Below the pieces are notes generated by a model. It was given only the letters and a program-made list of their open reading frames with translations. It searched no databases and had not been told where the DNA came from. From Caldilineaceae bacterium (GTDB taxonomy: Bacteria; Chloroflexota; Anaerolineae; Caldilineales; Caldilineaceae), in contig JAJEDI010000091.1 of assembly GCA_022821585.1 (NCBI GenBank), positions 49,547 to 113,546 on the forward strand: a DNA stretch of 64,000 nt, in the 5' to 3' direction. The position numbers were made by a program, and so were the translations under genes. How positions within the stretch are numbered: the first letter of the stretch is position 1; each line of letters begins with the position of its first letter. Positions 1 through 64,000 of this stretch are shown here, piece by piece.

Positions 1-259
1 CTACAGAGGCTGCTCCGCTGCCAATTACAAGCCTGTCTGCCGCAACGCCGGACTCGATCACTGCATCGACAGCTGCCATACGTTCTCTGCCAGAAAATGA
101 GGTCGCTTCACTGTTCGTACCGAAAAGTACGAGACCGTGACATCCTCCCTCCAGCAGTCGATGGCAGAACTCGGTATAAGCCGGCAAGTCGATGGAAAGG
201 TCAGCGCGTATTGGCGTCAGTGTGGGGGCGAATACGCCGCGCAGCGAGAGTTCAGTCAT
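1..259 (-). CDS. DapA-family class I aldolase (dihydrodipicolinate synthase / related lyase family). Only the N-terminal 86 codons are present; the gene continues beyond the left edge.
   Basis: Absent from the ORF track because it is truncated. Reverse translation from the ATG at 259 gives MTELSLRGVFAPTLTPIRADLSIDLPAYTEFCHRLLEGGCHGLVLFGTNSEATSFSGRERMAAVDAVIESG. This matches the GxFxxxxTP...G(T/S)xxE...ER N-terminal pattern of the DapA family. A GAGGGA Shine-Dalgarno-like element lies just upstream. Confidence 0.6.
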   Translation of the reverse strand, partial: MTELSLRGVFAPTLTPIRADLSIDLPAYTEFCHRLLEGGCHGLVLFGTNSEATSFSGRERMAAVDAVIESGVAADRLVIGSGAASV

Positions 260-736
260 GGATTGTTCCCTCTGTCAGTTTCTCTAATGGAGAAGGCCGG
301 CATTGTCGTTCACTGGGCTACATGTTACGACCGCCAGGCGGGCGTTGTCAAATGGTCCGAGGCAGGGAGGGGAGAAAAGATTTTCGATGGGTCGGTTCAC
401 ACCTGTGTACGTTGCAATGGAGTCCGAATTCCTGAAGATCGGTGTAGTTGAAGTTTCAGAGTCTGTTGGCTCCTTCTGTGCAGGCACTTCAAAACCGAAT
501 CTTTGCTGCCATTTCAAATTGCTGCAAGGATTTGCAACTGTCGCGGAGTCTCCCCGTCTCACTGATCCAGGTTGGCAAAACTCTCTCGGCTTCAGTACAG
601 ACTCGAACGAAAGGAACCTGCCAGAAGTCGTCTGGCCGTCACCGTCAATCGTCGCGTCAGAATCTGGCATTCGGCTGCAAGAGATCGTAGACTAGGAACT
701 GAACTCATATTCAAGTGTTGTGAAAAGGAGAGATTT

Positions 737-1339
737 GTGTCCAACCACGATGCCAAATTCGAAAAGGAACTCGAAGCCGCATATCTGGAAGTCGACAATG
801 CCCGGAAGAAACTAGCCGAACTGCGCAGGAAGCTGCCCCAGGAGGCCGTTGATGACTACGAGCTTCAGGGGCCGAACGGCCCTGTTAGCCTGTCGGCCCT
901 GTTCGGTGAAAAAGAAGACCTCATTCTTGTCCACAACATGGGCTCCGGTTGCTCCTATTGCACCCTGTGGGCCGACAACTTCAACGGAGTCGCCCACCAT
1001 CTGCAGGACCGCGCAGCGTTTGTTCTTGTCTCTCCTGACAGCCCTGCCGACCAGCAGGAGTTCGCACGCGGACGCGGCTGGCGATTCCCCGTCTATTCCG
1101 CTCAAGGATCTGACTTCACCGCCGACATGGGCTTTCAGAGCACGGGCGGTGGCTTCATGTCCGGCTACCAGCCAGGCGTCTCCGTATTTCGCAAGAACGA
1201 CGATGGCAGCATCACGCGCGTAGCCAAGGACCATTTCGGTCCCGGCGACTCCTACTGCGGGATCTGGCACTTGTTCGACCTGCTCCCCGACGGCGCGGCT
1301 GGCTGGAATCCGCAGTACGAATACTCCGACCAAGAATAA
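737..1339 (+). CDS. DUF899-like thioredoxin-fold protein
   Basis: Lies within ORF 572..1339. I prefer the GTG at 737 because it is preceded by AAAGGAGAG. Blocks RRKLPQEAVDDYELQGPNGPVSLSALFGEKEDLILVH, GCSYCTLWAD and GWRFPVYSAQGSDF resemble DUF899 proteins. Confidence 0.7.
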   Translation: MSNHDAKFEKELEAAYLEVDNARKKLAELRRKLPQEAVDDYELQGPNGPVSLSALFGEKEDLILVHNMGSGCSYCTLWADNFNGVAHHLQDRAAFVLVSPDSPADQQEFARGRGWRFPVYSAQGSDFTADMGFQSTGGGFMSGYQPGVSVFRKNDDGSITRVAKDHFGPGDSYCGIWHLFDLLPDGAAGWNPQYEYSDQE

Positions 1340-1359
1340 CCATTACCTAGAACCAAAAT

Positions 1360-1385
1360 GGCGGCGTCATCCTGTTGACGCCGCC
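1360..1385 (-). terminator. Perfect 10-bp GC-rich hairpin. It is a candidate intrinsic terminator, with the better U-tract on the minus strand.
   Basis: GGCGGCGTCA-tcctgt-TGACGCCGCC. Read on the minus strand it is followed by ATTTTGGTT. It sits 20 nt after the DUF899 stop and overlaps the stop of the small minus-strand ORF 1367..1654. Confidence 0.4.
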
Positions 1386-1902
1386 GCTTGCGCGCGAATT
1401 GGCGGTGAGATCCAGCATTTATTCTGATTCAGCGGCTTTTGGGTCGAGCAGAGATACCAAGAGGTGTGGACAGATCCGTTGACGGCGAGCTCAGACCGGT
1501 TTCCGGATGCGCGGAAGCAATTCTTGTATTCAGCGCGGATGCAGTCCTCATTGCCCGGATTCTGAGCCGCGTACTCATAGACTGATTGCTCATGCAAAGC
1601 GAATTTTACTGTTTGCACATTAACACCAAATTTGGGCATAATACGCAAATTCACTTATTTGGGCCGAGATTGTGGCAGATTTCACTAGTTCCTTTCGAGG
1701 CGCTCATCTCCAAGTGCGAGTTGGAGGAAACCTATAGAATGGAACTTGGAGGAGTTGGGCAAGTTGCACTTCCAGACCTCCAAAATCAATGTATTTCTGG
1801 AGTGGGATAGAATTCTGCTGACCATTGCAGGACCAGAACCGGCATGACATTCGAACAGCGCTCAGCGGCGCCAGCCATGAAGCGCTAATCTGAATCACAC
1901 CA

Positions 1903-3402
1903 ATGGCGGTGAAGAGCGTGCCAACACAAGACGAGACCGTAAACGAGAGTGCCATCAGCCTGTTCAGCAACTACGCCTTGGACGGGACCATTTTCGACGA
2001 GATGTTCCAGGAGAACGGCCGGCCGAGGGCATCGTACGAAAAGCTGCTTCAGAGCATTCTTGAACTGCAGGCCAGCGAACTGACCCAACGCCAACAGGCC
2101 GCTGACCTCACCTTCCTGAACCGGGGCATCACCTTCACCGTCTATGGTGAAGACTCGACCATTGAACGAATCTTCCCCTACGACATACTACCCCGAATCA
2201 TCAGCGATCAGGAGTGGAAAAAGATCGAACTCGGCTTGTGCCAGCGCATTCACGCCATCAACCTTTTCCTGCGCGACGCCTATCACGAAGGTCGCATATT
2301 GCAGGAAGGAAAGATCCCCTTCGACCTGATATACAGTTGCGCCAACTACCAGCGAGAAATGCGGGGGGTCAAAGTCGCCAATGATGTGTACACCTCGATA
2401 GTAGGCACCGACCTCGTTCGCCTTCCCAGCGGCGAATTTGCCGTCCTGGAAGACAACCTACGTGTCCCCAGCGGTGTCTCATACATGCTGGCCAATCGTG
2501 AGGTTATGACCCAGATTTTCCCGGGCATGTTCGGCGGCTATGGTATCAAACCCATTGGTCACTACGGCCAGGCCCTGCTGGAGCAGTTACAGACGCTTAC
2601 ACCCAAGGGGCGCGACGCGACCATTGTTCTGCTGACACCAGGGATCTTCAATTCCGCCTACTTTGAACACACTTTTCTTGCCCGGGTCATGGGAATTGAA
2701 CTGGTGGAAGGCGCCGACCTGCTGATCCATGACGGTTTTGTGTATATGCGAACGACCAGCGGGTTGCAGCGCGTAGACGTCATATACCGCCGCATCGACG
2801 ATGAATTCGTCGATCCGCTTCATTTCGAGCCTGACTCCGTCCTGGGCGTTCCCGGGCTCTTCAATGCCTATCGCGCTGGAAACATTACACTTGCCAACGC
2901 TATCGGCACTGGGATTGCGGATGACAAGGCTGTCTATGCGTTCGTTCCTGAGATGATCCGCTACTATTTGGGCGAGGAACCAATCCTTCAGAACATCGAG
3001 ACCTATCTTTGCATGAGAGACGACGAGCGGGCCTATGTTCTCGATAATCTCGACAAGCTGGTCGTCAAAGCCGTTGGCGAATCAGGCGGTTACGGTATGT
3101 TGATCGGCCCTCACAGTACGGCCAAAGAACGCGAGAGTTTTCGCCAGCAGATTCAGGAGAATCCCCGCAACTACATCGCTCAGCCAACCTTGAGCCTGTC
3201 CCGCGCCCCCTGCTACATAGATGGCAACGTTGTTTCACGCCACGTCGACCTGCGGCCCTTCATTCTCTACGGGGGCGAGCAGGAAAACACGGTCATTGTG
3301 CCAGGTGGATTGACTCGCGTGGCTCTGCGGGAAGGATCGCTTGTCGTCAACTCTTCACAGGGCGGGGGCAGTAAAGACACGTGGGTCCTGCAAGAGAATT
3401 GA
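1903..3402 (+). CDS. circularly permuted type-2 ATP-grasp protein (DUF404/DUF407 family amidoligase)
   Basis: 499-aa ORF with family-typical blocks [62 protein letters not shown] and LRPFILYG. It is followed by its two conserved partner genes. Confidence 0.85.
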
Positions 3403-3424
3403 TTTCAATATAGGAAGTGCGCTA

Positions 3425-4402
3425 ATGCTTTCCAGGTCTGCAGACAGTATGTACTGGATCGGACGGTACATGGAGCGGGCGGAAAACACAATCCGCTTGC
3501 TTAGGGTCCGCCTGAATTTTATGGTCGGCCAGGCGGCGCAACATGGGAACGATCGCGGCTGGCAGCAGTTCTTCTCTGCGCTTCGCCAACCCCCTCCGGT
3601 TATGAAGAATGGCGTGGTGGACAGCGCGGCGGCTCTGAGAATGGCCCACGATCTCACTTTTGACGCCGCTAACCAGACTTCGATATCGGGCTGTATCAAT
3701 CTGGCCAGGTCCAATGCGCGAACAGTGCGTTCACAGCTCAGCAGCCAGCTTTGGGAACACATGAACCGGCTCTATTTGCGGCTTCACGCATGGCAAGGGC
3801 ACCAGAATTGGCACGATGAACGCGACATCTTCTTCAGAGAGTTGGAAAGCAGTGTCTCCCTATTTCAGGGACTGGCGCTCTCATCGCTTTTGCACGATGA
3901 AGGCTGGCTTTTCATCCAGATCGGGGGACACTTGGAACGAATATTCTCTGTCTGCTACCTCCTGCAGGCACACTTCCATTACTTTGGCGTACATGGGGGT
4001 GAAGAGTTGGAGACGGTCGATCCTCTCAATGGAATCGGCGTTCTTCGCGCCTGCAACTCATTCGAATCATACTGCCGGGTTTATGACCCGCGGCCCGAAA
4101 CACGGCAGGTAACGTCGTTCCTCTTGCTGAACCCTTACCTTCCAAACTCGGTCCGATTCAATGTCGACCAGATGGCGACCCTTTTGAGGCAGGTGGCCGG
4201 CGCAACCGAAACTCGTCGCGGCGGAGACTTGAATCGGATATCAGGTAAGCTAAAGGCCAATCTGGAGTACAGTCAAATTGAAGATATAGCTGAAGTCGGG
4301 GCGCACGCCTATATCTCTGGCATCATGGACAGTTGTAATCAGATCCACGATGCTCTCTATGACGCCTATTTCAACTATACAATTGAAGAGGAATTCTCTT
4401 AA
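3425..4402 (+). CDS. alpha-E domain protein (DUF403)
   Basis: Internal ATG of ORF 3341..4402, 22 nt after the ATP-grasp stop. The N-terminus MLSRSADSMYWIGRYMERAENTIRLL is the hallmark of alpha-E proteins. Confidence 0.85.
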   Translation: MLSRSADSMYWIGRYMERAENTIRLLRVRLNFMVGQAAQHGNDRGWQQFFSALRQPPPVMKNGVVDSAAALRMAHDLTFDAANQTSISGCINLARSNARTVRSQLSSQLWEHMNRLYLRLHAWQGHQNWHDERDIFFRELESSVSLFQGLALSSLLHDEGWLFIQIGGHLERIFSVCYLLQAHFHYFGVHGGEELETVDPLNGIGVLRACNSFESYCRVYDPRPETRQVTSFLLLNPYLPNSVRFNVDQMATLLRQVAGATETRRGGDLNRISGKLKANLEYSQIEDIAEVGAHAYISGIMDSCNQIHDALYDAYFNYTIEEEFS

Positions 4403-4424
4403 CGGTCCATCTGCGAATCTGCAA

Positions 4425-5396
4425 ATGAAATACTACACAATTCACCACCACACAAGGTATCGCTACGAATCCGACGTCAGTGAAAGCACGATGGAGGTGC
4501 GTATGCAGCCACGCACCGACCGCCAGCAGCGTTGTCTGAATTTCCGGCTGGAAGTGTGGCCCCATGCACAGGTGCTGGCAACGAGCGACTGCATGCAGAA
4601 TGCGATTCACTATTTTGATATCCCCAGGAGCCACTCCGAGTTACTCTTGCGCGCCCAGACGTTGGTCATGGTTCAGGAGTCCGAGCCTTTACCGGAGAGC
4701 CTGGATGCTTCCGAATGGCAGAAGTTGGGAGAGATCGCCGCCACCGGCCAGCACTGGGACTGGCTGACGCCAAGTAGCTTCGCGCGCCCGACCGAGCAGC
4801 TGTCGGACTTCGCGGACGAGATTGGCTTCGGGCAGAATCAGGACCCACTCAGCGCTGTCATTCAGCTGAACGAGAGGGTTCACGACGCCTTAGAGTATAC
4901 ACCGAAGAGTACGGCCGTAGACTCACCAATCGATACAGCTCTGGAAAAACGCCGCGGGGTCTGTCAGGACTATAGTCACATTATGATCGCCCTGCTGCGT
5001 AAGGCAACTATCCCTGCCCGCTATATCAGCGGCTACGTATACCTGGATCCCGAGAGAAAGAAGGAAAAGGACATCTCAGGTGCCTCCCACGCTTGGGTGG
5101 AGGCTTTCCTTCCCACGACCGGATGGCTAGGGTTTGACCCAACCAACAATTCGTTTGTCAGCGACAAACATATCCGCATCGCTGTTGGCAGGGATTACGC
5201 AGATGTGCCGCCGACCAGGGGGACCTATAAGGGCAATGCCCGCAGCGAGTTGACCGTCGGTGTTCACATCTCTGAAACGGAAGATGAGGATATCCCTCAC
5301 GATCTGCTCGACAACGGCCACATTACGACCAGAGAGTTTGTCGAAGCAGAGAGCAGTACGCGACTGCGCCTTGAGCAGGAACAGCAGCAACAATAG
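4425..5396 (+). CDS. transglutaminase-like cysteine peptidase family protein
   Basis: Internal ATG of ORF 4350..5396, 22 nt after the alpha-E stop. It has a Bact_transglu_N-like start (YYTIHHHTRYRYESDVSES). Cys-His-Asp triad candidates are GVCQDYSH, SHAWVEAF and GFDPTN. The C-terminus ends in EQEQQQQ. Confidence 0.85.
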   Translation: MKYYTIHHHTRYRYESDVSESTMEVRMQPRTDRQQRCLNFRLEVWPHAQVLATSDCMQNAIHYFDIPRSHSELLLRAQTLVMVQESEPLPESLDASEWQKLGEIAATGQHWDWLTPSSFARPTEQLSDFADEIGFGQNQDPLSAVIQLNERVHDALEYTPKSTAVDSPIDTALEKRRGVCQDYSHIMIALLRKATIPARYISGYVYLDPERKKEKDISGASHAWVEAFLPTTGWLGFDPTNNSFVSDKHIRIAVGRDYADVPPTRGTYKGNARSELTVGVHISETEDEDIPHDLLDNGHITTREFVEAESSTRLRLEQEQQQQ

Positions 5397-5515
5397 CAGT
5401 TTCACAAGGTTGGCAGACGCAGAGAAGGGCCGGCTCAGTACACTGATGAGCCGACCCAACCTGACGGGATGTTCCATTTGTGGGCAACTGTCTGACTAAA
5501 TGCCAGGTGCTGGTT

Positions 5516-5836
5516 CTACTGGATCACAGATTTCGGAGTCGGGACGAGACGCTGAACCTTGATCGTTTCCCGGTTAAGCATATCCGGGATGTTTGGTGCA
5601 ATCTCGTTCACCCAGCCGTCGGACTGATAAACCGCCTCGTAGAGCGCTTCCCTGTCTGACTCATCCTCGAAGCGACGCAACCAGACGTAGCAGTTTTCGT
5701 CTTCCTCGTCAATGAACGACCCGGCAACGACCATTCCTTTCGACACTTGAAATGGGATGATCACATTCTCCATGTACTCGACCCAGGCGTCGCGCTTTCC
5801 TGGATGACACTCGTAGATCCTGTACTCATACAACAT
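5516..5836 (-). CDS. NIPSNAP family protein
   Basis: 106 aa. MLYEYRIYECHPGKRDAWVEYMENVIIPFQ...CYVWLRRFEDESDREALYEAVYQSDGW fits the NIPSNAP dimeric alpha-beta barrel pattern. It starts 35 nt downstream of the GH4 gene on the same strand. Confidence 0.7.
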   Translation of the reverse strand: MLYEYRIYECHPGKRDAWVEYMENVIIPFQVSKGMVVAGSFIDEEDENCYVWLRRFEDESDREALYEAVYQSDGWVNEIAPNIPDMLNRETIKVQRLVPTPKSVIQ

Positions 5837-5871
5837 TAATCCCTCTCCTCATTGCTTGGATTTGGGCTCCC

Positions 5872-7272
5872 TCAATCGGCTGCAACTGGCTCCGGTTGGA
5901 ACTCGGTCAGCAGCCGCATCGGACTGTCCCCTTCGACTTCAAATCGGTCAAATGTAGGAAGATGCTCCACATTTGCCGCCAACATCTCATTTACCATTTC
6001 TCTAATTTCAGCCATCGACAACACTGCCGTGGTCAGGGGATCGTGCAGAATCGCTTGAAAAATCTTACGGGGGTCGCCCTCTGTGATCCCCTCTACTGCC
6101 AGCTCTTCAATCTGTGCGCTCAGGCCAGTCAGCATAGCTACGGACGCCGGTAGCGGCCCGACCTGCACGCTTTCCAATCCCTTCTTGCTTGCCCAAACCG
6201 GAATCTCGACGCAAGCTTCCACGGGCAAATTGTCTACCAGCGGCGTCGCCCCCTCGCCATTGGGCATGTTGCCGTTAAACTGGAAGGGCTCGTCTCCTTC
6301 AAGTGCGTTGATGATGTAGGCGGCGTACTCATATCCACGCGTGAGGTTCAGCGGAGCCGAGTCGTCAAGCCAGGCACGAATCTGCTCTTCCCAGTCATCT
6401 TCCCTGGCCGAATAGTGTCTCAGGACGTAGGCGTATTCGCCTGGATTCCAGCCTGTGCCGTGCGTACAGTACTTTTCGATCAGGTCCGGGCGCTTACGGA
6501 ACCAGGGGTTGTACTCCGAGTGATGGCCGCTAGACTCAGTCGGGTAGTAATCAAGGTGCAGGAACATCTCGTTGCGCACCTGCTCTTCGTTGTATACCTC
6601 GGGCCTCTCTGTTATTGCCTTGCGGATCAGAGGATAGGCGTCCTCGCCGTTCCACTCAAATTTCAGATACCAGGCCATGTGGTTGATACCGGCACAGGTG
6701 TAGGTAATCTCATTGGGGGGAGCCCCGATCCAGCGCGCAAGCATGGTTGCCGTGCCTTGCACACTGTGGCAGAGGCCCGTAGCAACGATCCTGGTCTCCT
6801 TCTGAATTGCCCGGCAGTTGATAACCATTGGATTGGTGTAGTTGAGCATAACCGCATCGGGGCAGAGACGCTCCATATCACGGGCAATTTCGACCATCAC
6901 GGGCGTGGTGCGCATGGCCCGGAATATGCCAGAAGGACCTCGTGTATCGCCGATGTTTGTATCGATTCCGTACTGCTTGGGGATCTCGATGTCTTTTCGC
7001 CAGACATCGGTCTGGCCGACAAGGATGGTAACGATTACATAGTCGGCGCCCTCCAAGGCCTCTTCCCTGCTGAGCGTAGTCTCCACCGTGGCAGGATAAT
7101 GTCCTTCGCGAACGATGCGGCGCACGGCCTTTTCGATATAGCCAAGTTTCCTGGAATCGATGTCCATTAGACAGATTGTGGCGTCCTCAAGAAGTGGAAA
7201 TGTAAGCACGTCTTTGACAAGCTTCCTAGTAAAGCCAAAGCTGCCAGCACCTATGAACGTGACCTTTGTCAA
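5872..7272 (-). CDS. glycoside hydrolase family 4 (NAD/Mn-dependent alpha-glucosidase or alpha-galactosidase)
   Basis: 466 aa with an N-terminal Rossmann motif [12 protein letters not shown], the GH4 Cys-His block [10 protein letters not shown], and NYTNPM and GINHMAW blocks. Confidence 0.85.
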
Positions 7273-7443
7273 TTGAATTCCTCCTATGGAGAGCAGTTCA
7301 TTGGAAAGCGGGTGGCCCGACCAGGGGGCGTGAAGTTGACGGTTTGCGCCAATGTGCGGCGTGCTGTGGGCCTGCAGTTCGGTCAGCTCGATCTATCCCT
7401 TGATCATAGCACTGCGTCTTTCAGATTCCCAACGTCCGAGTTC

Positions 7444-7806
7444 TCAAACTCGCAAAATTCGGCCAAAAAAAGGTACGGGCGAACGACGTGCGCGCAGTGC
7501 ATTGACGATCCCCACTATCCACGCCACCACCACTGCCAGGTAGACGGCGACAACGAGAGCAAAAACATATGCCGCGACAACGCCGCCAAATGGAAGGAGG
7601 GAAATGATCCATGAGAAGAGGATCCAAACGGCAGGAGCCAGGATCAGTGCAGCTACAATCGACAGGGACTGCATAGCGTGATATCGCGAAAAGGCGTCGT
7701 CTTTGCGAAGTAGCAAAATGTAGGCAGGGCCCAGCACCGGCAGCAGATAGGCCAGCAAGGCGGCGTCCACGTTTAGGCCGCGTCTTTCGGTTTCTCTCTC
7801 GGTCAT
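7444..7806 (-). CDS. DUF4870-like small membrane protein
   Basis: 120 aa with 3 predicted TM helices. [18 protein letters not shown] resembles the DUF4870 core. The start overlaps the stop of the upstream ATPase gene by 4 nt (ATGA), implying translational coupling. Confidence 0.55.
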
Positions 7807-8819
7807 TCCGCTTCTCCGATCCCATGTAGGGTCAACTCACGGGCGAAATGACAGCTGGCAAAGTGGCCCGGTTCGATCTCCTCCAGGTGCGGCTCCTCTT
7901 GCGTACACTGTTCCTGCGCGTAAAGGCAACGGGGATGGAATACGCATCCTGACGGCGGATTGGCAGGACTGGGTATATCGCCCTCGAGGATGATCCGATT
8001 CAGCTTAATCTCAGGGTCTGCAGGGGGTATGGCCGAGACCAGTGCTTCAGTATAGGGGTGAAGCGGCCGTCTGAGGAGCCGTTGAGAATCGGCAATCTCC
8101 ACCAGCCGTCCAACGTACATGACGGCAATCCGGTCACACATGTGCTCAACCACAGAGAGGTCATGGGCGATGAACAGGTAGGTCAGCCCCAACTCATCTT
8201 TCAGTTCCTGGAGGAGGTTCAGCACCTGGGCCTGTATCGATACATCCAGAGCCGAGACCGGCTCGTCGGCGATGATCAGCCGCGGCCTGAGTGCCAAGGT
8301 ACGCGCCAGGCCAATCCGCTGCCGCTGGCCTCCGGAGAACTCATGGGGGTATCGACGCATGTAGTTTGGGTCCAGCCCGACTGCGGTCATCAGTTCGGAA
8401 ACGCGGCTCTCCAGAGCGCGTCCGGACGCCTCTTTGTGAATAATGAGCGGTTCGCCAATAAGATCTTTCACCGTCAGTCGCGGATTCAGCGAGCTGAACG
8501 GATCCTGGAAGATCATTCGCATTTCTTTGCGCAGCGGCTTCATTTCCGCCTGTTCGATGTTTGCGATGTCGATGCGCTCGCCTTCGGCCGAGGTGTACCA
8601 GATTTCGCCGGCGGTCGGATCGTAGAGCCTGAGCACGCTGCGCCCGACGGTGGTTTTGCCGGAGCCGCTTTCTCCGACAAGCCCCAACGCTTCGTTGCGG
8701 TTGATCGCGAAGCTGACGCCGTCGACTGCCTTAACATGCCCAATGATTCGTTGCAGGAAGCCCTTGCGAATTGGAAACCATTGCTTCAGACCGTTAACTT
8801 CAAGCAGAGTTTCTTGCAT
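7803..8819 (-). CDS. Opp/Dpp-family ABC transporter ATP-binding protein (OppF/DppF type)
   Basis: Walker [10 protein letters not shown], signature FSGGQRQR, Walker [13 protein letters not shown], and a C-terminal oligopeptide-transporter Cys motif [11 protein letters not shown]. Confidence 0.9.
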
Positions 8820-8833
8820 TTGTCCTCAGTGCT

Positions 8834-10702
8834 CTAGCGGTCGTCGTCGGGCGCGACCTGAACCTGGAAACCCTCCGATGCCAGGAGGATATCAGGATCG
8901 GTCCAACCCTTCCACTCCTGCAGCTGCTGAAATGCCCTGCGAAAAATAAGCTGCACTTCAATGTCGACCCCGTCCGGGACGCCGGCACCATCTCCCTCCG
9001 GCAAGGCAAAACGGAAGCTGCCCATTCTCGAAGAAAGCGCCGGAATGCGCGTGTCTTCCACCAACTCTACCATCCGCCAGTGAGAATACGTCGGTTCTTC
9101 ACCGGTCAGTGTATCGCGCAGGATTTTGGCGTAGGCCTGGCCGGCGAATCCTGCAACGTCGCCTGCCCATTCCGGCAGCACTTCACCGTCTGCCAGGTCC
9201 AGGTCGTTCCCGCTGCCGTCAGTGGCACGTACAATCAGGAGCACCTGGCGCAGCGGAGACCCTGTGGGATAATGATGGCCTGCTCCCGTATTTCTTACTA
9301 CTATGTTAACCACGACCTCGGCGCCGTCGACTTCGGCAGATGCCTCCAGTGAGATAGCGCTTCGCAGGAACAGTTCGTCGCCAGCGCCTGGCATCTGATG
9401 CAAATGGATCTGGTCCAATTCCCGGAACAGTCCTCCTTTTTCCGGGTAGACGAAATAGCTGCGCTGCGACCGTTCGGCCAGCTTGCCCAGGCCAGCCGGC
9501 AACGTGCGCCCGCTGGCTTTTTCCAGCCAGGCAGCCGTCTGGACGAGGCTTTCCATGCGGGATGTGAGTCGCGGCGCCTCGGGCATATGACAGTTCTGGC
9601 AGGTTTGGCCGGCGTCTGGGTCACTGTAGGGGCTTTCGAGCCACTCACCATAGGAATTGTAGATTTCAGTCTCGTCATTGACGCCGAAGTGACAGGCTGC
9701 GCAGAACGCGCTCTCGCGGTGCAGCTGATTGAAACTGTCCTTAGGTCGGGCAACGTCGTCTACCGTCCCCATCAACAGGTCCTCTCCCGTTTTGGGCCTG
9801 TAGAGGGTCAAGGAAAGGATGCCGGGCATCAGTGGATCCGGCAGCACAGTGTCGGTATAGAAGTTCACGGCGCCGATTTTGTGACAGAAGTCACAAGAGA
9901 TCCCTTCGGCGGCCACACCCACGGCTTCATTTGGGCTTACACCGTCGGGCAGCTCGTCGCTGGCGTCGCTTGTCTCCTGCATGTGGCAGCCGTTCCACCC
10001 ACAGGTGTTGTCGGCGTCCAGCTTTGAAGCCATCGGCGTATGGCAGGCTGCGCAGTTGCCGTCCCGCTTTGGGAAGTCCACTTTGAAGCCGGGGCCATAG
10101 TATGGGTCTTCCGGGTCGCGGGTGCGGGGCAGGCCTGTGTCGTAGTTGCTGTTGCGGCTGCGGTTGCCTTCAACGTCGGTACCGTTGTACATGGTCAGAA
10201 AGCGGAAGTTGACTGCCGACTGGCTGTGGGCGTCGCGCAGCCACTCATCATAGGAGGGGTGGCACTCTCCACAGTTGTTGGACGGCTCCCAGTCGTAGAC
10301 GGCGTTATCCACCCGGTTGTGGGGATGCAACTCGATGCCGACGTCATCGTCGCCGCCGCTGGCTTCGGTCCAGCCAAAGATGTATCCCTCTGCCCATGCC
10401 ACCAGAGTCACGCTTTCGGCGGAAGGTACGCCTTCGATCGTAAAGCCGCCGTCCTCCGTAGTATAGGTATGGTTCGCGGTGGTCTGAACCCTTACCAGGG
10501 CGCCGGCGACAGGACCGTCGGTGTCGGTCACAATGCCGCTGATTGACGCGGTGGCCGGTTGGGGCCAGGCGAATACGGCGACCACCGTGCCGAAGCAAAG
10601 CAGGACGAGAAGAAGCAGGAGGAATGCAATGGGGCGGGCCCAGGCTCGAAACACGACTGCAAAAGCATTGCCAACGTACAGAAATGACCTACGCCTGCCC
10701 AA
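8834..10702 (-). CDS. membrane-anchored multihaem c-type cytochrome with a carboxypeptidase-regulatory-like domain
   Basis: 622 aa with an N-terminal signal-anchor helix ([21 protein letters not shown]) and a CarboxypepD_reg-like segment ([28 protein letters not shown]). There are five CxxCH motifs (CGECH, CAACH, CDFCH, CAACH, CQNCH) plus CGWNGCH. A C-terminal beta-rich domain carries GAGHHYPTG. Confidence 0.75.
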
Positions 10703-10722
10703 CTTTGCTCTCCGTCTCCGGC

Positions 10723-11868
10723 TCAGACGATCGAATACGGGTCGGCCGCATCACGCAGACCGTCGCCCAGAAAGTTGAATCCCAGCACGGCCACGATTAT
10801 GAAAATAACTGGCGTCATGATCCAGGTATGTGTGCCGAGCGTCTGCAAGTTCTGTGCGTCGCGCATCAGGAATCCCCAGCTCACGAGAGGTTCCTGAATT
10901 CCGATGCCCAAAAAGCTGAGGAACGCCTCAGCCAATATGATTTGAGGGATTGTTAGGGTGAGGACGACGATTATATGGCTGATGGAGTTGGGGAAGAGGT
11001 GCAGAAAGATGATGCGAGCGTCGGACGCGCCCATCTCTTTGGCGGCCAGAATGAAGTCGGTCTCGCGGAAAGCCAGCACTTTACCCCGCACTTCGCGCGC
11101 GAGCAGTGTCCATGATAGCAGCGAAAAGATGATAACCATGATGATAAAGACCTGCAGCGAATCCCACGTTCTCGGAATGATTGCGGCCAGGGCCAGCCAG
11201 AGTGGGAGCTGAGGGAACGAGGCAACAAACTCCACAAACCGCTGAATGACGTTGTCGATCACGCCGCCATAGTAGCCGGATACGATGCCTACGACGGCGC
11301 CGACTACTATGCTGACAATGGTCGCGAACAGGCTGAGCGACAGTGAGATGCGGCCCGCGGTGCAAGCCCGGCCCCAGAGGTCTCTGCCCTGCTTCTCAGT
11401 ACCCAGCAGGTGAATCTTTCCCCCCTCGGCCACACCGAAGAGATGATAGCGCGTGGAGATCAGGCCTAAGATCTTCCACTCCCAGCTCTTCACAAAGAAC
11501 TGAATGTCATAACGTTGTTCGGGGTCCTCTTCCCAGAGAGGCTCAAAAGTCTTGGGATTGATGGTCACGACCTGATTGTAGACAAAAGGACGAAGGTGAA
11601 GCTTGCCATCCGCGTCAATAAGGCGGATCTTGGTTGGGGGAATAAAGCTGTCCTGTAGATTTGCGTCGGTTGGGTCGACCGGGGCAAAGAATTCGGCGAA
11701 GATGGCCAGAATAATAAGCGAAAGTACCATGAGCCCGCCGGCGATGGCGGGACGGCTCTTTCTGAACCGCTGCCAGACGAGCTGGAAGTAGGACTCGTGT
11801 TGCTCTTCGTCCTGGCCGTCCGAAAAAAGTCCGGTCACGGATCCCAATTCATTTTGCGAAGTCGCCAT
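10723..11868 (-). CDS. Opp/Dpp-family ABC transporter permease (OppC/DppC type)
   Basis: 381 aa and polytopic, with the OppC-type N-terminal domain ([23 protein letters not shown]) and a BPD_transp_1 core ([22 protein letters not shown]). Confidence 0.9.
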
Positions 11869-12005
11869 ATTCAGGTCAACGCAAACTCAAGTTAGTGCAA
11901 GAAACTGCAGGACATTTAGCCGGCAGGTTGAAATCGGCCCGACTGTGAAAGTGTTCTTGTCCACAAAAGAACCTCTTAACGTCATTGGCTTGTCTTCTAG
12001 TCTCG

Positions 12006-13034
12006 CTACGAAAACCGCACCCGCGGATCCAGTACTACCAGGGCAATATCGGCGATCAGATTGCCCGCCACCAGCAGGACGCCGTAAATCAGCAGGCAGC
12101 TCGCAGAGATGTAGATGTCCTCATTGCGAAGAGAAGTCAGAAGCAAGGTACCTATCGTCGGCAGACCCATTACGATTGAGGCCTGCAGTTCCCCCTGCAG
12201 CATATATGGAAGAGAAGTCCCCTGGTACATGATGATCGGGTGCAGGGCATTCGGCACCGCGTGTCGGCGCATGACCTGGCCTTCGGTCAGCCCTTTGGAA
12301 CGAGCGGTCGTAACATACTGTGCGTTCAGCTCGTCCAGCATATTGCCTCGCATGACGCGCATATTGCGGGCCACGCCGCCTAACCCGGCGATTACCACCA
12401 CAGGCCAGATATGTTGGAGCAAGTCCAACAGTTTTGCCCAAGTCCGACTGATCTCTTCCAGGCTGCCGAATGCCCATGGCACCACCACGAATTGTGGGGA
12501 ATGAAATGCCGTCACATGCTCTTGTTCCAATGTAAAAACCAGAAAGAACATGATCGCCAGTGCAATCCAGAATCGCGGCAATGCGGACAGAACGAAGGCG
12601 GCGAAAGCGGCCAAGTTGTCCGCCAGCGAATACTGCCGCGGTGCAACCAGGATGCCAACAACGATCCCAACTACGGTCGAAGTCAGATGTGCCAGAACCG
12701 CCAGCAACAACGTGCGCGGAAACCGCTCCGCGATCAGTTCACCCACGTCCCGCTTGTAAGCGAAAGAGAAGCCGAAGCTCCCCTTCGTCACCATGTCCCG
12801 TATCCAAACAAGGAACTGCAGCGGCAACGGCTTATCCAAGCCGTATCGTTGGCGAAACAGCTCGGCCTGCGCCTCTGCTTCCGATTCGGTTGCGCCGCCT
12901 TGCTCGATGAGAAACGACTTGTAGCCGTCAGCATAGTCACCTGGCGGCAACTGAATCACAATGAAGCTGACCAGGGCGATGCCAAGGACGACTGCAATAG
13001 AAACGCCAACGCGGCGAGCGATGTAGCCTATCAT
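12006..13034 (-). CDS. Opp/Dpp-family ABC transporter permease (OppB/DppB type)
   Basis: Internal ATG of ORF 12006..13109 gives the canonical start MIGYIARRVGVSIAVVLGIALVSFIVIQLPPGD. The core contains TARSKGLTEGQVMRRHAVPNAL. Confidence 0.9.
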   Translation of the reverse strand: MIGYIARRVGVSIAVVLGIALVSFIVIQLPPGDYADGYKSFLIEQGGATESEAEAQAELFRQRYGLDKPLPLQFLVWIRDMVTKGSFGFSFAYKRDVGELIAERFPRTLLLAVLAHLTSTVVGIVVGILVAPRQYSLADNLAAFAAFVLSALPRFWIALAIMFFLVFTLEQEHVTAFHSPQFVVVPWAFGSLEEISRTWAKLLDLLQHIWPVVVIAGLGGVARNMRVMRGNMLDELNAQYVTTARSKGLTEGQVMRRHAVPNALHPIIMYQGTSLPYMLQGELQASIVMGLPTIGTLLLTSLRNEDIYISASCLLIYGVLLVAGNLIADIALVVLDPRVRFS

Positions 13035-13141
13035 CAGATGAAAACAAGAAAACAGTCTGGAAATCTTGCACAGAGAGTGTGAAGAAAGAGGAGTGAGATT
13101 CCCTCTCACTCCTCTTTCAACTTATCTCTCTACTTGGAAAT

Positions 13142-15322
13142 CTATTCGCTATCGTATGTCGGAATTACACCCGGGCGAAGTTGCTCAATCTGTTCCTCCG
13201 GGGCAACCCAGACCTGCTCGGCCATCACGTTGTCCCAGGTCCACTGGTACATGAACACGGGCATCCCCGCCGGCACGTTGTTGAAGCGCTTTGCGGCTGC
13301 GAGCCCGTAGCGGCCGACAAATACACCGACAAAGTAAACGTTTTCGGTCACGATGCGGTTGTATTCGGCCATCTGCTGTATGCGCACTTCCGTATCCGGT
13401 TCGGCGCAGAAGGCAGTGACTATATCGATCAGATCCTGCTCGAAGTCGAGAAGCTGACGCGGTTCTGCGCCTTCACGATGGAAGCTATATTCCTTTGTAA
13501 CAGGTCCGAGGTCGGTGCAGCGGGTGAATGGAACAGCATAGACTTGACTGTCGCGATCAACCCTCAACTCCCATTCGCCGGCCTCGATCAGCTCTCGGCG
13601 GGCTGCGCTGTTAAGCGGGCGAACGTTGACCTGTACGCCAAGGTCGCCAAGCAGAGTCACTGCAGCGTCACCAACGGTCTGCGTCTCTTCGGCATCTTCG
13701 CTAGTAATGAGCGCCACGACGAGGTTTTCGCCGCTGGCCAGCCGATCGGTCGGCCAGTTCAGAATGCCGTCACCATCCGTGTCCTCGAATCCCAAGTCGG
13801 CAAGCAGTGCAGCAGAAGCTTCCGGCCTGTTGTTGAAATAGGCCACCGTACTGCGGTCGAAATAGGAAGACCCGGGGAACAGCCCACCGGCCCAACCGCG
13901 CAGGAACGGTCCGCGCAGGATGGACTGCGAGATTCCCTCTCGGTCCATGGCAAAGCTGACGGCCTTGCGGAACCGCACGTCACGGAACAGTTCGCGTAGG
14001 GCAGCGTCCCGGTCATCCTTCACACCCAGAGAAGCGGAAAGGTTCAGTTTGATGCTGAAGCCAAGCGTCTCCGGGCCCCATTCGACGTAGAAGTGGGCAT
14101 CATCCTCTTCGGCCCGCTTCAGGGTTTCGATAAAGGTACTGGGATTTTCCAGATTGGAGTGATCCGCAGTTCCAGCCAACGTACTCAGAGTGCGGCCTAC
14201 GCCCGATGGCCCTTTTTCGAATACGACCTCGTCCAGATAGGGCAACTGGTTCCCCGCTTCGTCCACGCCCCAGAAGTAGGGGTTTCTACGCAGAATCATC
14301 AGTTCGTCGGTAATGTACTCTACCGGGACGAACGGGCCCAGGACGACGGGAATCTGGTTAGGCGGCATCGAAGCCTCGAAGTCAACATAGTCCATATCAC
14401 TGTTGTACTTCGGATGGAGTGGCTTCAGGTAATGGGCAGGTGAAATGTGAAAGTCGCTCTCGTCCATCTGGAATAGGGACTGGACTGGGAAGGGTACCGG
14501 GAAGACGAACTTGAATGTGTAGTCGTCGATCACTTCAAGCTGCGTCAATTCGCCGTTAAACGTCCACGCTGACGCGCCCTTCGGTGACTGCACATTGGAG
14601 TCGATTATCATATCTTCCCACGTAAACAGGATATCCTCAGTAGTTAGCGGATGGCCGTCCGACCACCTTGCTCCTTCGAGCAGATTCATGGTCAGCTCGT
14701 GGCCGTCTTCGCTCCATTCCCAGCTCTTGGCCACGAATGGAAGCGGCTCCAGCGAATCGGAGCGTCGGAAGATCGGGCCTGATTTGAGCAGGGAAGCGAA
14801 AGCAGCCGCCTCAATCCCAAACCAGCCTGCACTCTGCCCGGCACCGCGGTTGAAGCCTTCGGTCGGGCAGGCCGAGAAGTCGCGCCAGACACCGCCATAG
14901 ACGCCGATTCCTTCGGCCATGCCGGTCGCGAGCACGACACGCGGTTCAACTGGAAGACGCTCTTCCACCGGCGGTAACTCACCCGCGGCGACAAGCTCGT
15001 TGATCCAGTCCGGTTCATTGTAAGAATCCAGCGCCTTGTAAGTGACAATTTGGTCAAGCGGCAGCTTTTGGACCGGTCGGCTGCCCACGATCAGCTGGGG
15101 CTCCGGATACTCGCTGGGAGAGAGATCGACCTCCATCATCTCTTCTTTTGCTTCACTGTCTTCAGCTTTCGCCTCGTCGGCAGCAGGAGCTGCCTCTTCC
15201 TGGGACGTGTCCGCAGCCGCCGGTTCCGGCTCATCGCCGCCGCCACAGGCAGTGATGATCATGGAGAACACGATCAGTAGAGACAGCACCATTGAAATCG
15301 ACTTCCTTCTTTTCAGTGACAT
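13142..15322 (-). CDS. ABC transporter substrate-binding lipoprotein, family 5 (Opp/Dpp/Nik-like), large 726-aa form
   Basis: Signal peptide plus lipobox (LIVFSMIITAC), then an acidic low-complexity linker (DEPEPAAADTSQEEAAPAADEAKAEDSEAKEE), then an SBP_bac_5-like body. Confidence 0.9.
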   Translation of the reverse strand: MSLKRRKSISMVLSLLIVFSMIITACGGGDEPEPAAADTSQEEAAPAADEAKAEDSEAKEEMMEVDLSPSEYPEPQLIVGSRPVQKLPLDQIVTYKALDSYNEPDWINELVAAGELPPVEERLPVEPRVVLATGMAEGIGVYGGVWRDFSACPTEGFNRGAGQSAGWFGIEAAAFASLLKSGPIFRRSDSLEPLPFVAKSWEWSEDGHELTMNLLEGARWSDGHPLTTEDILFTWEDMIIDSNVQSPKGASAWTFNGELTQLEVIDDYTFKFVFPVPFPVQSLFQMDESDFHISPAHYLKPLHPKYNSDMDYVDFEASMPPNQIPVVLGPFVPVEYITDELMILRRNPYFWGVDEAGNQLPYLDEVVFEKGPSGVGRTLSTLAGTADHSNLENPSTFIETLKRAEEDDAHFYVEWGPETLGFSIKLNLSASLGVKDDRDAALRELFRDVRFRKAVSFAMDREGISQSILRGPFLRGWAGGLFPGSSYFDRSTVAYFNNRPEASAALLADLGFEDTDGDGILNWPTDRLASGENLVVALITSEDAEETQTVGDAAVTLLGDLGVQVNVRPLNSAARRELIEAGEWELRVDRDSQVYAVPFTRCTDLGPVTKEYSFHREGAEPRQLLDFEQDLIDIVTAFCAEPDTEVRIQQMAEYNRIVTENVYFVGVFVGRYGLAAAKRFNNVPAGMPVFMYQWTWDNVMAEQVWVAPEEQIEQLRPGVIPTYDSE

Positions 15323-15491
15323 TCACGTTCCTCCTCAAAGGATGGTTATGGAAGGTTTTCTTGCCGTGTACCCCAAAAAGGCGCACTGCAATAGTAAGAA
15401 TGATCTTTCGATCACTAGAGAGCAGATCGGCCCGGTCGTTTTCCGGAAATAGCGAATCGGCGAGTGAGAGATTCTCATTCGTGACACGGTG

Positions 15492-16538
15492 TCAGTCATG
15501 CAACCAGCAGGCCGCAGAATGGCCCGGCTCGTGTTCCTTGAACTCGGGAGACTGCTCCCAGCAGATCTGCATCGCTTCAGGACAGCGTTCGGCGAATGCA
15601 CATCCTCGTATGTCATCCATTGGGCTTGGCACCATTCCCGTAATTGGCACCAGGCGATTGTTCTCTTTCCGCCCCAGTACCGGCACCGAGTTGAGCAATC
15701 CTATCGTATAAGGATGCTTCGGCCTATGAAAAATGTCGTATACAGGTGCGTACTCTACAACACGCCCCATGTACATTACCGCCACATGGTCCGCCATTTG
15801 CGATACGACGCCCAGGTTATGGGTGATCAGCACGATCGCAGAATCGAAGTCATCCTGCAGTTCCCGCATCAGATCCAGGATCTGCGCTTGTACTGTCACG
15901 TCCAGCGCGGTGGTCGGTTCATCAGCAATCAAGATTGATGGATTGCAGCTCAGTGCCAGTGCGATCATGACGCGCTGCCGCATGCCGCCGCTAAGCTGAT
16001 GCGGGTATTCGCTGACGCGCCGGTCGGGATCAGCGATGTGTACCCTATTCAACATCTCTTCGGCACGTTCCATCGCTGCCGGCCGCGACATGTTCTGGTG
16101 CAACAGTACCGACTCTGAAATCTGCCGTCCGACAGGATGAAGCGGATTCAGGGATGTCATTGGCTCCTGAAAGATCATGGCGATTTCGGCGCCGCGGATG
16201 TCGCGCAGCTGGCGGCTGCGAGGATCCAGTTTGACAATATCGACCGTTGCTCCGTCTTTGCGGTGAAGAAGAATCTCCCCTTCTACGATCTTTCCCGGGG
16301 GGGACTGAATGAGCCGCATTACCGAACGAAAGGTAACGCTCTTCCCGCAACCGCTCTCTCCGACAACGCCCAGGGTCTTTCGGCGCCCGACTGCGACATC
16401 TACGCCATCAACCGCCTTCACCACACCCCGCTCGAGAAAGAAGTAGGTCTTCAAGCCTCGAATTTCGAGGATCGTGTCGTTCGCGCCACTATTCTCATTC
16501 GTCGCCGCACGCGCCAGCGCCTGCTGACTAAGAGTCAT
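15492..16538 (-). CDS. Opp/Dpp-family ABC transporter ATP-binding protein (OppD/DppD type)
   Basis: Internal ATG of ORF 15492..16670 (MTLSQQALARA..ILEIRGLKTYF). Walker A GESGCGKSV, signature LSGGMRQRV, Walker B ILIADEPTTALD, and C-terminal GCAFAERC. Confidence 0.85.
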   Translation of the reverse strand: MTLSQQALARAATNENSGANDTILEIRGLKTYFFLERGVVKAVDGVDVAVGRRKTLGVVGESGCGKSVTFRSVMRLIQSPPGKIVEGEILLHRKDGATVDIVKLDPRSRQLRDIRGAEIAMIFQEPMTSLNPLHPVGRQISESVLLHQNMSRPAAMERAEEMLNRVHIADPDRRVSEYPHQLSGGMRQRVMIALALSCNPSILIADEPTTALDVTVQAQILDLMRELQDDFDSAIVLITHNLGVVSQMADHVAVMYMGRVVEYAPVYDIFHRPKHPYTIGLLNSVPVLGRKENNRLVPITGMVPSPMDDIRGCAFAERCPEAMQICWEQSPEFKEHEPGHSAACWLHD

Positions 16539-16721
16539 AGAAATGCTCTTGCCTACTGGCATAAGGCCAGGGGCAATACAGTGAGAGTGATTCGCGAGTG
16601 AGGCAGGTCCGGCCCGAGTCAGAAACGAATGGGGGGAGGTTTCGCCTTGCTGCCAGATGAAACCGAGCACGACACGCCGACCAGACGGCTTCAGCCGCGT
16701 ACTCAGGCTGAAAGCGGGGAA

Positions 16722-16750
16722 ATTGTAGCGATTTCAGCAAGTCTTGTCAA
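16722..16750 (-). promoter_or_regulatory. near-consensus sigma70-type promoter for the Opp-like operon
   Basis: Minus strand reads TTGACA-17 nt-TACAAT (-35 at 16745-16750, -10 at 16722-16727), about 175 nt upstream of the first ATPase start at 16538. Confidence 0.5.
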
Positions 16751-17281
16751 TTTCGGTAGCCTGCGAATCGCATCCCGATAGACAATCTGAATCAGTTAGC
16801 CGCAGTGACTCTTGAATGCATTCTAACTGAACAGTTCTTATTCTGTGCGTTTGGAAGGATGTTCTCGACTTGGCGACCTCGGTGCCGCGCATGATTGGAG
16901 GATCTGGTGAGAAGATGAGAGGAGCAGTGGGACGAGAGAGCGAGGAAGAGTAAAGAAATGCTGAAGCGAGATATCGCCAACTCATGCAGTGACGCCTGCT
17001 GTTTGGCCGAAAAGCTGTAGCCATGGCGGCCCGTAATCGGCTATTCATCTCCAGCGATGACCTGGCAATCATCGTCGCCGAGGGGGGAGATTACAGTGGG
17101 TCTTCAGTCCTGCGGGAGAGTCCACCTAGGCCCTGAAGCGGCCTTCCGATCTCCCGATTCTAGGGAAACTCTCGTGAAATGGCCTATAGGCAACACTGTG
17201 TTTAGCAGAGCGCTGCATCGGCTCCAGCAGAGGTCAGGAACCAACGGAAAATGGCTGACTCTCCTACTCTCAGGATTTGCT

Positions 17282-18280
17282 TCAGTAGGCTTCCGGTCCT
17301 TGAAGCGATTTGCTGCGCCACCATATGTTAGGGAGCCGCCTCAGTTTGCCCCAGACATTTATGTGGGCACGGCGGGAAAAGACATCATAGTCGTGTGCCT
17401 CAATGTCAGCGAGAATGGCTCGGTAGAGTTCGGCAGCTGCACCAATGGCGAAGCGGCCGTCCGCGTGCAGAAGCCCTATGCCCGGCCACGCCTCTTCGTA
17501 GAGTTGACGCGTTCGTCCAATCTGAAAACGCATGAAGGCACGCCAGCGGTCATCAACCTTCCCAGCCGAAATGTCCACCTCATCGAGATCGAATCGACCC
17601 AGGTCCTCGAGAGGAAGATAGAGGCGCCCGTCCTCCCAGTCCTCGCCAACGTCTCTCAAGATATTTGTCAGCTGCAACGCCACGCCTAGTTTCAAGGCAT
17701 ATGGAATCGCTTCAACGCCGGAAAAGCCGATTATGTGCATGCTCATCAGCCCTACCGTTGCCGCCACACCGTAGCAGTAGCTGGTCAAGTCCGCGAACGT
17801 TTTGTAGCGTTTTTCTGTGATGTCGCGAGCAACGCCCTGGATGAGTTGCTCGGCATAGCGGGGCGGGATGCCGTACTGCCGGCGGGCGTCCGACCACGCC
17901 AAGGCAACAGGATCTTCAGTGTCAGCAGACTGCGAGAGGGAACGCGCCTTCCAAGTAGCGAGGGCGTCGCGCACTGCGTCCGGATCGCGCCTCCCAATGG
18001 GTGGTCTGTCAACTATGTCATCACTCTTGCGGCAAAAGGCATAGAGGGCACGTACTGACCGCCTCTTGTCCCGCGGGAGAAGTCGAGAGGCCGTAAAGAA
18101 GGAGCGGCTGTTTACGGCGGTGACCGCCTCGCAAAAGTCATAGGCCAGATCCAGCGTCTTCCTGTCCTCGACCTTGGGGCGTGGTTGCGGACCATAGACC
18201 TGCCCAGCTTCGTACGCAAGTGAAAGCAGTGGACGCTCCCAATCGCGAATCTTCAGAGTCATCAGAGCGCCTTTGCTCAT
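17282..18280 (-). CDS. crtB: phytoene synthase (squalene/phytoene synthase family)
   Basis: 332 aa with the two Asp-rich motifs of head-to-head trans-isoprenyl synthases ([12 protein letters not shown] and [20 protein letters not shown]). A GGGGAG SD lies upstream. The genomic context is carotenoid genes. Confidence 0.85.
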
Positions 18281-18330
18281 CTATTCTCCCCTTCAACGAC
18301 TCTTCCGTAAATCACGGCTTCTGCAGTTCC

Positions 18331-18359
18331 AAAATACTTCATTCGGTGCGTTGCGTCAA
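18331..18359 (-). promoter_or_regulatory. candidate crtB promoter
   Basis: Minus strand reads TTGACG-17 nt-TATTTT, about 45-50 nt upstream of the crtB ATG at 18280. Confidence 0.35.
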
Positions 18360-18363
18360 GGAG

Positions 18364-18381
18364 TCTCCCGAAACCGGGAGA
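18364..18381. promoter_or_regulatory. 7-4-7 inverted repeat abutting the -35 of the candidate crtB promoter (possible operator)
   Basis: TCTCCCG-AAAC-CGGGAGA begins 5 bp beyond the -35 hexamer. No U-tract follows on either strand, so it is not a terminator. Confidence 0.3.
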
Positions 18382-19399
18382 TTCCCTGCCAGAACTGCAC
18401 TGCAATACATTCGAAAGTATCGTCTAACTATGCCAAATTTTTTCGAAAACGGGTCGGTCAGTAGAATAGAATGCCATTTCTCGGCGCAAATCGCAGCCTG
18501 CTCGATTCAGTGTTTAGTTGCTGAAAGAGGAGTTGCGCCGTCAGGGAACGCAAAATGGACCTCCTATAGACGAAAGGAAAAAGGCTCTATCTGCAAATTC
18601 GCGCGCCCTTTCACTGATACAGCTTAGCATCGCGCACTGCACAGCATAGACCACAACATTTTTTTGCGCAACTCCTGCCAAGGTTAGAGCATATGTTGTT
18701 CATATTTTGTACAGCTAACAGTTTCGACCTCTTGTACTTCACAACTTTACTTGCTGAGAATTCAGAAACGGCCAGACTCTGAGCGTAGAGACAGAATCGT
18801 CTCACCCGTTCTGTGAGCCACTTCCCAGCGGGGTAGGCTAGTCTCATGAATTAGAGTCAGTCAGGTTTCCCGAACTGGGGGTTGCAGCTAGCGAATAGTG
18901 ATTTGGCGGTCAAATCCGTGCAAAGGCAAAGGAGAGCCTCTTTTGGGTGAGTAGGTGGTTGCAAACTGCCGAGTGATGACCTTTCCCCAGACTACCGAGT
19001 GATTCGAATACCTGGCAATGCGCTTTGTAGAAGACACGGCTTTGAGGCGAGACATTTTTTCTCTGTCTGTTCTCCGAGTCAATGAGCAGACGTACAAGGT
19101 TGCTTCGACGAGACATCTGTGACATGGTCAGCCTTCCCGAAAGCCCAGGAGGTCCCGAATCAGACTGCCACCACCCAACGGAACCTGGGAAATACGCCCA
19201 TAGACAGAAGTTGGCAAAGTAGGCTATCATTGAGTTGAACCTCTTTGTTTTGTTGCCTCGGTCTTTTCGGTCGTTTAGGAAGTCCCAGACATTCGAACTG
19301 GGGGACCTTTACCGCGGCTTTCTGCCTAAAGGCTGCCCCAGTTGCCTTCTCCCCTACCAGCATGTCCCATGGCGATCAGTATTCAAGTCACTTGCTAGT

Positions 19400-19428
19400 T
19401 TGTAAGTTGGGAAAAAAGTGCGTAGTAT
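19400..19428 (+). promoter_or_regulatory. candidate promoter of the MerR/B12 regulator-carotenoid operon
   Basis: TTGTAA-17 nt-TAGTAT, about 70 nt upstream of the ATG at 19501. Confidence 0.45.
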
Positions 19429-19472
19429 ATCATAGTTTTCTCGTCAGACTCCGCGTTGGCAAGGGACGCGGC

Positions 19473-19509
19473 GTACACGTACGAAGGAGTACTTGTACAA
19501 ATGAGTACT
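19473..19509 (+). repeat. GTAC-cored tandem 16-bp repeats spanning the SD and start codon of the regulator gene (candidate operator)
   Basis: GTACACGTACGAAGGA / GTACTTGTACAAATGA / GTAC.. The first two units share 12 of 16 positions. Five GTAC cores fall within 37 bp at spacings of 6, 10, 6 and 10. The region includes AGTACT-N10-AGTACT and a central TGTACA. Confidence 0.4.
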
Positions 19510-20868
19510 GAAACGCCCACATTCAATCTGAAGGCCGTAGTACGAGAAACGGGCATCAAGGCGGAAACGTTGCGGGCATGGGAGCGCCGGTATGGGATTC
19601 CCCGACCGGCCAGGAGTCCGGGCGGTCACCGCATTTACTCGCGAAGAGATGTAGACACCCTACACTGGTTGAATCGGCGTCGCTTGGAAGGTCTCAGCAT
19701 AAGCCGCGCAGCCGAGCGCTGGCAGACGTTGGAGAGCGAGGGGCGAGACCCACTCCACGAGCAGGGAATAGCCACCGACCTGCCATTCTATGGAAGCCGC
19801 CTGTCAGAAATCTCGCAGTTCAAGGTAGGCGAAGCCGAAGACATTGATGACCAGATCAGTACTGCTTGCACCTATTGGACGGCTGCCTGCGTTGCCTTTG
19901 ATGAGTCTGAGGCGCAGAGAATTCTCTCCCAAGCTTTCGCCCTGTTCCCTGTCGAAACAGTTTGCCTTCATGTGCTCTGCGAGGGACTGCGAAAACTGGG
20001 AGGAGACTGGCACGCCGGTAAACTGACCGCTCAGCAGGTCTCCTTTGCCGCAGCCCAGGCCATGCAGCGGGTCAAAGTGCTGCTGGGCGCTTCTCCACCG
20101 CCGAACAGACCCGGCCTGGTGTTGATGGCCTGCCCACCAGGAGAGCTTCACACTTTCGGCTTGGCGCTATTGCAGCTCATTTTGAAGAGGCGGGGTTTTG
20201 GGACTGTCTTCCTGGGCGAGAACCTCTCTCTTGGCGATATGGAAGAAACGCTGCATAGAGTTCAGCCCGACCTCGTCGTACTCGTTTCCCAGCAACTTCG
20301 AACTGTCGGCAGTCTCTTGGACATGTCTGAACTGATTGTCGGGCAGAGGGTACCTGTCGCATTCGGAGGGCGTATTTTCAATCTCTCTGAGACTATCCGG
20401 AAAGGCGTGCCTGGGGATTTCCTCGGCCACGATTTACTTCAAGCGGGGATCAGAGCCGAAGGTCTTCTCGTGAACCCGGGTCACCTGAACGGGCTCTATC
20501 CGCCCAGCAACGGTTACCAAGACCTGATCGGCCGATATCGGGCCAGTTTGCATATGATCTCGGCTCAAGTCTTGAGCGGGAAAAATGGGATTCCTCCGGA
20601 TTGGGCAATTTTGGGAAGGCCTTCTTTCAGCCTAACCAGCTCCATGATGTCGGCGCTGCGTTTTGGTGACCTTGGCCTGATCTCTCTCGAAGCAGAGTGG
20701 GTTTACACTTTCCTTGAGTCCCGAGGCCTGCCATTCGGAATGCTGGAAGAGTACCTGAACCTGGGTATGTCCGTTGTCCAATCTGTCCTTGGCAGTGAGG
20801 GCGACCCCATTGTCGGTATGTTGGAAACTCTGCGAAGAGACGTGCGCCAGTGCTACGAACAGACCTAG
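19501..20868 (+). CDS. MerR-family transcriptional regulator with a cobalamin-binding domain (CarH/LitR-like) and an extra C-terminal domain
   Basis: The ATG at 19501 lies within ORF 19456..20868. MerR HTH (FNLKAVVRETGIKAETLRAWERRYGIPRPARSPGGHRIYSRRDVDTLHWL). B12-binding-2-like helical bundle (GGDWHAGKLTAQQVSFAAAQ). Rossmann B12 motif ExHxxG (PPGELHTFGLALL). About 130 further residues have no recognisable domain. Confidence 0.8.
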   Translation: MSTETPTFNLKAVVRETGIKAETLRAWERRYGIPRPARSPGGHRIYSRRDVDTLHWLNRRRLEGLSISRAAERWQTLESEGRDPLHEQGIATDLPFYGSRLSEISQFKVGEAEDIDDQISTACTYWTAACVAFDESEAQRILSQAFALFPVETVCLHVLCEGLRKLGGDWHAGKLTAQQVSFAAAQAMQRVKVLLGASPPPNRPGLVLMACPPGELHTFGLALLQLILKRRGFGTVFLGENLSLGDMEETLHRVQPDLVVLVSQQLRTVGSLLDMSELIVGQRVPVAFGGRIFNLSETIRKGVPGDFLGHDLLQAGIRAEGLLVNPGHLNGLYPPSNGYQDLIGRYRASLHMISAQVLSGKNGIPPDWAILGRPSFSLTSSMMSALRFGDLGLISLEAEWVYTFLESRGLPFGMLEEYLNLGMSVVQSVLGSEGDPIVGMLETLRRDVRQCYEQT

Positions 20869-20956
20869 ACCACGTAGGCATTCCTCTGGACTCGGTCCGG
20901 TCCAATTGTGGAAGGCTAGGCCCCAGTTTGCGTTACTTAAGGGCTGCCAGGCAAGG

Positions 20957-21748
20957 ATGGCTTACCTAGAATTCCTGGCAGTTTTCATCGGCATTCCCGC
21001 TCTTTTTTTCGTACTCTTTAACGCTGCGCTAAGCAGACTTGGGTATGAGCTCCCCTTTTCGATGCGGGCCTGGCCTGCACTGTCTGTGGTTGGCGGCCAT
21101 GTCCTACTAGCACTCTTCTATACAACTCCCTGGGACAACTATCTGGTAGCCACAAGAGTATGGTGGTACGACCCGGACCTCGTTCTCGGTATCACCTTTG
21201 GCTATGTGCCCTTCGAAGAGTACATCTTTTTTGTCGGACAGACCGTGCTCCTGGGCTTGGCACTTATAGCGGCTGCTCGCGTCTTGTCAGATTCAACGCC
21301 CTCCTTTCGCTCTCGGCCCAAACTTCGACTGTTGTCCGCGGGATTGACTTTGGCTGGCTGGCTGGTCGGTCTTCTATTGCTGTTACTTGATCATCATCCC
21401 GGTACTTACCTGGGACTGGAATTGACCTGGGGATTGATTCCGCTCTTGGTTCAGATGACTTTCGGCGCAGACATTCTGTGGCATCACCGGCGCCCTGTGC
21501 TTTGGACGCTATTGCCGGGAACCCTATATTTGTCAGGCGCGGATGCCCATGCGATTCGCTCTGGGACCTGGACTATCGATCCGAAGCAATCTTTGGGGGT
21601 TACACTGGGAGGAATCCTGCCCCTGGAGGAGTTCATTTTCTTTTTTTTGACGTCATCGATGGTCGTTTTTGGTGTTACGTTGGTAATAGCGAGGCAAAGT
21701 CACGAGAGGGCCCTGTGGCTTTTGGGCGGATCGAGGAGTCCCCAATGA
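20957..21748 (+). CDS. fused lycopene cyclase domain protein (CrtYc-CrtYd type)
   Basis: Internal ATG of ORF 20774..21748. 263 aa and polytopic, with two copies of the cyclase-domain PxEE motif (GYVPFEEYIFF and GILPLEEFIFF). Confidence 0.8.
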   Translation: MAYLEFLAVFIGIPALFFVLFNAALSRLGYELPFSMRAWPALSVVGGHVLLALFYTTPWDNYLVATRVWWYDPDLVLGITFGYVPFEEYIFFVGQTVLLGLALIAAARVLSDSTPSFRSRPKLRLLSAGLTLAGWLVGLLLLLLDHHPGTYLGLELTWGLIPLLVQMTFGADILWHHRRPVLWTLLPGTLYLSGADAHAIRSGTWTIDPKQSLGVTLGGILPLEEFIFFFLTSSMVVFGVTLVIARQSHERALWLLGGSRSPQ

Positions 21749-22527
21749 GAGTGGTAACTGTGTGCCGCGCCAGTGTCTTGTTTCTGTCCCTGCTTTCGGC
21801 GCTTATCGTGTCTGATGCCGCTCTCGCCCACCAGCCGTTCTTTGAGGAGACGGACACAACATCCAGCACACCAATGATGGTTAGCGACCCTGATATTTCG
21901 ACGGCTCTGTTCTCAACCCTGGAGAAGCCCGGGGACGTCGACTTCTTTGCCTTCACCGTGTCGGCCGGACAGACAGTTGAAATCGGAATGACAATTCCCC
22001 AGATCAGTGGACAAGAAGAGTTTGCGCCTACCATTGGCGTGATCGCAACTGGCCTGGAAAGAGGTGGAGTTTCCGAACTGCCAGCCGATGCCCTGGCACT
22101 CCTTTCGGGTGATGAGGGTGCATACCTGCTGGAACCCGCTGAAGCTACCATCTTCTTTGAGCCGTTCAGCCGCACGGCCTACTGGCGAAGACAACGCCGT
22201 CAGATTACGTTTCCTGCCGATGGCGAGGCCGTCGTGGTAGTCTGGCACAGCCGGGGCGCCGTTGGCCGATACACACTCGTCGTCGGCCAGCGTGAAGTGC
22301 TTGGGGGAGACACAGCTTTCGCGCGCAAGATAAAGGAGTACTGGACGCCGGTCTTAGTCCCACCAGCAGATGAATTCGACAGTCATGCCGGTCCGGCCGA
22401 GAATGCCGACCAACGGCCGCCAGCTTTACAGTCAGATACCTCTGACCCGGAAACCGCCACACCCCGTTGTTCGTGGCTTATGCGGCTTCTGGCTGCCCTG
22501 CTCGGGACGGAAGAACGTTGTCAGTGA
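21745..22527 (+). CDS. secreted protein of unknown function with a PPC-like (pre-peptidase C-terminal-like) beta domain
   Basis: The ATG overlaps the cyclase stop by 4 nt (ATGA). Sec signal peptide MRVVTVCRASVLFLSLLSALIVSDAALA with an AxA site directly before HQPFFEE. There is a GDVDFFAFTVSAGQTVEIGM block, and the C-terminal tail is CSWLMRLLAALLGTEERCQ. Confidence 0.6.
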   Translation: MRVVTVCRASVLFLSLLSALIVSDAALAHQPFFEETDTTSSTPMMVSDPDISTALFSTLEKPGDVDFFAFTVSAGQTVEIGMTIPQISGQEEFAPTIGVIATGLERGGVSELPADALALLSGDEGAYLLEPAEATIFFEPFSRTAYWRRQRRQITFPADGEAVVVVWHSRGAVGRYTLVVGQREVLGGDTAFARKIKEYWTPVLVPPADEFDSHAGPAENADQRPPALQSDTSDPETATPRCSWLMRLLAALLGTEERCQ

Positions 22528-22589
22528 TTTTCCGTCTCCCAGCTCTCAGGCGCAATGTTTTTGCAGCTTGTCACGGCAGGAGCGTCCGA

Positions 22590-23390
22590 GTGCTGTCAGA
22601 GTTACGGAGTCAGTTTGGTCTTGGCAGCCGCATACTGTTTGGCCTCTGGTTGCTCCTGATGATTCTGATCCCCCATGTTCACCGGTTGGCCGACCGACCT
22701 ACCTTCCTTGCTGCATTGTCGCTCGCCATCGTAGTACAGGTTAGCCTGGTCCTCAGTCTTCTCTTAACTGCTCTTAGGGCACAAGCAACCCTGAACTCTT
22801 TACTGTGGATCCTCGCGATTGCATGGTTGGCCGAGTTCATTGGTCACAGGACAGGGGTGCCTTTCGGCCGCTACACATATACAGACGCTCTCCGTCCCCT
22901 GGTTGGGGGCGTACCGATACAGGTTCCCGCCGCATGGCTCATGATGTTGCCGCCGGCCTGGGCAGCAGGCACGGCAGTTTGCCCTAGGTGTTTTTCAACA
23001 GACCGCGCCTCCAATTGGAAGCATTTGGCTGCCTATTCTTTCGTTTCCGGTCTGGCGTTCACGGCTTGGGACCTGTTTCTTGATCCGCAGATGGTTGCCT
23101 GGGGAGTCTGGAAATGGGAAACGCCGGGCTTTTACTTCGGCGTTCCTGCCATCAATTTCTTCGGCTGGGCACTGATTGCATTCATTGCATTGCTATGTCT
23201 TTCCCGCACTTTAGACTCCGATTCAGTTCCGAGAGAGGCTCTTCTCCTCGTCTACACGACAGTGTGGTTACTCAATTCCCTTGGACTGGGTCTGTTCTTT
23301 GATCAGCCCGGCGCCGCAGCTGCAGGCTTCGTCGGTATGGGGTTATTTGTAGTTTTGGCCTGGCGACAAGTCCTTTCCGCACGCCAATGA
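22590..23390 (+). CDS. cruF: carotenoid biosynthesis protein of the DUF422/CruF family (carotenoid 1,2-hydratase type)
   Basis: Within ORF 22467..23390. I prefer the GTG at 22590 because AGGAG lies 7 nt upstream and it falls after the upstream stop. Polytopic, with blocks LAEFIGHRTGVPFGRYTYTD, VPIQVPAAWLMM and FTAWDLFLDPQMV typical of the family. Confidence 0.65.
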   Translation: MLSELRSQFGLGSRILFGLWLLLMILIPHVHRLADRPTFLAALSLAIVVQVSLVLSLLLTALRAQATLNSLLWILAIAWLAEFIGHRTGVPFGRYTYTDALRPLVGGVPIQVPAAWLMMLPPAWAAGTAVCPRCFSTDRASNWKHLAAYSFVSGLAFTAWDLFLDPQMVAWGVWKWETPGFYFGVPAINFFGWALIAFIALLCLSRTLDSDSVPREALLLVYTTVWLLNSLGLGLFFDQPGAAAAGFVGMGLFVVLAWRQVLSARQ

Positions 23391-23974
23391 ATGTTGTAAT
23401 CTGGGCAATGGCCGCGTACGTCTGTGGAAGCTTACCTTTTTCCGTCTGGCTGGGGCGTCTTTTCCTGGGAACGGAGATTCGAAAGTTCGGAGATGGAAAT
23501 CCCGGAGGCACGAATGTTATTCGGGCCGGAAACAGGCCGCTAGGCCTTGCCGTCATCTTCCTCGACGGGTTGAAAGGCTTGATTCCGGTTCTCGCGGCGC
23601 AGGAGATCGAAGGCCTGCAAAGTTGGGCGCTTGCTTCAGTGGCCCTTGCTGCTGTTGCAGGACATGCTTTCTCAATCTTTCTCCACTTTCAGGGAGGGAA
23701 AGCGGTAGCCGTCACGTTTGGAATCTGGGCCGGCCTGACTGGGTGGAGCACACTGTTCGTACTGGGCGCACTACTTGTGTTCGCTTACTTTCTGATCTCG
23801 ATAAATGGCTGGGCGGTCGTGTGCACGCTCATCGGACTGCTGATCTTCATAACGGTAACCGGCTCTAGCGGCCCTCTCCTATGCGTGTGGCTTGGCAACA
23901 GTCTGATAGTCGGCTGGAAACACCGTCTCGACCTGGCTCAGCGGCCTGAGTTTCGGATTCCATTTCTGCAATGA
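23387..23974 (+). CDS. plsY: PlsY-family acyl-phosphate-dependent acyltransferase
   Basis: 195 aa. GSLPFSVWLGRLF..IRKFGDGNPGGTNVIRAG..LDGLKG and AVAGHAFSIFLHFQGGKAVA match PlsY motifs. It has 4-nt ATGA overlaps with both flanking genes. Confidence 0.8.
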   Translation: MNVVIWAMAAYVCGSLPFSVWLGRLFLGTEIRKFGDGNPGGTNVIRAGNRPLGLAVIFLDGLKGLIPVLAAQEIEGLQSWALASVALAAVAGHAFSIFLHFQGGKAVAVTFGIWAGLTGWSTLFVLGALLVFAYFLISINGWAVVCTLIGLLIFITVTGSSGPLLCVWLGNSLIVGWKHRLDLAQRPEFRIPFLQ

Positions 23975-25101
23975 CAGCGCTGCTCTTGACCATTGCATCC
24001 GTTGCGCTCATTGGCATGTTGCTGATCTTGCTGACTAATCTCCACAGTTTTCCCAATCTCAAGGAAGGCGAAGTTTCCGGTAAGAGCGCTAGAGTGTCAG
24101 TAATGATTCCGGCGCGCAATGAAGCTGCCGTCATTGGAGAGTCTGTACGCAGTTTGTTGCGCCAGTCCTATATCCGGATGGAGTTACTCATCCTGGACGA
24201 TGGCTCTGAGGATGGAACAGAAGAGGTTGCGGTCGAAGCCTCCGGCGACGACGAACGACTGCGTGTTATCTGTGGCAGCCCGGTTCCTCGCGGCTGGCTG
24301 GCCAAGAACTGGGCCTGTCAACAACTTGCCGAACAGGCGGACGGAGAGATTCTCGTTTTTGCAGATGCCGACGTATTCTGGCATCGGCGCGCCCTAGACG
24401 CATTGCTATGCGAAATGGGCAGGACTGACGCCGGCATGCTCGCTGTCATGCCGACTCAGAAGACTGTATCCTGGCCCGAACGTCTTTGCGTTCCACTGAT
24501 GGCGCTCGCCATTCACGCTTACCTGCCGGCCGCTGCTGTACACCGACCCACCCACCCTCTGCTGGCGGCTGCAAATGGCCAGTGCATCGCCTTCACACGT
24601 GCCGTCTATGAGGGAATAAATGGACATGCCTCGGTGAAAGCGAATGTCCTCGATGACATCGGACTGGCCCGCCGTGTCAAAGGAGCCGACCTGAATCTGC
24701 GTATGGTCGAAGCGGACGGACTCATCACCTGTCGCATGTACAGAGACTGGAAGACGGTGCGCGAAGGCTATGCGAAAAATATCGTCGCCGGGTTCGGCGG
24801 CATTGCCGGCTTGTTTGCCGGAACTGTCTTTCACTGGTTAGTCTTCCTTGTCCCCTGGGGTCTTCTCGGCCTGGGGTTCACGGGCGGGCGGGTTCCTTGG
24901 CATCCGTACTGGGCGTTGTTTCTCGTCGGCGCAGGCTTCTGCGTCCGAGCCGTTACGGCCTGGCGGACCGGCCAGCGACCAGGGGACGCGCTTCTGCTTC
25001 CCGTGTCGGTGTTGCTGATGACAGGCATTGCGGTCCAGGCGGTGTGGTGGCACTGGCGTTATGGAGGACCACTATGGAAAGGTCGCCGCGCCGTGCCTTA
25101 G
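23971..25101 (+). CDS. family 2 glycosyltransferase with C-terminal TM helices (CrtQ/CruC-like carotenoid glycosyltransferase candidate)
   Basis: VSVMIPARNEAAVIGESVRSLL, LILDDGSEDGT, RGWLAKNWACQQL and LVFADADV (DxD), followed by 3-4 C-terminal TM segments. Confidence 0.75.
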   Translation: MTALLLTIASVALIGMLLILLTNLHSFPNLKEGEVSGKSARVSVMIPARNEAAVIGESVRSLLRQSYIRMELLILDDGSEDGTEEVAVEASGDDERLRVICGSPVPRGWLAKNWACQQLAEQADGEILVFADADVFWHRRALDALLCEMGRTDAGMLAVMPTQKTVSWPERLCVPLMALAIHAYLPAAAVHRPTHPLLAAANGQCIAFTRAVYEGINGHASVKANVLDDIGLARRVKGADLNLRMVEADGLITCRMYRDWKTVREGYAKNIVAGFGGIAGLFAGTVFHWLVFLVPWGLLGLGFTGGRVPWHPYWALFLVGAGFCVRAVTAWRTGQRPGDALLLPVSVLLMTGIAVQAVWWHWRYGGPLWKGRRAVP

Positions 25102-25151
25102 ATGGCGTCTGGCAAATAGTCTTGAGCGGTCCAGACAAGTGCTTGCCTCAG

Positions 25152-25841
25152 ATGAATGAGGCAGACCTGCACGTTTGGACTCTCAGCTTGGATGTGGACC
25201 GAGAGGCCATTGCCCTGCAGGAAGCCGTGCTGTCTGCCGAAGAGTGGAGAAGGGTCAAGCGTTACTCCTCACCGCACGCAGCCCGACGCTTCATCGTCCG
25301 CCGCGGATTGCTTCGTCGGATACTTGGGAAATACCTCAACCACCCTCCCGACGAAGTCAAATTTGTGTACAACGCTTACGGCAAGCCTTTCCTTGCACCT
25401 GAGTTTTGCTCCGACCTGCAGTTCAGTCTCTCCGACTCGGGAGAACTGGCGGTCCTTGCCTTCGGCTTGAAGGACCCACTAGGCATCGATATTGAACTTT
25501 TTCTGACTGAAAAGGATATTGGAGGCACCCGCCCGTTCGGATCACCCCCAAAAGAAGCAAAACACTGCATCGGAACGGCTTGCCCAACATTCAGCCTTCC
25601 GTTCGTCAGAGCCTGGACCCGTCGCGAAGCAATTGCCAAGGCAGATGGAGTAGGTCTACAGATGTTGACGGGGCTGTCTGAGATGGATGACATGGCCGAT
25701 AACATGCCGCCAACTTTTGCGGCCAACTGTGGCCATTTCGGACGGGGCATTAGTGTTCAGGCTTTGACTCTGCCTGCAGGCTACGTCGGGGCACTGGCCG
25801 CCCGCCCGAGGACCCCAGAAATCAGCTACTTTTCGGTATAG
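25152..25841 (+). CDS. Sfp-type 4'-phosphopantetheinyl transferase
   Basis: Internal ATG of ORF 24897..25841. Motifs: RFIVRRGLLRRILGKYL, YNAYGKPFL, GIDIE and WTRREAIAKADGVG. Confidence 0.8.
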   Translation: MNEADLHVWTLSLDVDREAIALQEAVLSAEEWRRVKRYSSPHAARRFIVRRGLLRRILGKYLNHPPDEVKFVYNAYGKPFLAPEFCSDLQFSLSDSGELAVLAFGLKDPLGIDIELFLTEKDIGGTRPFGSPPKEAKHCIGTACPTFSLPFVRAWTRREAIAKADGVGLQMLTGLSEMDDMADNMPPTFAANCGHFGRGISVQALTLPAGYVGALAARPRTPEISYFSV

Positions 25842-26013
25842 GTAAATCTACGTCTTCGAGCGGCTTTGCACCCAGCGGCACCGTGCTTTAAAGGTCGCAG
25901 GCGGCCACGAGGCCCTCTATTCGACCTCTGAAGTTGGGCAATGGAATCCAGTTTCGGTATAATGGCGACCTGGATGCAGTCTTAACTGAACCGATAGCAA
26001 GAAGGAAAAGAAT

Positions 26014-26304
26014 ATGGCACGACGCAGCCGTAAACGCCGCTACAGCCCAAGCAAGGCCAATCCGCGCAGCTTCAGCGAGCTGCGCGCCAGTAGGGAGCAG
26101 GAGGATGTGCCAACTCCAGTGACTCCCGCTCAGAACCAGCCTAAGGCGCCGGAGCCTTCTGGGCGGCCGCCTGCAGTTGAGGGGAGCAAAGGCCAAGCTG
26201 ACTGGAGCAAGGAGTACAGTCGGGTCTTCTCCGACCTGAAGCAACTCTTGATCGTCTCGGTGGCGCTCTTTGCGTTGATGCTGGTTGTGGGGCTGTTCCT
26301 CTGA
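26014..26304 (+). CDS. hypothetical tail-anchored membrane protein (basic N-terminus, single C-terminal TM)
   Basis: 96 aa with AAGGAAAAG upstream of the ATG. Starts MARRSRKRRYSPSK and ends LLIVSVALFALMLVVGLFL. No recognisable family. Confidence 0.4.
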   Translation: MARRSRKRRYSPSKANPRSFSELRASREQEDVPTPVTPAQNQPKAPEPSGRPPAVEGSKGQADWSKEYSRVFSDLKQLLIVSVALFALMLVVGLFL

Positions 26305-26340
26305 GAGCTGCTCTTAGTCAAGACTTTCCATGGGGCCAGG

Positions 26341-27015
26341 TCAAATGGCCTCTTCTTGAGCAGGCTGGTTCCAAAGAAGAATCACCCGAATGCCCATATG
26401 AAGAAAGCAACAGAGCCAAAAGCTTTGTGTGACGAGGAACAGGCTGGAGGTTGCCGCCAGAACGAGTGCCGTCAGTAGCCGTTCCGATAGAGGTGCAGGC
26501 TGTATATATATGCCGGGCAGTGAGATCGCGGCGGCGACCCATACAGCCCAGTATTGGGGAGACAGCGATGTAGAAAGGCTTATGTACAGAAGTTCCCAAA
26601 CTGCCCCTCGCAGAAAGCACCAGTGAAACTCCTGGGCGCAACTCTCGATGAGCGATGGGCTCAAGGACTCGCCTGTAAGTGAGATTCCGTCAAACTGTTC
26701 TGGTTCAGTATGCAGCCGAATGCGAATCAAAACCAGGAGGACGAGCAGGCAGGCGAGTACGACCAACCCGAAAGTATATCGCGAATCCCACCCCAAGAGT
26801 GTAAGCCCCATCAGGCGGGGAGACAGTCCCCCGAGAATCAGCCCAAAGTAAGGAACCTGGACCCAGCGCACAATTCGAACCAGACGTTCCAGATCCGGGG
26901 AAACCAAACGGGTAACAAGGGTTGCAGCGCCGGCCAATATGAAACTCAACACCAGCCAGATGGCGGCACGCGTCGGAGGGGAAGTCAGTTGTTCTAAGAC
27001 CCATCTACTATCCAT
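26341..27015 (-). CDS. hypothetical polytopic membrane protein
   Basis: 224 aa with about 6 hydrophobic segments; it fills the gap cleanly. The resemblance to CPBP proteases is weak and non-diagnostic (see rejected list). Confidence 0.5.
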   Translation of the reverse strand: MDSRWVLEQLTSPPTRAAIWLVLSFILAGAATLVTRLVSPDLERLVRIVRWVQVPYFGLILGGLSPRLMGLTLLGWDSRYTFGLVVLACLLVLLVLIRIRLHTEPEQFDGISLTGESLSPSLIESCAQEFHWCFLRGAVWELLYISLSTSLSPQYWAVWVAAAISLPGIYIQPAPLSERLLTALVLAATSSLFLVTQSFWLCCFLHMGIRVILLWNQPAQEEAI

Positions 27016-27043
27016 AATCGGATACTAGCGAAACCGAGCTCCT

Positions 27044-27238
27044 GTGACCATCCGACGACTCCTGCTAGTTGTGCTTCTTCTCGTCCTAATCGTCCTGATA
27101 AAGCCCAAAACGGTCTGGTCAGAATTCAAACGAATTCGCGGCCAGTGGAATACGATCCTGACACTGCTGGTGATTGTTGTCGCTGTGTATTTCGCGTTTG
27201 GACTATGGAGGGCTTATGTCAGCGGAGGGATTCCATAG
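27044..27238 (+). CDS. hypothetical small two-TM membrane protein
   Basis: 64 aa, GTG start with a weak SD. LLLVVLLLVLIVLI and ILTLLVIVVAVYFAFGLW. Divergent from the previous gene. Confidence 0.3.
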   Translation: MTIRRLLLVVLLLVLIVLIKPKTVWSEFKRIRGQWNTILTLLVIVVAVYFAFGLWRAYVSGGIP

Positions 27239-27346
27239 CGTTCGGTCGCAGGCGTCGCCAAGGAAGGGGAAGAGCGCTCGAATGCCGGCGCACTACCCGG
27301 ACTCGCGACAGCAAATTCCCCCGCAGAGCGTGCTTCCCCTACCCAG

Positions 27347-27811
27347 TCACGAGATGGCTGCCAGTGCGCCAGTGGGGCTGTCAGCAGGAGCCACGTTGTA
27401 GGAAACCTCAATCAAGTTTCCATCTTCGTCGATTACAAAGTGACTACGGTGGATTCCCATGAAAGTGCGACCGTACATCGTCCGTTCGCCCCAAACGCCG
27501 TATGCCTCAGCAATTGTGTGGTCTTCATCCACGAGCAAGGTGAATGGCAGGTCGAACTTGGAACGGAACTTTTCGTGGCTCTCTTGGCCGTCGGGGCTGA
27601 TGCCGAAGACGACCGCATTTTTCTCCTCAAAATCTATATGCAAGTCCCGGAACCCGCAGGACTGTGTGGTGCATCCTGGTGTATCGTCCTTAGGGTAAAA
27701 GTAGAGCACTACCTTCTGTCCGCGGTAGTCGGTCAAACTTACGGTGTCGCCACTGTCGGTCTTTGCCTCAAAAGTCGGTGCGGGGGAGCCGGCTGCCAGT
27801 TCCGTTCTCAT
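27347..27811 (-). CDS. bcp: thioredoxin-dependent thiol peroxidase (peroxiredoxin Bcp)
   Basis: Internal ATG of ORF 27347..27895, preceded by GGAGGAAGAC. APTFEAKTDSGDTVSLTDYRGQKVVLYFYPKDDTPGCTTQSCGFRD contains the CxxxxC peroxidatic/resolving pair. Confidence 0.9.
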   Translation of the reverse strand: MRTELAAGSPAPTFEAKTDSGDTVSLTDYRGQKVVLYFYPKDDTPGCTTQSCGFRDLHIDFEEKNAVVFGISPDGQESHEKFRSKFDLPFTLLVDEDHTIAEAYGVWGERTMYGRTFMGIHRSHFVIDEDGNLIEVSYNVAPADSPTGALAAIS

Positions 27812-28078
27812 GTCTTCCTCCCAATGGTATGGCCTCTGTGCGGCATGATGACGCCGAAGCGCCGGCCAACTTGAGAATGCACCTAAGGCCATCACTCAGA
27901 ATAATGGGCCGCATTTACAAGTTGATTGCCCGACTCGTATTTTAACCCATAGGGTGGAAAAGCTAAAGACTTTCTCCCTCGATCTTGCCGGTGGAAACGC
28001 TGTTTCAGCATCTTGTATGACTATGTTAGAGTAGAAGTTCAGGCCGTAAAGATAAGTTCCATAGGAGTAGGAGAAGAC

Positions 28079-28891
28079 ATGTCGACGATTCGTAACCGCC
28101 TATGGCAACAGTACCAGGAGGCCGCCCAGTCTGTCTGGGAGTTGCCCCCCGCAGGTCAGAGCATCGAAGGGACGGTGCCGTTGCCCCCTGTTTCTCCCAT
28201 GGAGCAGACAAAGCGAAGCCGAACCGTCCTTGTGCATGGCTACAAGGACGAAGCATCGGTATTTAACCCCCTTGCCTCGTACCTGTCCGAACTGGGGCTG
28301 GAGCCCCACGCGGTCACGCTAGCCCCCAGCGATTGCAGCGTACCAATGGAGACTCTCGCTCAGCAACTGGCTGAATTTATAGACCGGAGTTTCCTTTCCT
28401 ACCAGAAGCTCGACTTCGTCGGTTTCAGCCTCGGCGGCATCGTAGCACGCTACTACATTCAGCGCATGGGAGGACTGGCCCGGACCAACCGCCTGCTGAC
28501 TGTCGCCGCTCCCCATCACGGCACTTTGATGGCTTACTTAAGCAGCCTTCCTGCCGCCTTACAGTTGCGCCCCAACAGTGATTTCCTTCTTGATTTGAAT
28601 TCCGACGCCGATAGCCTCACAAGCATCCCGTTCGTCTCACTTTGGAGCCCTTTCGACCTCATGATTCTGCCGCCCGTCAACTCACGCATGCCCGTAGCCA
28701 GCAACATGTCGGTGTGGACACTGCGGCACCAGGCATTGATTACGAGCCGGCGCGGGATTCGAACAATTGCGGAGCAGCTACTGGCTCAGGTGCAAAACGT
28801 TCCCAGCCCTACTTTCCTTGATTTGGCAGGTCGTCCTGCCCTCTCGCGTCGGACCGCGGGTGAAGGTTTCGAACTGCAACGGCAGAGCTGA
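28079..28891 (+). CDS. alpha/beta hydrolase (class 2 lipase / PGAP1-like esterase)
   Basis: Internal ATG of ORF 28013..28891 with a GGAGTAGGAG SD. TVLVHGYKDEASVF is followed by the nucleophile elbow GFSLGG. Confidence 0.8.
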   Translation: MSTIRNRLWQQYQEAAQSVWELPPAGQSIEGTVPLPPVSPMEQTKRSRTVLVHGYKDEASVFNPLASYLSELGLEPHAVTLAPSDCSVPMETLAQQLAEFIDRSFLSYQKLDFVGFSLGGIVARYYIQRMGGLARTNRLLTVAAPHHGTLMAYLSSLPAALQLRPNSDFLLDLNSDADSLTSIPFVSLWSPFDLMILPPVNSRMPVASNMSVWTLRHQALITSRRGIRTIAEQLLAQVQNVPSPTFLDLAGRPALSRRTAGEGFELQRQS

Positions 28892-28916
28892 ACTGCTGCT
28901 TTTCATCCTACTTCGC

Positions 28917-29597
28917 TTACCCTGATCTGGAAGCAGGCAGATCATTAAACTCCCCGGCAGCCTTCTTGAATCTGAGCATCAGCGCTCTTACCTTCTCGGG
29001 ATCCCGGCGACCCCGCCGAGCCTCCACGCCGCTGCATAGGTCAATCCCGTGAGGCCGTACTGTGCTGACGGCGTCAGCGACGTTGTCCGGGTTTATCCCG
29101 CCGGCCAGAAAGATGGGGATGTCGATCACTTCCTTTAGATCAGCCACCGCCTCCCAGTCACCGACTTTGCCCGTCCCTCCTAACCTTTCGAAACCCTCAC
29201 TGGAGTCAACTGAATCGACAAGCAGAGCGTCTGCGCCTGCTTCGGCATACTCCTCGGGTGTTGCCTGCCCGTCCAGACCCTTAAAGTGGACCGTTTTCCA
29301 GATCTCGCAGGACAAGGAACTCTTCAACTCCTTAACCAGCGCAGGCGTCTCGTGGCAAAGGAGTTGCAGCGCGTGAGGGCGGAGAGTTCTGGTGACTTCG
29401 TTTGCAAACTCCATGCTCGGATTGCAAAGCAAAATCACATTCTTCACGCCCGATGCTTGCGCCACTGCCTTGGCTTCTTTCAGCGACAGGCTTCTTTCCG
29501 ACCACTCAACGCCTATCAGAATGCCGCAGAAGTCTGCCTGTCGGCCCATCCTCGCATCCTCTGCACTTGTGGTTCCACAAAGTTTAAGGACAGTCAT
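28917..29597 (-). CDS. trpF: phosphoribosylanthranilate isomerase-like protein
   Basis: Internal ATG of ORF 28917..29843. MTVLKLCGTTSAEDA..ADFCGILIGVEWSERSLSLKEA..GGTGKVGDW..IPIFLAGGINPDNV..GIDLCSGVE matches the TrpF (beta/alpha)8 pattern. No other trp genes are in the window. Confidence 0.75.
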   Translation of the reverse strand: MTVLKLCGTTSAEDARMGRQADFCGILIGVEWSERSLSLKEAKAVAQASGVKNVILLCNPSMEFANEVTRTLRPHALQLLCHETPALVKELKSSLSCEIWKTVHFKGLDGQATPEEYAEAGADALLVDSVDSSEGFERLGGTGKVGDWEAVADLKEVIDIPIFLAGGINPDNVADAVSTVRPHGIDLCSGVEARRGRRDPEKVRALMLRFKKAAGEFNDLPASRSG

Positions 29598-29707
29598 CGT
29601 TCCAACTCCGCTTTCACTTCTTTCCTCTTGAGCGGAACCGATCCGCAATCGGTGAAATCCAGCACTACTCATTCGGGGCAGGCGTCGCGGATACAGTACA
29701 CTGTTTC

Positions 29708-30685
29708 TTACACCCTCCTGAAACCATGGTTGTTTGCCTTGGTCAAAATGGCTTCCCCGCCACCTCTGGACGACAACCATTCCTTGGCCCTGTCTCGCAG
29801 CGCCGATAGATCTTCGCCAAAAGCGAAGAGAGTCGGGCCCCAACTGCTCATTCCCACCCCTTTCCCGCCGTTGGACCGCAGGAAGTCAACGCACTCCGCA
29901 ACCAGAGGACCCTGGGTTTCGGCTTCAAATACCTTAAACCCGAGTCCCTGGTATGCCTCCATCGCCAGCCCAAAGGTCTCCAGGTCGGACTCCAGGACTG
30001 CAGGCAGCATCTGTGTCAGCAGAATACGGCACATCTTCTCCACGTCTCTCGCCGGAACCGGGCAGGCCTCCTCGAACAGATCCCGTTCGCGGTCCCCGCT
30101 TGCGCCCTCGCCCTGAGGAATGACGATCAGTACGTCCCAGGAAGGAAACTCGTATCGGGCCAGCAGAGGTGGTGGCGGCACACCAACAGAGGCTGAAGAG
30201 GGCGAGTAACCGGACTTGCTGCCTTCCCCTCGCCCGAACCTGTGCCCTCCGTCCAGAATGAATCCGCCGTGCTGGATGGCGGCGATGCCGATTCCGGAGG
30301 TTCCTCCCCGTCCGACCAACCCTGCGATCTCAACTGGGCTCGGACACAGGCCGTAGAGCGCGCAGATGGCCATCCCTGCGCCCACGAGCGACTGGGAAGC
30401 GCTGCCCAAGCCTGAATGGGGCCGGGCCCTTTCACTGACTGCGATTCGCGCGCCGGGAAGCCGGTAATGTGCACAGACGGCGTGGACGGCTGACTCCAGA
30501 CGCCCTTCGAAGCCTGGTTCCATCGGGCTAGCGGCTTCGCAGGTCTGGCTGCGCTTGGCGGAAATCACTGTCCTGGGTTTATCGAGAGCGAGACCGATCC
30601 CGCCGTCAATGCGGCCCAGGCCACCGTGCAGGTCCAGAAGGCCGAAGTGTAGGCGGGCAGGAGTCTGAATTACGATTTCTTCCAT
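29708..30685 (-). CDS. GHMP-kinase-fold protein of the beta-ribofuranosylaminobenzene 5'-phosphate (beta-RFAP) synthase family
   Basis: Internal ATG of ORF 29708..30754. The N-terminus IQTPARLHFGLLDLHGGLGRIDGGIGLAL is typical of beta-RFAP-synthase-like proteins, and the GHMP motif is PHSGLGSASQ. Confidence 0.65.
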   Translation of the reverse strand: MEEIVIQTPARLHFGLLDLHGGLGRIDGGIGLALDKPRTVISAKRSQTCEAASPMEPGFEGRLESAVHAVCAHYRLPGARIAVSERARPHSGLGSASQSLVGAGMAICALYGLCPSPVEIAGLVGRGGTSGIGIAAIQHGGFILDGGHRFGRGEGSKSGYSPSSASVGVPPPPLLARYEFPSWDVLIVIPQGEGASGDRERDLFEEACPVPARDVEKMCRILLTQMLPAVLESDLETFGLAMEAYQGLGFKVFEAETQGPLVAECVDFLRSNGGKGVGMSSWGPTLFAFGEDLSALRDRAKEWLSSRGGGEAILTKANNHGFRRV

Positions 30686-30804
30686 GATAGCGTGGGTTGA
30701 ATGGGTCCGATTGTGTTTGAGTTGCCACCCTGTTGAACCTATAGGACGAGTCAAGCCTCAGGAATACGTGTGCGAAGGCGGCTCTTCGGATTATCGCACG
30801 CCTA

Positions 30805-33774
30805 TCAGATAGTCTCACCCATTTTGATGGCATGTGTAACTTGCGAACGCATCAGAGAGACTGTAAGAAGAGCTGTGGAGAAAAAGTATAGGATTCCAAG
30901 TATGAGATAGACCTGGTAGACGCGCGGCCAGGCGATCTGAGGCGCCAACGGCAACAGCGTTGGCATGGGGCCGATGCCGCTCTGCAGAAATGGAATAAAG
31001 GCGCCGCTGGTCCAGATTCCTATCCCCGTACCAACTGTCAGCCCGAAAAGGAGTAGGACGATGAGCTCCCAACCCATGAGCGATATGACCTCTTGGGGCG
31101 TAAACCCGAGGGCGCGCAAAACGCCTGTTTCGATTGCCCGTTCGCGGAATGATGACACGGTGAAAAGGACAAATCCCAGAATGGTCAATAGCGTGCAGGC
31201 AATGAATCCGATTGAAAGCAGCCCTACGACGCCTTGAAACTCAGGCCGGCGCAGGGCCTGCAAAACCCAAGGACCCGGCGCTTCCCAACCCAGTATGCGA
31301 AACCCTTTGTCACGCAGCTCCTTTTCAATCAGTGAGTAATCCGGATCAGGTTCGGTCCTCAGCCAGACGTCGAAAGGAAACTGTCCTCCGGCGCTCTCAA
31401 AAACGTAATCCAGGTTGCCCACGATAGCAGGTCCGTGCTCAGGTTCCCAGGATGGAAACCTGTCGAAGCTACCGACGATCAGAAATTCGATTGGCGCTTC
31501 CAACCACGTCAGTTCCTTCCGCTGCTCGGGAATCGACACGACAACACGCAGGTCGTCGCCCTCTTTTAGGACCATCCTTTGCAGGAAGCTGTTGGGGACC
31601 AGCACACCGTTTGGCGCCAGTGCCAAGGAGTTCATGAGCGAACCCAAGCTGCTGTGCGCAAAGTCACTTCGCCAGAAGACGACTTCGGGAAAGTCAACCC
31701 TGTCGATTCCAATGAAATGGCCTTCCAGTTTCCACTGACCGACCTCGGCGAGAGCCCTATACCGCCCCACCCTTGCAACGGCCTGCACGCCGGGGGCGTC
31801 TCTGTGTTCGGCAAGCGGCAGAAATGACCACGAAGTGTATCCCTCTGCGGATGTCGACTCCTGACTGAAGTTCCCGGCCTCGGAACCCTTATTGCCGCTT
31901 GAGGAGTCCAGTCCCAAGGGATCGATTTCGATACTTTCTCCCACCTCCGTCAGGCGCATGTCTGCTCCGAATCGGTACCGGATTTCCGCAGCAATCTGCT
32001 TGCCCATCGTTTGCGCCAGCGAAGCCGTGAACACAGCCAGACTAAGAGTTAGAATGAGTAGAAGTAGGGGAATCCGGTAGCTTCCAGTCGACCGGGCGAG
32101 TCGGCGCACTGCGAGCAGCAGTCCAAGTCCCTCCAGATGCCTGGAGAGCCAGGAGATCGCCAGCATTAGAGGAGTCAGCGCGCGCACGCCGAAGAGTGCA
32201 AAACCGAGAAGCCAGAGAACCGGGGTGATGAAGAGAAGAGGATCGAGCATTGGTCCGACGCCGTCCGCGTCGTCTGCTCCCGGAGAAACCAGGCCACCCT
32301 GACTGCTCAGTCTGAACAATCCATACCCGGCCGCCAGCAGTATGAGCAGATCGAGGGCGAGACCGTGCCGCCACCTCCAGCGGCCACGGGCGCGCTCTTG
32401 CCGGTAGGAAGCCAGCGTGTGACGGGTCGCGTCCAGCGTTGGCACCAAAATGAACAGCAGGGCCAGGCCGACAGTCACAATGGCTATTCGCTCAACCGAG
32501 GGAGTAATCGTCATCTGAGATCCTGAGGAACCGCCGAATTCCAGGAATCCCTGTGTCCTGTCGATTACCTGGGCAACTCTGCTGCCGACCGGCACGCCGC
32601 CTGCCCAGCCAATCCCACCCAGCACCAGCGCCTCCAGTGCCACCATGATGGCTAACTGACTTGCCGACGCGCCGCGGCTGCGCAACAGAGATATTTCGGC
32701 TCGTCGCCTCTCCACATAGACCCCGGCAACGAGCCACAGATAGGCTACAATCGCACCGAAAATCGGTAGTGCAATGACAAATAGTGACTGTGTCATCGCC
32801 TGTGCAGCCCGCTGATATCGTTCTAGTCCCGAGCTGCTGGGAGCAACAATCAAGGAAGTGCCGGATAGCAGCGAGGCGGCCCTTTGGTCGACGCGCCGCA
32901 GCCTTTCCAAGAACGCACTCGCCTCTCTGACTTCAAACTGTTCTCCGTCCAATACCATGTACCAGGCACCAACAGCAATCTCGCCCTTCATCGCGGAGCC
33001 AATCTGCCGTGCAAAGGCCTCCTCCGAAACCAGCAACTGGTCCCTTATCAGTGCAAATGGGTTGTAGAACCAGTACTCGTCGTTCCGGTTCGTCATCTGC
33101 CAGATGCCCACGACACGGAAAGGAATCTGGATTGACTTGTCTTCAGAGTCGGCGCTCTCATCTGAAAAGGCGACAAAGGTCTCGCCGACTTGCCACCCCA
33201 TCTTTTGGGCCAGATTGATATTGATGATTACTTCGACTGGGGCGCTTCGACTCGAGAACAGACCGCTGCCGGCAGCAAACCGGCCTTCCAACATTGTTAC
33301 TTTCTGTTCCAGGTTGCTTTGGAAGGCGAAACTCAGATCAGCTGTGGGAGAATGCGCGATCGCATTTGTCTCTGAGTCCTGGGGAAAAATGGAGTATGGT
33401 ACCGTCTGAAAGAATTGGACATCGACGATACGCGGCAGTCCCAAATCGCCTGCCGCCTGTTTTGTGAGAAAAGTGTCAACCGACAGAACATCATCCCACT
33501 CGGCGTACCCATGTTTGGCACCCAGGAAATGAAACATGAACGCGAAGGGAGGGTAGTTCTTGGTCTTTTCGTGTAACTCCTTGCGCAGCAGGCGGACATA
33601 GACGGCGTTGCTGTAGGTCGGAATGCTGGTGGTGAATGAAACGGCGGCCAGCAGGCCCACTGAAATTGCGACAGCCAGCCAGGCTTCGGCTTTCAATCGC
33701 TTGGCGGCGAGTAAGACGGGACTGATTGCCGGGCCGATTCGCCTGAAGCACTGTGCCCACATTCGCCTCAACAT
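30805..33774 (-). CDS. large FtsX-family ABC transporter permease (two FtsX modules, MacB/YbbP-like architecture)
   Basis: 989 aa. The N-terminal TM is followed by a large extracytoplasmic domain, then TM bundles. The FtsX-type C-terminal module is RAIETGVLRALGFTPQEVISLMGWELIVLLLFGLTVGTGIGIW, and an internal module is RRAEISLLRSRGASASQLAIMVALEAL. Confidence 0.8.
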   Translation of the reverse strand: MLRRMWAQCFRRIGPAISPVLLAAKRLKAEAWLAVAISVGLLAAVSFTTSIPTYSNAVYVRLLRKELHEKTKNYPPFAFMFHFLGAKHGYAEWDDVLSVDTFLTKQAAGDLGLPRIVDVQFFQTVPYSIFPQDSETNAIAHSPTADLSFAFQSNLEQKVTMLEGRFAAGSGLFSSRSAPVEVIININLAQKMGWQVGETFVAFSDESADSEDKSIQIPFRVVGIWQMTNRNDEYWFYNPFALIRDQLLVSEEAFARQIGSAMKGEIAVGAWYMVLDGEQFEVREASAFLERLRRVDQRAASLLSGTSLIVAPSSSGLERYQRAAQAMTQSLFVIALPIFGAIVAYLWLVAGVYVERRRAEISLLRSRGASASQLAIMVALEALVLGGIGWAGGVPVGSRVAQVIDRTQGFLEFGGSSGSQMTITPSVERIAIVTVGLALLFILVPTLDATRHTLASYRQERARGRWRWRHGLALDLLILLAAGYGLFRLSSQGGLVSPGADDADGVGPMLDPLLFITPVLWLLGFALFGVRALTPLMLAISWLSRHLEGLGLLLAVRRLARSTGSYRIPLLLLILTLSLAVFTASLAQTMGKQIAAEIRYRFGADMRLTEVGESIEIDPLGLDSSSGNKGSEAGNFSQESTSAEGYTSWSFLPLAEHRDAPGVQAVARVGRYRALAEVGQWKLEGHFIGIDRVDFPEVVFWRSDFAHSSLGSLMNSLALAPNGVLVPNSFLQRMVLKEGDDLRVVVSIPEQRKELTWLEAPIEFLIVGSFDRFPSWEPEHGPAIVGNLDYVFESAGGQFPFDVWLRTEPDPDYSLIEKELRDKGFRILGWEAPGPWVLQALRRPEFQGVVGLLSIGFIACTLLTILGFVLFTVSSFRERAIETGVLRALGFTPQEVISLMGWELIVLLLFGLTVGTGIGIWTSGAFIPFLQSGIGPMPTLLPLAPQIAWPRVYQVYLILGILYFFSTALLTVSLMRSQVTHAIKMGETI

Positions 33775-33795
33775 GGCCGCCTTGACTCTGACATC

Positions 33796-34545
33796 CTATG
33801 GCGAGCGTTTTCCCATAATCATGGCGACGACTTCGGTCTCCGTCGCCTCATCTCTGGAACGTGTGCCCAAAAGGTCACCGTGAAACATGACCGATATATA
33901 GTCGGCAATTTCGAAGACCTGCTGAATATTGTGACTGATGAGAATGATGGTTTTGCCTTGCGCTCGCAGAGTGCCGATCAGCTGCAGGACTTCCTGGGTC
34001 TGTTCGACGCCCAGGGCAGCCGTAGGCTCGTCCATGATTATGATTTCACCCCCGCGAATCAGAGCACGACCAACCGCAACGGCCTGGCGCTGACCCCCGG
34101 AGAGGTTGCGAACCATTTCGCGTACATTCGGAATGCGGGCATGGATGTCGTCGAGGACCTTGTGCGCTTGGCGCAGCATGCCCTTGTGGTCCAGAAAGAT
34201 CTGCCCGGGCCCGCGGGTTAGCTCACTTCCCAAAAACATGTTCATCACCACATCCCGGTTTTCGACCAAGGCCAAGTCCTGGTATACCGCGGCGATGCCA
34301 AGCCCGAATGCTCCGGCGGGCCCACCGATGCGAGTCTCCTGTCCGCGCACGCGGAAGCCCCCGGCGTTCGGTTGCAGAGCGCCGCTGATCAGTTTGATCA
34401 AGGTAGATTTGCCAGCGCCGTTGTCCCCGACCAGAGCGTTTACGCGCCCCGAGTAGACCTTCCAACTGACCGATCGCACAGCGTGAACCGCGCCAAAGGA
34501 CTTGTCCAGGTCGACCGTTTCCAAAATTACTTCGTCGCTCGCCAT
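33796..34545 (-). CDS. CUT2-type sugar ABC transporter ATP-binding protein (single NBD)
   Basis: Walker A GDNGAGKST, AAVYQDLALVENRDVVMNMFLG, signature LSGGQRQAV, Walker B IIIMDEPTAAL. Confidence 0.9.
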   Translation of the reverse strand: MASDEVILETVDLDKSFGAVHAVRSVSWKVYSGRVNALVGDNGAGKSTLIKLISGALQPNAGGFRVRGQETRIGGPAGAFGLGIAAVYQDLALVENRDVVMNMFLGSELTRGPGQIFLDHKGMLRQAHKVLDDIHARIPNVREMVRNLSGGQRQAVAVGRALIRGGEIIIMDEPTAALGVEQTQEVLQLIGTLRAQGKTIILISHNIQQVFEIADYISVMFHGDLLGTRSRDEATETEVVAMIMGKRSP

Positions 34546-34579
34546 GCGCTACTCCGTATACGATGCAGATGTTCCGGTC

Positions 34580-35575
34580 TCAGGTCATGCGCGCACGAAG
34601 CACACTGAGGATAACGGCCAGGACCAAGGCAAATCCGCGTACAATCAGTATGATGCCGGTGGGAACATCCATGAGCTGCAGCCCGTTGCCCAGAATTGTC
34701 AGAAAAAGAACGGCTACGAGATTGCGTTCGATCCGCCCGACGCCGCCAAAAAGGCTGAAGCCTCCCAACAGGACGGCGGTGAGAGCTGTGACGAAATCCA
34801 CGCTGCCAGCTATAGCCAGCCCAAACATGGCTGACTGCTTCGCTCTAGCCGTTACGAGTATGGCTGTCAGTGCCGCGGTCAGGGCGGAAATCACCAATGC
34901 GATGCGGATCACCCTGTCAACCGGTACACCGCTCAGGAGCGACGCCCGGTAGTCTGCACCTGTAGCGTAAATGTGTGCTCCCAACTTCGTCTGGGTCAAC
35001 ATGATGTAACCAACAATGTAGCATAAGAACATGATCCAGACCGACGAAGGGATGCCGAATACACGAATGAAGACTGCTTCCTGCAGTCCTTCGCGGGCGA
35101 TCGTAATCGTTTGGCCCCCACTGAGAAACAGAGCGATTGCCAGCATCACTCCTTGCGTGGCCAGAGTCGCCACAAAGGCGACGATCTTCCCGTTTACGAC
35201 AATAAGCCCGTTAAACAGTCCTGCGGCGATTCCGGCCAGGAGAGCGAAAATCACCGTTAGCGGGAGAGAGAATCCCGCTTCCTCGAACAGGAGCGCCGTA
35301 GTAACTGTGGCTACAGCCAAAACACCTTGCGTTGAGGTGTCGATCTGTCCGGCAAGGATAGCTACCGTGTAGCCGGCCGTAACGATGCCGGCCAATGAGG
35401 CGCTGATCAGGATGTTCACAAGGTTGCGAGGGGTGAAGAAGTAGGGGGCGAGAAATATGAACGCGACAAATAAAAGGACCGTTACGACGTAGATTCCATT
35501 GTCCATCAGGAACAAGAGCTGCTCCCGCCTCCGCCCCGCAATCGCCAGTTCGCCTTGCGTGAATCGCCCTAACAC
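34580..35575 (-). CDS. sugar ABC transporter permease (ribose/xylose-type, BPD_transp_2)
   Basis: 331 aa and polytopic. GQIDTSTQGVLAVATV and TGADYRASLLSGVPVDR are typical of RbsC-like permeases. Confidence 0.9.
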   Translation of the reverse strand: MLGRFTQGELAIAGRRREQLLFLMDNGIYVVTVLLFVAFIFLAPYFFTPRNLVNILISASLAGIVTAGYTVAILAGQIDTSTQGVLAVATVTTALLFEEAGFSLPLTVIFALLAGIAAGLFNGLIVVNGKIVAFVATLATQGVMLAIALFLSGGQTITIAREGLQEAVFIRVFGIPSSVWIMFLCYIVGYIMLTQTKLGAHIYATGADYRASLLSGVPVDRVIRIALVISALTAALTAILVTARAKQSAMFGLAIAGSVDFVTALTAVLLGGFSLFGGVGRIERNLVAVLFLTILGNGLQLMDVPTGIILIVRGFALVLAVILSVLRARMT

Positions 35576-35586
35576 CTGACCGTCCC

Positions 35587-36603
35587 TTATCGTGTCGCCA
35601 GTTGCTGGCGAATGCTGTCCAGCAATATGGCAAAAACAAACGCCGACCCGAATATCAGCTGCCGCACCGGAGCCGCAACATTCAGGATGCCCAGGCCTAT
35701 CGTCAAAGTGGACAAGAACAAGAGTCCGATCAACGTGCGCTCGATCTTGCCGCTGCCACCGGATAGGGCTACGCCCGCAAACAGGGCCGCGGTCAGCGAC
35801 TGCCCCAGTCCTTCAACACCAGGTTGCGCAGCCAGCTGCCGGCCCGCAATCAGGATCCCGGCCATACCGGTGATGACCGCATTCACAACCAACACGATGC
35901 GCGCAATTCGGATGGCGTTGATGCCGTTAAGGGCGGCGGCAGCCGGATTGCCGCCCATGGCATAGATGTGCGCGCCGAACCGGGTCTGGTTCAATACGAC
36001 CCACCCGATGGCATAGGCGACAAACATCATGGGAATGACAAAGGGGACGCCAAGAATCTCGAAATTGGCGATATCACGCAAAGGCGGGCGTACCAGCCGG
36101 ATCATACCAGGCTGGTCAGTCAGATCGATAATGAGAAAGCCGATTCCCCCACAGACGACGCCGACGGCCAGAGTGGACACGAATGAGGGTATGCCTTGCT
36201 GGATCAGGTAGCTGCTCAGTAGGCCAACCGAAATCGTCAGAACCACAGTAAGGGCCAGCGCGACCCCGAGCGGCCACTCCAGCAGTTGGAAGACGGCCGC
36301 AAACATCAGCGAAGCCATGCCGCCAACCTGCGCTGTTGACAAGTCGATCTGCCCTGAGATGAGAGTTATCGTGTAGGAAGCAAGTACGATTCCCGCAGGG
36401 CCGCTCAGGCGCAGTATCGCCTCCATCGTTCTCGTCCTGATGAAGAGATCCGGGGCCGCGACCGCAAACAATATAAACTCCAGTGCGAAAGCGATGAACA
36501 GCCCGTTGTCCAGCAGGAACTGGACGACCCGTTTGCGGCGATTCCTGGCGTCGCTACTCGTAACCAGCGCGCCAGCCCGATGTATCGGACTTTGCGGAGC
36601 CAT
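35587..36603 (-). CDS. sugar ABC transporter permease (ribose/xylose-type, BPD_transp_2)
   Basis: 338 aa, with GQIDLSTAQVGGMASL and MGGNPAAAALNGINAIR. Confidence 0.9.
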   Translation of the reverse strand: MAPQSPIHRAGALVTSSDARNRRKRVVQFLLDNGLFIAFALEFILFAVAAPDLFIRTRTMEAILRLSGPAGIVLASYTITLISGQIDLSTAQVGGMASLMFAAVFQLLEWPLGVALALTVVLTISVGLLSSYLIQQGIPSFVSTLAVGVVCGGIGFLIIDLTDQPGMIRLVRPPLRDIANFEILGVPFVIPMMFVAYAIGWVVLNQTRFGAHIYAMGGNPAAAALNGINAIRIARIVLVVNAVITGMAGILIAGRQLAAQPGVEGLGQSLTAALFAGVALSGGSGKIERTLIGLLFLSTLTIGLGILNVAAPVRQLIFGSAFVFAILLDSIRQQLATR

Positions 36604-36710
36604 GCCGGTACGCTACCTCTTATGTAGGGAAATGGGGGTCAAGTCAAATATAGAGAGGGTGAGGCTAAGACTAGCCTCACCCTCAAAATCCTGTCAGGCG
36701 AGGGTCGATC

Positions 36711-37814
36711 CTACTCGGACTCGTACAGTTCTGCGTAGCGCTGATCGACCGTCTCCTGGGTGATCGCCTTTCGCACCTGGTAGGTCTCAAAGGGCAGGCC
36801 TTCCAATGTTGCAAGCGCAACTTCGACCCAGCCCCAGCCCTCGCAGTATGGCTGAAATTCTATGAAGCCGTAGTAGCCCATCGGCCGCGTCTTCAGGAAC
36901 TTTGCCGGCGGTTCATCGCCTCCGAGCGTAACGAGCATGACGTCCGCTTCGTTACCCGCTTCGGCGACCGCATTGTACGGGCCTATGCCGAGGCCGTCCC
37001 AACAGGGAATCATCGCGAACACGCCTTCAGGGTTCGCCGTCATGGCGTCGTTCACCATGTCTTCGGCCGAGCGGCCTGTGGTCAGATCCGCCATGAGGAC
37101 ATGGTCGTCATCCAATTCCATAGCCTCCTGGAAAGTGGAGGCAGCCGAGCCTGTGCGCGTAACGCAGGCCGGAATGCCGCCGTGGGTCAACTCGATGAAG
37201 AACAGCTCACGGCCTGCCCAGTCTTCCTGCTGTCGCTTTCTGACGCCCTCCACAAGCAACTCCGCACCCCGCATGCCGGCGATCCCGTCGGGAATGCCGT
37301 ATACGATGGGCGTGTATTCGCTGGGACCGTTGTCGATGCCGATGAATTGAATGCCTTCATCAAGTGCACGCAGAGCCAGGCCTTCATATACATTCGGGCC
37401 GTGCGCGCCGACTATGCTCAGGTCGTTTAGCAGCAGCGTCTCCAGAAGGTCCGGCTCAGTGGAGTAGTCGCCGGCCGCGTCGGACTCGAAGAATTCCACA
37501 CCATAGAACGCTGCGGCTGATTTCATCGCGCCCGACCACTCACCGAAGAAGGGATGAGCCAGGTTGGGATTGATGAATCCAAGGCGCCAGGGCTGGGAGA
37601 ATTCTGTTGGAAGCGCAGCCAATGGCTTGCACTGGTGCGGTGCAGTCTGAGCCTCGATGGCGGCCGCTTCATGGAAGGTGACAGATCTTGGCGTCGCCGT
37701 GACGTCTACGACACGCGTCACTTCGACTTCTACGGTCTGGGTCTCGCACGCCGTCAACACGATCACGGCAAGTGCCAAAACCAAGGCCGCCAGTAGATAC
37801 TTCTTGCTCTTCAT
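36711..37814 (-). CDS. sugar ABC transporter substrate-binding lipoprotein (periplasmic-binding-protein type I fold)
   Basis: Internal ATG of ORF 36711..37868 gives MKSKKYLLAALVLALAVIVLTAC (lipobox), preceded by AAAGGAGAGG. It is the first gene of the CUT2 operon. Confidence 0.85.
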   Translation of the reverse strand: MKSKKYLLAALVLALAVIVLTACETQTVEVEVTRVVDVTATPRSVTFHEAAAIEAQTAPHQCKPLAALPTEFSQPWRLGFINPNLAHPFFGEWSGAMKSAAAFYGVEFFESDAAGDYSTEPDLLETLLLNDLSIVGAHGPNVYEGLALRALDEGIQFIGIDNGPSEYTPIVYGIPDGIAGMRGAELLVEGVRKRQQEDWAGRELFFIELTHGGIPACVTRTGSAASTFQEAMELDDDHVLMADLTTGRSAEDMVNDAMTANPEGVFAMIPCWDGLGIGPYNAVAEAGNEADVMLVTLGGDEPPAKFLKTRPMGYYGFIEFQPYCEGWGWVEVALATLEGLPFETYQVRKAITQETVDQRYAELYESE

Positions 37815-38300
37815 CGTACCTCTCCTTTGTCCTCGTTGTGGAGAAATGAGTGCTGCACAGACCTTCAAATTGGTGTTGAGCTTCTCAATGCACTTTCAAT
37901 ACGCGCAGAAACTTAGTCAAAAGCACAGCGGAAGGTTACGTCGATTCATCGATTGATTTTGGCGGCGTTCAAGAGGTACCTACCGAGCAGCGGACGAACG
38001 CCAATCAAACCAATTGCCTTAGAGAACAAACCGATCGAACGATTTTGAATATGATACTCTTTCCGGGAAAAGTCCCATGACTTCCTGCCCCAGAGCTTCT
38101 TCCGAGTTCAGGTCATACAGACGTCGTACGTCTTGGCTTCGAATTGGGACTCCTCAAGCAGAAGGGATTGAAAGTTGGAGGAAATTGACGGGCATCGCCC
38201 TTGTTTTGGACGGTGGGATTGTACGATGAAAGTAAGCGGCATGTCAAGAAGGGTTCAGAATCATCCAGTTCCTCCAAGACTTATCCTGGACTTCTGAGGC

Positions 38301-39062
38301 TTATCCAAGTTCGCTGGCCAAAAGCAGGACTATTGTTGCTGCGACAACTGCTGCCGTTTCCGCGCGCAGGACTCGCGGTCCGAGAGACATTGGCAACCAA
38401 CCGCGCTCCGTGGCGGCCGCCGCTTCATCCAAGCCTATGCCTCCTTCCGGCCCCAGAAGTAGAGAGATTTCGTCGACATTGGTTACCGCACTGCCAAGAT
38501 TCGGTCCGTTATCGCCAGCCTCCTCCCAGACCAAGAGTCGGAGGCCGGAGCCTTGATCAAGGGCCTCGTCCCAAAGTATTGGATTGGCGAGGAAGGGAAG
38601 CCGGCCCCGGCGGCTCTGCTCGGCCGCCTCACGAACAATGGTGCGCCAACGTTGATACTTTGGGAGCAGCCTGGCTGCAGGTCGCACCATGGTTCTACTG
38701 CTGATCACAGGCACGAACCGGCTCACGCCCAGTTCAGTACCTTTCTGCAACACCCATTCGAACCGGTCACGTTTCAATGCACACTGATAAAGAGTCAGCT
38801 CGATGCCGGGCTCGCTCCGCACAGGTTCTTTCGCCAAAACGAGGCCCGTCGCTCTTCCTGCATCCAGGGCCTCAATGCGCGTTAGATAGGCCGCTCCGGT
38901 CCCGTCGAGCAATGTAATCACGCTGCCATGATCCAGACGCAGAACGTTGCGCAGCTGATGTGAAATTGGTGAAATGTCAACTTGCCGGTCCGGCTCGGCG
39001 CACAGTCCGGTCAGGAAAAACCAGTGGTCACTGGCATCCCTGCTACGCGTATCCCATGTCAT
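38301..39062 (-). CDS. rsmE: 16S rRNA (uracil1498-N3)-methyltransferase
   Basis: 253 aa. HQLRNVLRLDHGSVITLLDGTG, LYQCALKRDRFEWVLQKGTELGV and LLLGPEGG..RVLRAETAA are RsmE signatures. It overlaps the prmA stop by 20 nt. Confidence 0.8.
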   Translation of the reverse strand: MTWDTRSRDASDHWFFLTGLCAEPDRQVDISPISHQLRNVLRLDHGSVITLLDGTGAAYLTRIEALDAGRATGLVLAKEPVRSEPGIELTLYQCALKRDRFEWVLQKGTELGVSRFVPVISSRTMVRPAARLLPKYQRWRTIVREAAEQSRRGRLPFLANPILWDEALDQGSGLRLLVWEEAGDNGPNLGSAVTNVDEISLLLGPEGGIGLDEAAAATERGWLPMSLGPRVLRAETAAVVAATIVLLLASELG

Positions 39063-40029
39063 GTTCTTTGCGCACCACCAGGGCTAACCAATCCGCTTCT
39101 TGCCTGCGATCCACTTCCTTCAGTCCGTGACGAGCCGCGGCCGACATCACCATCTCTGATTTGTCTTCAAGGATGCCCGAGAGTATCAAGTGGCCTTCAA
39201 GCGCCAGAGGTTCGGCGAGAGAGACTTTTTCGTACGTCCCGTCCAGCAGTCCGACCAGGACCTCTGCCAGGATATTCGCCGCGATTACCTCGAAGCGTCC
39301 GGCCTGCCCCTCGGGTATCGAGCCCTGTTCAATGTGCAGGGCATCATTACCAAGACTGATATCGTTCCTGGCGGCATTTTCCCTGGCAGCCCGAATTGCC
39401 AGCGGATCGATGTCTGTCGCCCAGACCGGCCCTGCGCCCAGTTTCGCTGCAACAATGGAAAGGACGCCGCTACCCGTACCTACATCCATAAACGAGTCTC
39501 CTGGCCGCACCCAATCTTCAAGGGCAGCCACACATAGCCGCGTAGTCGGGTGCAGGCCTGTGCCAAATGCCATGCCCGGCTCAAGCCGTACAACGATGTC
39601 TTCGGGCAGTACATCCGGCTCTTCCCAGGCCGGGGTCAGTAGGACGCGACGCCCGATCCGCATGGGCTTGTAGTGCCGTTTCCAGGCGTGTGCCCAGTCC
39701 TCATCCTTCACGGTTCGCGCGACCGGTTCCGGCATAGGATAGAGAAGTCGAAGACGCCACAGCCCCTCTTCAATCTGCCTCTGAATCCGGAGTCCGCGTG
39801 GGCCCGGTTTCACATAGGTCTTCACCACCGTCTTGTACTCGCCGACTACCGGGTTTCCAAAATCGTCATAGCCGGTCGACTCCAGTACTGCCCCGCCCCC
39901 GGATGCCTCACCCGCTGCGCTATCTTCTACCCAGTCGCTGCCGTTGAAGCGGTTGAACAGTTCAACGACCGCTTCGGCCGCCTCGCCGTCTACCTCTACC
40001 GCTATTTCAACTAGCTCACCCGCATTCAT
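39043..40029 (-). CDS. prmA: ribosomal protein L11 methyltransferase
   Basis: 328 aa. WAHAWKRHYKPMRIG, LEPGMAFGTGLHPTT, and the SAM motif MDVGTGSGVLSI. Confidence 0.85.
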   Translation of the reverse strand: MNAGELVEIAVEVDGEAAEAVVELFNRFNGSDWVEDSAAGEASGGGAVLESTGYDDFGNPVVGEYKTVVKTYVKPGPRGLRIQRQIEEGLWRLRLLYPMPEPVARTVKDEDWAHAWKRHYKPMRIGRRVLLTPAWEEPDVLPEDIVVRLEPGMAFGTGLHPTTRLCVAALEDWVRPGDSFMDVGTGSGVLSIVAAKLGAGPVWATDIDPLAIRAARENAARNDISLGNDALHIEQGSIPEGQAGRFEVIAANILAEVLVGLLDGTYEKVSLAEPLALEGHLILSGILEDKSEMVMSAAARHGLKEVDRRQEADWLALVVRKEHDMGYA

Positions 40030-40163
40030 TTGTGTTGATCTCGTCCGCCTACAGTTCCCGGCGCGAACTTTGTTACGTTATACTACCTCGTCTGAGCAGA
40101 GGGGGGAGGTCGGCAGCTTTCCTGCCTCCAACCAACACCTATCCATAGACATTAGTGGATTTC

Positions 40164-41072
40164 ATGACTCCGCGATCACGGTCATACTTCAATCTTGCAT
40201 TGTGCGTATTGCTGTGGGCTTCGATTCCGTTTGCCTCAAAAAAGATTCTGTCAGATTTGAACAGTCTGCAGATGCTTTTCTACAGTGCGGTATTCTCGGC
40301 GTTCGCGCTAGGGGCCCTTGTCGTGGGGCAAGGCAAAGTTTCCAGCTTGGCTCGGTATTCTCTTCGTGACTACGCTCACTTGAGTTGTCTGGGCTTTCTT
40401 GGGGCTTTTCTCTATTACGTGCTTCTGTACGGGGCCTTTGCGAACACGTCCGCAGCCGAAGGCTTCGTTCTGGCTTACACCTGGCCCATCCTGGTCAGCC
40501 TACTGGCCGCGCCTCTCCTGGGACAAAAGCTTACGCCGGTCCGACTAGTGGCAATCGCGATCAGTTTCTTTGGCGTCGTGATGATCGTTACGCGGGGGCG
40601 GATGTTGGCGTTCCAGATGGAGAATCTGGCGGGAAACCTGCTTGCCCTCTGCGGCGCTCTCGTCTTCGCTCTTTTTTCGATTCTGGGTAAGCGTGCGAGC
40701 TACGACCTAACCACTGCCGCCTTTGTTTACTTCTGCTCCGCACTGATCAGCTCCTTGGCCGTCAACGCCTTAGGCGGTGGGCTGCCGTTGCCTTCAATTT
40801 CAATTTGGGGCTGGCTACTCTACAACGGTCTATTTGTCAACGGGGTCAGCTATCTATTCTGGTTCAGAGCGCTGGAACATGGGGACACGTTTGTCGTCTC
40901 CAACCTGCTCTACTTGACGCCAGTACTCTCGCTGCTTCTTGTCAAAGTCTTTCTTAACGAACCGGTGCACACGTCGGCAGTTACGGGTCTGGTGCTAATC
41001 ATTGCAGGAATTCTCCTGCAGTCCTGGCCCAAATTGGTGGCATTGGCCCGATTCCGTAGCCAAGCGAACTGA
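40164..41072 (+). CDS. DMT-superfamily transporter (two EamA domains)
   Basis: Within ORF 40155..41072 (ATG at 40164; an alternative GTG is at 40155). About 10 TM segments. LLWASIPFASK and VSYLFWFRALEHGD. Confidence 0.8.
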   Translation: MTPRSRSYFNLALCVLLWASIPFASKKILSDLNSLQMLFYSAVFSAFALGALVVGQGKVSSLARYSLRDYAHLSCLGFLGAFLYYVLLYGAFANTSAAEGFVLAYTWPILVSLLAAPLLGQKLTPVRLVAIAISFFGVVMIVTRGRMLAFQMENLAGNLLALCGALVFALFSILGKRASYDLTTAAFVYFCSALISSLAVNALGGGLPLPSISIWGWLLYNGLFVNGVSYLFWFRALEHGDTFVVSNLLYLTPVLSLLLVKVFLNEPVHTSAVTGLVLIIAGILLQSWPKLVALARFRSQAN

Positions 41073-41122
41073 AACGAGAGCCCTTGCCAACTATAGATTT
41101 AACAGGGCAGGCAGTTTTCGTC

Positions 41123-42244
41123 CTAGTCCGGTCTCAGGATCCGGTCAAGGAGTCCGCGTCGAGGCTCGTGCACTTCGTCGCCCAGGCTCTCGGCCAGTTG
41201 GCGCAACAGCATCTCCTGCTCTTCGGTCAGGTCCGTAGGCGTTACAATTTTTACTGTTACGATCAAGTCCCCGCGCCCGCTGCGTTGCAGGCGTGCTATT
41301 CCCATTCCTGCTTTGCGAAATCTCTTTCCTGTTTGCGTGCCGGCGGGAATATCGAGACTTTCGGTTCCGCCTCCCAAAGTTGGAATCTCCACCGTTGCGC
41401 CGAGAGTTGCCTGCGGGATACTGATGGGTAGTTCCAAATGAATATCAAACTCTTCACGCACAAAATCGGGATGATTCTCGACACTAATCATTACGTAAAG
41501 ATTGCCGCGCGGACCCCCCAAGGTGCCGGCCTCGCCCTCTCCTGCCAAGCGGATACGAGTACCGTTATCGACCCCCGCGGGAACGTTGACCTTTATTTTG
41601 CGGGACACCTGAACGCGCTTGCGGCCGTGACAGCGGGTGCAAGCTGTAGAGATGACTTCGCCTTCTCCATGGCAAACAGGGCAGGTAGTGGCGGTGACGA
41701 TTGTACCAAAAAGGGGACTTTGTTGACGGCGTTGGACCTCGCCGCTGCCGCCACAGGTAGAACATCTTTCGGGTGTAGTGCCTGGCTCGGCGCCGCTGCC
41801 ATTGCATGAGTCGCAGTCCTCCATGCGGGGCACCTCAATCTCCTCCTGGGTGCCAAAAGCAGCGTCCTCAAAGCTCAACCTGACGTCCACTCTCAAATCC
41901 GCCCCGCGGCGTGGTGCCCGCCGGTTCCCGCGTCCCATTCCGCCGAACCCAAACACCTCTTCGAAAATGCTTCCCAGGTCGCCAAATCCCTGGCTGAAAT
42001 CGCTGAAGCCACCGGAACCGCCCAGGCCCGAATGTCCAAAGCGGTCATAGACGGCCCGTTTCTGGGGATCGCTCAGTACCTGGTAGGCTTCGTTTATTTC
42101 TTTGAACCTTGCCTCGGCATCGGCCTCCGGATTGACGTCCGGATGGTACTGCTGTGCCAGTTTGCGGAAGGCCCGCTTGAGCGCCTGTTCATCAGCGCCC
42201 CGCTCAATACCAAGCACTTCGTAGTAGTCGCGCTTTTCACTCAT
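41123..42244 (-). CDS. dnaJ: molecular chaperone DnaJ
   Basis: Internal ATG of ORF 41123..42292. J domain DYYEVLGIERGADEQALKRAFRKLAQQYHPDVN, a G/F region, and four CxxCxGxG zinc-finger repeats (CDSCNGSG, CSTCGGSG, CPVCHGEG, CTRCHGRK). Confidence 0.95.
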   Translation of the reverse strand: MSEKRDYYEVLGIERGADEQALKRAFRKLAQQYHPDVNPEADAEARFKEINEAYQVLSDPQKRAVYDRFGHSGLGGSGGFSDFSQGFGDLGSIFEEVFGFGGMGRGNRRAPRRGADLRVDVRLSFEDAAFGTQEEIEVPRMEDCDSCNGSGAEPGTTPERCSTCGGSGEVQRRQQSPLFGTIVTATTCPVCHGEGEVISTACTRCHGRKRVQVSRKIKVNVPAGVDNGTRIRLAGEGEAGTLGGPRGNLYVMISVENHPDFVREEFDIHLELPISIPQATLGATVEIPTLGGGTESLDIPAGTQTGKRFRKAGMGIARLQRSGRGDLIVTVKIVTPTDLTEEQEMLLRQLAESLGDEVHEPRRGLLDRILRPD

Positions 42245-42248
42245 CAAG

Positions 42249-42440
42249 TTATTCCCAACTAATGATCCATGCGCACAAACCTGCCAAGCCAACGGTTACC
42301 CCGATCAGAGCTGCCCACTGCGCGCCGTCGAACCCAACGCCTCGTGCGCTGAAGAGCAGTATCACGACGAAACCGATTGCCAGCACAGCCCAGTTGGACA
42401 AGACTGTATGGTCGGACCAGAACCTTCGCAGAAAGTCCAT
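42249..42440 (-). CDS. hypothetical small two-TM membrane protein
   Basis: 63 aa. It exactly fills the gap between coaE (stop 42457) and dnaJ (start 42244). WAVLAIGFVVILLF and LIGVTVGLAGLCAWII. Confidence 0.5.
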   Translation of the reverse strand: MDFLRRFWSDHTVLSNWAVLAIGFVVILLFSARGVGFDGAQWAALIGVTVGLAGLCAWIISWE

Positions 42441-42456
42441 GTTCTTTCGGACTCCT

Positions 42457-43089
42457 CTATCGTGCCAGTGTCGTCATCCGCCGCGGATATCTTTGCTTTA
42501 AGTCCTCCCAAATCGCATCCAACTGAGTGTGTAATTCGGTCAGGCTGCCGTCGTTCTCAATTACGCGGTCGGCCTGGTTCACTTTGGCTGCCTGGGGTGG
42601 CTGCAGATCGATCATGCGCCGGGCTTCGCTTTCCTCCATTCTGCGTGCCTCCAGAAGCCGCCGCAACTGGGTGGTCAAGCTTGACGTGACCACCCATATC
42701 TCATCGCAGAGCGTAGACATCAGTCCGGCCTCAAGCAGTTTGATCGCCTCCAGCACGATGACGGGAGATTCGTTTTCGGCAATCTCCTGCTTTCCCAAGT
42801 CAAAGATTTTTGGGTGAACAATTTTCTCCAGCTTGCCCAGGTCAATGGGATTGGAGAAAACAATTTTTCCGAGTTTCTTTCGATCTATTGTGCCGTCCTC
42901 GCCGAGAATCTCCCGCCCGAAGGTGCGCACTACAGCGTCGTATGCCTGTCCGCCCGGCTCGATCACACGGTGGCCCAATTTGTCGGCATCGATGATGAAA
43001 GCGCACTTTTCCCTCAAGTAGCCGAGAATCGTGCTCTTGCCCGTAGCGATATTCCCCGTCAGCCCGATTACCAGAGATTTCCGCGACAT
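42457..43089 (-). CDS. coaE: dephospho-CoA kinase
   Basis: 210 aa. P-loop GLTGNIATGKST, with DADKLGH and the VIVLEAIKLLE pattern. Confidence 0.9.
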   Translation of the reverse strand: MSRKSLVIGLTGNIATGKSTILGYLREKCAFIIDADKLGHRVIEPGGQAYDAVVRTFGREILGEDGTIDRKKLGKIVFSNPIDLGKLEKIVHPKIFDLGKQEIAENESPVIVLEAIKLLEAGLMSTLCDEIWVVTSSLTTQLRRLLEARRMEESEARRMIDLQPPQAAKVNQADRVIENDGSLTELHTQLDAIWEDLKQRYPRRMTTLAR

Positions 43090-43167
43090 TTCCGATTAAT
43101 CCCTTTGCAATTGGTTTTCCCGATTTGGCCCTATTCTAGCTGAAAAAGCGGTCTGCTGACAAGCTTG

Positions 43168-45252
43168 TCATACCGCCATAGCAGCCCATTCTTCCAACAA
43201 TTCTTCCAACCGCTGAGAGACAGCCCGGTGCCGGTCCTGCAATGTCTTCAGTTCCTCGAAATCCTGTCGCGCGCTGGCTTGGGCCAAGCCCTTTTCGATT
43301 TCGTTCAATCTGCCTTCCAGCCGGGCGACGCGTTCCTCAGTTTCGGCGACTGCCTGCTCCTGTCGCCGGGTCCTCTGCCGCTTTCTGCGGGCCTCCCTCT
43401 GCAGCTCCCACTCTTCTTCTGCGGCTGATGGAGACTGTTCCTCTCTCTTAATCGACTCCATCCTGGAGCCTTGGAGACCTTCCTCCTGCCACTGACTCCA
43501 AGTGCCGTTAAACTGCTCCAGTTGCCCTGGTCGGTTTCCTTTCCCGGGCGTCACTTGCCAAATCTGCGTAGCCAAGGCGTCGATGAGGGCGCGGTCATGT
43601 GTGACGAGCAAAATGGTCCCGTCAAACTGGCGGAGAGCATCCTGGAGAATCTCCTGGCTATCCAGGTCCAAGTGATTCGTTGGTTCATCCAGCAGAAGAA
43701 AATTAGCGCCCTGCAGTGTCAGACGTGCCAGCGCGATGCGACTTCGCTGGCCTCCTGACAAGCTCTCGACAGTTTGGAAGACCTCTTCACCCTTGAATAG
43801 AAACTGGCCCAAAAAGGTCCGCGCCCGCTCGGTGGGAAGCCGCTTTACTTCCAACAGCGCGTCCAACACGGTCTGCTCGCCTTTCATCAAACCGTATCCG
43901 CTCCCCATGTGTCGTTGCGCAAGATAACCTACGTCGACCGACGCGCCCAACTCCACTCTGCCGGTGAGGGGCTCCAACTCTTCCAGTATTGTACGCACGA
44001 ATGTAGTCTTGCCCGCCCCGTTTGGGCCGATCAGGGCGGCAACCTTGCCCCGGAAGAGGTCTAAGTCAGGAATCTCCAGAATAGGCGTGTCGGTAGGGGA
44101 GAGGCTGCGCATTGGGCGCAGACGACCCTCACGCAATGGTCGCGGCGATGGCCGGGCAGAATCCTTTCCCTTGTTTTCCGTCTTCGGAAAAACTGACTCG
44201 CCAGATCCGGTACCAGAATCAGTTTCCGAATTCGTATACCCGGCGATCAATTTGCGCGTTCGTAAGACCAGGTCCCCGCCGCGAGTGTGTGCGCGCAACG
44301 GAAGTCGAATGAACTGATCAGTCGGAGGCGGCGGCAAGGCTTCTTCTTCCAGAAATCTCTTGAGCCTCGTTTCTCTGCCCTGAGCTTCCTTGGTACGCTG
44401 GCCGGCCTTGTAGCGGCGAACAAACGCCTGAGTTTCGCGGATGAACTCCTGCTGACGGTCATACTCCTTGCGCCAGCGGACTCGACGCTCCTGTCGCTGC
44501 AGCCGATAGTGGCTGTAGTTTCCCCGGTAGGCTTCCACGCGACGGTGGGCAAGATCCCATATCCTCGTAGCGACCGAATCAAGAAAGTATCTGTCATGTG
44601 AAACGACTACCAGGGCGCCTTTCCAAGTTGTTAACACACCTTCCAGCCACGCCATCGAGCGCAAGTCCAGGTGATTCGTGGGCTCGTCCAGCAGGAGAAG
44701 GTCGGGCTCCTCCAGGAGCAGGCGTCCCAGACAAGCTCGAGTTCGCTGCCCCCCGCTCAAGTGCGAAAGAGGCGCCTGCCAAAGGGACTCTTCCAGGCCA
44801 AGACCGCCAAGGACAAATCGAACGCGCTGGTCAACGTCATATCCCCCGGCCCGTTCAAATGCTTCCTGTTGCTTTCCGTAACGGGCCAGCAGATCCTCCA
44901 ACTCCTGGTCACCCTGGGCCAGGTCGGTCATCTTTGCTTCCAGGTACCGCAGTTTCTCGCCTTCGGCCAGCAAGTTTGCAAAGACGAGTTTCAAGTCTTC
45001 GTAGAGAGTACGCTGTCCGGCGGGCGGCGGGTCTTGCGCGAGGTAGCCGATCCGAGTGCCCTGAGCGATTGAGAGATCGCCAGCCACGCTCGTATCGACC
45101 CTGCCCAGCGCGCGGAGAAGGCTCGTCTTACCGGCACCGTTATGGCCAACCAGTCCAATCCTGTCCCCGTACTCGATGCGGACAGTGACGTCCTCAAGCA
45201 CGTCGAGATCGCCGTAGTTTTTTGAAATGTCGGTGGCAACCAGGAGGCTCAT
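43168..45252 (-). CDS. ABC-F family ATPase (two NBDs, C-terminal coiled coil, Uup/YbiT-like)
   Basis: True start MSLLVATDISKNYG is at 45252, inside ORF 43168..45798. NBD1: GHNGAGKTS, LSGGQRTR, LLLLDEPTNHLD. NBD2: GPNGAGKTT, LSGGQRSR, FLLLDEPTNHLD. The C-terminus is Glu/Arg-rich and helical. Confidence 0.9.
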   Translation of the reverse strand: MSLLVATDISKNYGDLDVLEDVTVRIEYGDRIGLVGHNGAGKTSLLRALGRVDTSVAGDLSIAQGTRIGYLAQDPPPAGQRTLYEDLKLVFANLLAEGEKLRYLEAKMTDLAQGDQELEDLLARYGKQQEAFERAGGYDVDQRVRFVLGGLGLEESLWQAPLSHLSGGQRTRACLGRLLLEEPDLLLLDEPTNHLDLRSMAWLEGVLTTWKGALVVVSHDRYFLDSVATRIWDLAHRRVEAYRGNYSHYRLQRQERRVRWRKEYDRQQEFIRETQAFVRRYKAGQRTKEAQGRETRLKRFLEEEALPPPPTDQFIRLPLRAHTRGGDLVLRTRKLIAGYTNSETDSGTGSGESVFPKTENKGKDSARPSPRPLREGRLRPMRSLSPTDTPILEIPDLDLFRGKVAALIGPNGAGKTTFVRTILEELEPLTGRVELGASVDVGYLAQRHMGSGYGLMKGEQTVLDALLEVKRLPTERARTFLGQFLFKGEEVFQTVESLSGGQRSRIALARLTLQGANFLLLDEPTNHLDLDSQEILQDALRQFDGTILLVTHDRALIDALATQIWQVTPGKGNRPGQLEQFNGTWSQWQEEGLQGSRMESIKREEQSPSAAEEEWELQREARRKRQRTRRQEQAVAETEERVARLEGRLNEIEKGLAQASARQDFEELKTLQDRHRAVSQRLEELLEEWAAMAV

Positions 45253-45363
45253 ACTACGGGTGATTCTGAGTGGTTGAAGCGCATAGAAACGCCAAACTGC
45301 CCCCATTTTCCAAGTAACTTTGTCGACCCAATCGAACGAGCGGCAGTTTGGCTCAGTTGGTGG

Positions 45364-45372
45364 ATTGTACCA
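45364..45372 (-). promoter_or_regulatory. candidate extended -10 promoter element for the ABC-F gene
   Basis: Minus strand reads TGGTACAAT (TGn + TACAAT), about 110 nt upstream of the ATG at 45252. The -35 is poor. Confidence 0.3.
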
Positions 45373-45888
45373 TATTATTTGGGCATTGACGATTCCCCAC
45401 GCCGTCCACAGGTGCATCCCAGAAGTGGCGTGGACACAGTCGGGCGGTGAATTCATGCCGGTGGCGGCTGGAATCGTATACCGGCACTTGGAGTGACAGA
45501 GGGAGCCGCCAAGCTGGGACTTATCGCGGGGTCCGTAGCTTGGAGGGCGTGCGAGGGCAGGCACAGGCCTGCCCCTACAGGAATTTGATGGGACTGGAGG
45601 GACCTGATCGGAAGAAACTCTCTCAATTTGGCACCTGTGACGAATACCGGCACACGGTCGACTAGGCATGTTGTAGGACCGGGGGCGTTGCGGGGGCGGA
45701 GCCCCCGCACAAGGGAGGCCGCTTGCGGACGACCGCCCAGAAGATCGAGGAGAGAGTGAAGAGGAGTGAGGAGAGAACTGTCGTCTGCTTCGACGCAAAG
45801 GTGAGAGCGAGATGAGTGCGGCACTGCTGCTTCCGGAGGCATAGGAAAATTCGCCCCTACATTGGGAGGCACCCTTCGAAAAGAGCCC

Positions 45889-45918
45889 TTGCCCGATTTC
45901 GGGCCATTAAACTATAAT
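45889..45918 (+). promoter_or_regulatory. candidate promoter of the liv operon
   Basis: TTGCCC-18 nt-TATAAT, about 115 nt upstream of the livJ-like ATG at 46033. Confidence 0.4.
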
Positions 45919-46032
45919 TGTATGTAGAAACGCATGCATATTGAACATTGCAATTCCCAATTGGCCGTAAAGGCCATGAACAGGCGCAGATATTTCTTTC
46001 TCGTGGACAGAAAATCGACCAAGGAGGTTCAA

Positions 46033-47289
46033 ATGTCAAAGAAACTTACCATTTTCAGTCTGTTCCTGGTAGCCGCACTGATGATGGCTGCATGCGCGGC
46101 GCCACAGCCAGCTGCCCAAGCCCCGGCAGAAGAGGCCCCAATGGAAGAGACCGCCGCCGACATGAGTGGAAAGGTGGTAATCGCATCGGGCTCAATGATC
46201 CGAATCGGCGGCTCCTTTGCGCTGACCGGTCCGATCCCTGACCCCGGCCTGAACATCCGTCACGGAGCGGAACTGGCAATCGACGACCTCAACGCAATGG
46301 GGGGCCTGGAGGGGTTCATGTTCGAGCTTGTGGCCGAAGACGGTGCCTGCGACGGTACGCAGGGTACCAATGTGGGCAACAAGTTCGCCGCCGACGAGAC
46401 GATTGTGGCAGTCACAGGCGGAACCTGTTCGGGCGAGACCTTCGGACTTGTGCCGATCCTGCTGGAGGCCCGCATTCCCTTCGTCAGCCCCAGCGCCACC
46501 AATCCGGACATCACTTCCGCCGACTGCGACGTCTGTAACCGAGTTGCCTTGAGCGATGCACTGCAAGGGGCCACTGACGCCGACTTTGTCGTCAATGATC
46601 TCGGCTTGACCAAAGTCGCTGTCGTCCATGACAACTCCGACTATGGAAAGGGACTCGCCGAAATCTTCCAGAGCGGGGTTATGGAACTGGGAGCTAAAGT
46701 CTCCAGTTTCGAGGGTGTACAAGTGGGCGATACCGATTTTCGGGCGATGCTGGCCAGGGTAGGCGCTGACGGACCCCAGGCCGTCTTCTTCGGCGGTTAC
46801 TCTACCGAGGCCGGCCTGATTGCTCAGCAGATGACTGAGACACCTGGCCTGGAGGATACGGCCTTTATGAGCGTTGACGGCGCTTACACTCAGCAATACC
46901 TGGAAGCTGCCGGAGACGCATCTGAAGGAACGTACATCTCCTTCGTCTCCGGGGCCGATTCCGAAGAGATGAACGAGGAGTTCGACGCCAAGTACATGGA
47001 GAAGTATGGCGTCAGCCCGGACGACCTGGGTCCTTTCCACAGCCAGAGCTATGACTCCGTGAAGTTGATCGCTGCCGCCATTGCAGCGGTAGCTTCTGTC
47101 GACGACAACGGCAACCTCGTAATTGACAGAGAAGAACTGATCTCGGCAATCCGCTCTGTTGATGCATTTGAAGGCTTGACCGGCACAATCAAGTGCGACA
47201 GCATAGGTGAGTGCGGCGCCGGCGGTGTCCAGATTTTCCAGGTCTCCGAGGGCGATTTCAATCAGGTATCCGGTTTCGGCATGGAGTAA
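46033..47289 (+). CDS. livJ: branched-chain amino acid ABC transporter substrate-binding lipoprotein (LivJ/LivK family)
   Basis: Internal ATG of ORF 45934..47289, preceded by AAGGAGG. Lipobox LVAALMMAAC. Peripla_BP_6-like body (IRIGGSFALTGP, GGTCSGETF, KVAVVHDNSDYGKGL). Confidence 0.85.
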   Translation: MSKKLTIFSLFLVAALMMAACAAPQPAAQAPAEEAPMEETAADMSGKVVIASGSMIRIGGSFALTGPIPDPGLNIRHGAELAIDDLNAMGGLEGFMFELVAEDGACDGTQGTNVGNKFAADETIVAVTGGTCSGETFGLVPILLEARIPFVSPSATNPDITSADCDVCNRVALSDALQGATDADFVVNDLGLTKVAVVHDNSDYGKGLAEIFQSGVMELGAKVSSFEGVQVGDTDFRAMLARVGADGPQAVFFGGYSTEAGLIAQQMTETPGLEDTAFMSVDGAYTQQYLEAAGDASEGTYISFVSGADSEEMNEEFDAKYMEKYGVSPDDLGPFHSQSYDSVKLIAAAIAAVASVDDNGNLVIDREELISAIRSVDAFEGLTGTIKCDSIGECGAGGVQIFQVSEGDFNQVSGFGME

Positions 47290-47365
47290 TTCTTCATGCG
47301 CCAAAGAGGGGGAGCTCTAGAGTTCCCTCTCCGCCTACCTCCCCGTCAAATCCTCGTACGCGACA

Positions 47366-48439
47366 ATGACTTCCAGCCCGGCAACAGTGCAGGCGGCAGG
47401 AACGGAAGGCCGGACCTCCCTGAGGCAGTTTACTCGGGTTCTTGGCGCCGTTATCCTGCTGTTTGTCATCTGGAGGGTGACCACTGTCGGGCTATCGGAA
47501 GGCTACCCGGCATCATTCTGGATCTCACAAGCTCTTAACGGCCTGGTTCTCGGCGGTGTCTACGCCCTGGTCGCGCTGGGTTATACGCTAGTCTACGGAA
47601 TCCTGTTCATGATCAATTTCGCTCACGGCGAAGTCATGATGATCGGCGGGATTACCGGATATTTCGCGCTTCAGTTCGCCCAGGCTCGCGGTTGGATGGA
47701 AGGGCCATGGGCGGTGGTTGTCGTAGCCCTGCTCTTGATTATGTTCATCGGCATGGCGGCTTCGGTCCTGATTGGAGTCACTCTGGAACGTCTTGCGTAC
47801 CGGCCATTGCGCCAGGCCCCCAGATTGGTACCTCTTATCAGCGCCATCGGCGCGTCTCTCTTCCTGCAGTACTCGGTACTCCTGATTTTCGGTGTAAGCC
47901 CGCACAGCTATCGCAAGCCTGCCCTCATTTCAGGAGGTTTACGATTGGGCGATGTATTCATTCCCTATACGGGGGCTATCATCTTCGTCACTTCCATACT
48001 CCTCATGCTGGCCCTCTATTTCATCATCCAGCGAACAAAGCTGGGACGCGCAATGCGAGCGGTAGCTGAAGACCGCTCCACCGCCTCTCTGATGGGTGTC
48101 GATGTCAACGCCGTCATCGTCGTGACCTTTATGCTGGGCTCTGCACTAGCGGGCGCGGCGGGCGTCATGCTCGGATTCCATAACACGGTCGTCAAATTCA
48201 ACAGCGGTTTTCTCCCAGGTCTCAAGGCCTTTACCGCTGCCGTACTCGGTGGCATCGGCAACATTCCCGGTGCGATGTTCGGCGCGCTCTTACTCGGCTT
48301 GATAGAGGCGATCGGTCCTAGTGCTCTGGGAATCCCCACCGAATACAAGGACGTCATCGCATTCAGTCTCCTGGTGCTTATTCTGATTTTCCGGCCCACG
48401 GGCCTGTTCGGTGAAGTACTGAGCGAGAAAAAAGCCTGA
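47366..48439 (+). CDS. livH: branched-chain amino acid ABC transporter permease (LivH type)
   Basis: 357 aa. QALNGLVLGGVYALVALGYTLVYGILFMINFAHGEV is the LivH signature. It is preceded by a 50-aa extension with one TM. Confidence 0.9.
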   Translation: MTSSPATVQAAGTEGRTSLRQFTRVLGAVILLFVIWRVTTVGLSEGYPASFWISQALNGLVLGGVYALVALGYTLVYGILFMINFAHGEVMMIGGITGYFALQFAQARGWMEGPWAVVVVALLLIMFIGMAASVLIGVTLERLAYRPLRQAPRLVPLISAIGASLFLQYSVLLIFGVSPHSYRKPALISGGLRLGDVFIPYTGAIIFVTSILLMLALYFIIQRTKLGRAMRAVAEDRSTASLMGVDVNAVIVVTFMLGSALAGAAGVMLGFHNTVVKFNSGFLPGLKAFTAAVLGGIGNIPGAMFGALLLGLIEAIGPSALGIPTEYKDVIAFSLLVLILIFRPTGLFGEVLSEKKA

Positions 48440-50361
48440 TGCCTGTGGAATCTGCAACCAGGGCCGTACGCACGGGACTCGTGGCCTTCGCCTTCCTGGC
48501 CTACCTGATCTTCATCGGCGTCCCCGGAAAGATTGGGGGTTCGGCCCTGCCGGTCCTCGCGCTAATATCCGCCCTTTTCATTTGGCTGGCCTTGCGTCGC
48601 GAATCCGCAGCCCTGTCCGGAACCGCAGTAGATCCAGGGCCGGGCGCCTATCAAAAAAAACCGGGCTGGGAAATCGGACCCCGGGACACTTCAGATGCTT
48701 CGCCATTCGTTGACCATCTGCCCTTTAGCGTGGTCACTGGGTTCGTCCTTAAGGGAGTGCTGGCGGGATGTACAACGGGACTGCTCATCGCCGTCCTGAG
48801 CGGAGTCTCTGCCACCGCCATGGGTAACGGAGTGTCCATTCAGCCAGTCTTTGACAAGATTGTTCCCGTCAATGTCGCCGCCCTGATAGGCGTGAGTCCG
48901 GGACAGATAGCACAAGCTGAAGTACCACTCCTAAGATTCGTTCTACAGGTACTGTTTTTCGCCGGCGCCGGGCTACTTGCCGCCCTGGTCGCGGCTGCCG
49001 CCAGGAGCAGTCAATCACAAGCTGAGCAGCTGGCCCGGCTCACGACCCGCCTTTCCGGACCTACCACGGTGAATGTCGCCCGCTACGCAGGCGTTGCCTT
49101 ACCCTTCCTACTGCTAGCCTACATCGCGTGGCTCGGGCTGCCAGGGGTTTCCGTTTTCGGCTCCAATGAAGGGACAATCCGGCTGCTCATCACTTTGATC
49201 GCTACAGGGAGCGGACTGTTTGCTTTACGCCTGTCACTGCCGGGACGGGAGAGGACGGTAGTGGGGGTACTGCTTGGCCTTGGTGTTCTTGCGATGCCTT
49301 TCATTCTTGATCAGTTTCAGAACTCCGTAATGGGGTTGGTCTTCATTTTCGTGATGATGGGACTGGGACTGAACATCGTCGTGGGTTACGCCGGTCTCCT
49401 GGACCTGGGCTATGTAGCCTTCTTCGCAATCGGGGCATACACCTACGCTTTCCTTTCGGCCCCTTTCTCCTCGCCCTACGTCAGCAGCTTACTCCTTCTC
49501 TTGGGCGTCGCTCCCGAGAGTCCTCTTCTCGGCTACTGGATGGCCCTGCCGGTTGCCATGTTGACGGCAGCCGCGGGAGGCATCCTGCTGGGCATTCCGG
49601 TCCTGCGTATGAGGGGCGATTATCTGGCCATTGTTACACTCGGCTTCGGCGAGATCATACGCCTCTTCATGCTAAATCTGGGGGAGCTGACCAACGGGCC
49701 GCGCGGCATTCTTGAGATCTCCCAGCCCGCTCTTTTCGGCCTTTCACCGTCAAGTGTTACCTTCGGCCTGCTCAGCTCTCAGGGCTGGATCTTCCTACTG
49801 GCTCTGGTCAGTTCGGCTCTGGTCGCGTTTGTGGCAATCCGCCTCAATGACTCACGATTGGGTCGCGCCTGGTTTGCCATGCAGGAAGACGAAGATGTCG
49901 CTGAAGCGACAGGTGTGCATCTTGTGCGTACCAAACTGCTCGCATTTGCCATCGGCGCAACATTTGCGGGCATGGCGGGCCAGCTTTACGCTGCGAGGCA
50001 GATCAATATCTTTCCTGAGAATTTCTCGCTCTTCGTCTCTATCGACGCCCTGGCTCTGATAATCGTCGGCGGCATTGGCAGTCCCGCCGGCATCGTCCTG
50101 GGCGCCCTTGCACTCAAAGGGCTGCCGGAAGTGTTGCGCGGCGTCGACGAGTACCGAATCGTCACGTTCGCGGCCCTGCTAGTCATCATGATGATCGTGC
50201 GTCCTGCCGGCATCTTGCCCTCCGCCCGCCGCCGCATACAGATAAATGACCCCAATGAAATGGGACCTGACAGCAAAATTGTATCGGACGGGGAAGCCGA
50301 GGTAGTGCAGACGGCGGGGGTTGCCAAAAACGCAGCGAATGGGCAGGAGGAGGCCATGTGA
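48439..50361 (+). CDS. livM: branched-chain amino acid ABC transporter permease (LivM type) with a long polytopic N-terminal extension
   Basis: 640 aa. The start overlaps the livH stop by 1 nt (TGATG). The LivM core begins near residue 280-290 (GLNIVVGYAGLLDLGYVAFFAIGAY). Residues 1-275 form extra TM segments. Confidence 0.85.
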   Translation: MPVESATRAVRTGLVAFAFLAYLIFIGVPGKIGGSALPVLALISALFIWLALRRESAALSGTAVDPGPGAYQKKPGWEIGPRDTSDASPFVDHLPFSVVTGFVLKGVLAGCTTGLLIAVLSGVSATAMGNGVSIQPVFDKIVPVNVAALIGVSPGQIAQAEVPLLRFVLQVLFFAGAGLLAALVAAAARSSQSQAEQLARLTTRLSGPTTVNVARYAGVALPFLLLAYIAWLGLPGVSVFGSNEGTIRLLITLIATGSGLFALRLSLPGRERTVVGVLLGLGVLAMPFILDQFQNSVMGLVFIFVMMGLGLNIVVGYAGLLDLGYVAFFAIGAYTYAFLSAPFSSPYVSSLLLLLGVAPESPLLGYWMALPVAMLTAAAGGILLGIPVLRMRGDYLAIVTLGFGEIIRLFMLNLGELTNGPRGILEISQPALFGLSPSSVTFGLLSSQGWIFLLALVSSALVAFVAIRLNDSRLGRAWFAMQEDEDVAEATGVHLVRTKLLAFAIGATFAGMAGQLYAARQINIFPENFSLFVSIDALALIIVGGIGSPAGIVLGALALKGLPEVLRGVDEYRIVTFAALLVIMMIVRPAGILPSARRRIQINDPNEMGPDSKIVSDGEAEVVQTAGVAKNAANGQEEAM

Positions 50362-51158
50362 CCGCCCTTCTCAGCGTCCAACGCGTAACCAAAGTATTTG
50401 GCGGCCTGACGGCGGTCGACGGCGTTGACCTCGACATCGAGGAGCGTTCGATTACATCGTTGATCGGTCCCAATGGCGCCGGGAAAACAACACTCTTCAA
50501 CTGCCTGACAGGTCTGCACCGGCCGGAGGTGGGCGAAATTCTGTTCAGTGGAAGTTCGCTGATTGGCCTCCGTCCGGATGAAATCACTGACCGCGGCGTA
50601 GCCCGAACCTATCAGAACATTCGCCTATTCGGCAGAATGACGGCGCTCGAAAACGTCCTCGTCGGTCAGCATCTGCGGCTGGAGGCCTCCCACTGGAGCG
50701 CGGTTCTGCGTACGGCCCGCCAGCAGTCCGAGGAGCGCGCCGCAAGGGAACTCGCCCGCGATCTGCTCGATTTCGTCGGCCTGAGCGGCCGCGAAGGGGT
50801 CGTGTCCACCAATCTGCCGTACGGAGATCAGAGATTGCTTGAGGTTGCCCGGGCCCTGGGAAGTCGTCCCCGCCTACTGCTCCTGGACGAGCCGGCCGCA
50901 GGCATGAATCCCAGCGAGACCGACCGCATGATGGATCTCGTCCACAGGCTTCGCGACGAGAAGGGGATTACAGTATTCCTGATCGAACACGACATGAAGG
51001 TCGTGATGAGTATCTCAGAAAGTGTGGCCGTACTGGATTACGGTGAAAAGATCGCCGAAGGCACACCTGAAGAGGTCCGCGCAAACGCGCGCGTTGTAGA
51101 GGCCTACCTTGGCCCGGAGGTCGAAGTGCAGGAAGCGACCGAGTCCGCGAGCCACTGA
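50358..51158 (+). CDS. livG: branched-chain amino acid ABC transporter ATP-binding protein (LivG type)
   Basis: Walker A GPNGAGKTT, ARTYQNIRLFGRMTALENV, LPYGDQRLLEVARAL, Walker B LLLLDEPAAGMN. 4-nt overlap with livM. Confidence 0.9.
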   Translation: MTALLSVQRVTKVFGGLTAVDGVDLDIEERSITSLIGPNGAGKTTLFNCLTGLHRPEVGEILFSGSSLIGLRPDEITDRGVARTYQNIRLFGRMTALENVLVGQHLRLEASHWSAVLRTARQQSEERAARELARDLLDFVGLSGREGVVSTNLPYGDQRLLEVARALGSRPRLLLLDEPAAGMNPSETDRMMDLVHRLRDEKGITVFLIEHDMKVVMSISESVAVLDYGEKIAEGTPEEVRANARVVEAYLGPEVEVQEATESASH

Positions 51159-51161
51159 ACC

Positions 51162-51914
51162 ATGTTGAAACTGGATTCTGTCCACACCTACTACGGCCAC
51201 ATTCACGCGCTTAAGGGTGTGTCCTTAACGGTGAATGAAGGGGAGATCGTTACGTTGATCGGCTCAAACGGCGCCGGCAAGACGACCACGCTAAACACGA
51301 TCAGCGGTGTGTTGTCGGCCCGCGCCGGTGCAGTCTACTTGCAGGATACAACTCGCAAGGCAGGTGAACAACACGGGAACGGCCGCGATGGTGACATTCG
51401 ACTGGACCAACTGCCCGCCCATGAGGTAGCCAGGCTGGGCGTCTCGCAGTCTCCGGAAGGACGCAAGATCTTCGCCCGACTCTCAGTACAGGAGAATCTG
51501 GCGATGGGCGCATTCGCCCGCACTGACGCCGATGGTGTCCGACTCGACCTGGAACGCGTTTTCGAGCTTTTCCCGCGCCTCAAGGAACGCCTGAGCCAGC
51601 CGGGGGGTACACTGTCCGGCGGTGAACAGCAGATGCTGGCGATCGGCCGCGCCCTCATGAGCAGGCCCCGCATCCTCCTCCTCGACGAGCCCTCAATGGG
51701 ACTGGCCCCTATCCTTGTACAGCAGATCTTTCAGATCATCCGCGAGATTAACGCCCAAGGCATTACCATCCTGCTCGTGGAACAGAACGCACAGGCTGCG
51801 CTTCAAGTTGCCGACCGCGGGTACGTCCTCGAAACGGGGAACATAGTCCTGAGCGGCGCTGCAGGCGACCTTCTGGCCAACCCGCAGGTAGCCGAGGCAT
51901 ATCTGGGCATCTGA
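51162..51914 (+). CDS. livF: branched-chain amino acid ABC transporter ATP-binding protein (LivF type)
   Basis: Walker A GSNGAGKTT, signature LSGGEQQMLAIGRAL, Walker B ILLLDEPSMGLAP. It carries a roughly 15-20 aa insertion (TRKAGEQHGNGRDGDIRLDQ) after the first beta hairpin. Confidence 0.9.
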   Translation: MLKLDSVHTYYGHIHALKGVSLTVNEGEIVTLIGSNGAGKTTTLNTISGVLSARAGAVYLQDTTRKAGEQHGNGRDGDIRLDQLPAHEVARLGVSQSPEGRKIFARLSVQENLAMGAFARTDADGVRLDLERVFELFPRLKERLSQPGGTLSGGEQQMLAIGRALMSRPRILLLDEPSMGLAPILVQQIFQIIREINAQGITILLVEQNAQAALQVADRGYVLETGNIVLSGAAGDLLANPQVAEAYLGI

Positions 51915-51964
51915 CACGGCAGGCGGGTCCACCACAGCGATGAGTAAAGGGCGGAGGGTCCAGT

Positions 51965-52915
51965 CTAAAACAGCCGACGCTTGTCCACGATATTGCGAAC
52001 AGGTTCGCCGGCGATATAGCGACGCAAGTTGTCCCGCAACGTGTCAATGCGGCGTTGGGGTACATGCGGGTTATTCGCAGCCACATGGGGAGTCAGAATG
52101 ACGTTCTCCATCTTCCAGAGCGGATGCTCCGCCGGCAGGGGCTCCGTCTCGTAGACATCCAACGCCGCGCCGGCGATTCCGCCTGACTCCAGTGCCGCAA
52201 CCAACGCGTCCAGCTTGACGACGACCCCGCGACTGATGTTGATCAGATATGCCGATGATTTCATCTGCCCGATCTCTTCGGCGCCGATCAGGCCGACCGT
52301 CTCCGGCGTCTGCGGAACGCAACTGACGGCGAAGTCCGATTCTCCCAGCAGATCGTGCAGCCGATCCTGCGGCCACAACGCGTCCAGGTTGAGAGAGTGG
52401 CTCGGCGCCGCCTCAGGCCGCGCATCGACAGCGATAACGCGCATGTCGTGCGCCTTACCCCGTCGGGCCAGCTCCGACCCAATACCTCCCAGCCCAATCA
52501 CACCCAATGTGCAATCTCCCAGATGGCGTACAGGCGTCCCCTTTTGCCACACGCCCCGGATCTGGCGACGCATGTAGAGATGTATTCCGCGCGCGAACAT
52601 CAGGATGAAGCAGAATGCATGGTCTGCTATCATATCGCTGTAGATTTTCGCCATGTTGCTGACCACGATGTCGCTCTCGGCAAGCTCCGTGAACATGTAG
52701 TGCTCCAGCCCGGCGATCGGTGTCTGAAGCCAGCGCAAGCTTTCGGCACGCTCCAGTAGAGCCGGCGTCAGATCTCCGTACATGCCGACTGCTTGAGGAA
52801 TCGCGGCGAGAGCCTCCTCCTCGGTCAGCGCATTGACAATCTCCAGTTCAGGAGACACGGCCCGTACCTGTTCAAGTTCGTCGGGTGTTAGAGCGGGGTA
52901 GATTAGAAAGTTCAT
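51965..52915 (-). CDS. D-isomer-specific 2-hydroxyacid dehydrogenase family protein
   Basis: Internal ATG of ORF 51965..53020. NAD motif LGVIGLGGIGSELARR, with the catalytic region NISRGVVV..ALDVYETEPLP..NVILTPHVA. Confidence 0.85.
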   Translation of the reverse strand: MNFLIYPALTPDELEQVRAVSPELEIVNALTEEEALAAIPQAVGMYGDLTPALLERAESLRWLQTPIAGLEHYMFTELAESDIVVSNMAKIYSDMIADHAFCFILMFARGIHLYMRRQIRGVWQKGTPVRHLGDCTLGVIGLGGIGSELARRGKAHDMRVIAVDARPEAAPSHSLNLDALWPQDRLHDLLGESDFAVSCVPQTPETVGLIGAEEIGQMKSSAYLINISRGVVVKLDALVAALESGGIAGAALDVYETEPLPAEHPLWKMENVILTPHVAANNPHVPQRRIDTLRDNLRRYIAGEPVRNIVDKRRLF

Positions 52916-52937
52916 CGATAACAATCCTCTCTGTTCG

Positions 52938-54092
52938 TTAGTCCGGCTTTTGCCTGAATGCAGCAAACTTGTCCGCGCACAGCAACTGGTCAATTTCCAC
53001 TCTTTCACCGCCCATTTCATCCGATACGTTCGCCCCTATGACGGCAGCGAGGCTGTTCATGGCATCTCCGAAAGGCGAGCGGATCAGCTCCGGACGGTCT
53101 TCAGCAATCGCCCGAACGAATACCTGGCTGATGGCAAACGTATCGTCACCTCCTCGCCCTTCATAGAGCGTTTTCGTAACGGCAGGCTGTGGCGGCGGTT
53201 GTGAGGGCGGATAGAGCCCGTTATACTCGTACATCGTGACGCCCCCCCAGCAGATCTCGGCCCGCCCTTCCGTCCACAGGACCTGATGGTCCATGAAGTC
53301 GGCGTACACCTTGCGCAGGCGCGATAACGTCATCGTGCCGACGGCGCCGCCGTCGAATCCAAATAGCGCACAGTACGTGTAGGGATTGTCGGCATCGTCA
53401 TAGACTTCGTCATCGGGCCGGTGCTGGTAGTGGGCTTGCACCCACTCGACGTCGCCAAACCAGTAGCGCCACAGGTCGAGGAGATGAATGCCGCCCTCGA
53501 CGACCGTCATTCCGCTCCAGGCCCGGTTCGCGGTCCATACCCTGTTGCCCGGGCCGCCGTGCAGTTCGGTCCGATGGTGCTTGACATTGTGTCCTTCCAG
53601 TGGACCGTGATAGGTGTAACTTGCCATGAGGGGCCGTCTTCCCTCGCGCAGGTGCCTTTGGACAGCTTCGTGGCGGCCGTCGAATCGCTGTTGGAAACCG
53701 GCAGTAGAGAGGACGCCGGCCTCCCTGATCGCCGCCTCCATCTCCAGAGCCTCCTCCAGATAGAGGCTCATTGGTTTTTCGACAAAGAGGTGAAGGCCTG
53801 CCTGGGCCGCGCGCACAACTTCGCCCGAGTGGACGTTCGGCGGAATGCAGACATAGAGTGCATCCTGTTCCTGACCAAGAAGCTCCGCAAAGCTGGTGGT
53901 ATGCAGTATGCCGTCTGGCTGAAAGCCCTCCACGTAATTTCGGATCTTGTCCGCATCGAGATTTGCGGCAAACGCGTCAGCCAGGGCTGTAAGCCGGACC
54001 GCGCCCTGGTCCTGGAGTGCCCATAGTGATTTCAAATGCTGAAGCCCCCGCTGGCCTAGACCCATCAGAGCCACGCGAACAGGTTTTTTCAT
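52938..54092 (-). CDS. Gfo/Idh/MocA family oxidoreductase
   Basis: 384 aa with the N-terminal Rossmann fold VRVALMGLGQRGLQHL and the family EKP motif (HLFVEKPMS). Confidence 0.85.
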   Translation of the reverse strand: MKKPVRVALMGLGQRGLQHLKSLWALQDQGAVRLTALADAFAANLDADKIRNYVEGFQPDGILHTTSFAELLGQEQDALYVCIPPNVHSGEVVRAAQAGLHLFVEKPMSLYLEEALEMEAAIREAGVLSTAGFQQRFDGRHEAVQRHLREGRRPLMASYTYHGPLEGHNVKHHRTELHGGPGNRVWTANRAWSGMTVVEGGIHLLDLWRYWFGDVEWVQAHYQHRPDDEVYDDADNPYTYCALFGFDGGAVGTMTLSRLRKVYADFMDHQVLWTEGRAEICWGGVTMYEYNGLYPPSQPPPQPAVTKTLYEGRGGDDTFAISQVFVRAIAEDRPELIRSPFGDAMNSLAAVIGANVSDEMGGERVEIDQLLCADKFAAFRQKPD

Positions 54093-54296
54093 CTTAGCTC
54101 CTCTATCTCAGAATCTTTGGGAAAATCCGGCTTTCCCGCCACTGCTAAGTCCTGTGCAGGTGACGACCTTCTTTCTCTTCGGCAAGGAGTGTGCTTGAAT
54201 ACACCCACCTGAATTCCACTCATTGTAGCGGAAAACGGTCCGTGGGCAACGCCGGACGAACGGGCAGCTTCTTCTGCATCAAGTAGCCGTGAATAT

Positions 54297-54325
54297 TTGC
54301 TATCTGGATTCAAAGCGTCTATAAT
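54297..54325 (+). promoter_or_regulatory. near-consensus sigma70-type promoter upstream of rpmG
   Basis: TTGCTA-17 nt-TATAAT. It would give a leader of roughly 165 nt before the rpmG ATG at 54498. Confidence 0.45.
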
Positions 54326-54497
54326 TTCGAACGATTATTGTCGAGTTCCAAAGAGAGCAAGCTGCCGCTCTTTTTGCCAATCTTCCCGAACCGACTCCCT
54401 CGTGGTGGCGATTTGGGCTGGAAGCTGAGGTGTGCAATACGCCGTGTCCGCAAGGGCAAGGCAAAAAGCGACCTCAGGAAGTGAATCGGAGGCGAAA

Positions 54498-54659
54498 ATG
54501 GCCAAGAAAGGACCACGTCAACTCGTGAAGATGCGCAGCACTGAGAGCCATCATCTCTATCTGACGTCAAAGAACCGGCGAAACAACGACAAGAGACTGG
54601 AGTTGAAGAAATACGACCCGGTCCTGCGCAAGCATGTCGTTTACCGGGAGACAAGGTAA
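54498..54659 (+). CDS. rpmG: 50S ribosomal protein L33 (Cys-free, C-minus form)
   Basis: Internal ATG of ORF 54432..54659, preceded by [58 protein letters not shown] matches L33. No CxxC zinc ribbon is present. Confidence 0.9.
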
Positions 54660-54743
54660 AGGCACTCCTGAGACCATTGCCTGACTTCCTCGCAACCTGC
54701 GTCGCCAAGAGTTCGATGGTTTCCCAACTGCATCCAATACGAG

Positions 54744-54784
54744 ACCCGCTGCCAAGAGGTGAAATAGCAGCGGGTTTCTGATTT
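54744..54784 (+). terminator. intrinsic terminator of rpmG
   Basis: ACCCGCTGC-14 nt loop-GCAGCGGGT, followed by TTCTGATTT. Confidence 0.6.
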
Positions 54785-54864
54785 GTAAAGCATTAGGCGT
54801 TCTGACCATAGTTTCGGAGGCCGCCGGCGCTTACCATTTTCTTGAAGCCGTTGGACAGTTCCAA

Positions 54865-54898
54865 CAAAAAAGCAGGGGACCCAAAAGAGTCCTCCCGC
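54865..54898 (-). terminator. intrinsic terminator downstream of tRNA-Lys
   Basis: Minus strand reads GCGGGAGGAC-TCTTTTG-GGTCCCCTGC (one bulge, one G-U), followed by TTTTTTG. Confidence 0.55.
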
Positions 54899-54905
54899 TC
54901 CGGAG

Positions 54906-54978
54906 TGACCCACCAGGGATTCGAACCCCGAACCCGCGGATTAAGAGTCCGCTGCTCTGCCAGTTGAGCTAGTGGGCC
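54906..54978 (-). tRNA. tRNA-Lys (anticodon CUU)
   Basis: 73-nt cloverleaf: GGCCCACTAGCTCAACTGGCAGAGCAGCGGACTCTTAATCCGCGGGTTCGGGGTTCGAATCCCTGGTGGGTCA. 7-bp acceptor stem (one G-U), D stem GCTC/GAGC, anticodon stem GCGGA/TCCGC with loop CTCTTAA, and T arm CGGGG-TTCGAAT-CCCTG. CCA is not encoded. Confidence 0.9.
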
Positions 54979-55085
54979 GTCTGCCAGGCCACATTGTAGA
55001 TAGCTGACCCCAAAATGTCAAGTTCAAAGCTAATCATTTCCATGCAGAATATCACTTCAAACTGTACCCAGGATAGGGACTACCT

Positions 55086-56384
55086 ATGACATACTCTGAT
55101 AGGGACGTAGAACAGTACGCGAACCTTCTGATCCGGCTTGGCGTCAATCTGCAGCCGGGCCAATCACTCGACATTCGGACGGAGCCGGTTCATCGCGAGT
55201 TTGCGCTGGCACTGGCCTCTGCCGCTTATGATGCCGGCGCCAGATTCGTCGCCATCGAATACAACGACATGCGCCTGCAGAGCATACGCGCCGGCAAGAG
55301 TTCGGAGGAGGAACTCGAGCATCTTCCCGCCTATATTGGAGACATCGCAAACGAACGAAGAGATGAAAGGTGGGCCGCCATCAGCCTGGTTGGCGAAGAA
55401 AATCCGTCGCTCCCCGCGCAGATCGATCCCAATAAACTGCGCATCCTCCAGACTGCCGAGTACCGTGCCACGATGGCGTGGCGTTCGTCGATGATGGAGA
55501 TGAAGCAGCAATGGAACGTGGCGGCCCTGCCCACCCCCGCCTGGGCGCAGAAGGTCTTTCCCAATCTTCCTGAGGAGGAGGCGCTGCTACGTTTCTGGGA
55601 GGAGATCCGTCGAATAATCCGCTTGGACGCGGACGATCCGCTCTCGGCCTGGCAGACTCATCTTTCCCATCTTGCGGCGGCACGTTCAACATTGCAGTCT
55701 AAGCAGGTGCGCGCCCTCCACTTCTATGACCCTGCGCCCGGTCCAGATGGACTGCCCTCCACCGACCTGACTATCGGCCTGACCGACCGGCCACACTGGG
55801 CCGGAGGCAACAGTGGACTGGGAACAGAAGCAGATGAAGAAGGCGGCGATAACGCAACTCCCATTTTCCTCCCCAACATTCCCACGGAGGAATTGTTCAC
55901 TACGCCGCATCGCCTGCGTGTAAACGGGTGGACGCGAACCTCCCGTCCCAGCTTTCCATTCCGCCGGGAAGTAGCCGAAGCCTGGTTCCGCTTTGAAGAC
56001 GGCAAGGTAGTCGAATTCTCGGCGGGCGACGATCAGGAGACCTACGAACAGTTCTTCGACGTCGACGGGACCCGCTATCTCGGCGAAGTCGCCCTCGTTG
56101 ATGTGTCATCTCCTATTTTCAAGAGCGGCCTCACCTACTACAACACACTCTTTGACGAGAATGCTGCCTGCCACGTCGCCTTTGGCAAGGCGTACCCCAT
56201 CGGGCTGGAAGGCGGCGCCGACCTGTCAGAAGCGGAACTGGTGGAGGCCGGTGTGAACAACTCCGATCTCCACCTGGACGTGATGATAGGAACCGCGACT
56301 CTGGACGTAACCGGCCAGCTGAGCAATGGAACCGACCTTGCCATCATGCGTGAGGGCCGATATACGTCCGACGTTCTGGCATGA
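55086..56384 (+). CDS. aminopeptidase, M29 family (AmpS / aminopeptidase T-like)
   Basis: 432 aa. [33 protein letters not shown], and [25 protein letters not shown] match the M29 pattern. Confidence 0.85.
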
Positions 56385-57355
56385 CTACAGACGACCCTCT
56401 GCAACCCTTCCTTACAGACCAGCTGGCAGTTATTCTCGATGGCGGCCTAGCGACTGAACTGGAGCGGCGAGGCGCAGATCTGCGCGACGAGCTGTGGTCT
56501 GCCCGGCTTCTGATCGAAGATCCTGAATTGATTCGCCAACTCCACCTAGACTACTTCCTGGCCGGAGCTGACGTAGCCGTCAGCGCAAGCTATCAAGCCA
56601 GCTTTGAGGGATTCGCGCGCCGCGGCCTGGGCCGCAAGGAAAGCGCGGCTCTTCTTCAGAGCAGTGTCCGTATCGCGCGGGAGGCGCGCGACCAGTTTTG
56701 GGGGGAACTGCGCGACACGGCCGAAATCGCCCATCGAAAGCGGCCTTTGGTCGCAGCATCCATCGGCAGCTATGGCGCCTACTTGGCCGACGGTTCCGAG
56801 TATCGCGGCGACTACAATGTTTCCAACCGGGAGCTAAGCGACTGGCACCGTCCGAGACTAGAGGCATTGCTGGTGGCGAAGCCGGATCTGCTCGCCTGTG
56901 AAACGATTCCATGCCTGCAGGAAGGAGAGGTCATTGTCGACCTCCTTGACGAATATCGAGACGCGCCAGCCTGGCTGAGCTTCAGCTGCCGCGACGGAGT
57001 GAGTGTATGCAGCGGGGAGAGCTTCGACGCCTGTGTTGAACTGGCAAACGGATCCAATGCCATCGTTGCCGTCGGCTTGAATTGTACCGCACCCCGCTAC
57101 GCCGAACAGCTGCTGCGCAGTGCCAGAAAGGTGACTGACAAACCTCTCGTCTGCTATCCAAATAGCGGTGAGACGTGGGACAGTCCCTCCAACACATGGA
57201 TTCCGAACCTTGGTAATGGCAAGTTCACCGACCGAGCCATTATCTGGAACACCAGCGGAGCTCGACTGATCGGCGGCTGTTGCCGCACTTCGCCCAACGA
57301 CATCCGGGCCCTGGCCGCTCTCCTTGTCCCGATTGCCAGTCAGGAATCCTTATAG
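56381..57355 (+). CDS. mmuM: homocysteine S-methyltransferase
   Basis: 324 aa. [20 protein letters not shown], and the zinc-ligand Cys motifs GLNC and IGGCCRTSP. 4-nt overlap with the aminopeptidase gene. Confidence 0.85.
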
Positions 57356-57437
57356 CCACGGGCGCGGACGCGAAGGGAGCCGGTCTCTCGAAAGAGTCCG
57401 ACTCCCTATATTCCGATCGGTTGAAAGTGGGAAGCGC

Positions 57438-57977
57438 TTACTCGGCTCGCTGCTCCAGCAGATAGGTCAAGAGATCAGCAAGATCCTGCTCGCTGAGATC
57501 TTCGGCGTACGTCTCGGGCATCACGTCGGATGTATAGCCGTCTACAATGTAGTCGTTGGGGTTAATAATACTTGTGTATAGGTAAAGTGCCGGCCCTGCG
57601 AGGCCCAACTGCTCCGCCCGACCCACCGCAGTGTCGGCGATTTCAAGCCACGTTGGAGCCACGTCTACCAGGCTGTTGTCCGTCACGTGGCAACCGATGC
57701 AGTTATGGGGGACTGTCAGGTCAAGGCCCCTATCGGCATCTCCCGGAATCAGCGCCACTATATTCTCAGGTAGCCCGGCCAGTATCACGTCATCACTGAG
57801 GCCGGCAATTCGCGGCCGCGGCGTCGGCGTTGGCGGCACGAATGTCTCCCCCTCTGCAAGAACCACCATGTTTGGCGAGATTAACTGCAGCCGCGGGTTC
57901 GGCGCACATGCGCTTACAACGATAAGAGCCAAAAGAAAACAGACAGTGGCAAGCAGAAAAGACTTACGACGTACCAT
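57438..57977 (-). CDS. monohaem c-type cytochrome lipoprotein
   Basis: 179 aa with signal peptide and lipobox (LALIVVSAC) and a single CIGCH haem motif. A downstream Met (DVMPET) is a candidate axial ligand. Confidence 0.7.
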   Translation of the reverse strand: MVRRKSFLLATVCFLLALIVVSACAPNPRLQLISPNMVVLAEGETFVPPTPTPRPRIAGLSDDVILAGLPENIVALIPGDADRGLDLTVPHNCIGCHVTDNSLVDVAPTWLEIADTAVGRAEQLGLAGPALYLYTSIINPNDYIVDGYTSDVMPETYAEDLSEQDLADLLTYLLEQRAE

Positions 57978-58216
57978 TCACTATCTCCATTAAGAGCTTA
58001 AGCGACTTGATCGCAATAGCAAATAGGAATGTCACGAAATTCAGCCGCTATTATATAACATGAATCGTTGCTTTACCGCATTCGTATTGCGCTTGAAACA
58101 GATTTCACGATTGGGATTTGGTGCGGGGGAGCAGGAGAATTCAAGTTGATGAGACAAAGCTGAACTGCGCACAGTACGTACCAGGCTAACATCTTTAGCC
58201 AGTCAAGGGGGAACTC

Positions 58217-58561
58217 ATGGAAGCAAAAATAGAAGAAAAGGAAGTCGCCGGCTGGCTTGAAGAAAATCTGCCCACATGGGAGCTGCGTGCGGACCAGTTA
58301 TACAGGCGTTTCGATACGGCCAACTGGCGGGTAACGCTGATGGCAGCAAACGCCATCGGTTTCCTGTCCGAAGCCGCCTACCACCATCCACGTCTGATTC
58401 TAAACTATCGCTCGGTCGAGGTATATTTGACAACGCATGATGCCGGCGGTGTGACCCAGAGGGACTTCGAGCTGGCTCTAAAGATAGAGGAAACGGTTCG
58501 CTGGCCTCGTAAGGAGGGGGACAGGCCTGGAAGCCGGCCCAGAGAGTGGCTGCGCCGTTGA
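58217..58561 (+). CDS. 4a-hydroxytetrahydrobiopterin (pterin-4-alpha-carbinolamine) dehydratase
   Basis: 114 aa. W.L....L.R.F.F..W....AF...I..LSEAAYHHPRLILNYRSVEVYLTTHD matches the PCD/DCoH signature, including HHP. Confidence 0.85.
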   Translation: MEAKIEEKEVAGWLEENLPTWELRADQLYRRFDTANWRVTLMAANAIGFLSEAAYHHPRLILNYRSVEVYLTTHDAGGVTQRDFELALKIEETVRWPRKEGDRPGSRPREWLRR

Positions 58562-58657
58562 ACAGTGGTGGATTGCTCGACAGACCGGGGCAGCCCGATT
58601 GGCCGGCAGGTAGCAAAACATTACACGGCTCGTGGGCAGGTCGGTCATTAATCTACA

Positions 58658-59428
58658 TCAGTTTCCACCGACCGCTTCCACAGGCGCACGCGCCTGAAAT
58701 GCCTGGAAAAGTACGATGCTTCCGGCTGTCGCAGCGTTCAGGCTGTCGACCGATCCAGCCATCGGGATTGTGACGCGGAAATCGCATTTCTCTCGCGCCA
58801 AGCGGCTTAGCCCCTTGCTTTCGTTCCCGATGACGATAGCCAACGCGCCGCTCAGGTCCGCACTTGTCAGGGAAATTGCGTCAGGTCCGAGGTCCAGTCC
58901 GACAGTCCAGATATTCGACTTCTTGAGGCGGTCAATCGTACGGTTGACGTTGCCCACCAAGGCAACCGGGATGTGCTCTACGGCCCCCGAGGAGGCGTTG
59001 CTTACGGCAGGCGTAATTCCCGCGGCACGGCGGTCCGGCAGAATGACGCCGTCCACGCCGAAGGCCTCACCACTGCGGAACAGGGTGCCCAAATTGCGCG
59101 GGTCCTCAAGATGGTCCAGCACCAGGAAAAGGGGGTCCGGTTTGCTGGCCGCCCTTTCGAGTATTTCTTCCAGATCCATATAGGGAAAGGAGCCCGTCTC
59201 GAGTGCAACGCCCTGCGGATTCAACTGGGCGCGTCGAATGCGATCGAAGATGCCGCCATCCACGTGCCGCGTAGGGATTTTGTTCTTCTTGGCCAGGTTT
59301 ACAATCTCTGCGAGGTTGCCCTTGGGGGCGGACTTGCCGTCTCCTTCCAACCACAAGCGGTAGTAGTTCCGCCTTCCTGCACGCAAAGACTCGAATACGG
59401 CGTGCTGGCCAACGAGCAGTTCGCTCAC
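58658..59428 (-). CDS. rlmB: TrmH/SpoU-family 23S rRNA 2'-O-ribose methyltransferase (RlmB-like)
   Basis: Within ORF 58658..59527. I prefer the GTG at 59428, which forms a GTGA overlap with the cysS stop. [42 protein letters not shown] and [15 protein letters not shown]. Confidence 0.8.
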
Positions 59429-60837
59429 CTGGCGTCCTCTATCCGCCAGGTTGTACCGTCCGGTGTGTCCTCCAACTGGACCGAGTGAGCCGCCAGCCCT
59501 TCTCGAACCAAATCTGCTACCGTCCACTGTTTCTGTTCGCGCAGTGTGGTGCGTATTGAGACCAGCAGGTCAATGAATGGCTTGGCCGCAAGAACGTCAC
59601 CGTCCCTGTCATCGGATTCGTCCAGCGACAGGCCCAGGACGCCGGTCAGCTCACGCAGCGTATCCTGTGCGGCTTGGAAGAACGGTCCGGATATCCCTGC
59701 CGCGCGTGCCGAGTTTATCGCCCTTACGAGTTCGAACAGGTGCGAAAGAGCCGCGCTTGTGTTGAAGTCATCGTCCATCGCCTGGCAGAAGCCGCTGCGA
59801 GCGGACTCTGTCGTTTCTCGCAGATTGTTGACTTCCTCGCCCACTGCAACGGTCCCTGTTGCCGGTCGCAGACCTCCACGTAGTCGGGCCGTGCTTCGCA
59901 CAGCTGCGCCAATTGACTCATCCGAATAGGTAACCGGCTTGCGATAGTGCCCGGAGAAGATCAGCATGCGCAGCGCATCGGCTGAGTACTGACTCAGAAA
60001 GCTGTCGATTGTCACGAGGTTTCCAATCGACTTGCTCATCTTTTCGCCGGACAGCTGAAGCATCCCATTGTGGACCCAGTAGCGGGCGAATGTTTTCCCA
60101 GTGAGACTTTCGCTCTGTGCAATCTCATTTTCGTGATGCGGGAAAATCAGATCGTTTCCGCCGCCGTGAATGTCGATCCTCTCCCCCAGATGGTGCAAGC
60201 ACATGACCGAACATTCGATGTGCCAACCCGGCCGGCCGGGGCCCCAGGGACTTTCCCAAGAGGGCTCGCCCTCCTTGGCCCCCTTCCATAGAGCGAAATC
60301 CGCCTCATTCTCTTTGCCTTCTTCACCGGCGACACGTGTGCCGGTTACAGCATCCTCCTGCCGGCGGCGGCTGAGCTTTCCATAATCGTCATCTCTGTCG
60401 ACTCGGAAGTAGACGCTGCCATCCACAGCGTATGCGAAGTCGCCCTCACCCAACTCCTCAATTGCGCGAATAATGTTTGAAATCTCGCTGGTCACGCGCG
60501 GGTAGGTGTCCGCCGGCTTGATATTCAGATCACTCAGATGGGTCAGATATTTGTCCGTGAAGTACTGTGCCAACTCAAAGGGATCCTGACCCGTCTCCTG
60601 GGCGCGGACAATGATTTTGTCATCCACATCGGTGAAGTTGGTGACGTAGGTCACTTCATGCCCGGTGAAATCCAGGTACCGGCGGATCATATCGAAGACG
60701 ATCGCACTCATCGCGTGGCCAATGTGGGCGTCTGCATAGACTGTCGGTCCGCAGACGTACATGCGCACACGACCTTCTTCCAAGGTCTCGAAGGGTTCCC
60801 GGCGGCGAGTCAGCGTATTGTAGATGTTGAGCGTCAT
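59425..60837 (-). CDS. cysS: cysteine--tRNA ligase
   Basis: 470 aa with HIGH motif (DAHIGHAMS), KMSKS motif ([10 protein letters not shown]) and GWHIECS. Confidence 0.95.
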
Positions 60838-60887
60838 CGATGTTCCTGTCGTTTGCCCACCTAGGATTCATGTAGACTTCAACCTGA

Positions 60888-62021
60888 TCAGCGGACTGAC
60901 TCGTATGCTCTGCGGCGCTCCTGTACCTCCTCAGGAACGGCAAAAATGAGGCGTCCGGCATTGGTCTGCAACACCTTCGTGACACGCACGGAAAGCCGCG
61001 AGCCCATGTAGCGCCTGCCCTGTTCCACCACCACCATTGTCCCGTCATCGAGATAGCCGACCCCTTGATTCATCTCCTTCCCCTCCTGAATCACCTGAAT
61101 CGCCATCTCTTCCCCGGGAAGAACCACCGACTTGACGGCATTGGCCAGTTCGTTAATGTTCAAGACGCGAACGCCTTGCAGCTTGGCTACGCGGTTCAAA
61201 TTGTAGTCGTTGGTCACGATGGCTGCGCTCATCTCTCTGGCCAGAAAGACCAGTTTTTCGTCCACTTGCTGTGCATCTGCGGGGTCCTGGTCCAGGAAAA
61301 CGATATTCACACCATCGATCTTCTGCAGCCTGTCAAGAATCTCAAGTCCTCTCCGGCCGCGGTTACGTCGCAACACCTCAGCAGAATCGGCAATGTATTG
61401 AAGTTCATTGAGAATAAATCTAGGAACCGCCAGTACGGCCCAAAGAAAGCCGGTCTCGGCCACGTCGGCGATCCGTCCATCTATGATCACGCTGGTGTCG
61501 AGGAGCATCGTGTCCGAATGTCGGGGACCGCCGCCCTTTGCGAAGAGAGGCAGTTTCGGCAGATCTCTGCCGTTATCATTGCCGTTCGGAAATCTGAAGA
61601 AGGTAAGAATCTCCCGGTGGCGCAAAACCATCATGGTTACGCCCAAGTAACCCATTACTATGACGCCAACGAAGGGCAAGATTGTGCCGAATGGATTGGG
61701 AAGAAGAGAGAGAGGATAGGCCAGGAGCGCAGCTATGGCCAGACCGATTGCCATGCCCGCAGTCGCCGCCATGAGCTGGACTGTGGGAATCTGTCGCAAG
61801 CTCGAACGAAGCGCATTCGCAGGTTTGACGGTCAGCCACGGGGCGGCGAAAAGTCCGACAACGCCGCTGACAATTGAGAGAGGAATAATCAGGCGCGCTG
61901 AATTGAGCGTTAAACCCTCAAGAGCCTCCACACCCGTCAATTGCCTGCCCAGTTCCCATCCCAGCAGGACAAAAACAAAGGTGACCAGACTCCTTAGTAG
62001 CAACGCCCAACGCATATCCAA
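60888..62021 (-). CDS. membrane-anchored PIN and TRAM domain protein (YacL-like)
   Basis: 377 aa: four N-terminal TM helices, a PIN domain (MLLDTSVIIDGRI..IVTNDYNLNRVAKLQG), and a C-terminal TRAM-like beta barrel (GVGYLDDGTMVVVEQG..VRVTKVLQT). Confidence 0.8.
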   Translation of the reverse strand: MDMRWALLLRSLVTFVFVLLGWELGRQLTGVEALEGLTLNSARLIIPLSIVSGVVGLFAAPWLTVKPANALRSSLRQIPTVQLMAATAGMAIGLAIAALLAYPLSLLPNPFGTILPFVGVIVMGYLGVTMMVLRHREILTFFRFPNGNDNGRDLPKLPLFAKGGGPRHSDTMLLDTSVIIDGRIADVAETGFLWAVLAVPRFILNELQYIADSAEVLRRNRGRRGLEILDRLQKIDGVNIVFLDQDPADAQQVDEKLVFLAREMSAAIVTNDYNLNRVAKLQGVRVLNINELANAVKSVVLPGEEMAIQVIQEGKEMNQGVGYLDDGTMVVVEQGRRYMGSRLSVRVTKVLQTNAGRLIFAVPEEVQERRRAYESVR

Positions 62022-62209
62022 ACTCCCCTAACGAAAGAAATCGAAAATAACGCATTGAATTCATAATACAGCATCTGGAAACTGAGCGCAATGCCAGAAT
62101 TCTCTATCCGAAAATGAGTACGGTTGCGCGCACGGTTGGCGAAGCCAGAACCGGTTTCGCCGGACCGGGAAATCTTCTTCTCAAGGACTCCTTTCAGTGC
62201 GGTTCACTG

Positions 62210-63340
62210 CTACTGTAACGACTGGTACAGTGCCAGGACTTCGCGGGCATTGTGGTGGGCGGAGAATCGCTGGCTGTAACTTCGCGCGGCGCACCCCATT
62301 TCTTTTCTCAGATGCGCGTCCTGCACAATTTTCATTATGCGAAGTCCGAAGCTCAGGTCGTTATTGTCAGTCAGGAAGCCCGTCTCTTCGTCGACAATCA
62401 TGTCAGCCACGCCAGGAGAATCGATGCCGATTGAAGGCAAACCTGCGGCCGCGGCCTCGATAAAGGTCAGTGGATGTACCTCGCTCACGCTCGCCGAAAC
62501 GAAGAAGTCGGCTACGCCTAGGACACCTGCTATGCGTTCATATGAAATCGGTCCCGTAAACGTGACCCTCCCTTCCATTCCGGCACTACGAGCCAGCTGT
62601 CGACATTCGTCAAGGCTCGGTCCACCCCCGACAAGCAGAAGATGGAGGTCTGGAATCTCATCCTTCAGCGCTGCGAATATTCTCAACAGGCGGTTTACAG
62701 CTTTTTCCTGGCTGATTCTGCCCACGTAGACGCCCACCACCGCATTCTCAGGAATCCTCAGTTCGGACCTCTTGGCTTCCAGTTCCGGACTCTGAAACTG
62801 CCCCAATTCGATACCGTTGGGAATAACGGCGACGCGCCCCTGTATGCCCCAAGTCTGCATTACCGCCGCCGCGCTCTGGCTCGGCGCGATGACCGCGCTG
62901 CAGCGCTGGCTGAACCGTTGGAAAAATGCGTGTAAGGCCGTGTCTGAAAGAGTGTCAGGCACCAGAGGTAGATATTGCTGGACGTACAGGTCATACCGTG
63001 TATGGCTCGTAAAGACCAGCGGTATGTCGTAGCGCCGAGAAAATGTGAGACCGAAACTGCCGCTGATAAACGGATGGTGTACGTGTATCACGTCCATCAG
63101 TTTGAGGATGTCCCGGCAACGCGAATCAACTCGCACCGTCAAATGATAGCCTGTGTCCGCGATCGGGATGCTTGGGAGGCGAATGACGTTGCTCTCATCC
63201 ACCGTCTTCTTGTCCTGCTCCGGAACAAACAGATAGACCTGCTCACCCCAGCGGTCGAAATGCTCCTTCAGCAGTCCTACGTGATTCACCACACCGTTGA
63301 TATGGGGCTTGTAAATGTCGCTAAACAGGGCAATCCGCAT
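62210..63340 (-). CDS. family 4 glycosyltransferase (GT-B, glycolipid-synthase-like)
   Basis: Internal ATG of ORF 62210..63430. MRIALFSDIYKPHINGVV N-terminus and the E-x7-E region (FVSASVSEVHPLTFIEAAAAGLP). Confidence 0.8.
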   Translation of the reverse strand: MRIALFSDIYKPHINGVVNHVGLLKEHFDRWGEQVYLFVPEQDKKTVDESNVIRLPSIPIADTGYHLTVRVDSRCRDILKLMDVIHVHHPFISGSFGLTFSRRYDIPLVFTSHTRYDLYVQQYLPLVPDTLSDTALHAFFQRFSQRCSAVIAPSQSAAAVMQTWGIQGRVAVIPNGIELGQFQSPELEAKRSELRIPENAVVGVYVGRISQEKAVNRLLRIFAALKDEIPDLHLLLVGGGPSLDECRQLARSAGMEGRVTFTGPISYERIAGVLGVADFFVSASVSEVHPLTFIEAAAAGLPSIGIDSPGVADMIVDEETGFLTDNNDLSFGLRIMKIVQDAHLRKEMGCAARSYSQRFSAHHNAREVLALYQSLQ

Positions 63341-63631
63341 TCGTTCTACCTGACTCCTTCCCAGTATACCGGCGCCCGCCCAACAACGTAGGGCGGACCC
63401 CGGAACCCGGCAACCTCCTGCCGCCAACAAGCGGAACCTCTGCTACAGGTCGGCTGACAGCTATTCTCGTTCACATTTCTGAATACGTTGCAGGTAGGAG
63501 AACGTTGCAAATGTTCGTTTGACTGATGCCGTAATCGGACATTCATTTCGACACCGGACTGCCGGACTTTCAGGCTGTCGATCGTCCCGGGCTCCTTCTG
63601 TTGTTTTTTGTCCACACTCATCTCATCACTG

Positions 63632-64000
63632 TCAACTATGGACATTACTCCCTGCGAAATACCAGAAATAGAGCAGACGGAGTCCAACCACTACCGGTGT
63701 AGTAAATCCGAGCGCGGCCACTACGAAAACCAAGGCGACCCCGTCGCCAAAGACAGCGGCGCGCAAAGTAAAACCGATGGCGTTCCCAACAAGGACTGCC
63801 AGTACCGAATTCAGAGCAAATCGACGCAGCCCAATCCGGCCAGCCCGAGGATAAGCCCCAAAGGCGACTGCGGCTGCAATCCAACCGACCAGAAAGGGGG
63901 CGAGAATGCGGGGCGTATTGACCAGCCAGTCTCCCGGCCCGCCCGAACTGTGCATCATGCGCCCGCCGATGGCGAAAACCAGGAAGGAGAACAGGTCGAT
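63632..64000 (-). CDS. DUF3054-like membrane protein. The 5' end probably lies beyond the right edge.
   Basis: The ORF track lists 63632..63958, but the frame stays open to the window end (..IDLFSFLVFAIGGRMMHSSGG..). That stretch resembles the conserved DUF3054 N-terminal helix, and 4 TM segments follow. Confidence 0.5.
   Translation of the reverse strand: MDLFSFLVFAIGGRMMHSSGGPGDWLVNTPRILAPFLVGWIAAAVAFGAYPRAGRIGLRRFALNSVLAVLVGNAIGFTLRAAVFGDGVALVFVVAALGFTTPVVVGLRLLYFWYFAGSNVHS

Follow-up and report, generated by a model that had tools for sequence, protein, structure and literature searches.

In the window, the 64,000-nucleotide stretch of Caldilineaceae DNA analysed here, what appears from its sequence to be a genuine multihaem c-type cytochrome is encoded inside the operon of a family-5 ABC importer. 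The same arrangement recurs elsewhere: in 54 of 54 loci of its six-haem clade, the cytochrome gene lies inside the same importer operon. The textbook ABC importer pairs two permeases with two ATPases and a binding protein, and we know of no redox protein among its established parts. Here, a cytochrome lineage with an extra haem of its own has been kept in one sugar-importer operon in every linked genome examined, and these genomes are labelled with several orders of a major but poorly studied phylum. The features of the locus are collected in Table 1.

Table 1. Features of the cytochrome-importer locus (positions in the window).
Feature	Position	Strand	Basis
Six-haem c-type cytochrome, 622 aa	8834..10702	-	ORF, Pfam, haem motifs, model
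CarboxypepD_reg-like beta-sandwich, aa 53-107	10382..10546	-	PF13620 E=2e-10, structural matches
Haem-binding region, aa 141-376, six haem motifs	9575..10282	-	Motifs, NCBIfam, alignment
CGWNGCH, aa 234-240, clade-specific sixth haem motif	9983..10003	-	Insertion missing in unlinked paralogues
C-terminal Ig-like beta-sandwich, aa 440-615	8858..9385	-	Profile, model, Foldseek, alignment
Promoter-like site TTGACA-17-TACAAT, 11/12 matches	16722..16750	-	5' of first operon gene
OppD-type ABC ATPase, C-terminal Cx6Cx6C...C motif	15492..16670	-	Pfam, NCBIfam
Binding protein, 726-aa lipoprotein, AgpA/MelB alpha-galactoside type	13142..15322	-	Pfam, 6epy match
Permease B, BPD_transp_1 + BPD_transp_1_N	12006..13109	-	Pfam
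Permease C, OppC_N + BPD_transp_1	10723..11868	-	Pfam
OppF-type ABC ATPase, C-terminal Cx6Cx6C...C motif	7803..8819	-	Pfam
DUF4870 (Tic20-like, 'HOTT') membrane protein, 120 aa, three helices	7444..7806	-	PF09685
GH4 alpha-galactosidase, MelA type	5872..7272	-	PRK15076, 494.9 bits vs cut-off 486

The ORF of the cytochrome is present as the original prediction described it, with 20 bp separating it from the stop of permease C and 14 bp from the start of the OppF-like ATPase. It opens with TTG, closely preceded by the Shine-Dalgarno-like sequence GGAGAG. All six haem motifs named in the original prediction were found (C144GECH, C217AACH, C234GWNGCH, C270DFCH, C334AACH and C368QNCH), and 12 of the 13 cysteines of the protein fall within them. 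When the cytochrome was shuffled 20,000 times, no shuffle contained three or more CxxCH motifs, compared with the five observed. Furthermore, the five CxxCH motifs and the single Cx4CH motif are invariant among 51 orthologues, candidate axial ligands are available for all six haems, and no conserved cysteine outside the haem motifs was seen in an alignment of 80 members of the cytochrome family.

The predicted domain organisation was likewise recovered. Pfam identified the carboxypeptidase-regulatory-like domain, whose structural matches are the N-terminal extension of SusC and the transthyretin-like domains of carboxypeptidases. In the AlphaFold2 model, the proposed signal-anchor corresponds to an N-terminal helix spanning residues 11-44, and the C-terminal beta domain, which holds G475-H-H-Y-P-T-G, is modelled with a pLDDT mostly above 80, while the haem region is of low confidence (pLDDT below 50). 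The loop G-H-x-x-P-T-x-x-P-x-R of the Ig-like domain (residues 475-485) is invariant. The cytochrome is predicted to be exported and held at the membrane by its N-terminal hydrophobic anchor. The type of anchor varies among homologues, with a helix or signal peptide in some and a lipobox in others. A Tat signal (N-terminal RRRSF) was considered and rejected, because this motif is not kept in homologues and export of a folded protein clashes with haem attachment outside the cytoplasm. A Pfam scan of the window ORFs up to approximately 47 kb revealed no cytochrome c maturation genes.

The neighbouring genes agree with the original prediction and encode an SBP_bac_5 binding protein, two BPD_transp_1 permeases and two ATPases with ABC_tran and oligo_HPY domains, all on the minus strand. 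All five scored above their Pfam cut-offs and one permease carries OppC_N, as expected of a family-5 importer. The true start of the OppD-type ATPase is probably located 3' of the listed GTG. Co-transcription of the cytochrome with the importer genes, as proposed originally, is likely judging from the arrangement of the operon, since the sole near-consensus promoter lies 5' of the first ATPase gene and the gaps flanking the cytochrome measure only 14-20 bp. Within the operon, no internal terminator or promoter from which a separate cytochrome transcript could arise rose above the shuffle background. Control of the operon by a riboswitch or structured RNA was also considered and rejected, as the only Rfam match in the window is one tRNA.

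The operon contains one gene more than had been described. The DUF4870 gene shares 4 nt with the end of the ATPase gene, and its product only just reaches the PF09685 threshold (25.3 bits; cut-off 25), with H..Q, W and P..G positions conserved among 28 orthologues. This gene was found in 46 of 53 cytochrome-importer loci, compared with 0 of 30 unlinked cytochrome loci. The 134-aa ORF at 7421-7825 was rejected as the downstream gene, being Arg/Cys-rich and having neither a hydrophobic segment nor a Pfam match; it is probably spurious, with the true gene being the DUF4870 ORF in a different frame. The operon protein has the three-helix layout and the H-x-x-Q loop in common with the MamF-like/DUF4870 ('HOTT') Tic20 homologues. 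DUF4870 includes the MamF/MmsF proteins of the magnetotactic iron-mineral organelle, which are now read as protein-localisation factors and not as iron handlers, and beyond the magnetotactic bacteria no member of the family has been characterised (PMC11628618). No tie of DUF4870 to ABC importers or cytochromes was found in the literature.

To follow the association across genomes, we surveyed linkage starting from cytochrome homologues and proceeding to the transporter. The 54 linked loci comprise 50 of the 80 best-matching species genomes, three metagenome contigs and the window itself. Linkage of homologues to ABC importers in other genomes had been set beforehand as the check on which the original prediction could fail, and it was complete in the orthologous clade. 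All 54 linked proteins possess five CxxCH motifs and one Cx4CH motif, whereas the 30 unlinked proteins all possess four or five CxxCH motifs and no Cx4CH. None of these 30 five-haem paralogues is linked to an importer, and 18 of them follow BNR/sortilin-type surface proteins. In a neighbour-joining tree, 51 linked proteins form a single clade and 29 unlinked proteins form another. The six-haem subfamily is thereby monophyletic, and it is seen almost only in genomes labelled Chloroflexota. It branches off from a large family with the c552/ExtKL fold whose members mostly carry five haems and which, taken widely, runs to roughly 470-2,000 clusters. The inserted CxWxGCH motif defines the subfamily and is accompanied by His433, a residue present in 46 of the 51 linked cytochromes and in none of the unlinked ones.

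The linked hosts are labelled Caldilineales, Anaerolineales, Aggregatilineales and Thermoflexales and include sponge symbionts, sludge and sediment organisms as well as cultured strains, such as Anaerolinea thermolimosa IMO-1 (locus L033). A further locus (L022) comes from a metagenome-assembled genome that was given the species name Litorilinea aerophila. Gene order differs by lineage, with the cytochrome situated before or after the second ATPase gene but always in the operon. At unlinked loci, some large proteins grouped with the cytochrome; they were rejected as paralogous cytochromes, because they are BNR/sortilin beta-propellers lacking haem motifs. One of the three propellers scanned contains a CarboxypepD_reg domain, and this common domain may explain the clustering. 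No electron donor or acceptor gene conserved in the linked loci was found.

No published account of a cytochrome-importer association in Chloroflexota was found in the literature, nor any of the pairing of this cytochrome with DUF4870 and an alpha-galactoside importer. Where the databases name these cytochromes at all, they are called 'hypothetical' or 'carboxypeptidase regulatory-like domain-containing'. Since such names lack a cytochrome label, annotation-based surveys of multihaem proteins miss them.

The importer itself can be assigned by homology to the AgpA/MelB alpha-galactoside type and not to the peptide or metal importers. Its binding protein carries the lipobox ITAC followed by a long acidic linker, and residues 72-718 match residues 14-664 of the alpha-galactoside binder 6epy_A (E=1.8e-153; profile E=4.7e-282). 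The homologue on S. meliloti pSymB shares 38.8% identity over 90% of the query. GH4 genes adjoin the operon in 37 of the 54 linked loci, and the regulators at these loci include LacI in 15 and a hybrid sugar-sensor regulator in six. Combined, the 6epy match, the GH4 genes and the sugar-related regulators make a neutral sugar the most likely cargo, a compound that offers no evident target for reduction. A metal chelate, haem or an oxidised ligand, which had been proposed as cargo, is not borne out by a binding protein of the 6epy/AgpA kind flanked by GH4 and sugar-regulator genes. Peptide, nickel and haem were rejected on the scores as well, since the alpha-galactoside binder scored 516 bits, whereas the binders of chitin oligosaccharides, peptides, nickel and haem reached approximately 50-110 bits. 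It is unlikely that the cytochrome reduces a metal or haem substrate.

The explanation that we favour over a mere sugar-induced electron outlet, and which we put forward tentatively, is that the cytochrome serves the importer as a redox partner. Because ligand candidates are present for every haem and no extra conserved Cys or Sec is found, the protein would carry electrons and not catalyse a reaction. Located outside the cytoplasmic membrane and next to both the translocator and the lipid-anchored binding protein, it would couple sugar capture and uptake to the redox state of the extracytoplasmic space, or gate them by it. Cys152 of the binding protein (nt 14867-14869) would be the most concrete candidate for a contact, and it offers a new lead for the redox control of transport suggested in the original prediction. 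This unpaired residue is invariant in 41 of 41 Chloroflexota binding proteins, all from these operons, and position 152 is Gly in the two proteobacterial homologues, from Rhizobium and Agrobacterium, whose operons contain no cytochrome. The remaining cysteines of the binding proteins form covarying pairs. Against a thiol link, haems carry single electrons and are poor direct reductants of disulfides, and Cys152 may simply contact the ligand. The variable anchor type argues against a tight intramembrane complex. The DUF4870 protein may help to assemble or anchor this accessory module. If the two systems are functionally coupled, this would represent a new way for cells to link the uptake of nutrients with their redox state or with the disposal of electrons, and would provide a first function for one branch of the c552/ExtKL cytochrome family and for the DUF4870 proteins.

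A stronger form of this redox partnership, in which the cytochrome is a stoichiometric importer subunit that reads or sets the redox state of Cys152 or otherwise passes electrons at the outer face of the transporter, so that sugar capture and uptake are gated by electron flow or coupled to it and DUF4870 serves as an assembly factor, seems to us improbable. If true, however, it would constitute the first cytochrome-equipped, redox-gated ABC importer, and DUF4870 would gain its first function outside magnetosomes.

It is possible, if somewhat doubtful, that the cytochrome is only co-regulated with the importer and makes no physical or functional contact with it, serving instead as a sugar-induced outlet for electrons to Fe(III), humic substances, partner cells or a terminal oxidase during alpha-galactoside catabolism. 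The close spacing of the six haem motifs, with candidate ligands for all of them, suggests a wire and not an enzyme. Among relatives of the fold, ExtKL is encoded in a Geobacter extracellular electron transfer cluster, and the archaeal cytochrome nanowire AvECN is a proposed relative. Many hosts are labelled Anaerolineae, and cultured members of this group ferment. In addition, the cytochrome evolves faster than the transporter subunits (39-49% identity compared with 46-80%), a tendency of electron carriers that are exposed. However, the gene is also kept in Caldilineaceae with aerobic, light-exposed signs (carotenoid genes and a B12-dependent MerR-type regulator), and no quinol dehydrogenase or respiratory gene is conserved near the linked loci. 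Co-regulation also leaves unexplained why one six-haem clade occupies a place between the subunit genes at every linked locus and never elsewhere. Should the genes be only co-regulated, filamentous Chloroflexota would express an electron carrier at their surface whenever one particular sugar pathway is induced, which would bear on what they do in sediments and anaerobic digesters.

Processing of a substrate or cofactor before uptake, the first possibility raised in the original prediction, has in our view only a slim chance of being correct. The cytochrome would then reduce or oxidise something required by the transporter or the GH4 enzymes, for example an oxidised glycoside such as a 3-keto-glycoside, a redox-active aglycone or a metal such as Mn or Fe. 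Both branches of the cytochrome family adjoin extracytoplasmic carbohydrate-related proteins, namely the alpha-galactoside binder and the BNR/sortilin beta-propellers, and one of three propellers contains a lectin-like DUF1080/'3-keto-disaccharide hydrolase' domain just under the cut-off (26.5 against 26.8 bits). Also in its favour, a cytochrome c subunit serves the glycoside 3-dehydrogenases of the periplasm, and GH4 enzymes depend on NAD+ and Mn2+. Nevertheless, the locus contains no conserved gene for a dehydrogenase or flavoprotein, the binding protein is a near structural-family relative of a plain alpha-galactoside binder, and we know of no multihaem c cytochrome that acts on sugars. Every haem also seems to be axially ligated, whereas a catalytic site would usually show a missing ligand. 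The inclusion of MamF/MmsF in DUF4870 could hint at iron as the target, but the present view of MamF-like proteins as localisation factors speaks against it (PMC11628618).

Finally, a structural or passenger role, in which the gene is kept for a non-redox reason, as a surface scaffold or spacer built on the two beta-sandwich domains, or is an ancestral insertion of unrelated function that is hard to lose, is the least probable. In its favour, domains of the CarboxypepD_reg and Ig-like kinds often act as spacers or in adhesion, and the anchor is variable; these points are outweighed by six haem motifs and candidate ligands that stay invariant across linked genomes of several orders, by retention of the gene even where it moved within the operon, and by the cost of making a six-haem protein.

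Profile search and structure prediction, both proposed as checks on the 622-aa protein, gave the same best match, cytochrome c552 of Thermochromatium tepidum (PDB ID: 5ze8; profile E=1.3e-8; top Foldseek match E=1.2e-10 with a target-normalised TM-score of 0.50). In the model, a helical multihaem cap precedes an Ig-like stem, as in the c552/ExtKL pentahaem fold. The two proteins have in common an N-terminal helical haem domain and a C-terminal Ig-like beta-sandwich, and the Ig-like loop H-x-x-P-T-G-x-P-x-R is also present in c552, with His476 of the window protein aligned to the c552 His. Identity over the columns aligned by Foldseek is approximately 16%. In contrast to the window cytochrome, c552 is soluble, contains five haems and possesses neither a CarboxypepD_reg domain nor a membrane anchor. 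No function has been assigned to it; sulfur metabolism has been put forward as a possible role.

The cap-plus-Ig-like-stem architecture is also common to MccSep/ExtKL of Geobacter sulfurreducens (GSU2937-2936), and in MccSep a loop of the Ig-like domain extends to the haem domain, a further likeness to the window cytochrome. The NCBIfam ExtKL model NF040886 matched residues 141-376 with E=1.1e-16, at 60.4 bits against a cut-off of 250. However, MccSep is a multihaem selenoprotein polysulfide reductase with a haem-ligating Cys and, in its Ig-like domain, a Sec/Cys that have no conserved counterpart here. Moreover, MccSep is a soluble tetramer of the periplasm, known chiefly from Desulfobacterota and Nitrospirota, while the window cytochrome is membrane-tethered. 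Membership in MccSep was rejected on the missing defining Cys and Sec and on the low score. MccSep provides a precedent for haem-thiol chemistry in the same fold; as no non-motif cysteine is conserved in our cytochrome, MccSep-like S-S chemistry would need another mechanism. Membership in MtrC/OmcA was rejected too (for PF22113, the 29.0 bits stay below the cut-off of 30 and no individual segment reaches it; for TIGR03507, 15.3 bits compare with a cut-off of 209), and the matches to NrfA, cytochrome c3 and c7 were sub-threshold and at the level of motifs.

SoxAX and TsdA are c-type cytochromes that make or break a bond at a cysteine sulfur, SoxAX acting on a cysteine of the carrier protein SoxYZ. 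They offer a functional analogy only, as they have no sequence relationship to the window cytochrome and use a His/Cys-ligated haem for which it gives no evidence. Multihaem cytochrome genes also stand beside ABC transporter genes in Geobacterales, in operons of an MtrA homologue with MtrB, and no other published operon of a multihaem cytochrome with an ABC transporter was found. That case, uncharacterised and called surprising by its authors, who suggested a metal or a redox-active metabolite as cargo, differs in its deca-haem MtrA-type protein and outer-membrane porin, its phylum and envelope, and its non-sugar cargo.

The importer most resembles the AgpABCD/Mel alpha-galactoside system of rhizobia and Agrobacterium. 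The binding proteins align over their full length, including the N-terminal extension, and family-5 subunits, GH4 alpha-galactosidase genes alongside and a sugar regulator are common to both. A rhizobial locus encodes the same transporter together with two alpha-galactosidases and a regulator of the AraC type, and it lacks a cytochrome gene (PMC4254191, PMC6683767). In the proteobacterial Agp operon examined, neither a cytochrome nor DUF4870 is present and the two ATPases are fused in one gene. Unlike in the Agp/Mel system, the Chloroflexota binding protein is lipid-anchored via its long acidic linker.

The 622-aa reading frame of the cytochrome, which begins with TTG behind a Shine-Dalgarno-like GGAGAG, proved to be genuine, and its spacing is that of the original prediction: 20 bp separate it from the stop of the preceding second permease gene, and 14 bp from the start of the OppF-type ATPase gene that follows. 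The five CxxCH motifs (Cys144, 217, 270, 334 and 368) and the single CGWNGCH (Cys234-His240) are likewise as described. Twelve of the 13 cysteines fall within haem motifs, and 20,000 shuffles of the sequence never produced as many as three CxxCH. Pfam recovered the carboxypeptidase-regulatory-like domain (residues 53-107, E=2e-10). In the AlphaFold2 model, the N-terminal helix spans residues 11-44 and a C-terminal beta-sandwich (about residues 440-615) is confident, while the haem region is modelled poorly, as expected without haem.

The neighbours indeed encode a binding protein of the SBP_bac_5 type, two permeases and two oligo_HPY-domain ATPases; the earlier gene list was thus right for the importer subunits but had missed the gene of a small DUF4870 membrane protein. 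Read along the minus strand, the operon begins with the promoter-like site and runs through OppD-type ATPase, binding protein, permease B, permease C, cytochrome, OppF-type ATPase, DUF4870 and GH4. No terminator-like site within the operon rises above the shuffle background, which agrees with the predicted co-transcription of the cytochrome gene with the importer genes; this is probable. Rfam found no regulatory RNA for the operon in the window. A length-preferring ORF caller would choose the wrong frame at the DUF4870 gene, and we rejected that longer frame. Both ATPases terminate in a Cx6Cx6C...C motif. Motifs of this type bind a 4Fe-4S cluster in some Opp/Dpp ATPases, e.g., mycobacterial OppD; if they do so here, the importer would also be redox-sensitive on its cytoplasmic side.

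Features of the operon and its surroundings, in window coordinates
Feature	Position	Strand	Remark
DUF899/AhpC-TSA thioredoxin-fold protein	572-1339	plus	conserved near the operon only in close Caldilineaceae relatives
Triad: circularly permuted ATP-grasp, Alpha-E domain, transglutaminase-like	1903-5396	plus	conserved next to the operon in Caldilineaceae loci, also in L029
Rejected 134-aa ORF	7421-7825	minus, other frame	Arg/Cys-rich, without hydrophobic segment or family match
DUF4870 three-helix protein, 120 aa	7444-7806	minus	overlaps ATPase stop by 4 nt
OppF-type ATPase	7803-8819	minus	ends GCAFAERCPEAMQIC...AAC
Cytochrome	8834-10702	minus	
Cys152 codon of binding protein	14867-14869	minus	motif FSACPT
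OppD-type ATPase	15492-16670	minus	ends ...ASC
Promoter-like TTGACA-17-TACAAT	16750-16722	minus	11/12 matches, heads operon
Carotenoid cluster	17282-23390		phytoene synthase, lycopene cyclase-like, carotenoid synthesis protein
MerR-type regulator with B12-binding domains	19456-20868		resembles light-responsive CarH
tRNA gene	54906-54978	minus	sole Rfam match in window

An ITAC lipobox marks the 726-aa binding protein as a lipoprotein, and it also has an acidic linker. Its whole length matches the solved alpha-galactoside-binding protein 6epy (E=1.8e-153, 516 bits, residues 72-718 against 14-664), and a profile built from 15 such binding proteins reaches E=4.7e-282. Binders of chitin oligosaccharide, peptide, nickel and haem score far lower in the same search (about 50-110 bits), which speaks against peptide, metal chelate or haem as the cargo. 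The plasmid-borne relatives are rhizobial proteins, with the S. meliloti pSymB copy sharing 38.8% identity over 90% of the query. One Rhizobium leguminosarum locus comprises an AraC regulator, alpha-galactosidase, binding protein, two permeases, a fused ATPase and another alpha-galactosidase, the agpT-melA-agp arrangement described for alpha-galactoside use (PMC4254191); this Rhizobium operon contains neither a DUF4870 gene nor the cytochrome. The Agrobacterium system imports melibiose, raffinose, stachyose and galactinol (PMC6683767). Combined with the GH4 gene of the window, which lies above the NCBIfam alpha-galactosidase cut-off (494.9 vs 486 bits), these sequence matches make an alpha-galactoside the most likely cargo.

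A search of about 5.8 billion proteins returned 1,721 relatives of the cytochrome, the few named ones being labelled 'hypothetical' or 'carboxypeptidase regulatory-like'; three distant homologues (47-49% identity) all lie in the same operon. In a scan of one genome per species, more than 400 species had a relative; the best 80 were retained and the operon proteins of the window were placed by tblastn. The cytochrome lies within this same importer operon in 50 of these 80 genomes, as it does in the three metagenome contigs and the window itself. Most linked genomes are labelled Caldilineaceae, Anaerolineae, Aggregatilineales or Thermoflexales, with a few bins labelled otherwise; among them are a cultured strain, Anaerolinea thermolimosa IMO-1 (L033), and a metagenome-assembled genome that bears the name Litorilinea aerophila (L022). 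The cytochrome is less conserved than the transporter proteins (39-49%, against about 70% for the ATPases, 62-80% for permease C and 46-69% for the binding protein). Gene order is not fixed: a few lineages have the cytochrome behind the second ATPase gene, still inside the operon. Of the 54 linked loci, 37 have GH4 genes, often two or three of them, 15 have a LacI regulator, and six have a hybrid regulator that combines a sugar-binding domain, a histidine kinase, a receiver and AraC. In the Phototrophicaceae genome L029, the binding protein, both permeases and the cytochrome are present with no recognisable ATPase or DUF4870 gene nearby.

A DUF4870-type protein was detected with its own profile in 46 of 53 linked loci and in none of 30 unlinked ones; three of the seven misses have too little downstream sequence. 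Its DUF4870 membership is marginal. DUF4870 proteins, which recent work identified as remote homologues of the chloroplast protein translocase Tic20 and which now go by the name HOTT, are uncharacterised apart from MamF-like magnetosome proteins, implicated in organelle protein assembly (PMC11628618). All 54 linked loci house the cytochrome in the AgpA-type importer operon, mostly with this Tic20-like protein as companion.

The linked cytochromes differ from their paralogues outside such operons. All 54 carry five CxxCH and one Cx4CH, while the 30 unlinked ones have four or five CxxCH and no Cx4CH. In a neighbour-joining tree, 51 linked and 29 unlinked sequences each form one clade. The sixth motif, CxWxGCH, sits in an insertion missing from the unlinked clade, and His433, a candidate axial ligand of the added haem, is present in 46 of the 51 linked sequences and in no unlinked one (Phe, Leu or Val). 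His159, His435, His476, Met373 and Met437 are invariant in both clades; as candidate ligands they would supply the five shared haems, so that no haem appears obviously left free for catalysis. A profile search of 1.84 billion cluster representatives gave 7,023 relatives at E≤1e-3, 2,034 at ≤1e-10 and 470 at ≤1e-30. Of the best 150 representatives, only seven contain CxWxGCH, and five CxxCH is the count in most that are full-length; the operon-linked six-haem clade is thus a narrow offshoot of a large five-haem family. Three giant proteins, P0127 (1,505 aa), P0130 (1,757 aa) and P0221 (1,532 aa), carry the cytochrome module as their C-terminal part; the ORF around the match in locus L081 is likewise long (1,791 aa).

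Among solved structures, the penta-haem cytochrome c552 of Thermochromatium tepidum (5ze8) comes closest, by sequence profile (E=1.3e-8) as well as by fold (Foldseek E=1.2e-10); the P-H-A-M-P-T-G-A-P-F-R of its Ig-like domain loop aligns with G-H-H-x-P-T-G-x-P-x-R of the window's cytochrome. The NCBIfam ExtKL model also matches (E=1.1e-16), but with 60 bits against a cut-off of 250. ExtKL of Geobacter sulfurreducens is MccSep, a polysulfide reductase in which a five-haem cap is joined to an Ig-like stem. Its catalysis requires both a Cys that ligates a haem and a Sec contributed by the stem, and these two residues define that family. The present protein is not an MccSep, because its family alignment contains no conserved Cys outside the haem motifs. 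It is a genuine cytochrome of the c552/ExtKL fold type with six haem motifs, the sixth of them specific to its clade.

At 18 of the 30 unlinked loci (L044, L047, L050, L052, L056, L057, L059, L060, L062, L063, L065, L067-L069, L072, L076, L078 and L082), the five-haem paralogue lies directly next to, and in all but one case downstream of, a BNR/sortilin-Vps10 beta-propeller surface protein of 815-1,276 aa; the two make up a second conserved gene pair. Three of the propellers were scanned with Pfam: the first shows a lectin-like DUF1080/'3-keto-disaccharide hydrolase' match (26.5 bits, just under the 26.8 cut-off), the second contains CarboxypepD_reg, and the third has a type IX secretion sorting tail. 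In five genomes of different lineages (L044, L052, L065, L077 and L078), a gene for a tungsten-type aldehyde:ferredoxin oxidoreductase lies a few kb or less from the paralogue. With the alpha-galactoside-type binding protein on one side and the propellers on the other, both family branches are paired with extracytoplasmic proteins likely to bind carbohydrate.

Cys152 of the binding protein is present in all 41 sequences covering this position among 43 Chloroflexota proteins from cytochrome-containing operons, and has no conserved partner. Elsewhere in these proteins, cysteine is found at the lipobox or in pairs that covary (380/386 in 28 of 43; 602/639 in 18 of 43). The Rhizobium homologue and the solved Agrobacterium binder have Gly at this position. 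An invariant free thiol outside the cell is unusual; Cys152 could link the binding protein to the cytochrome, or merely line the ligand pocket.

We tentatively favour a role of the cytochrome as redox partner or gate of the importer, because in all 54 linked loci a dedicated clade is kept between the genes for the transporter subunits in spite of rearrangement within the operon, and because the binding protein has gained an invariant free Cys. The cytochrome probably passes electrons on the outside of the membrane, next to the lipid-anchored binding protein. The main rival, a sugar-induced electron outlet without contact with the transporter, is only slightly less likely; it fits the wire-like haem complement, yet leaves the exclusive residence in this operon unexplained, and no respiratory gene lies nearby. 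Nor does it account for the cytochrome in carotenoid-making Caldilineaceae; the carotenoid cluster and B12-binding MerR-type regulator of the window suggest a light-exposed, probably aerobic host. Less likely than either, and both improbable, are processing of the substrate or a cofactor and a non-redox or passenger role.

We found no published description of this association. The parts are of known kinds; what is new is how they are combined, and the six-haem clade. Closest in the literature are some Geobacterales MtrA/MtrB operons that contain ABC transporter genes, an uncharacterised arrangement that the authors reporting it call surprising.
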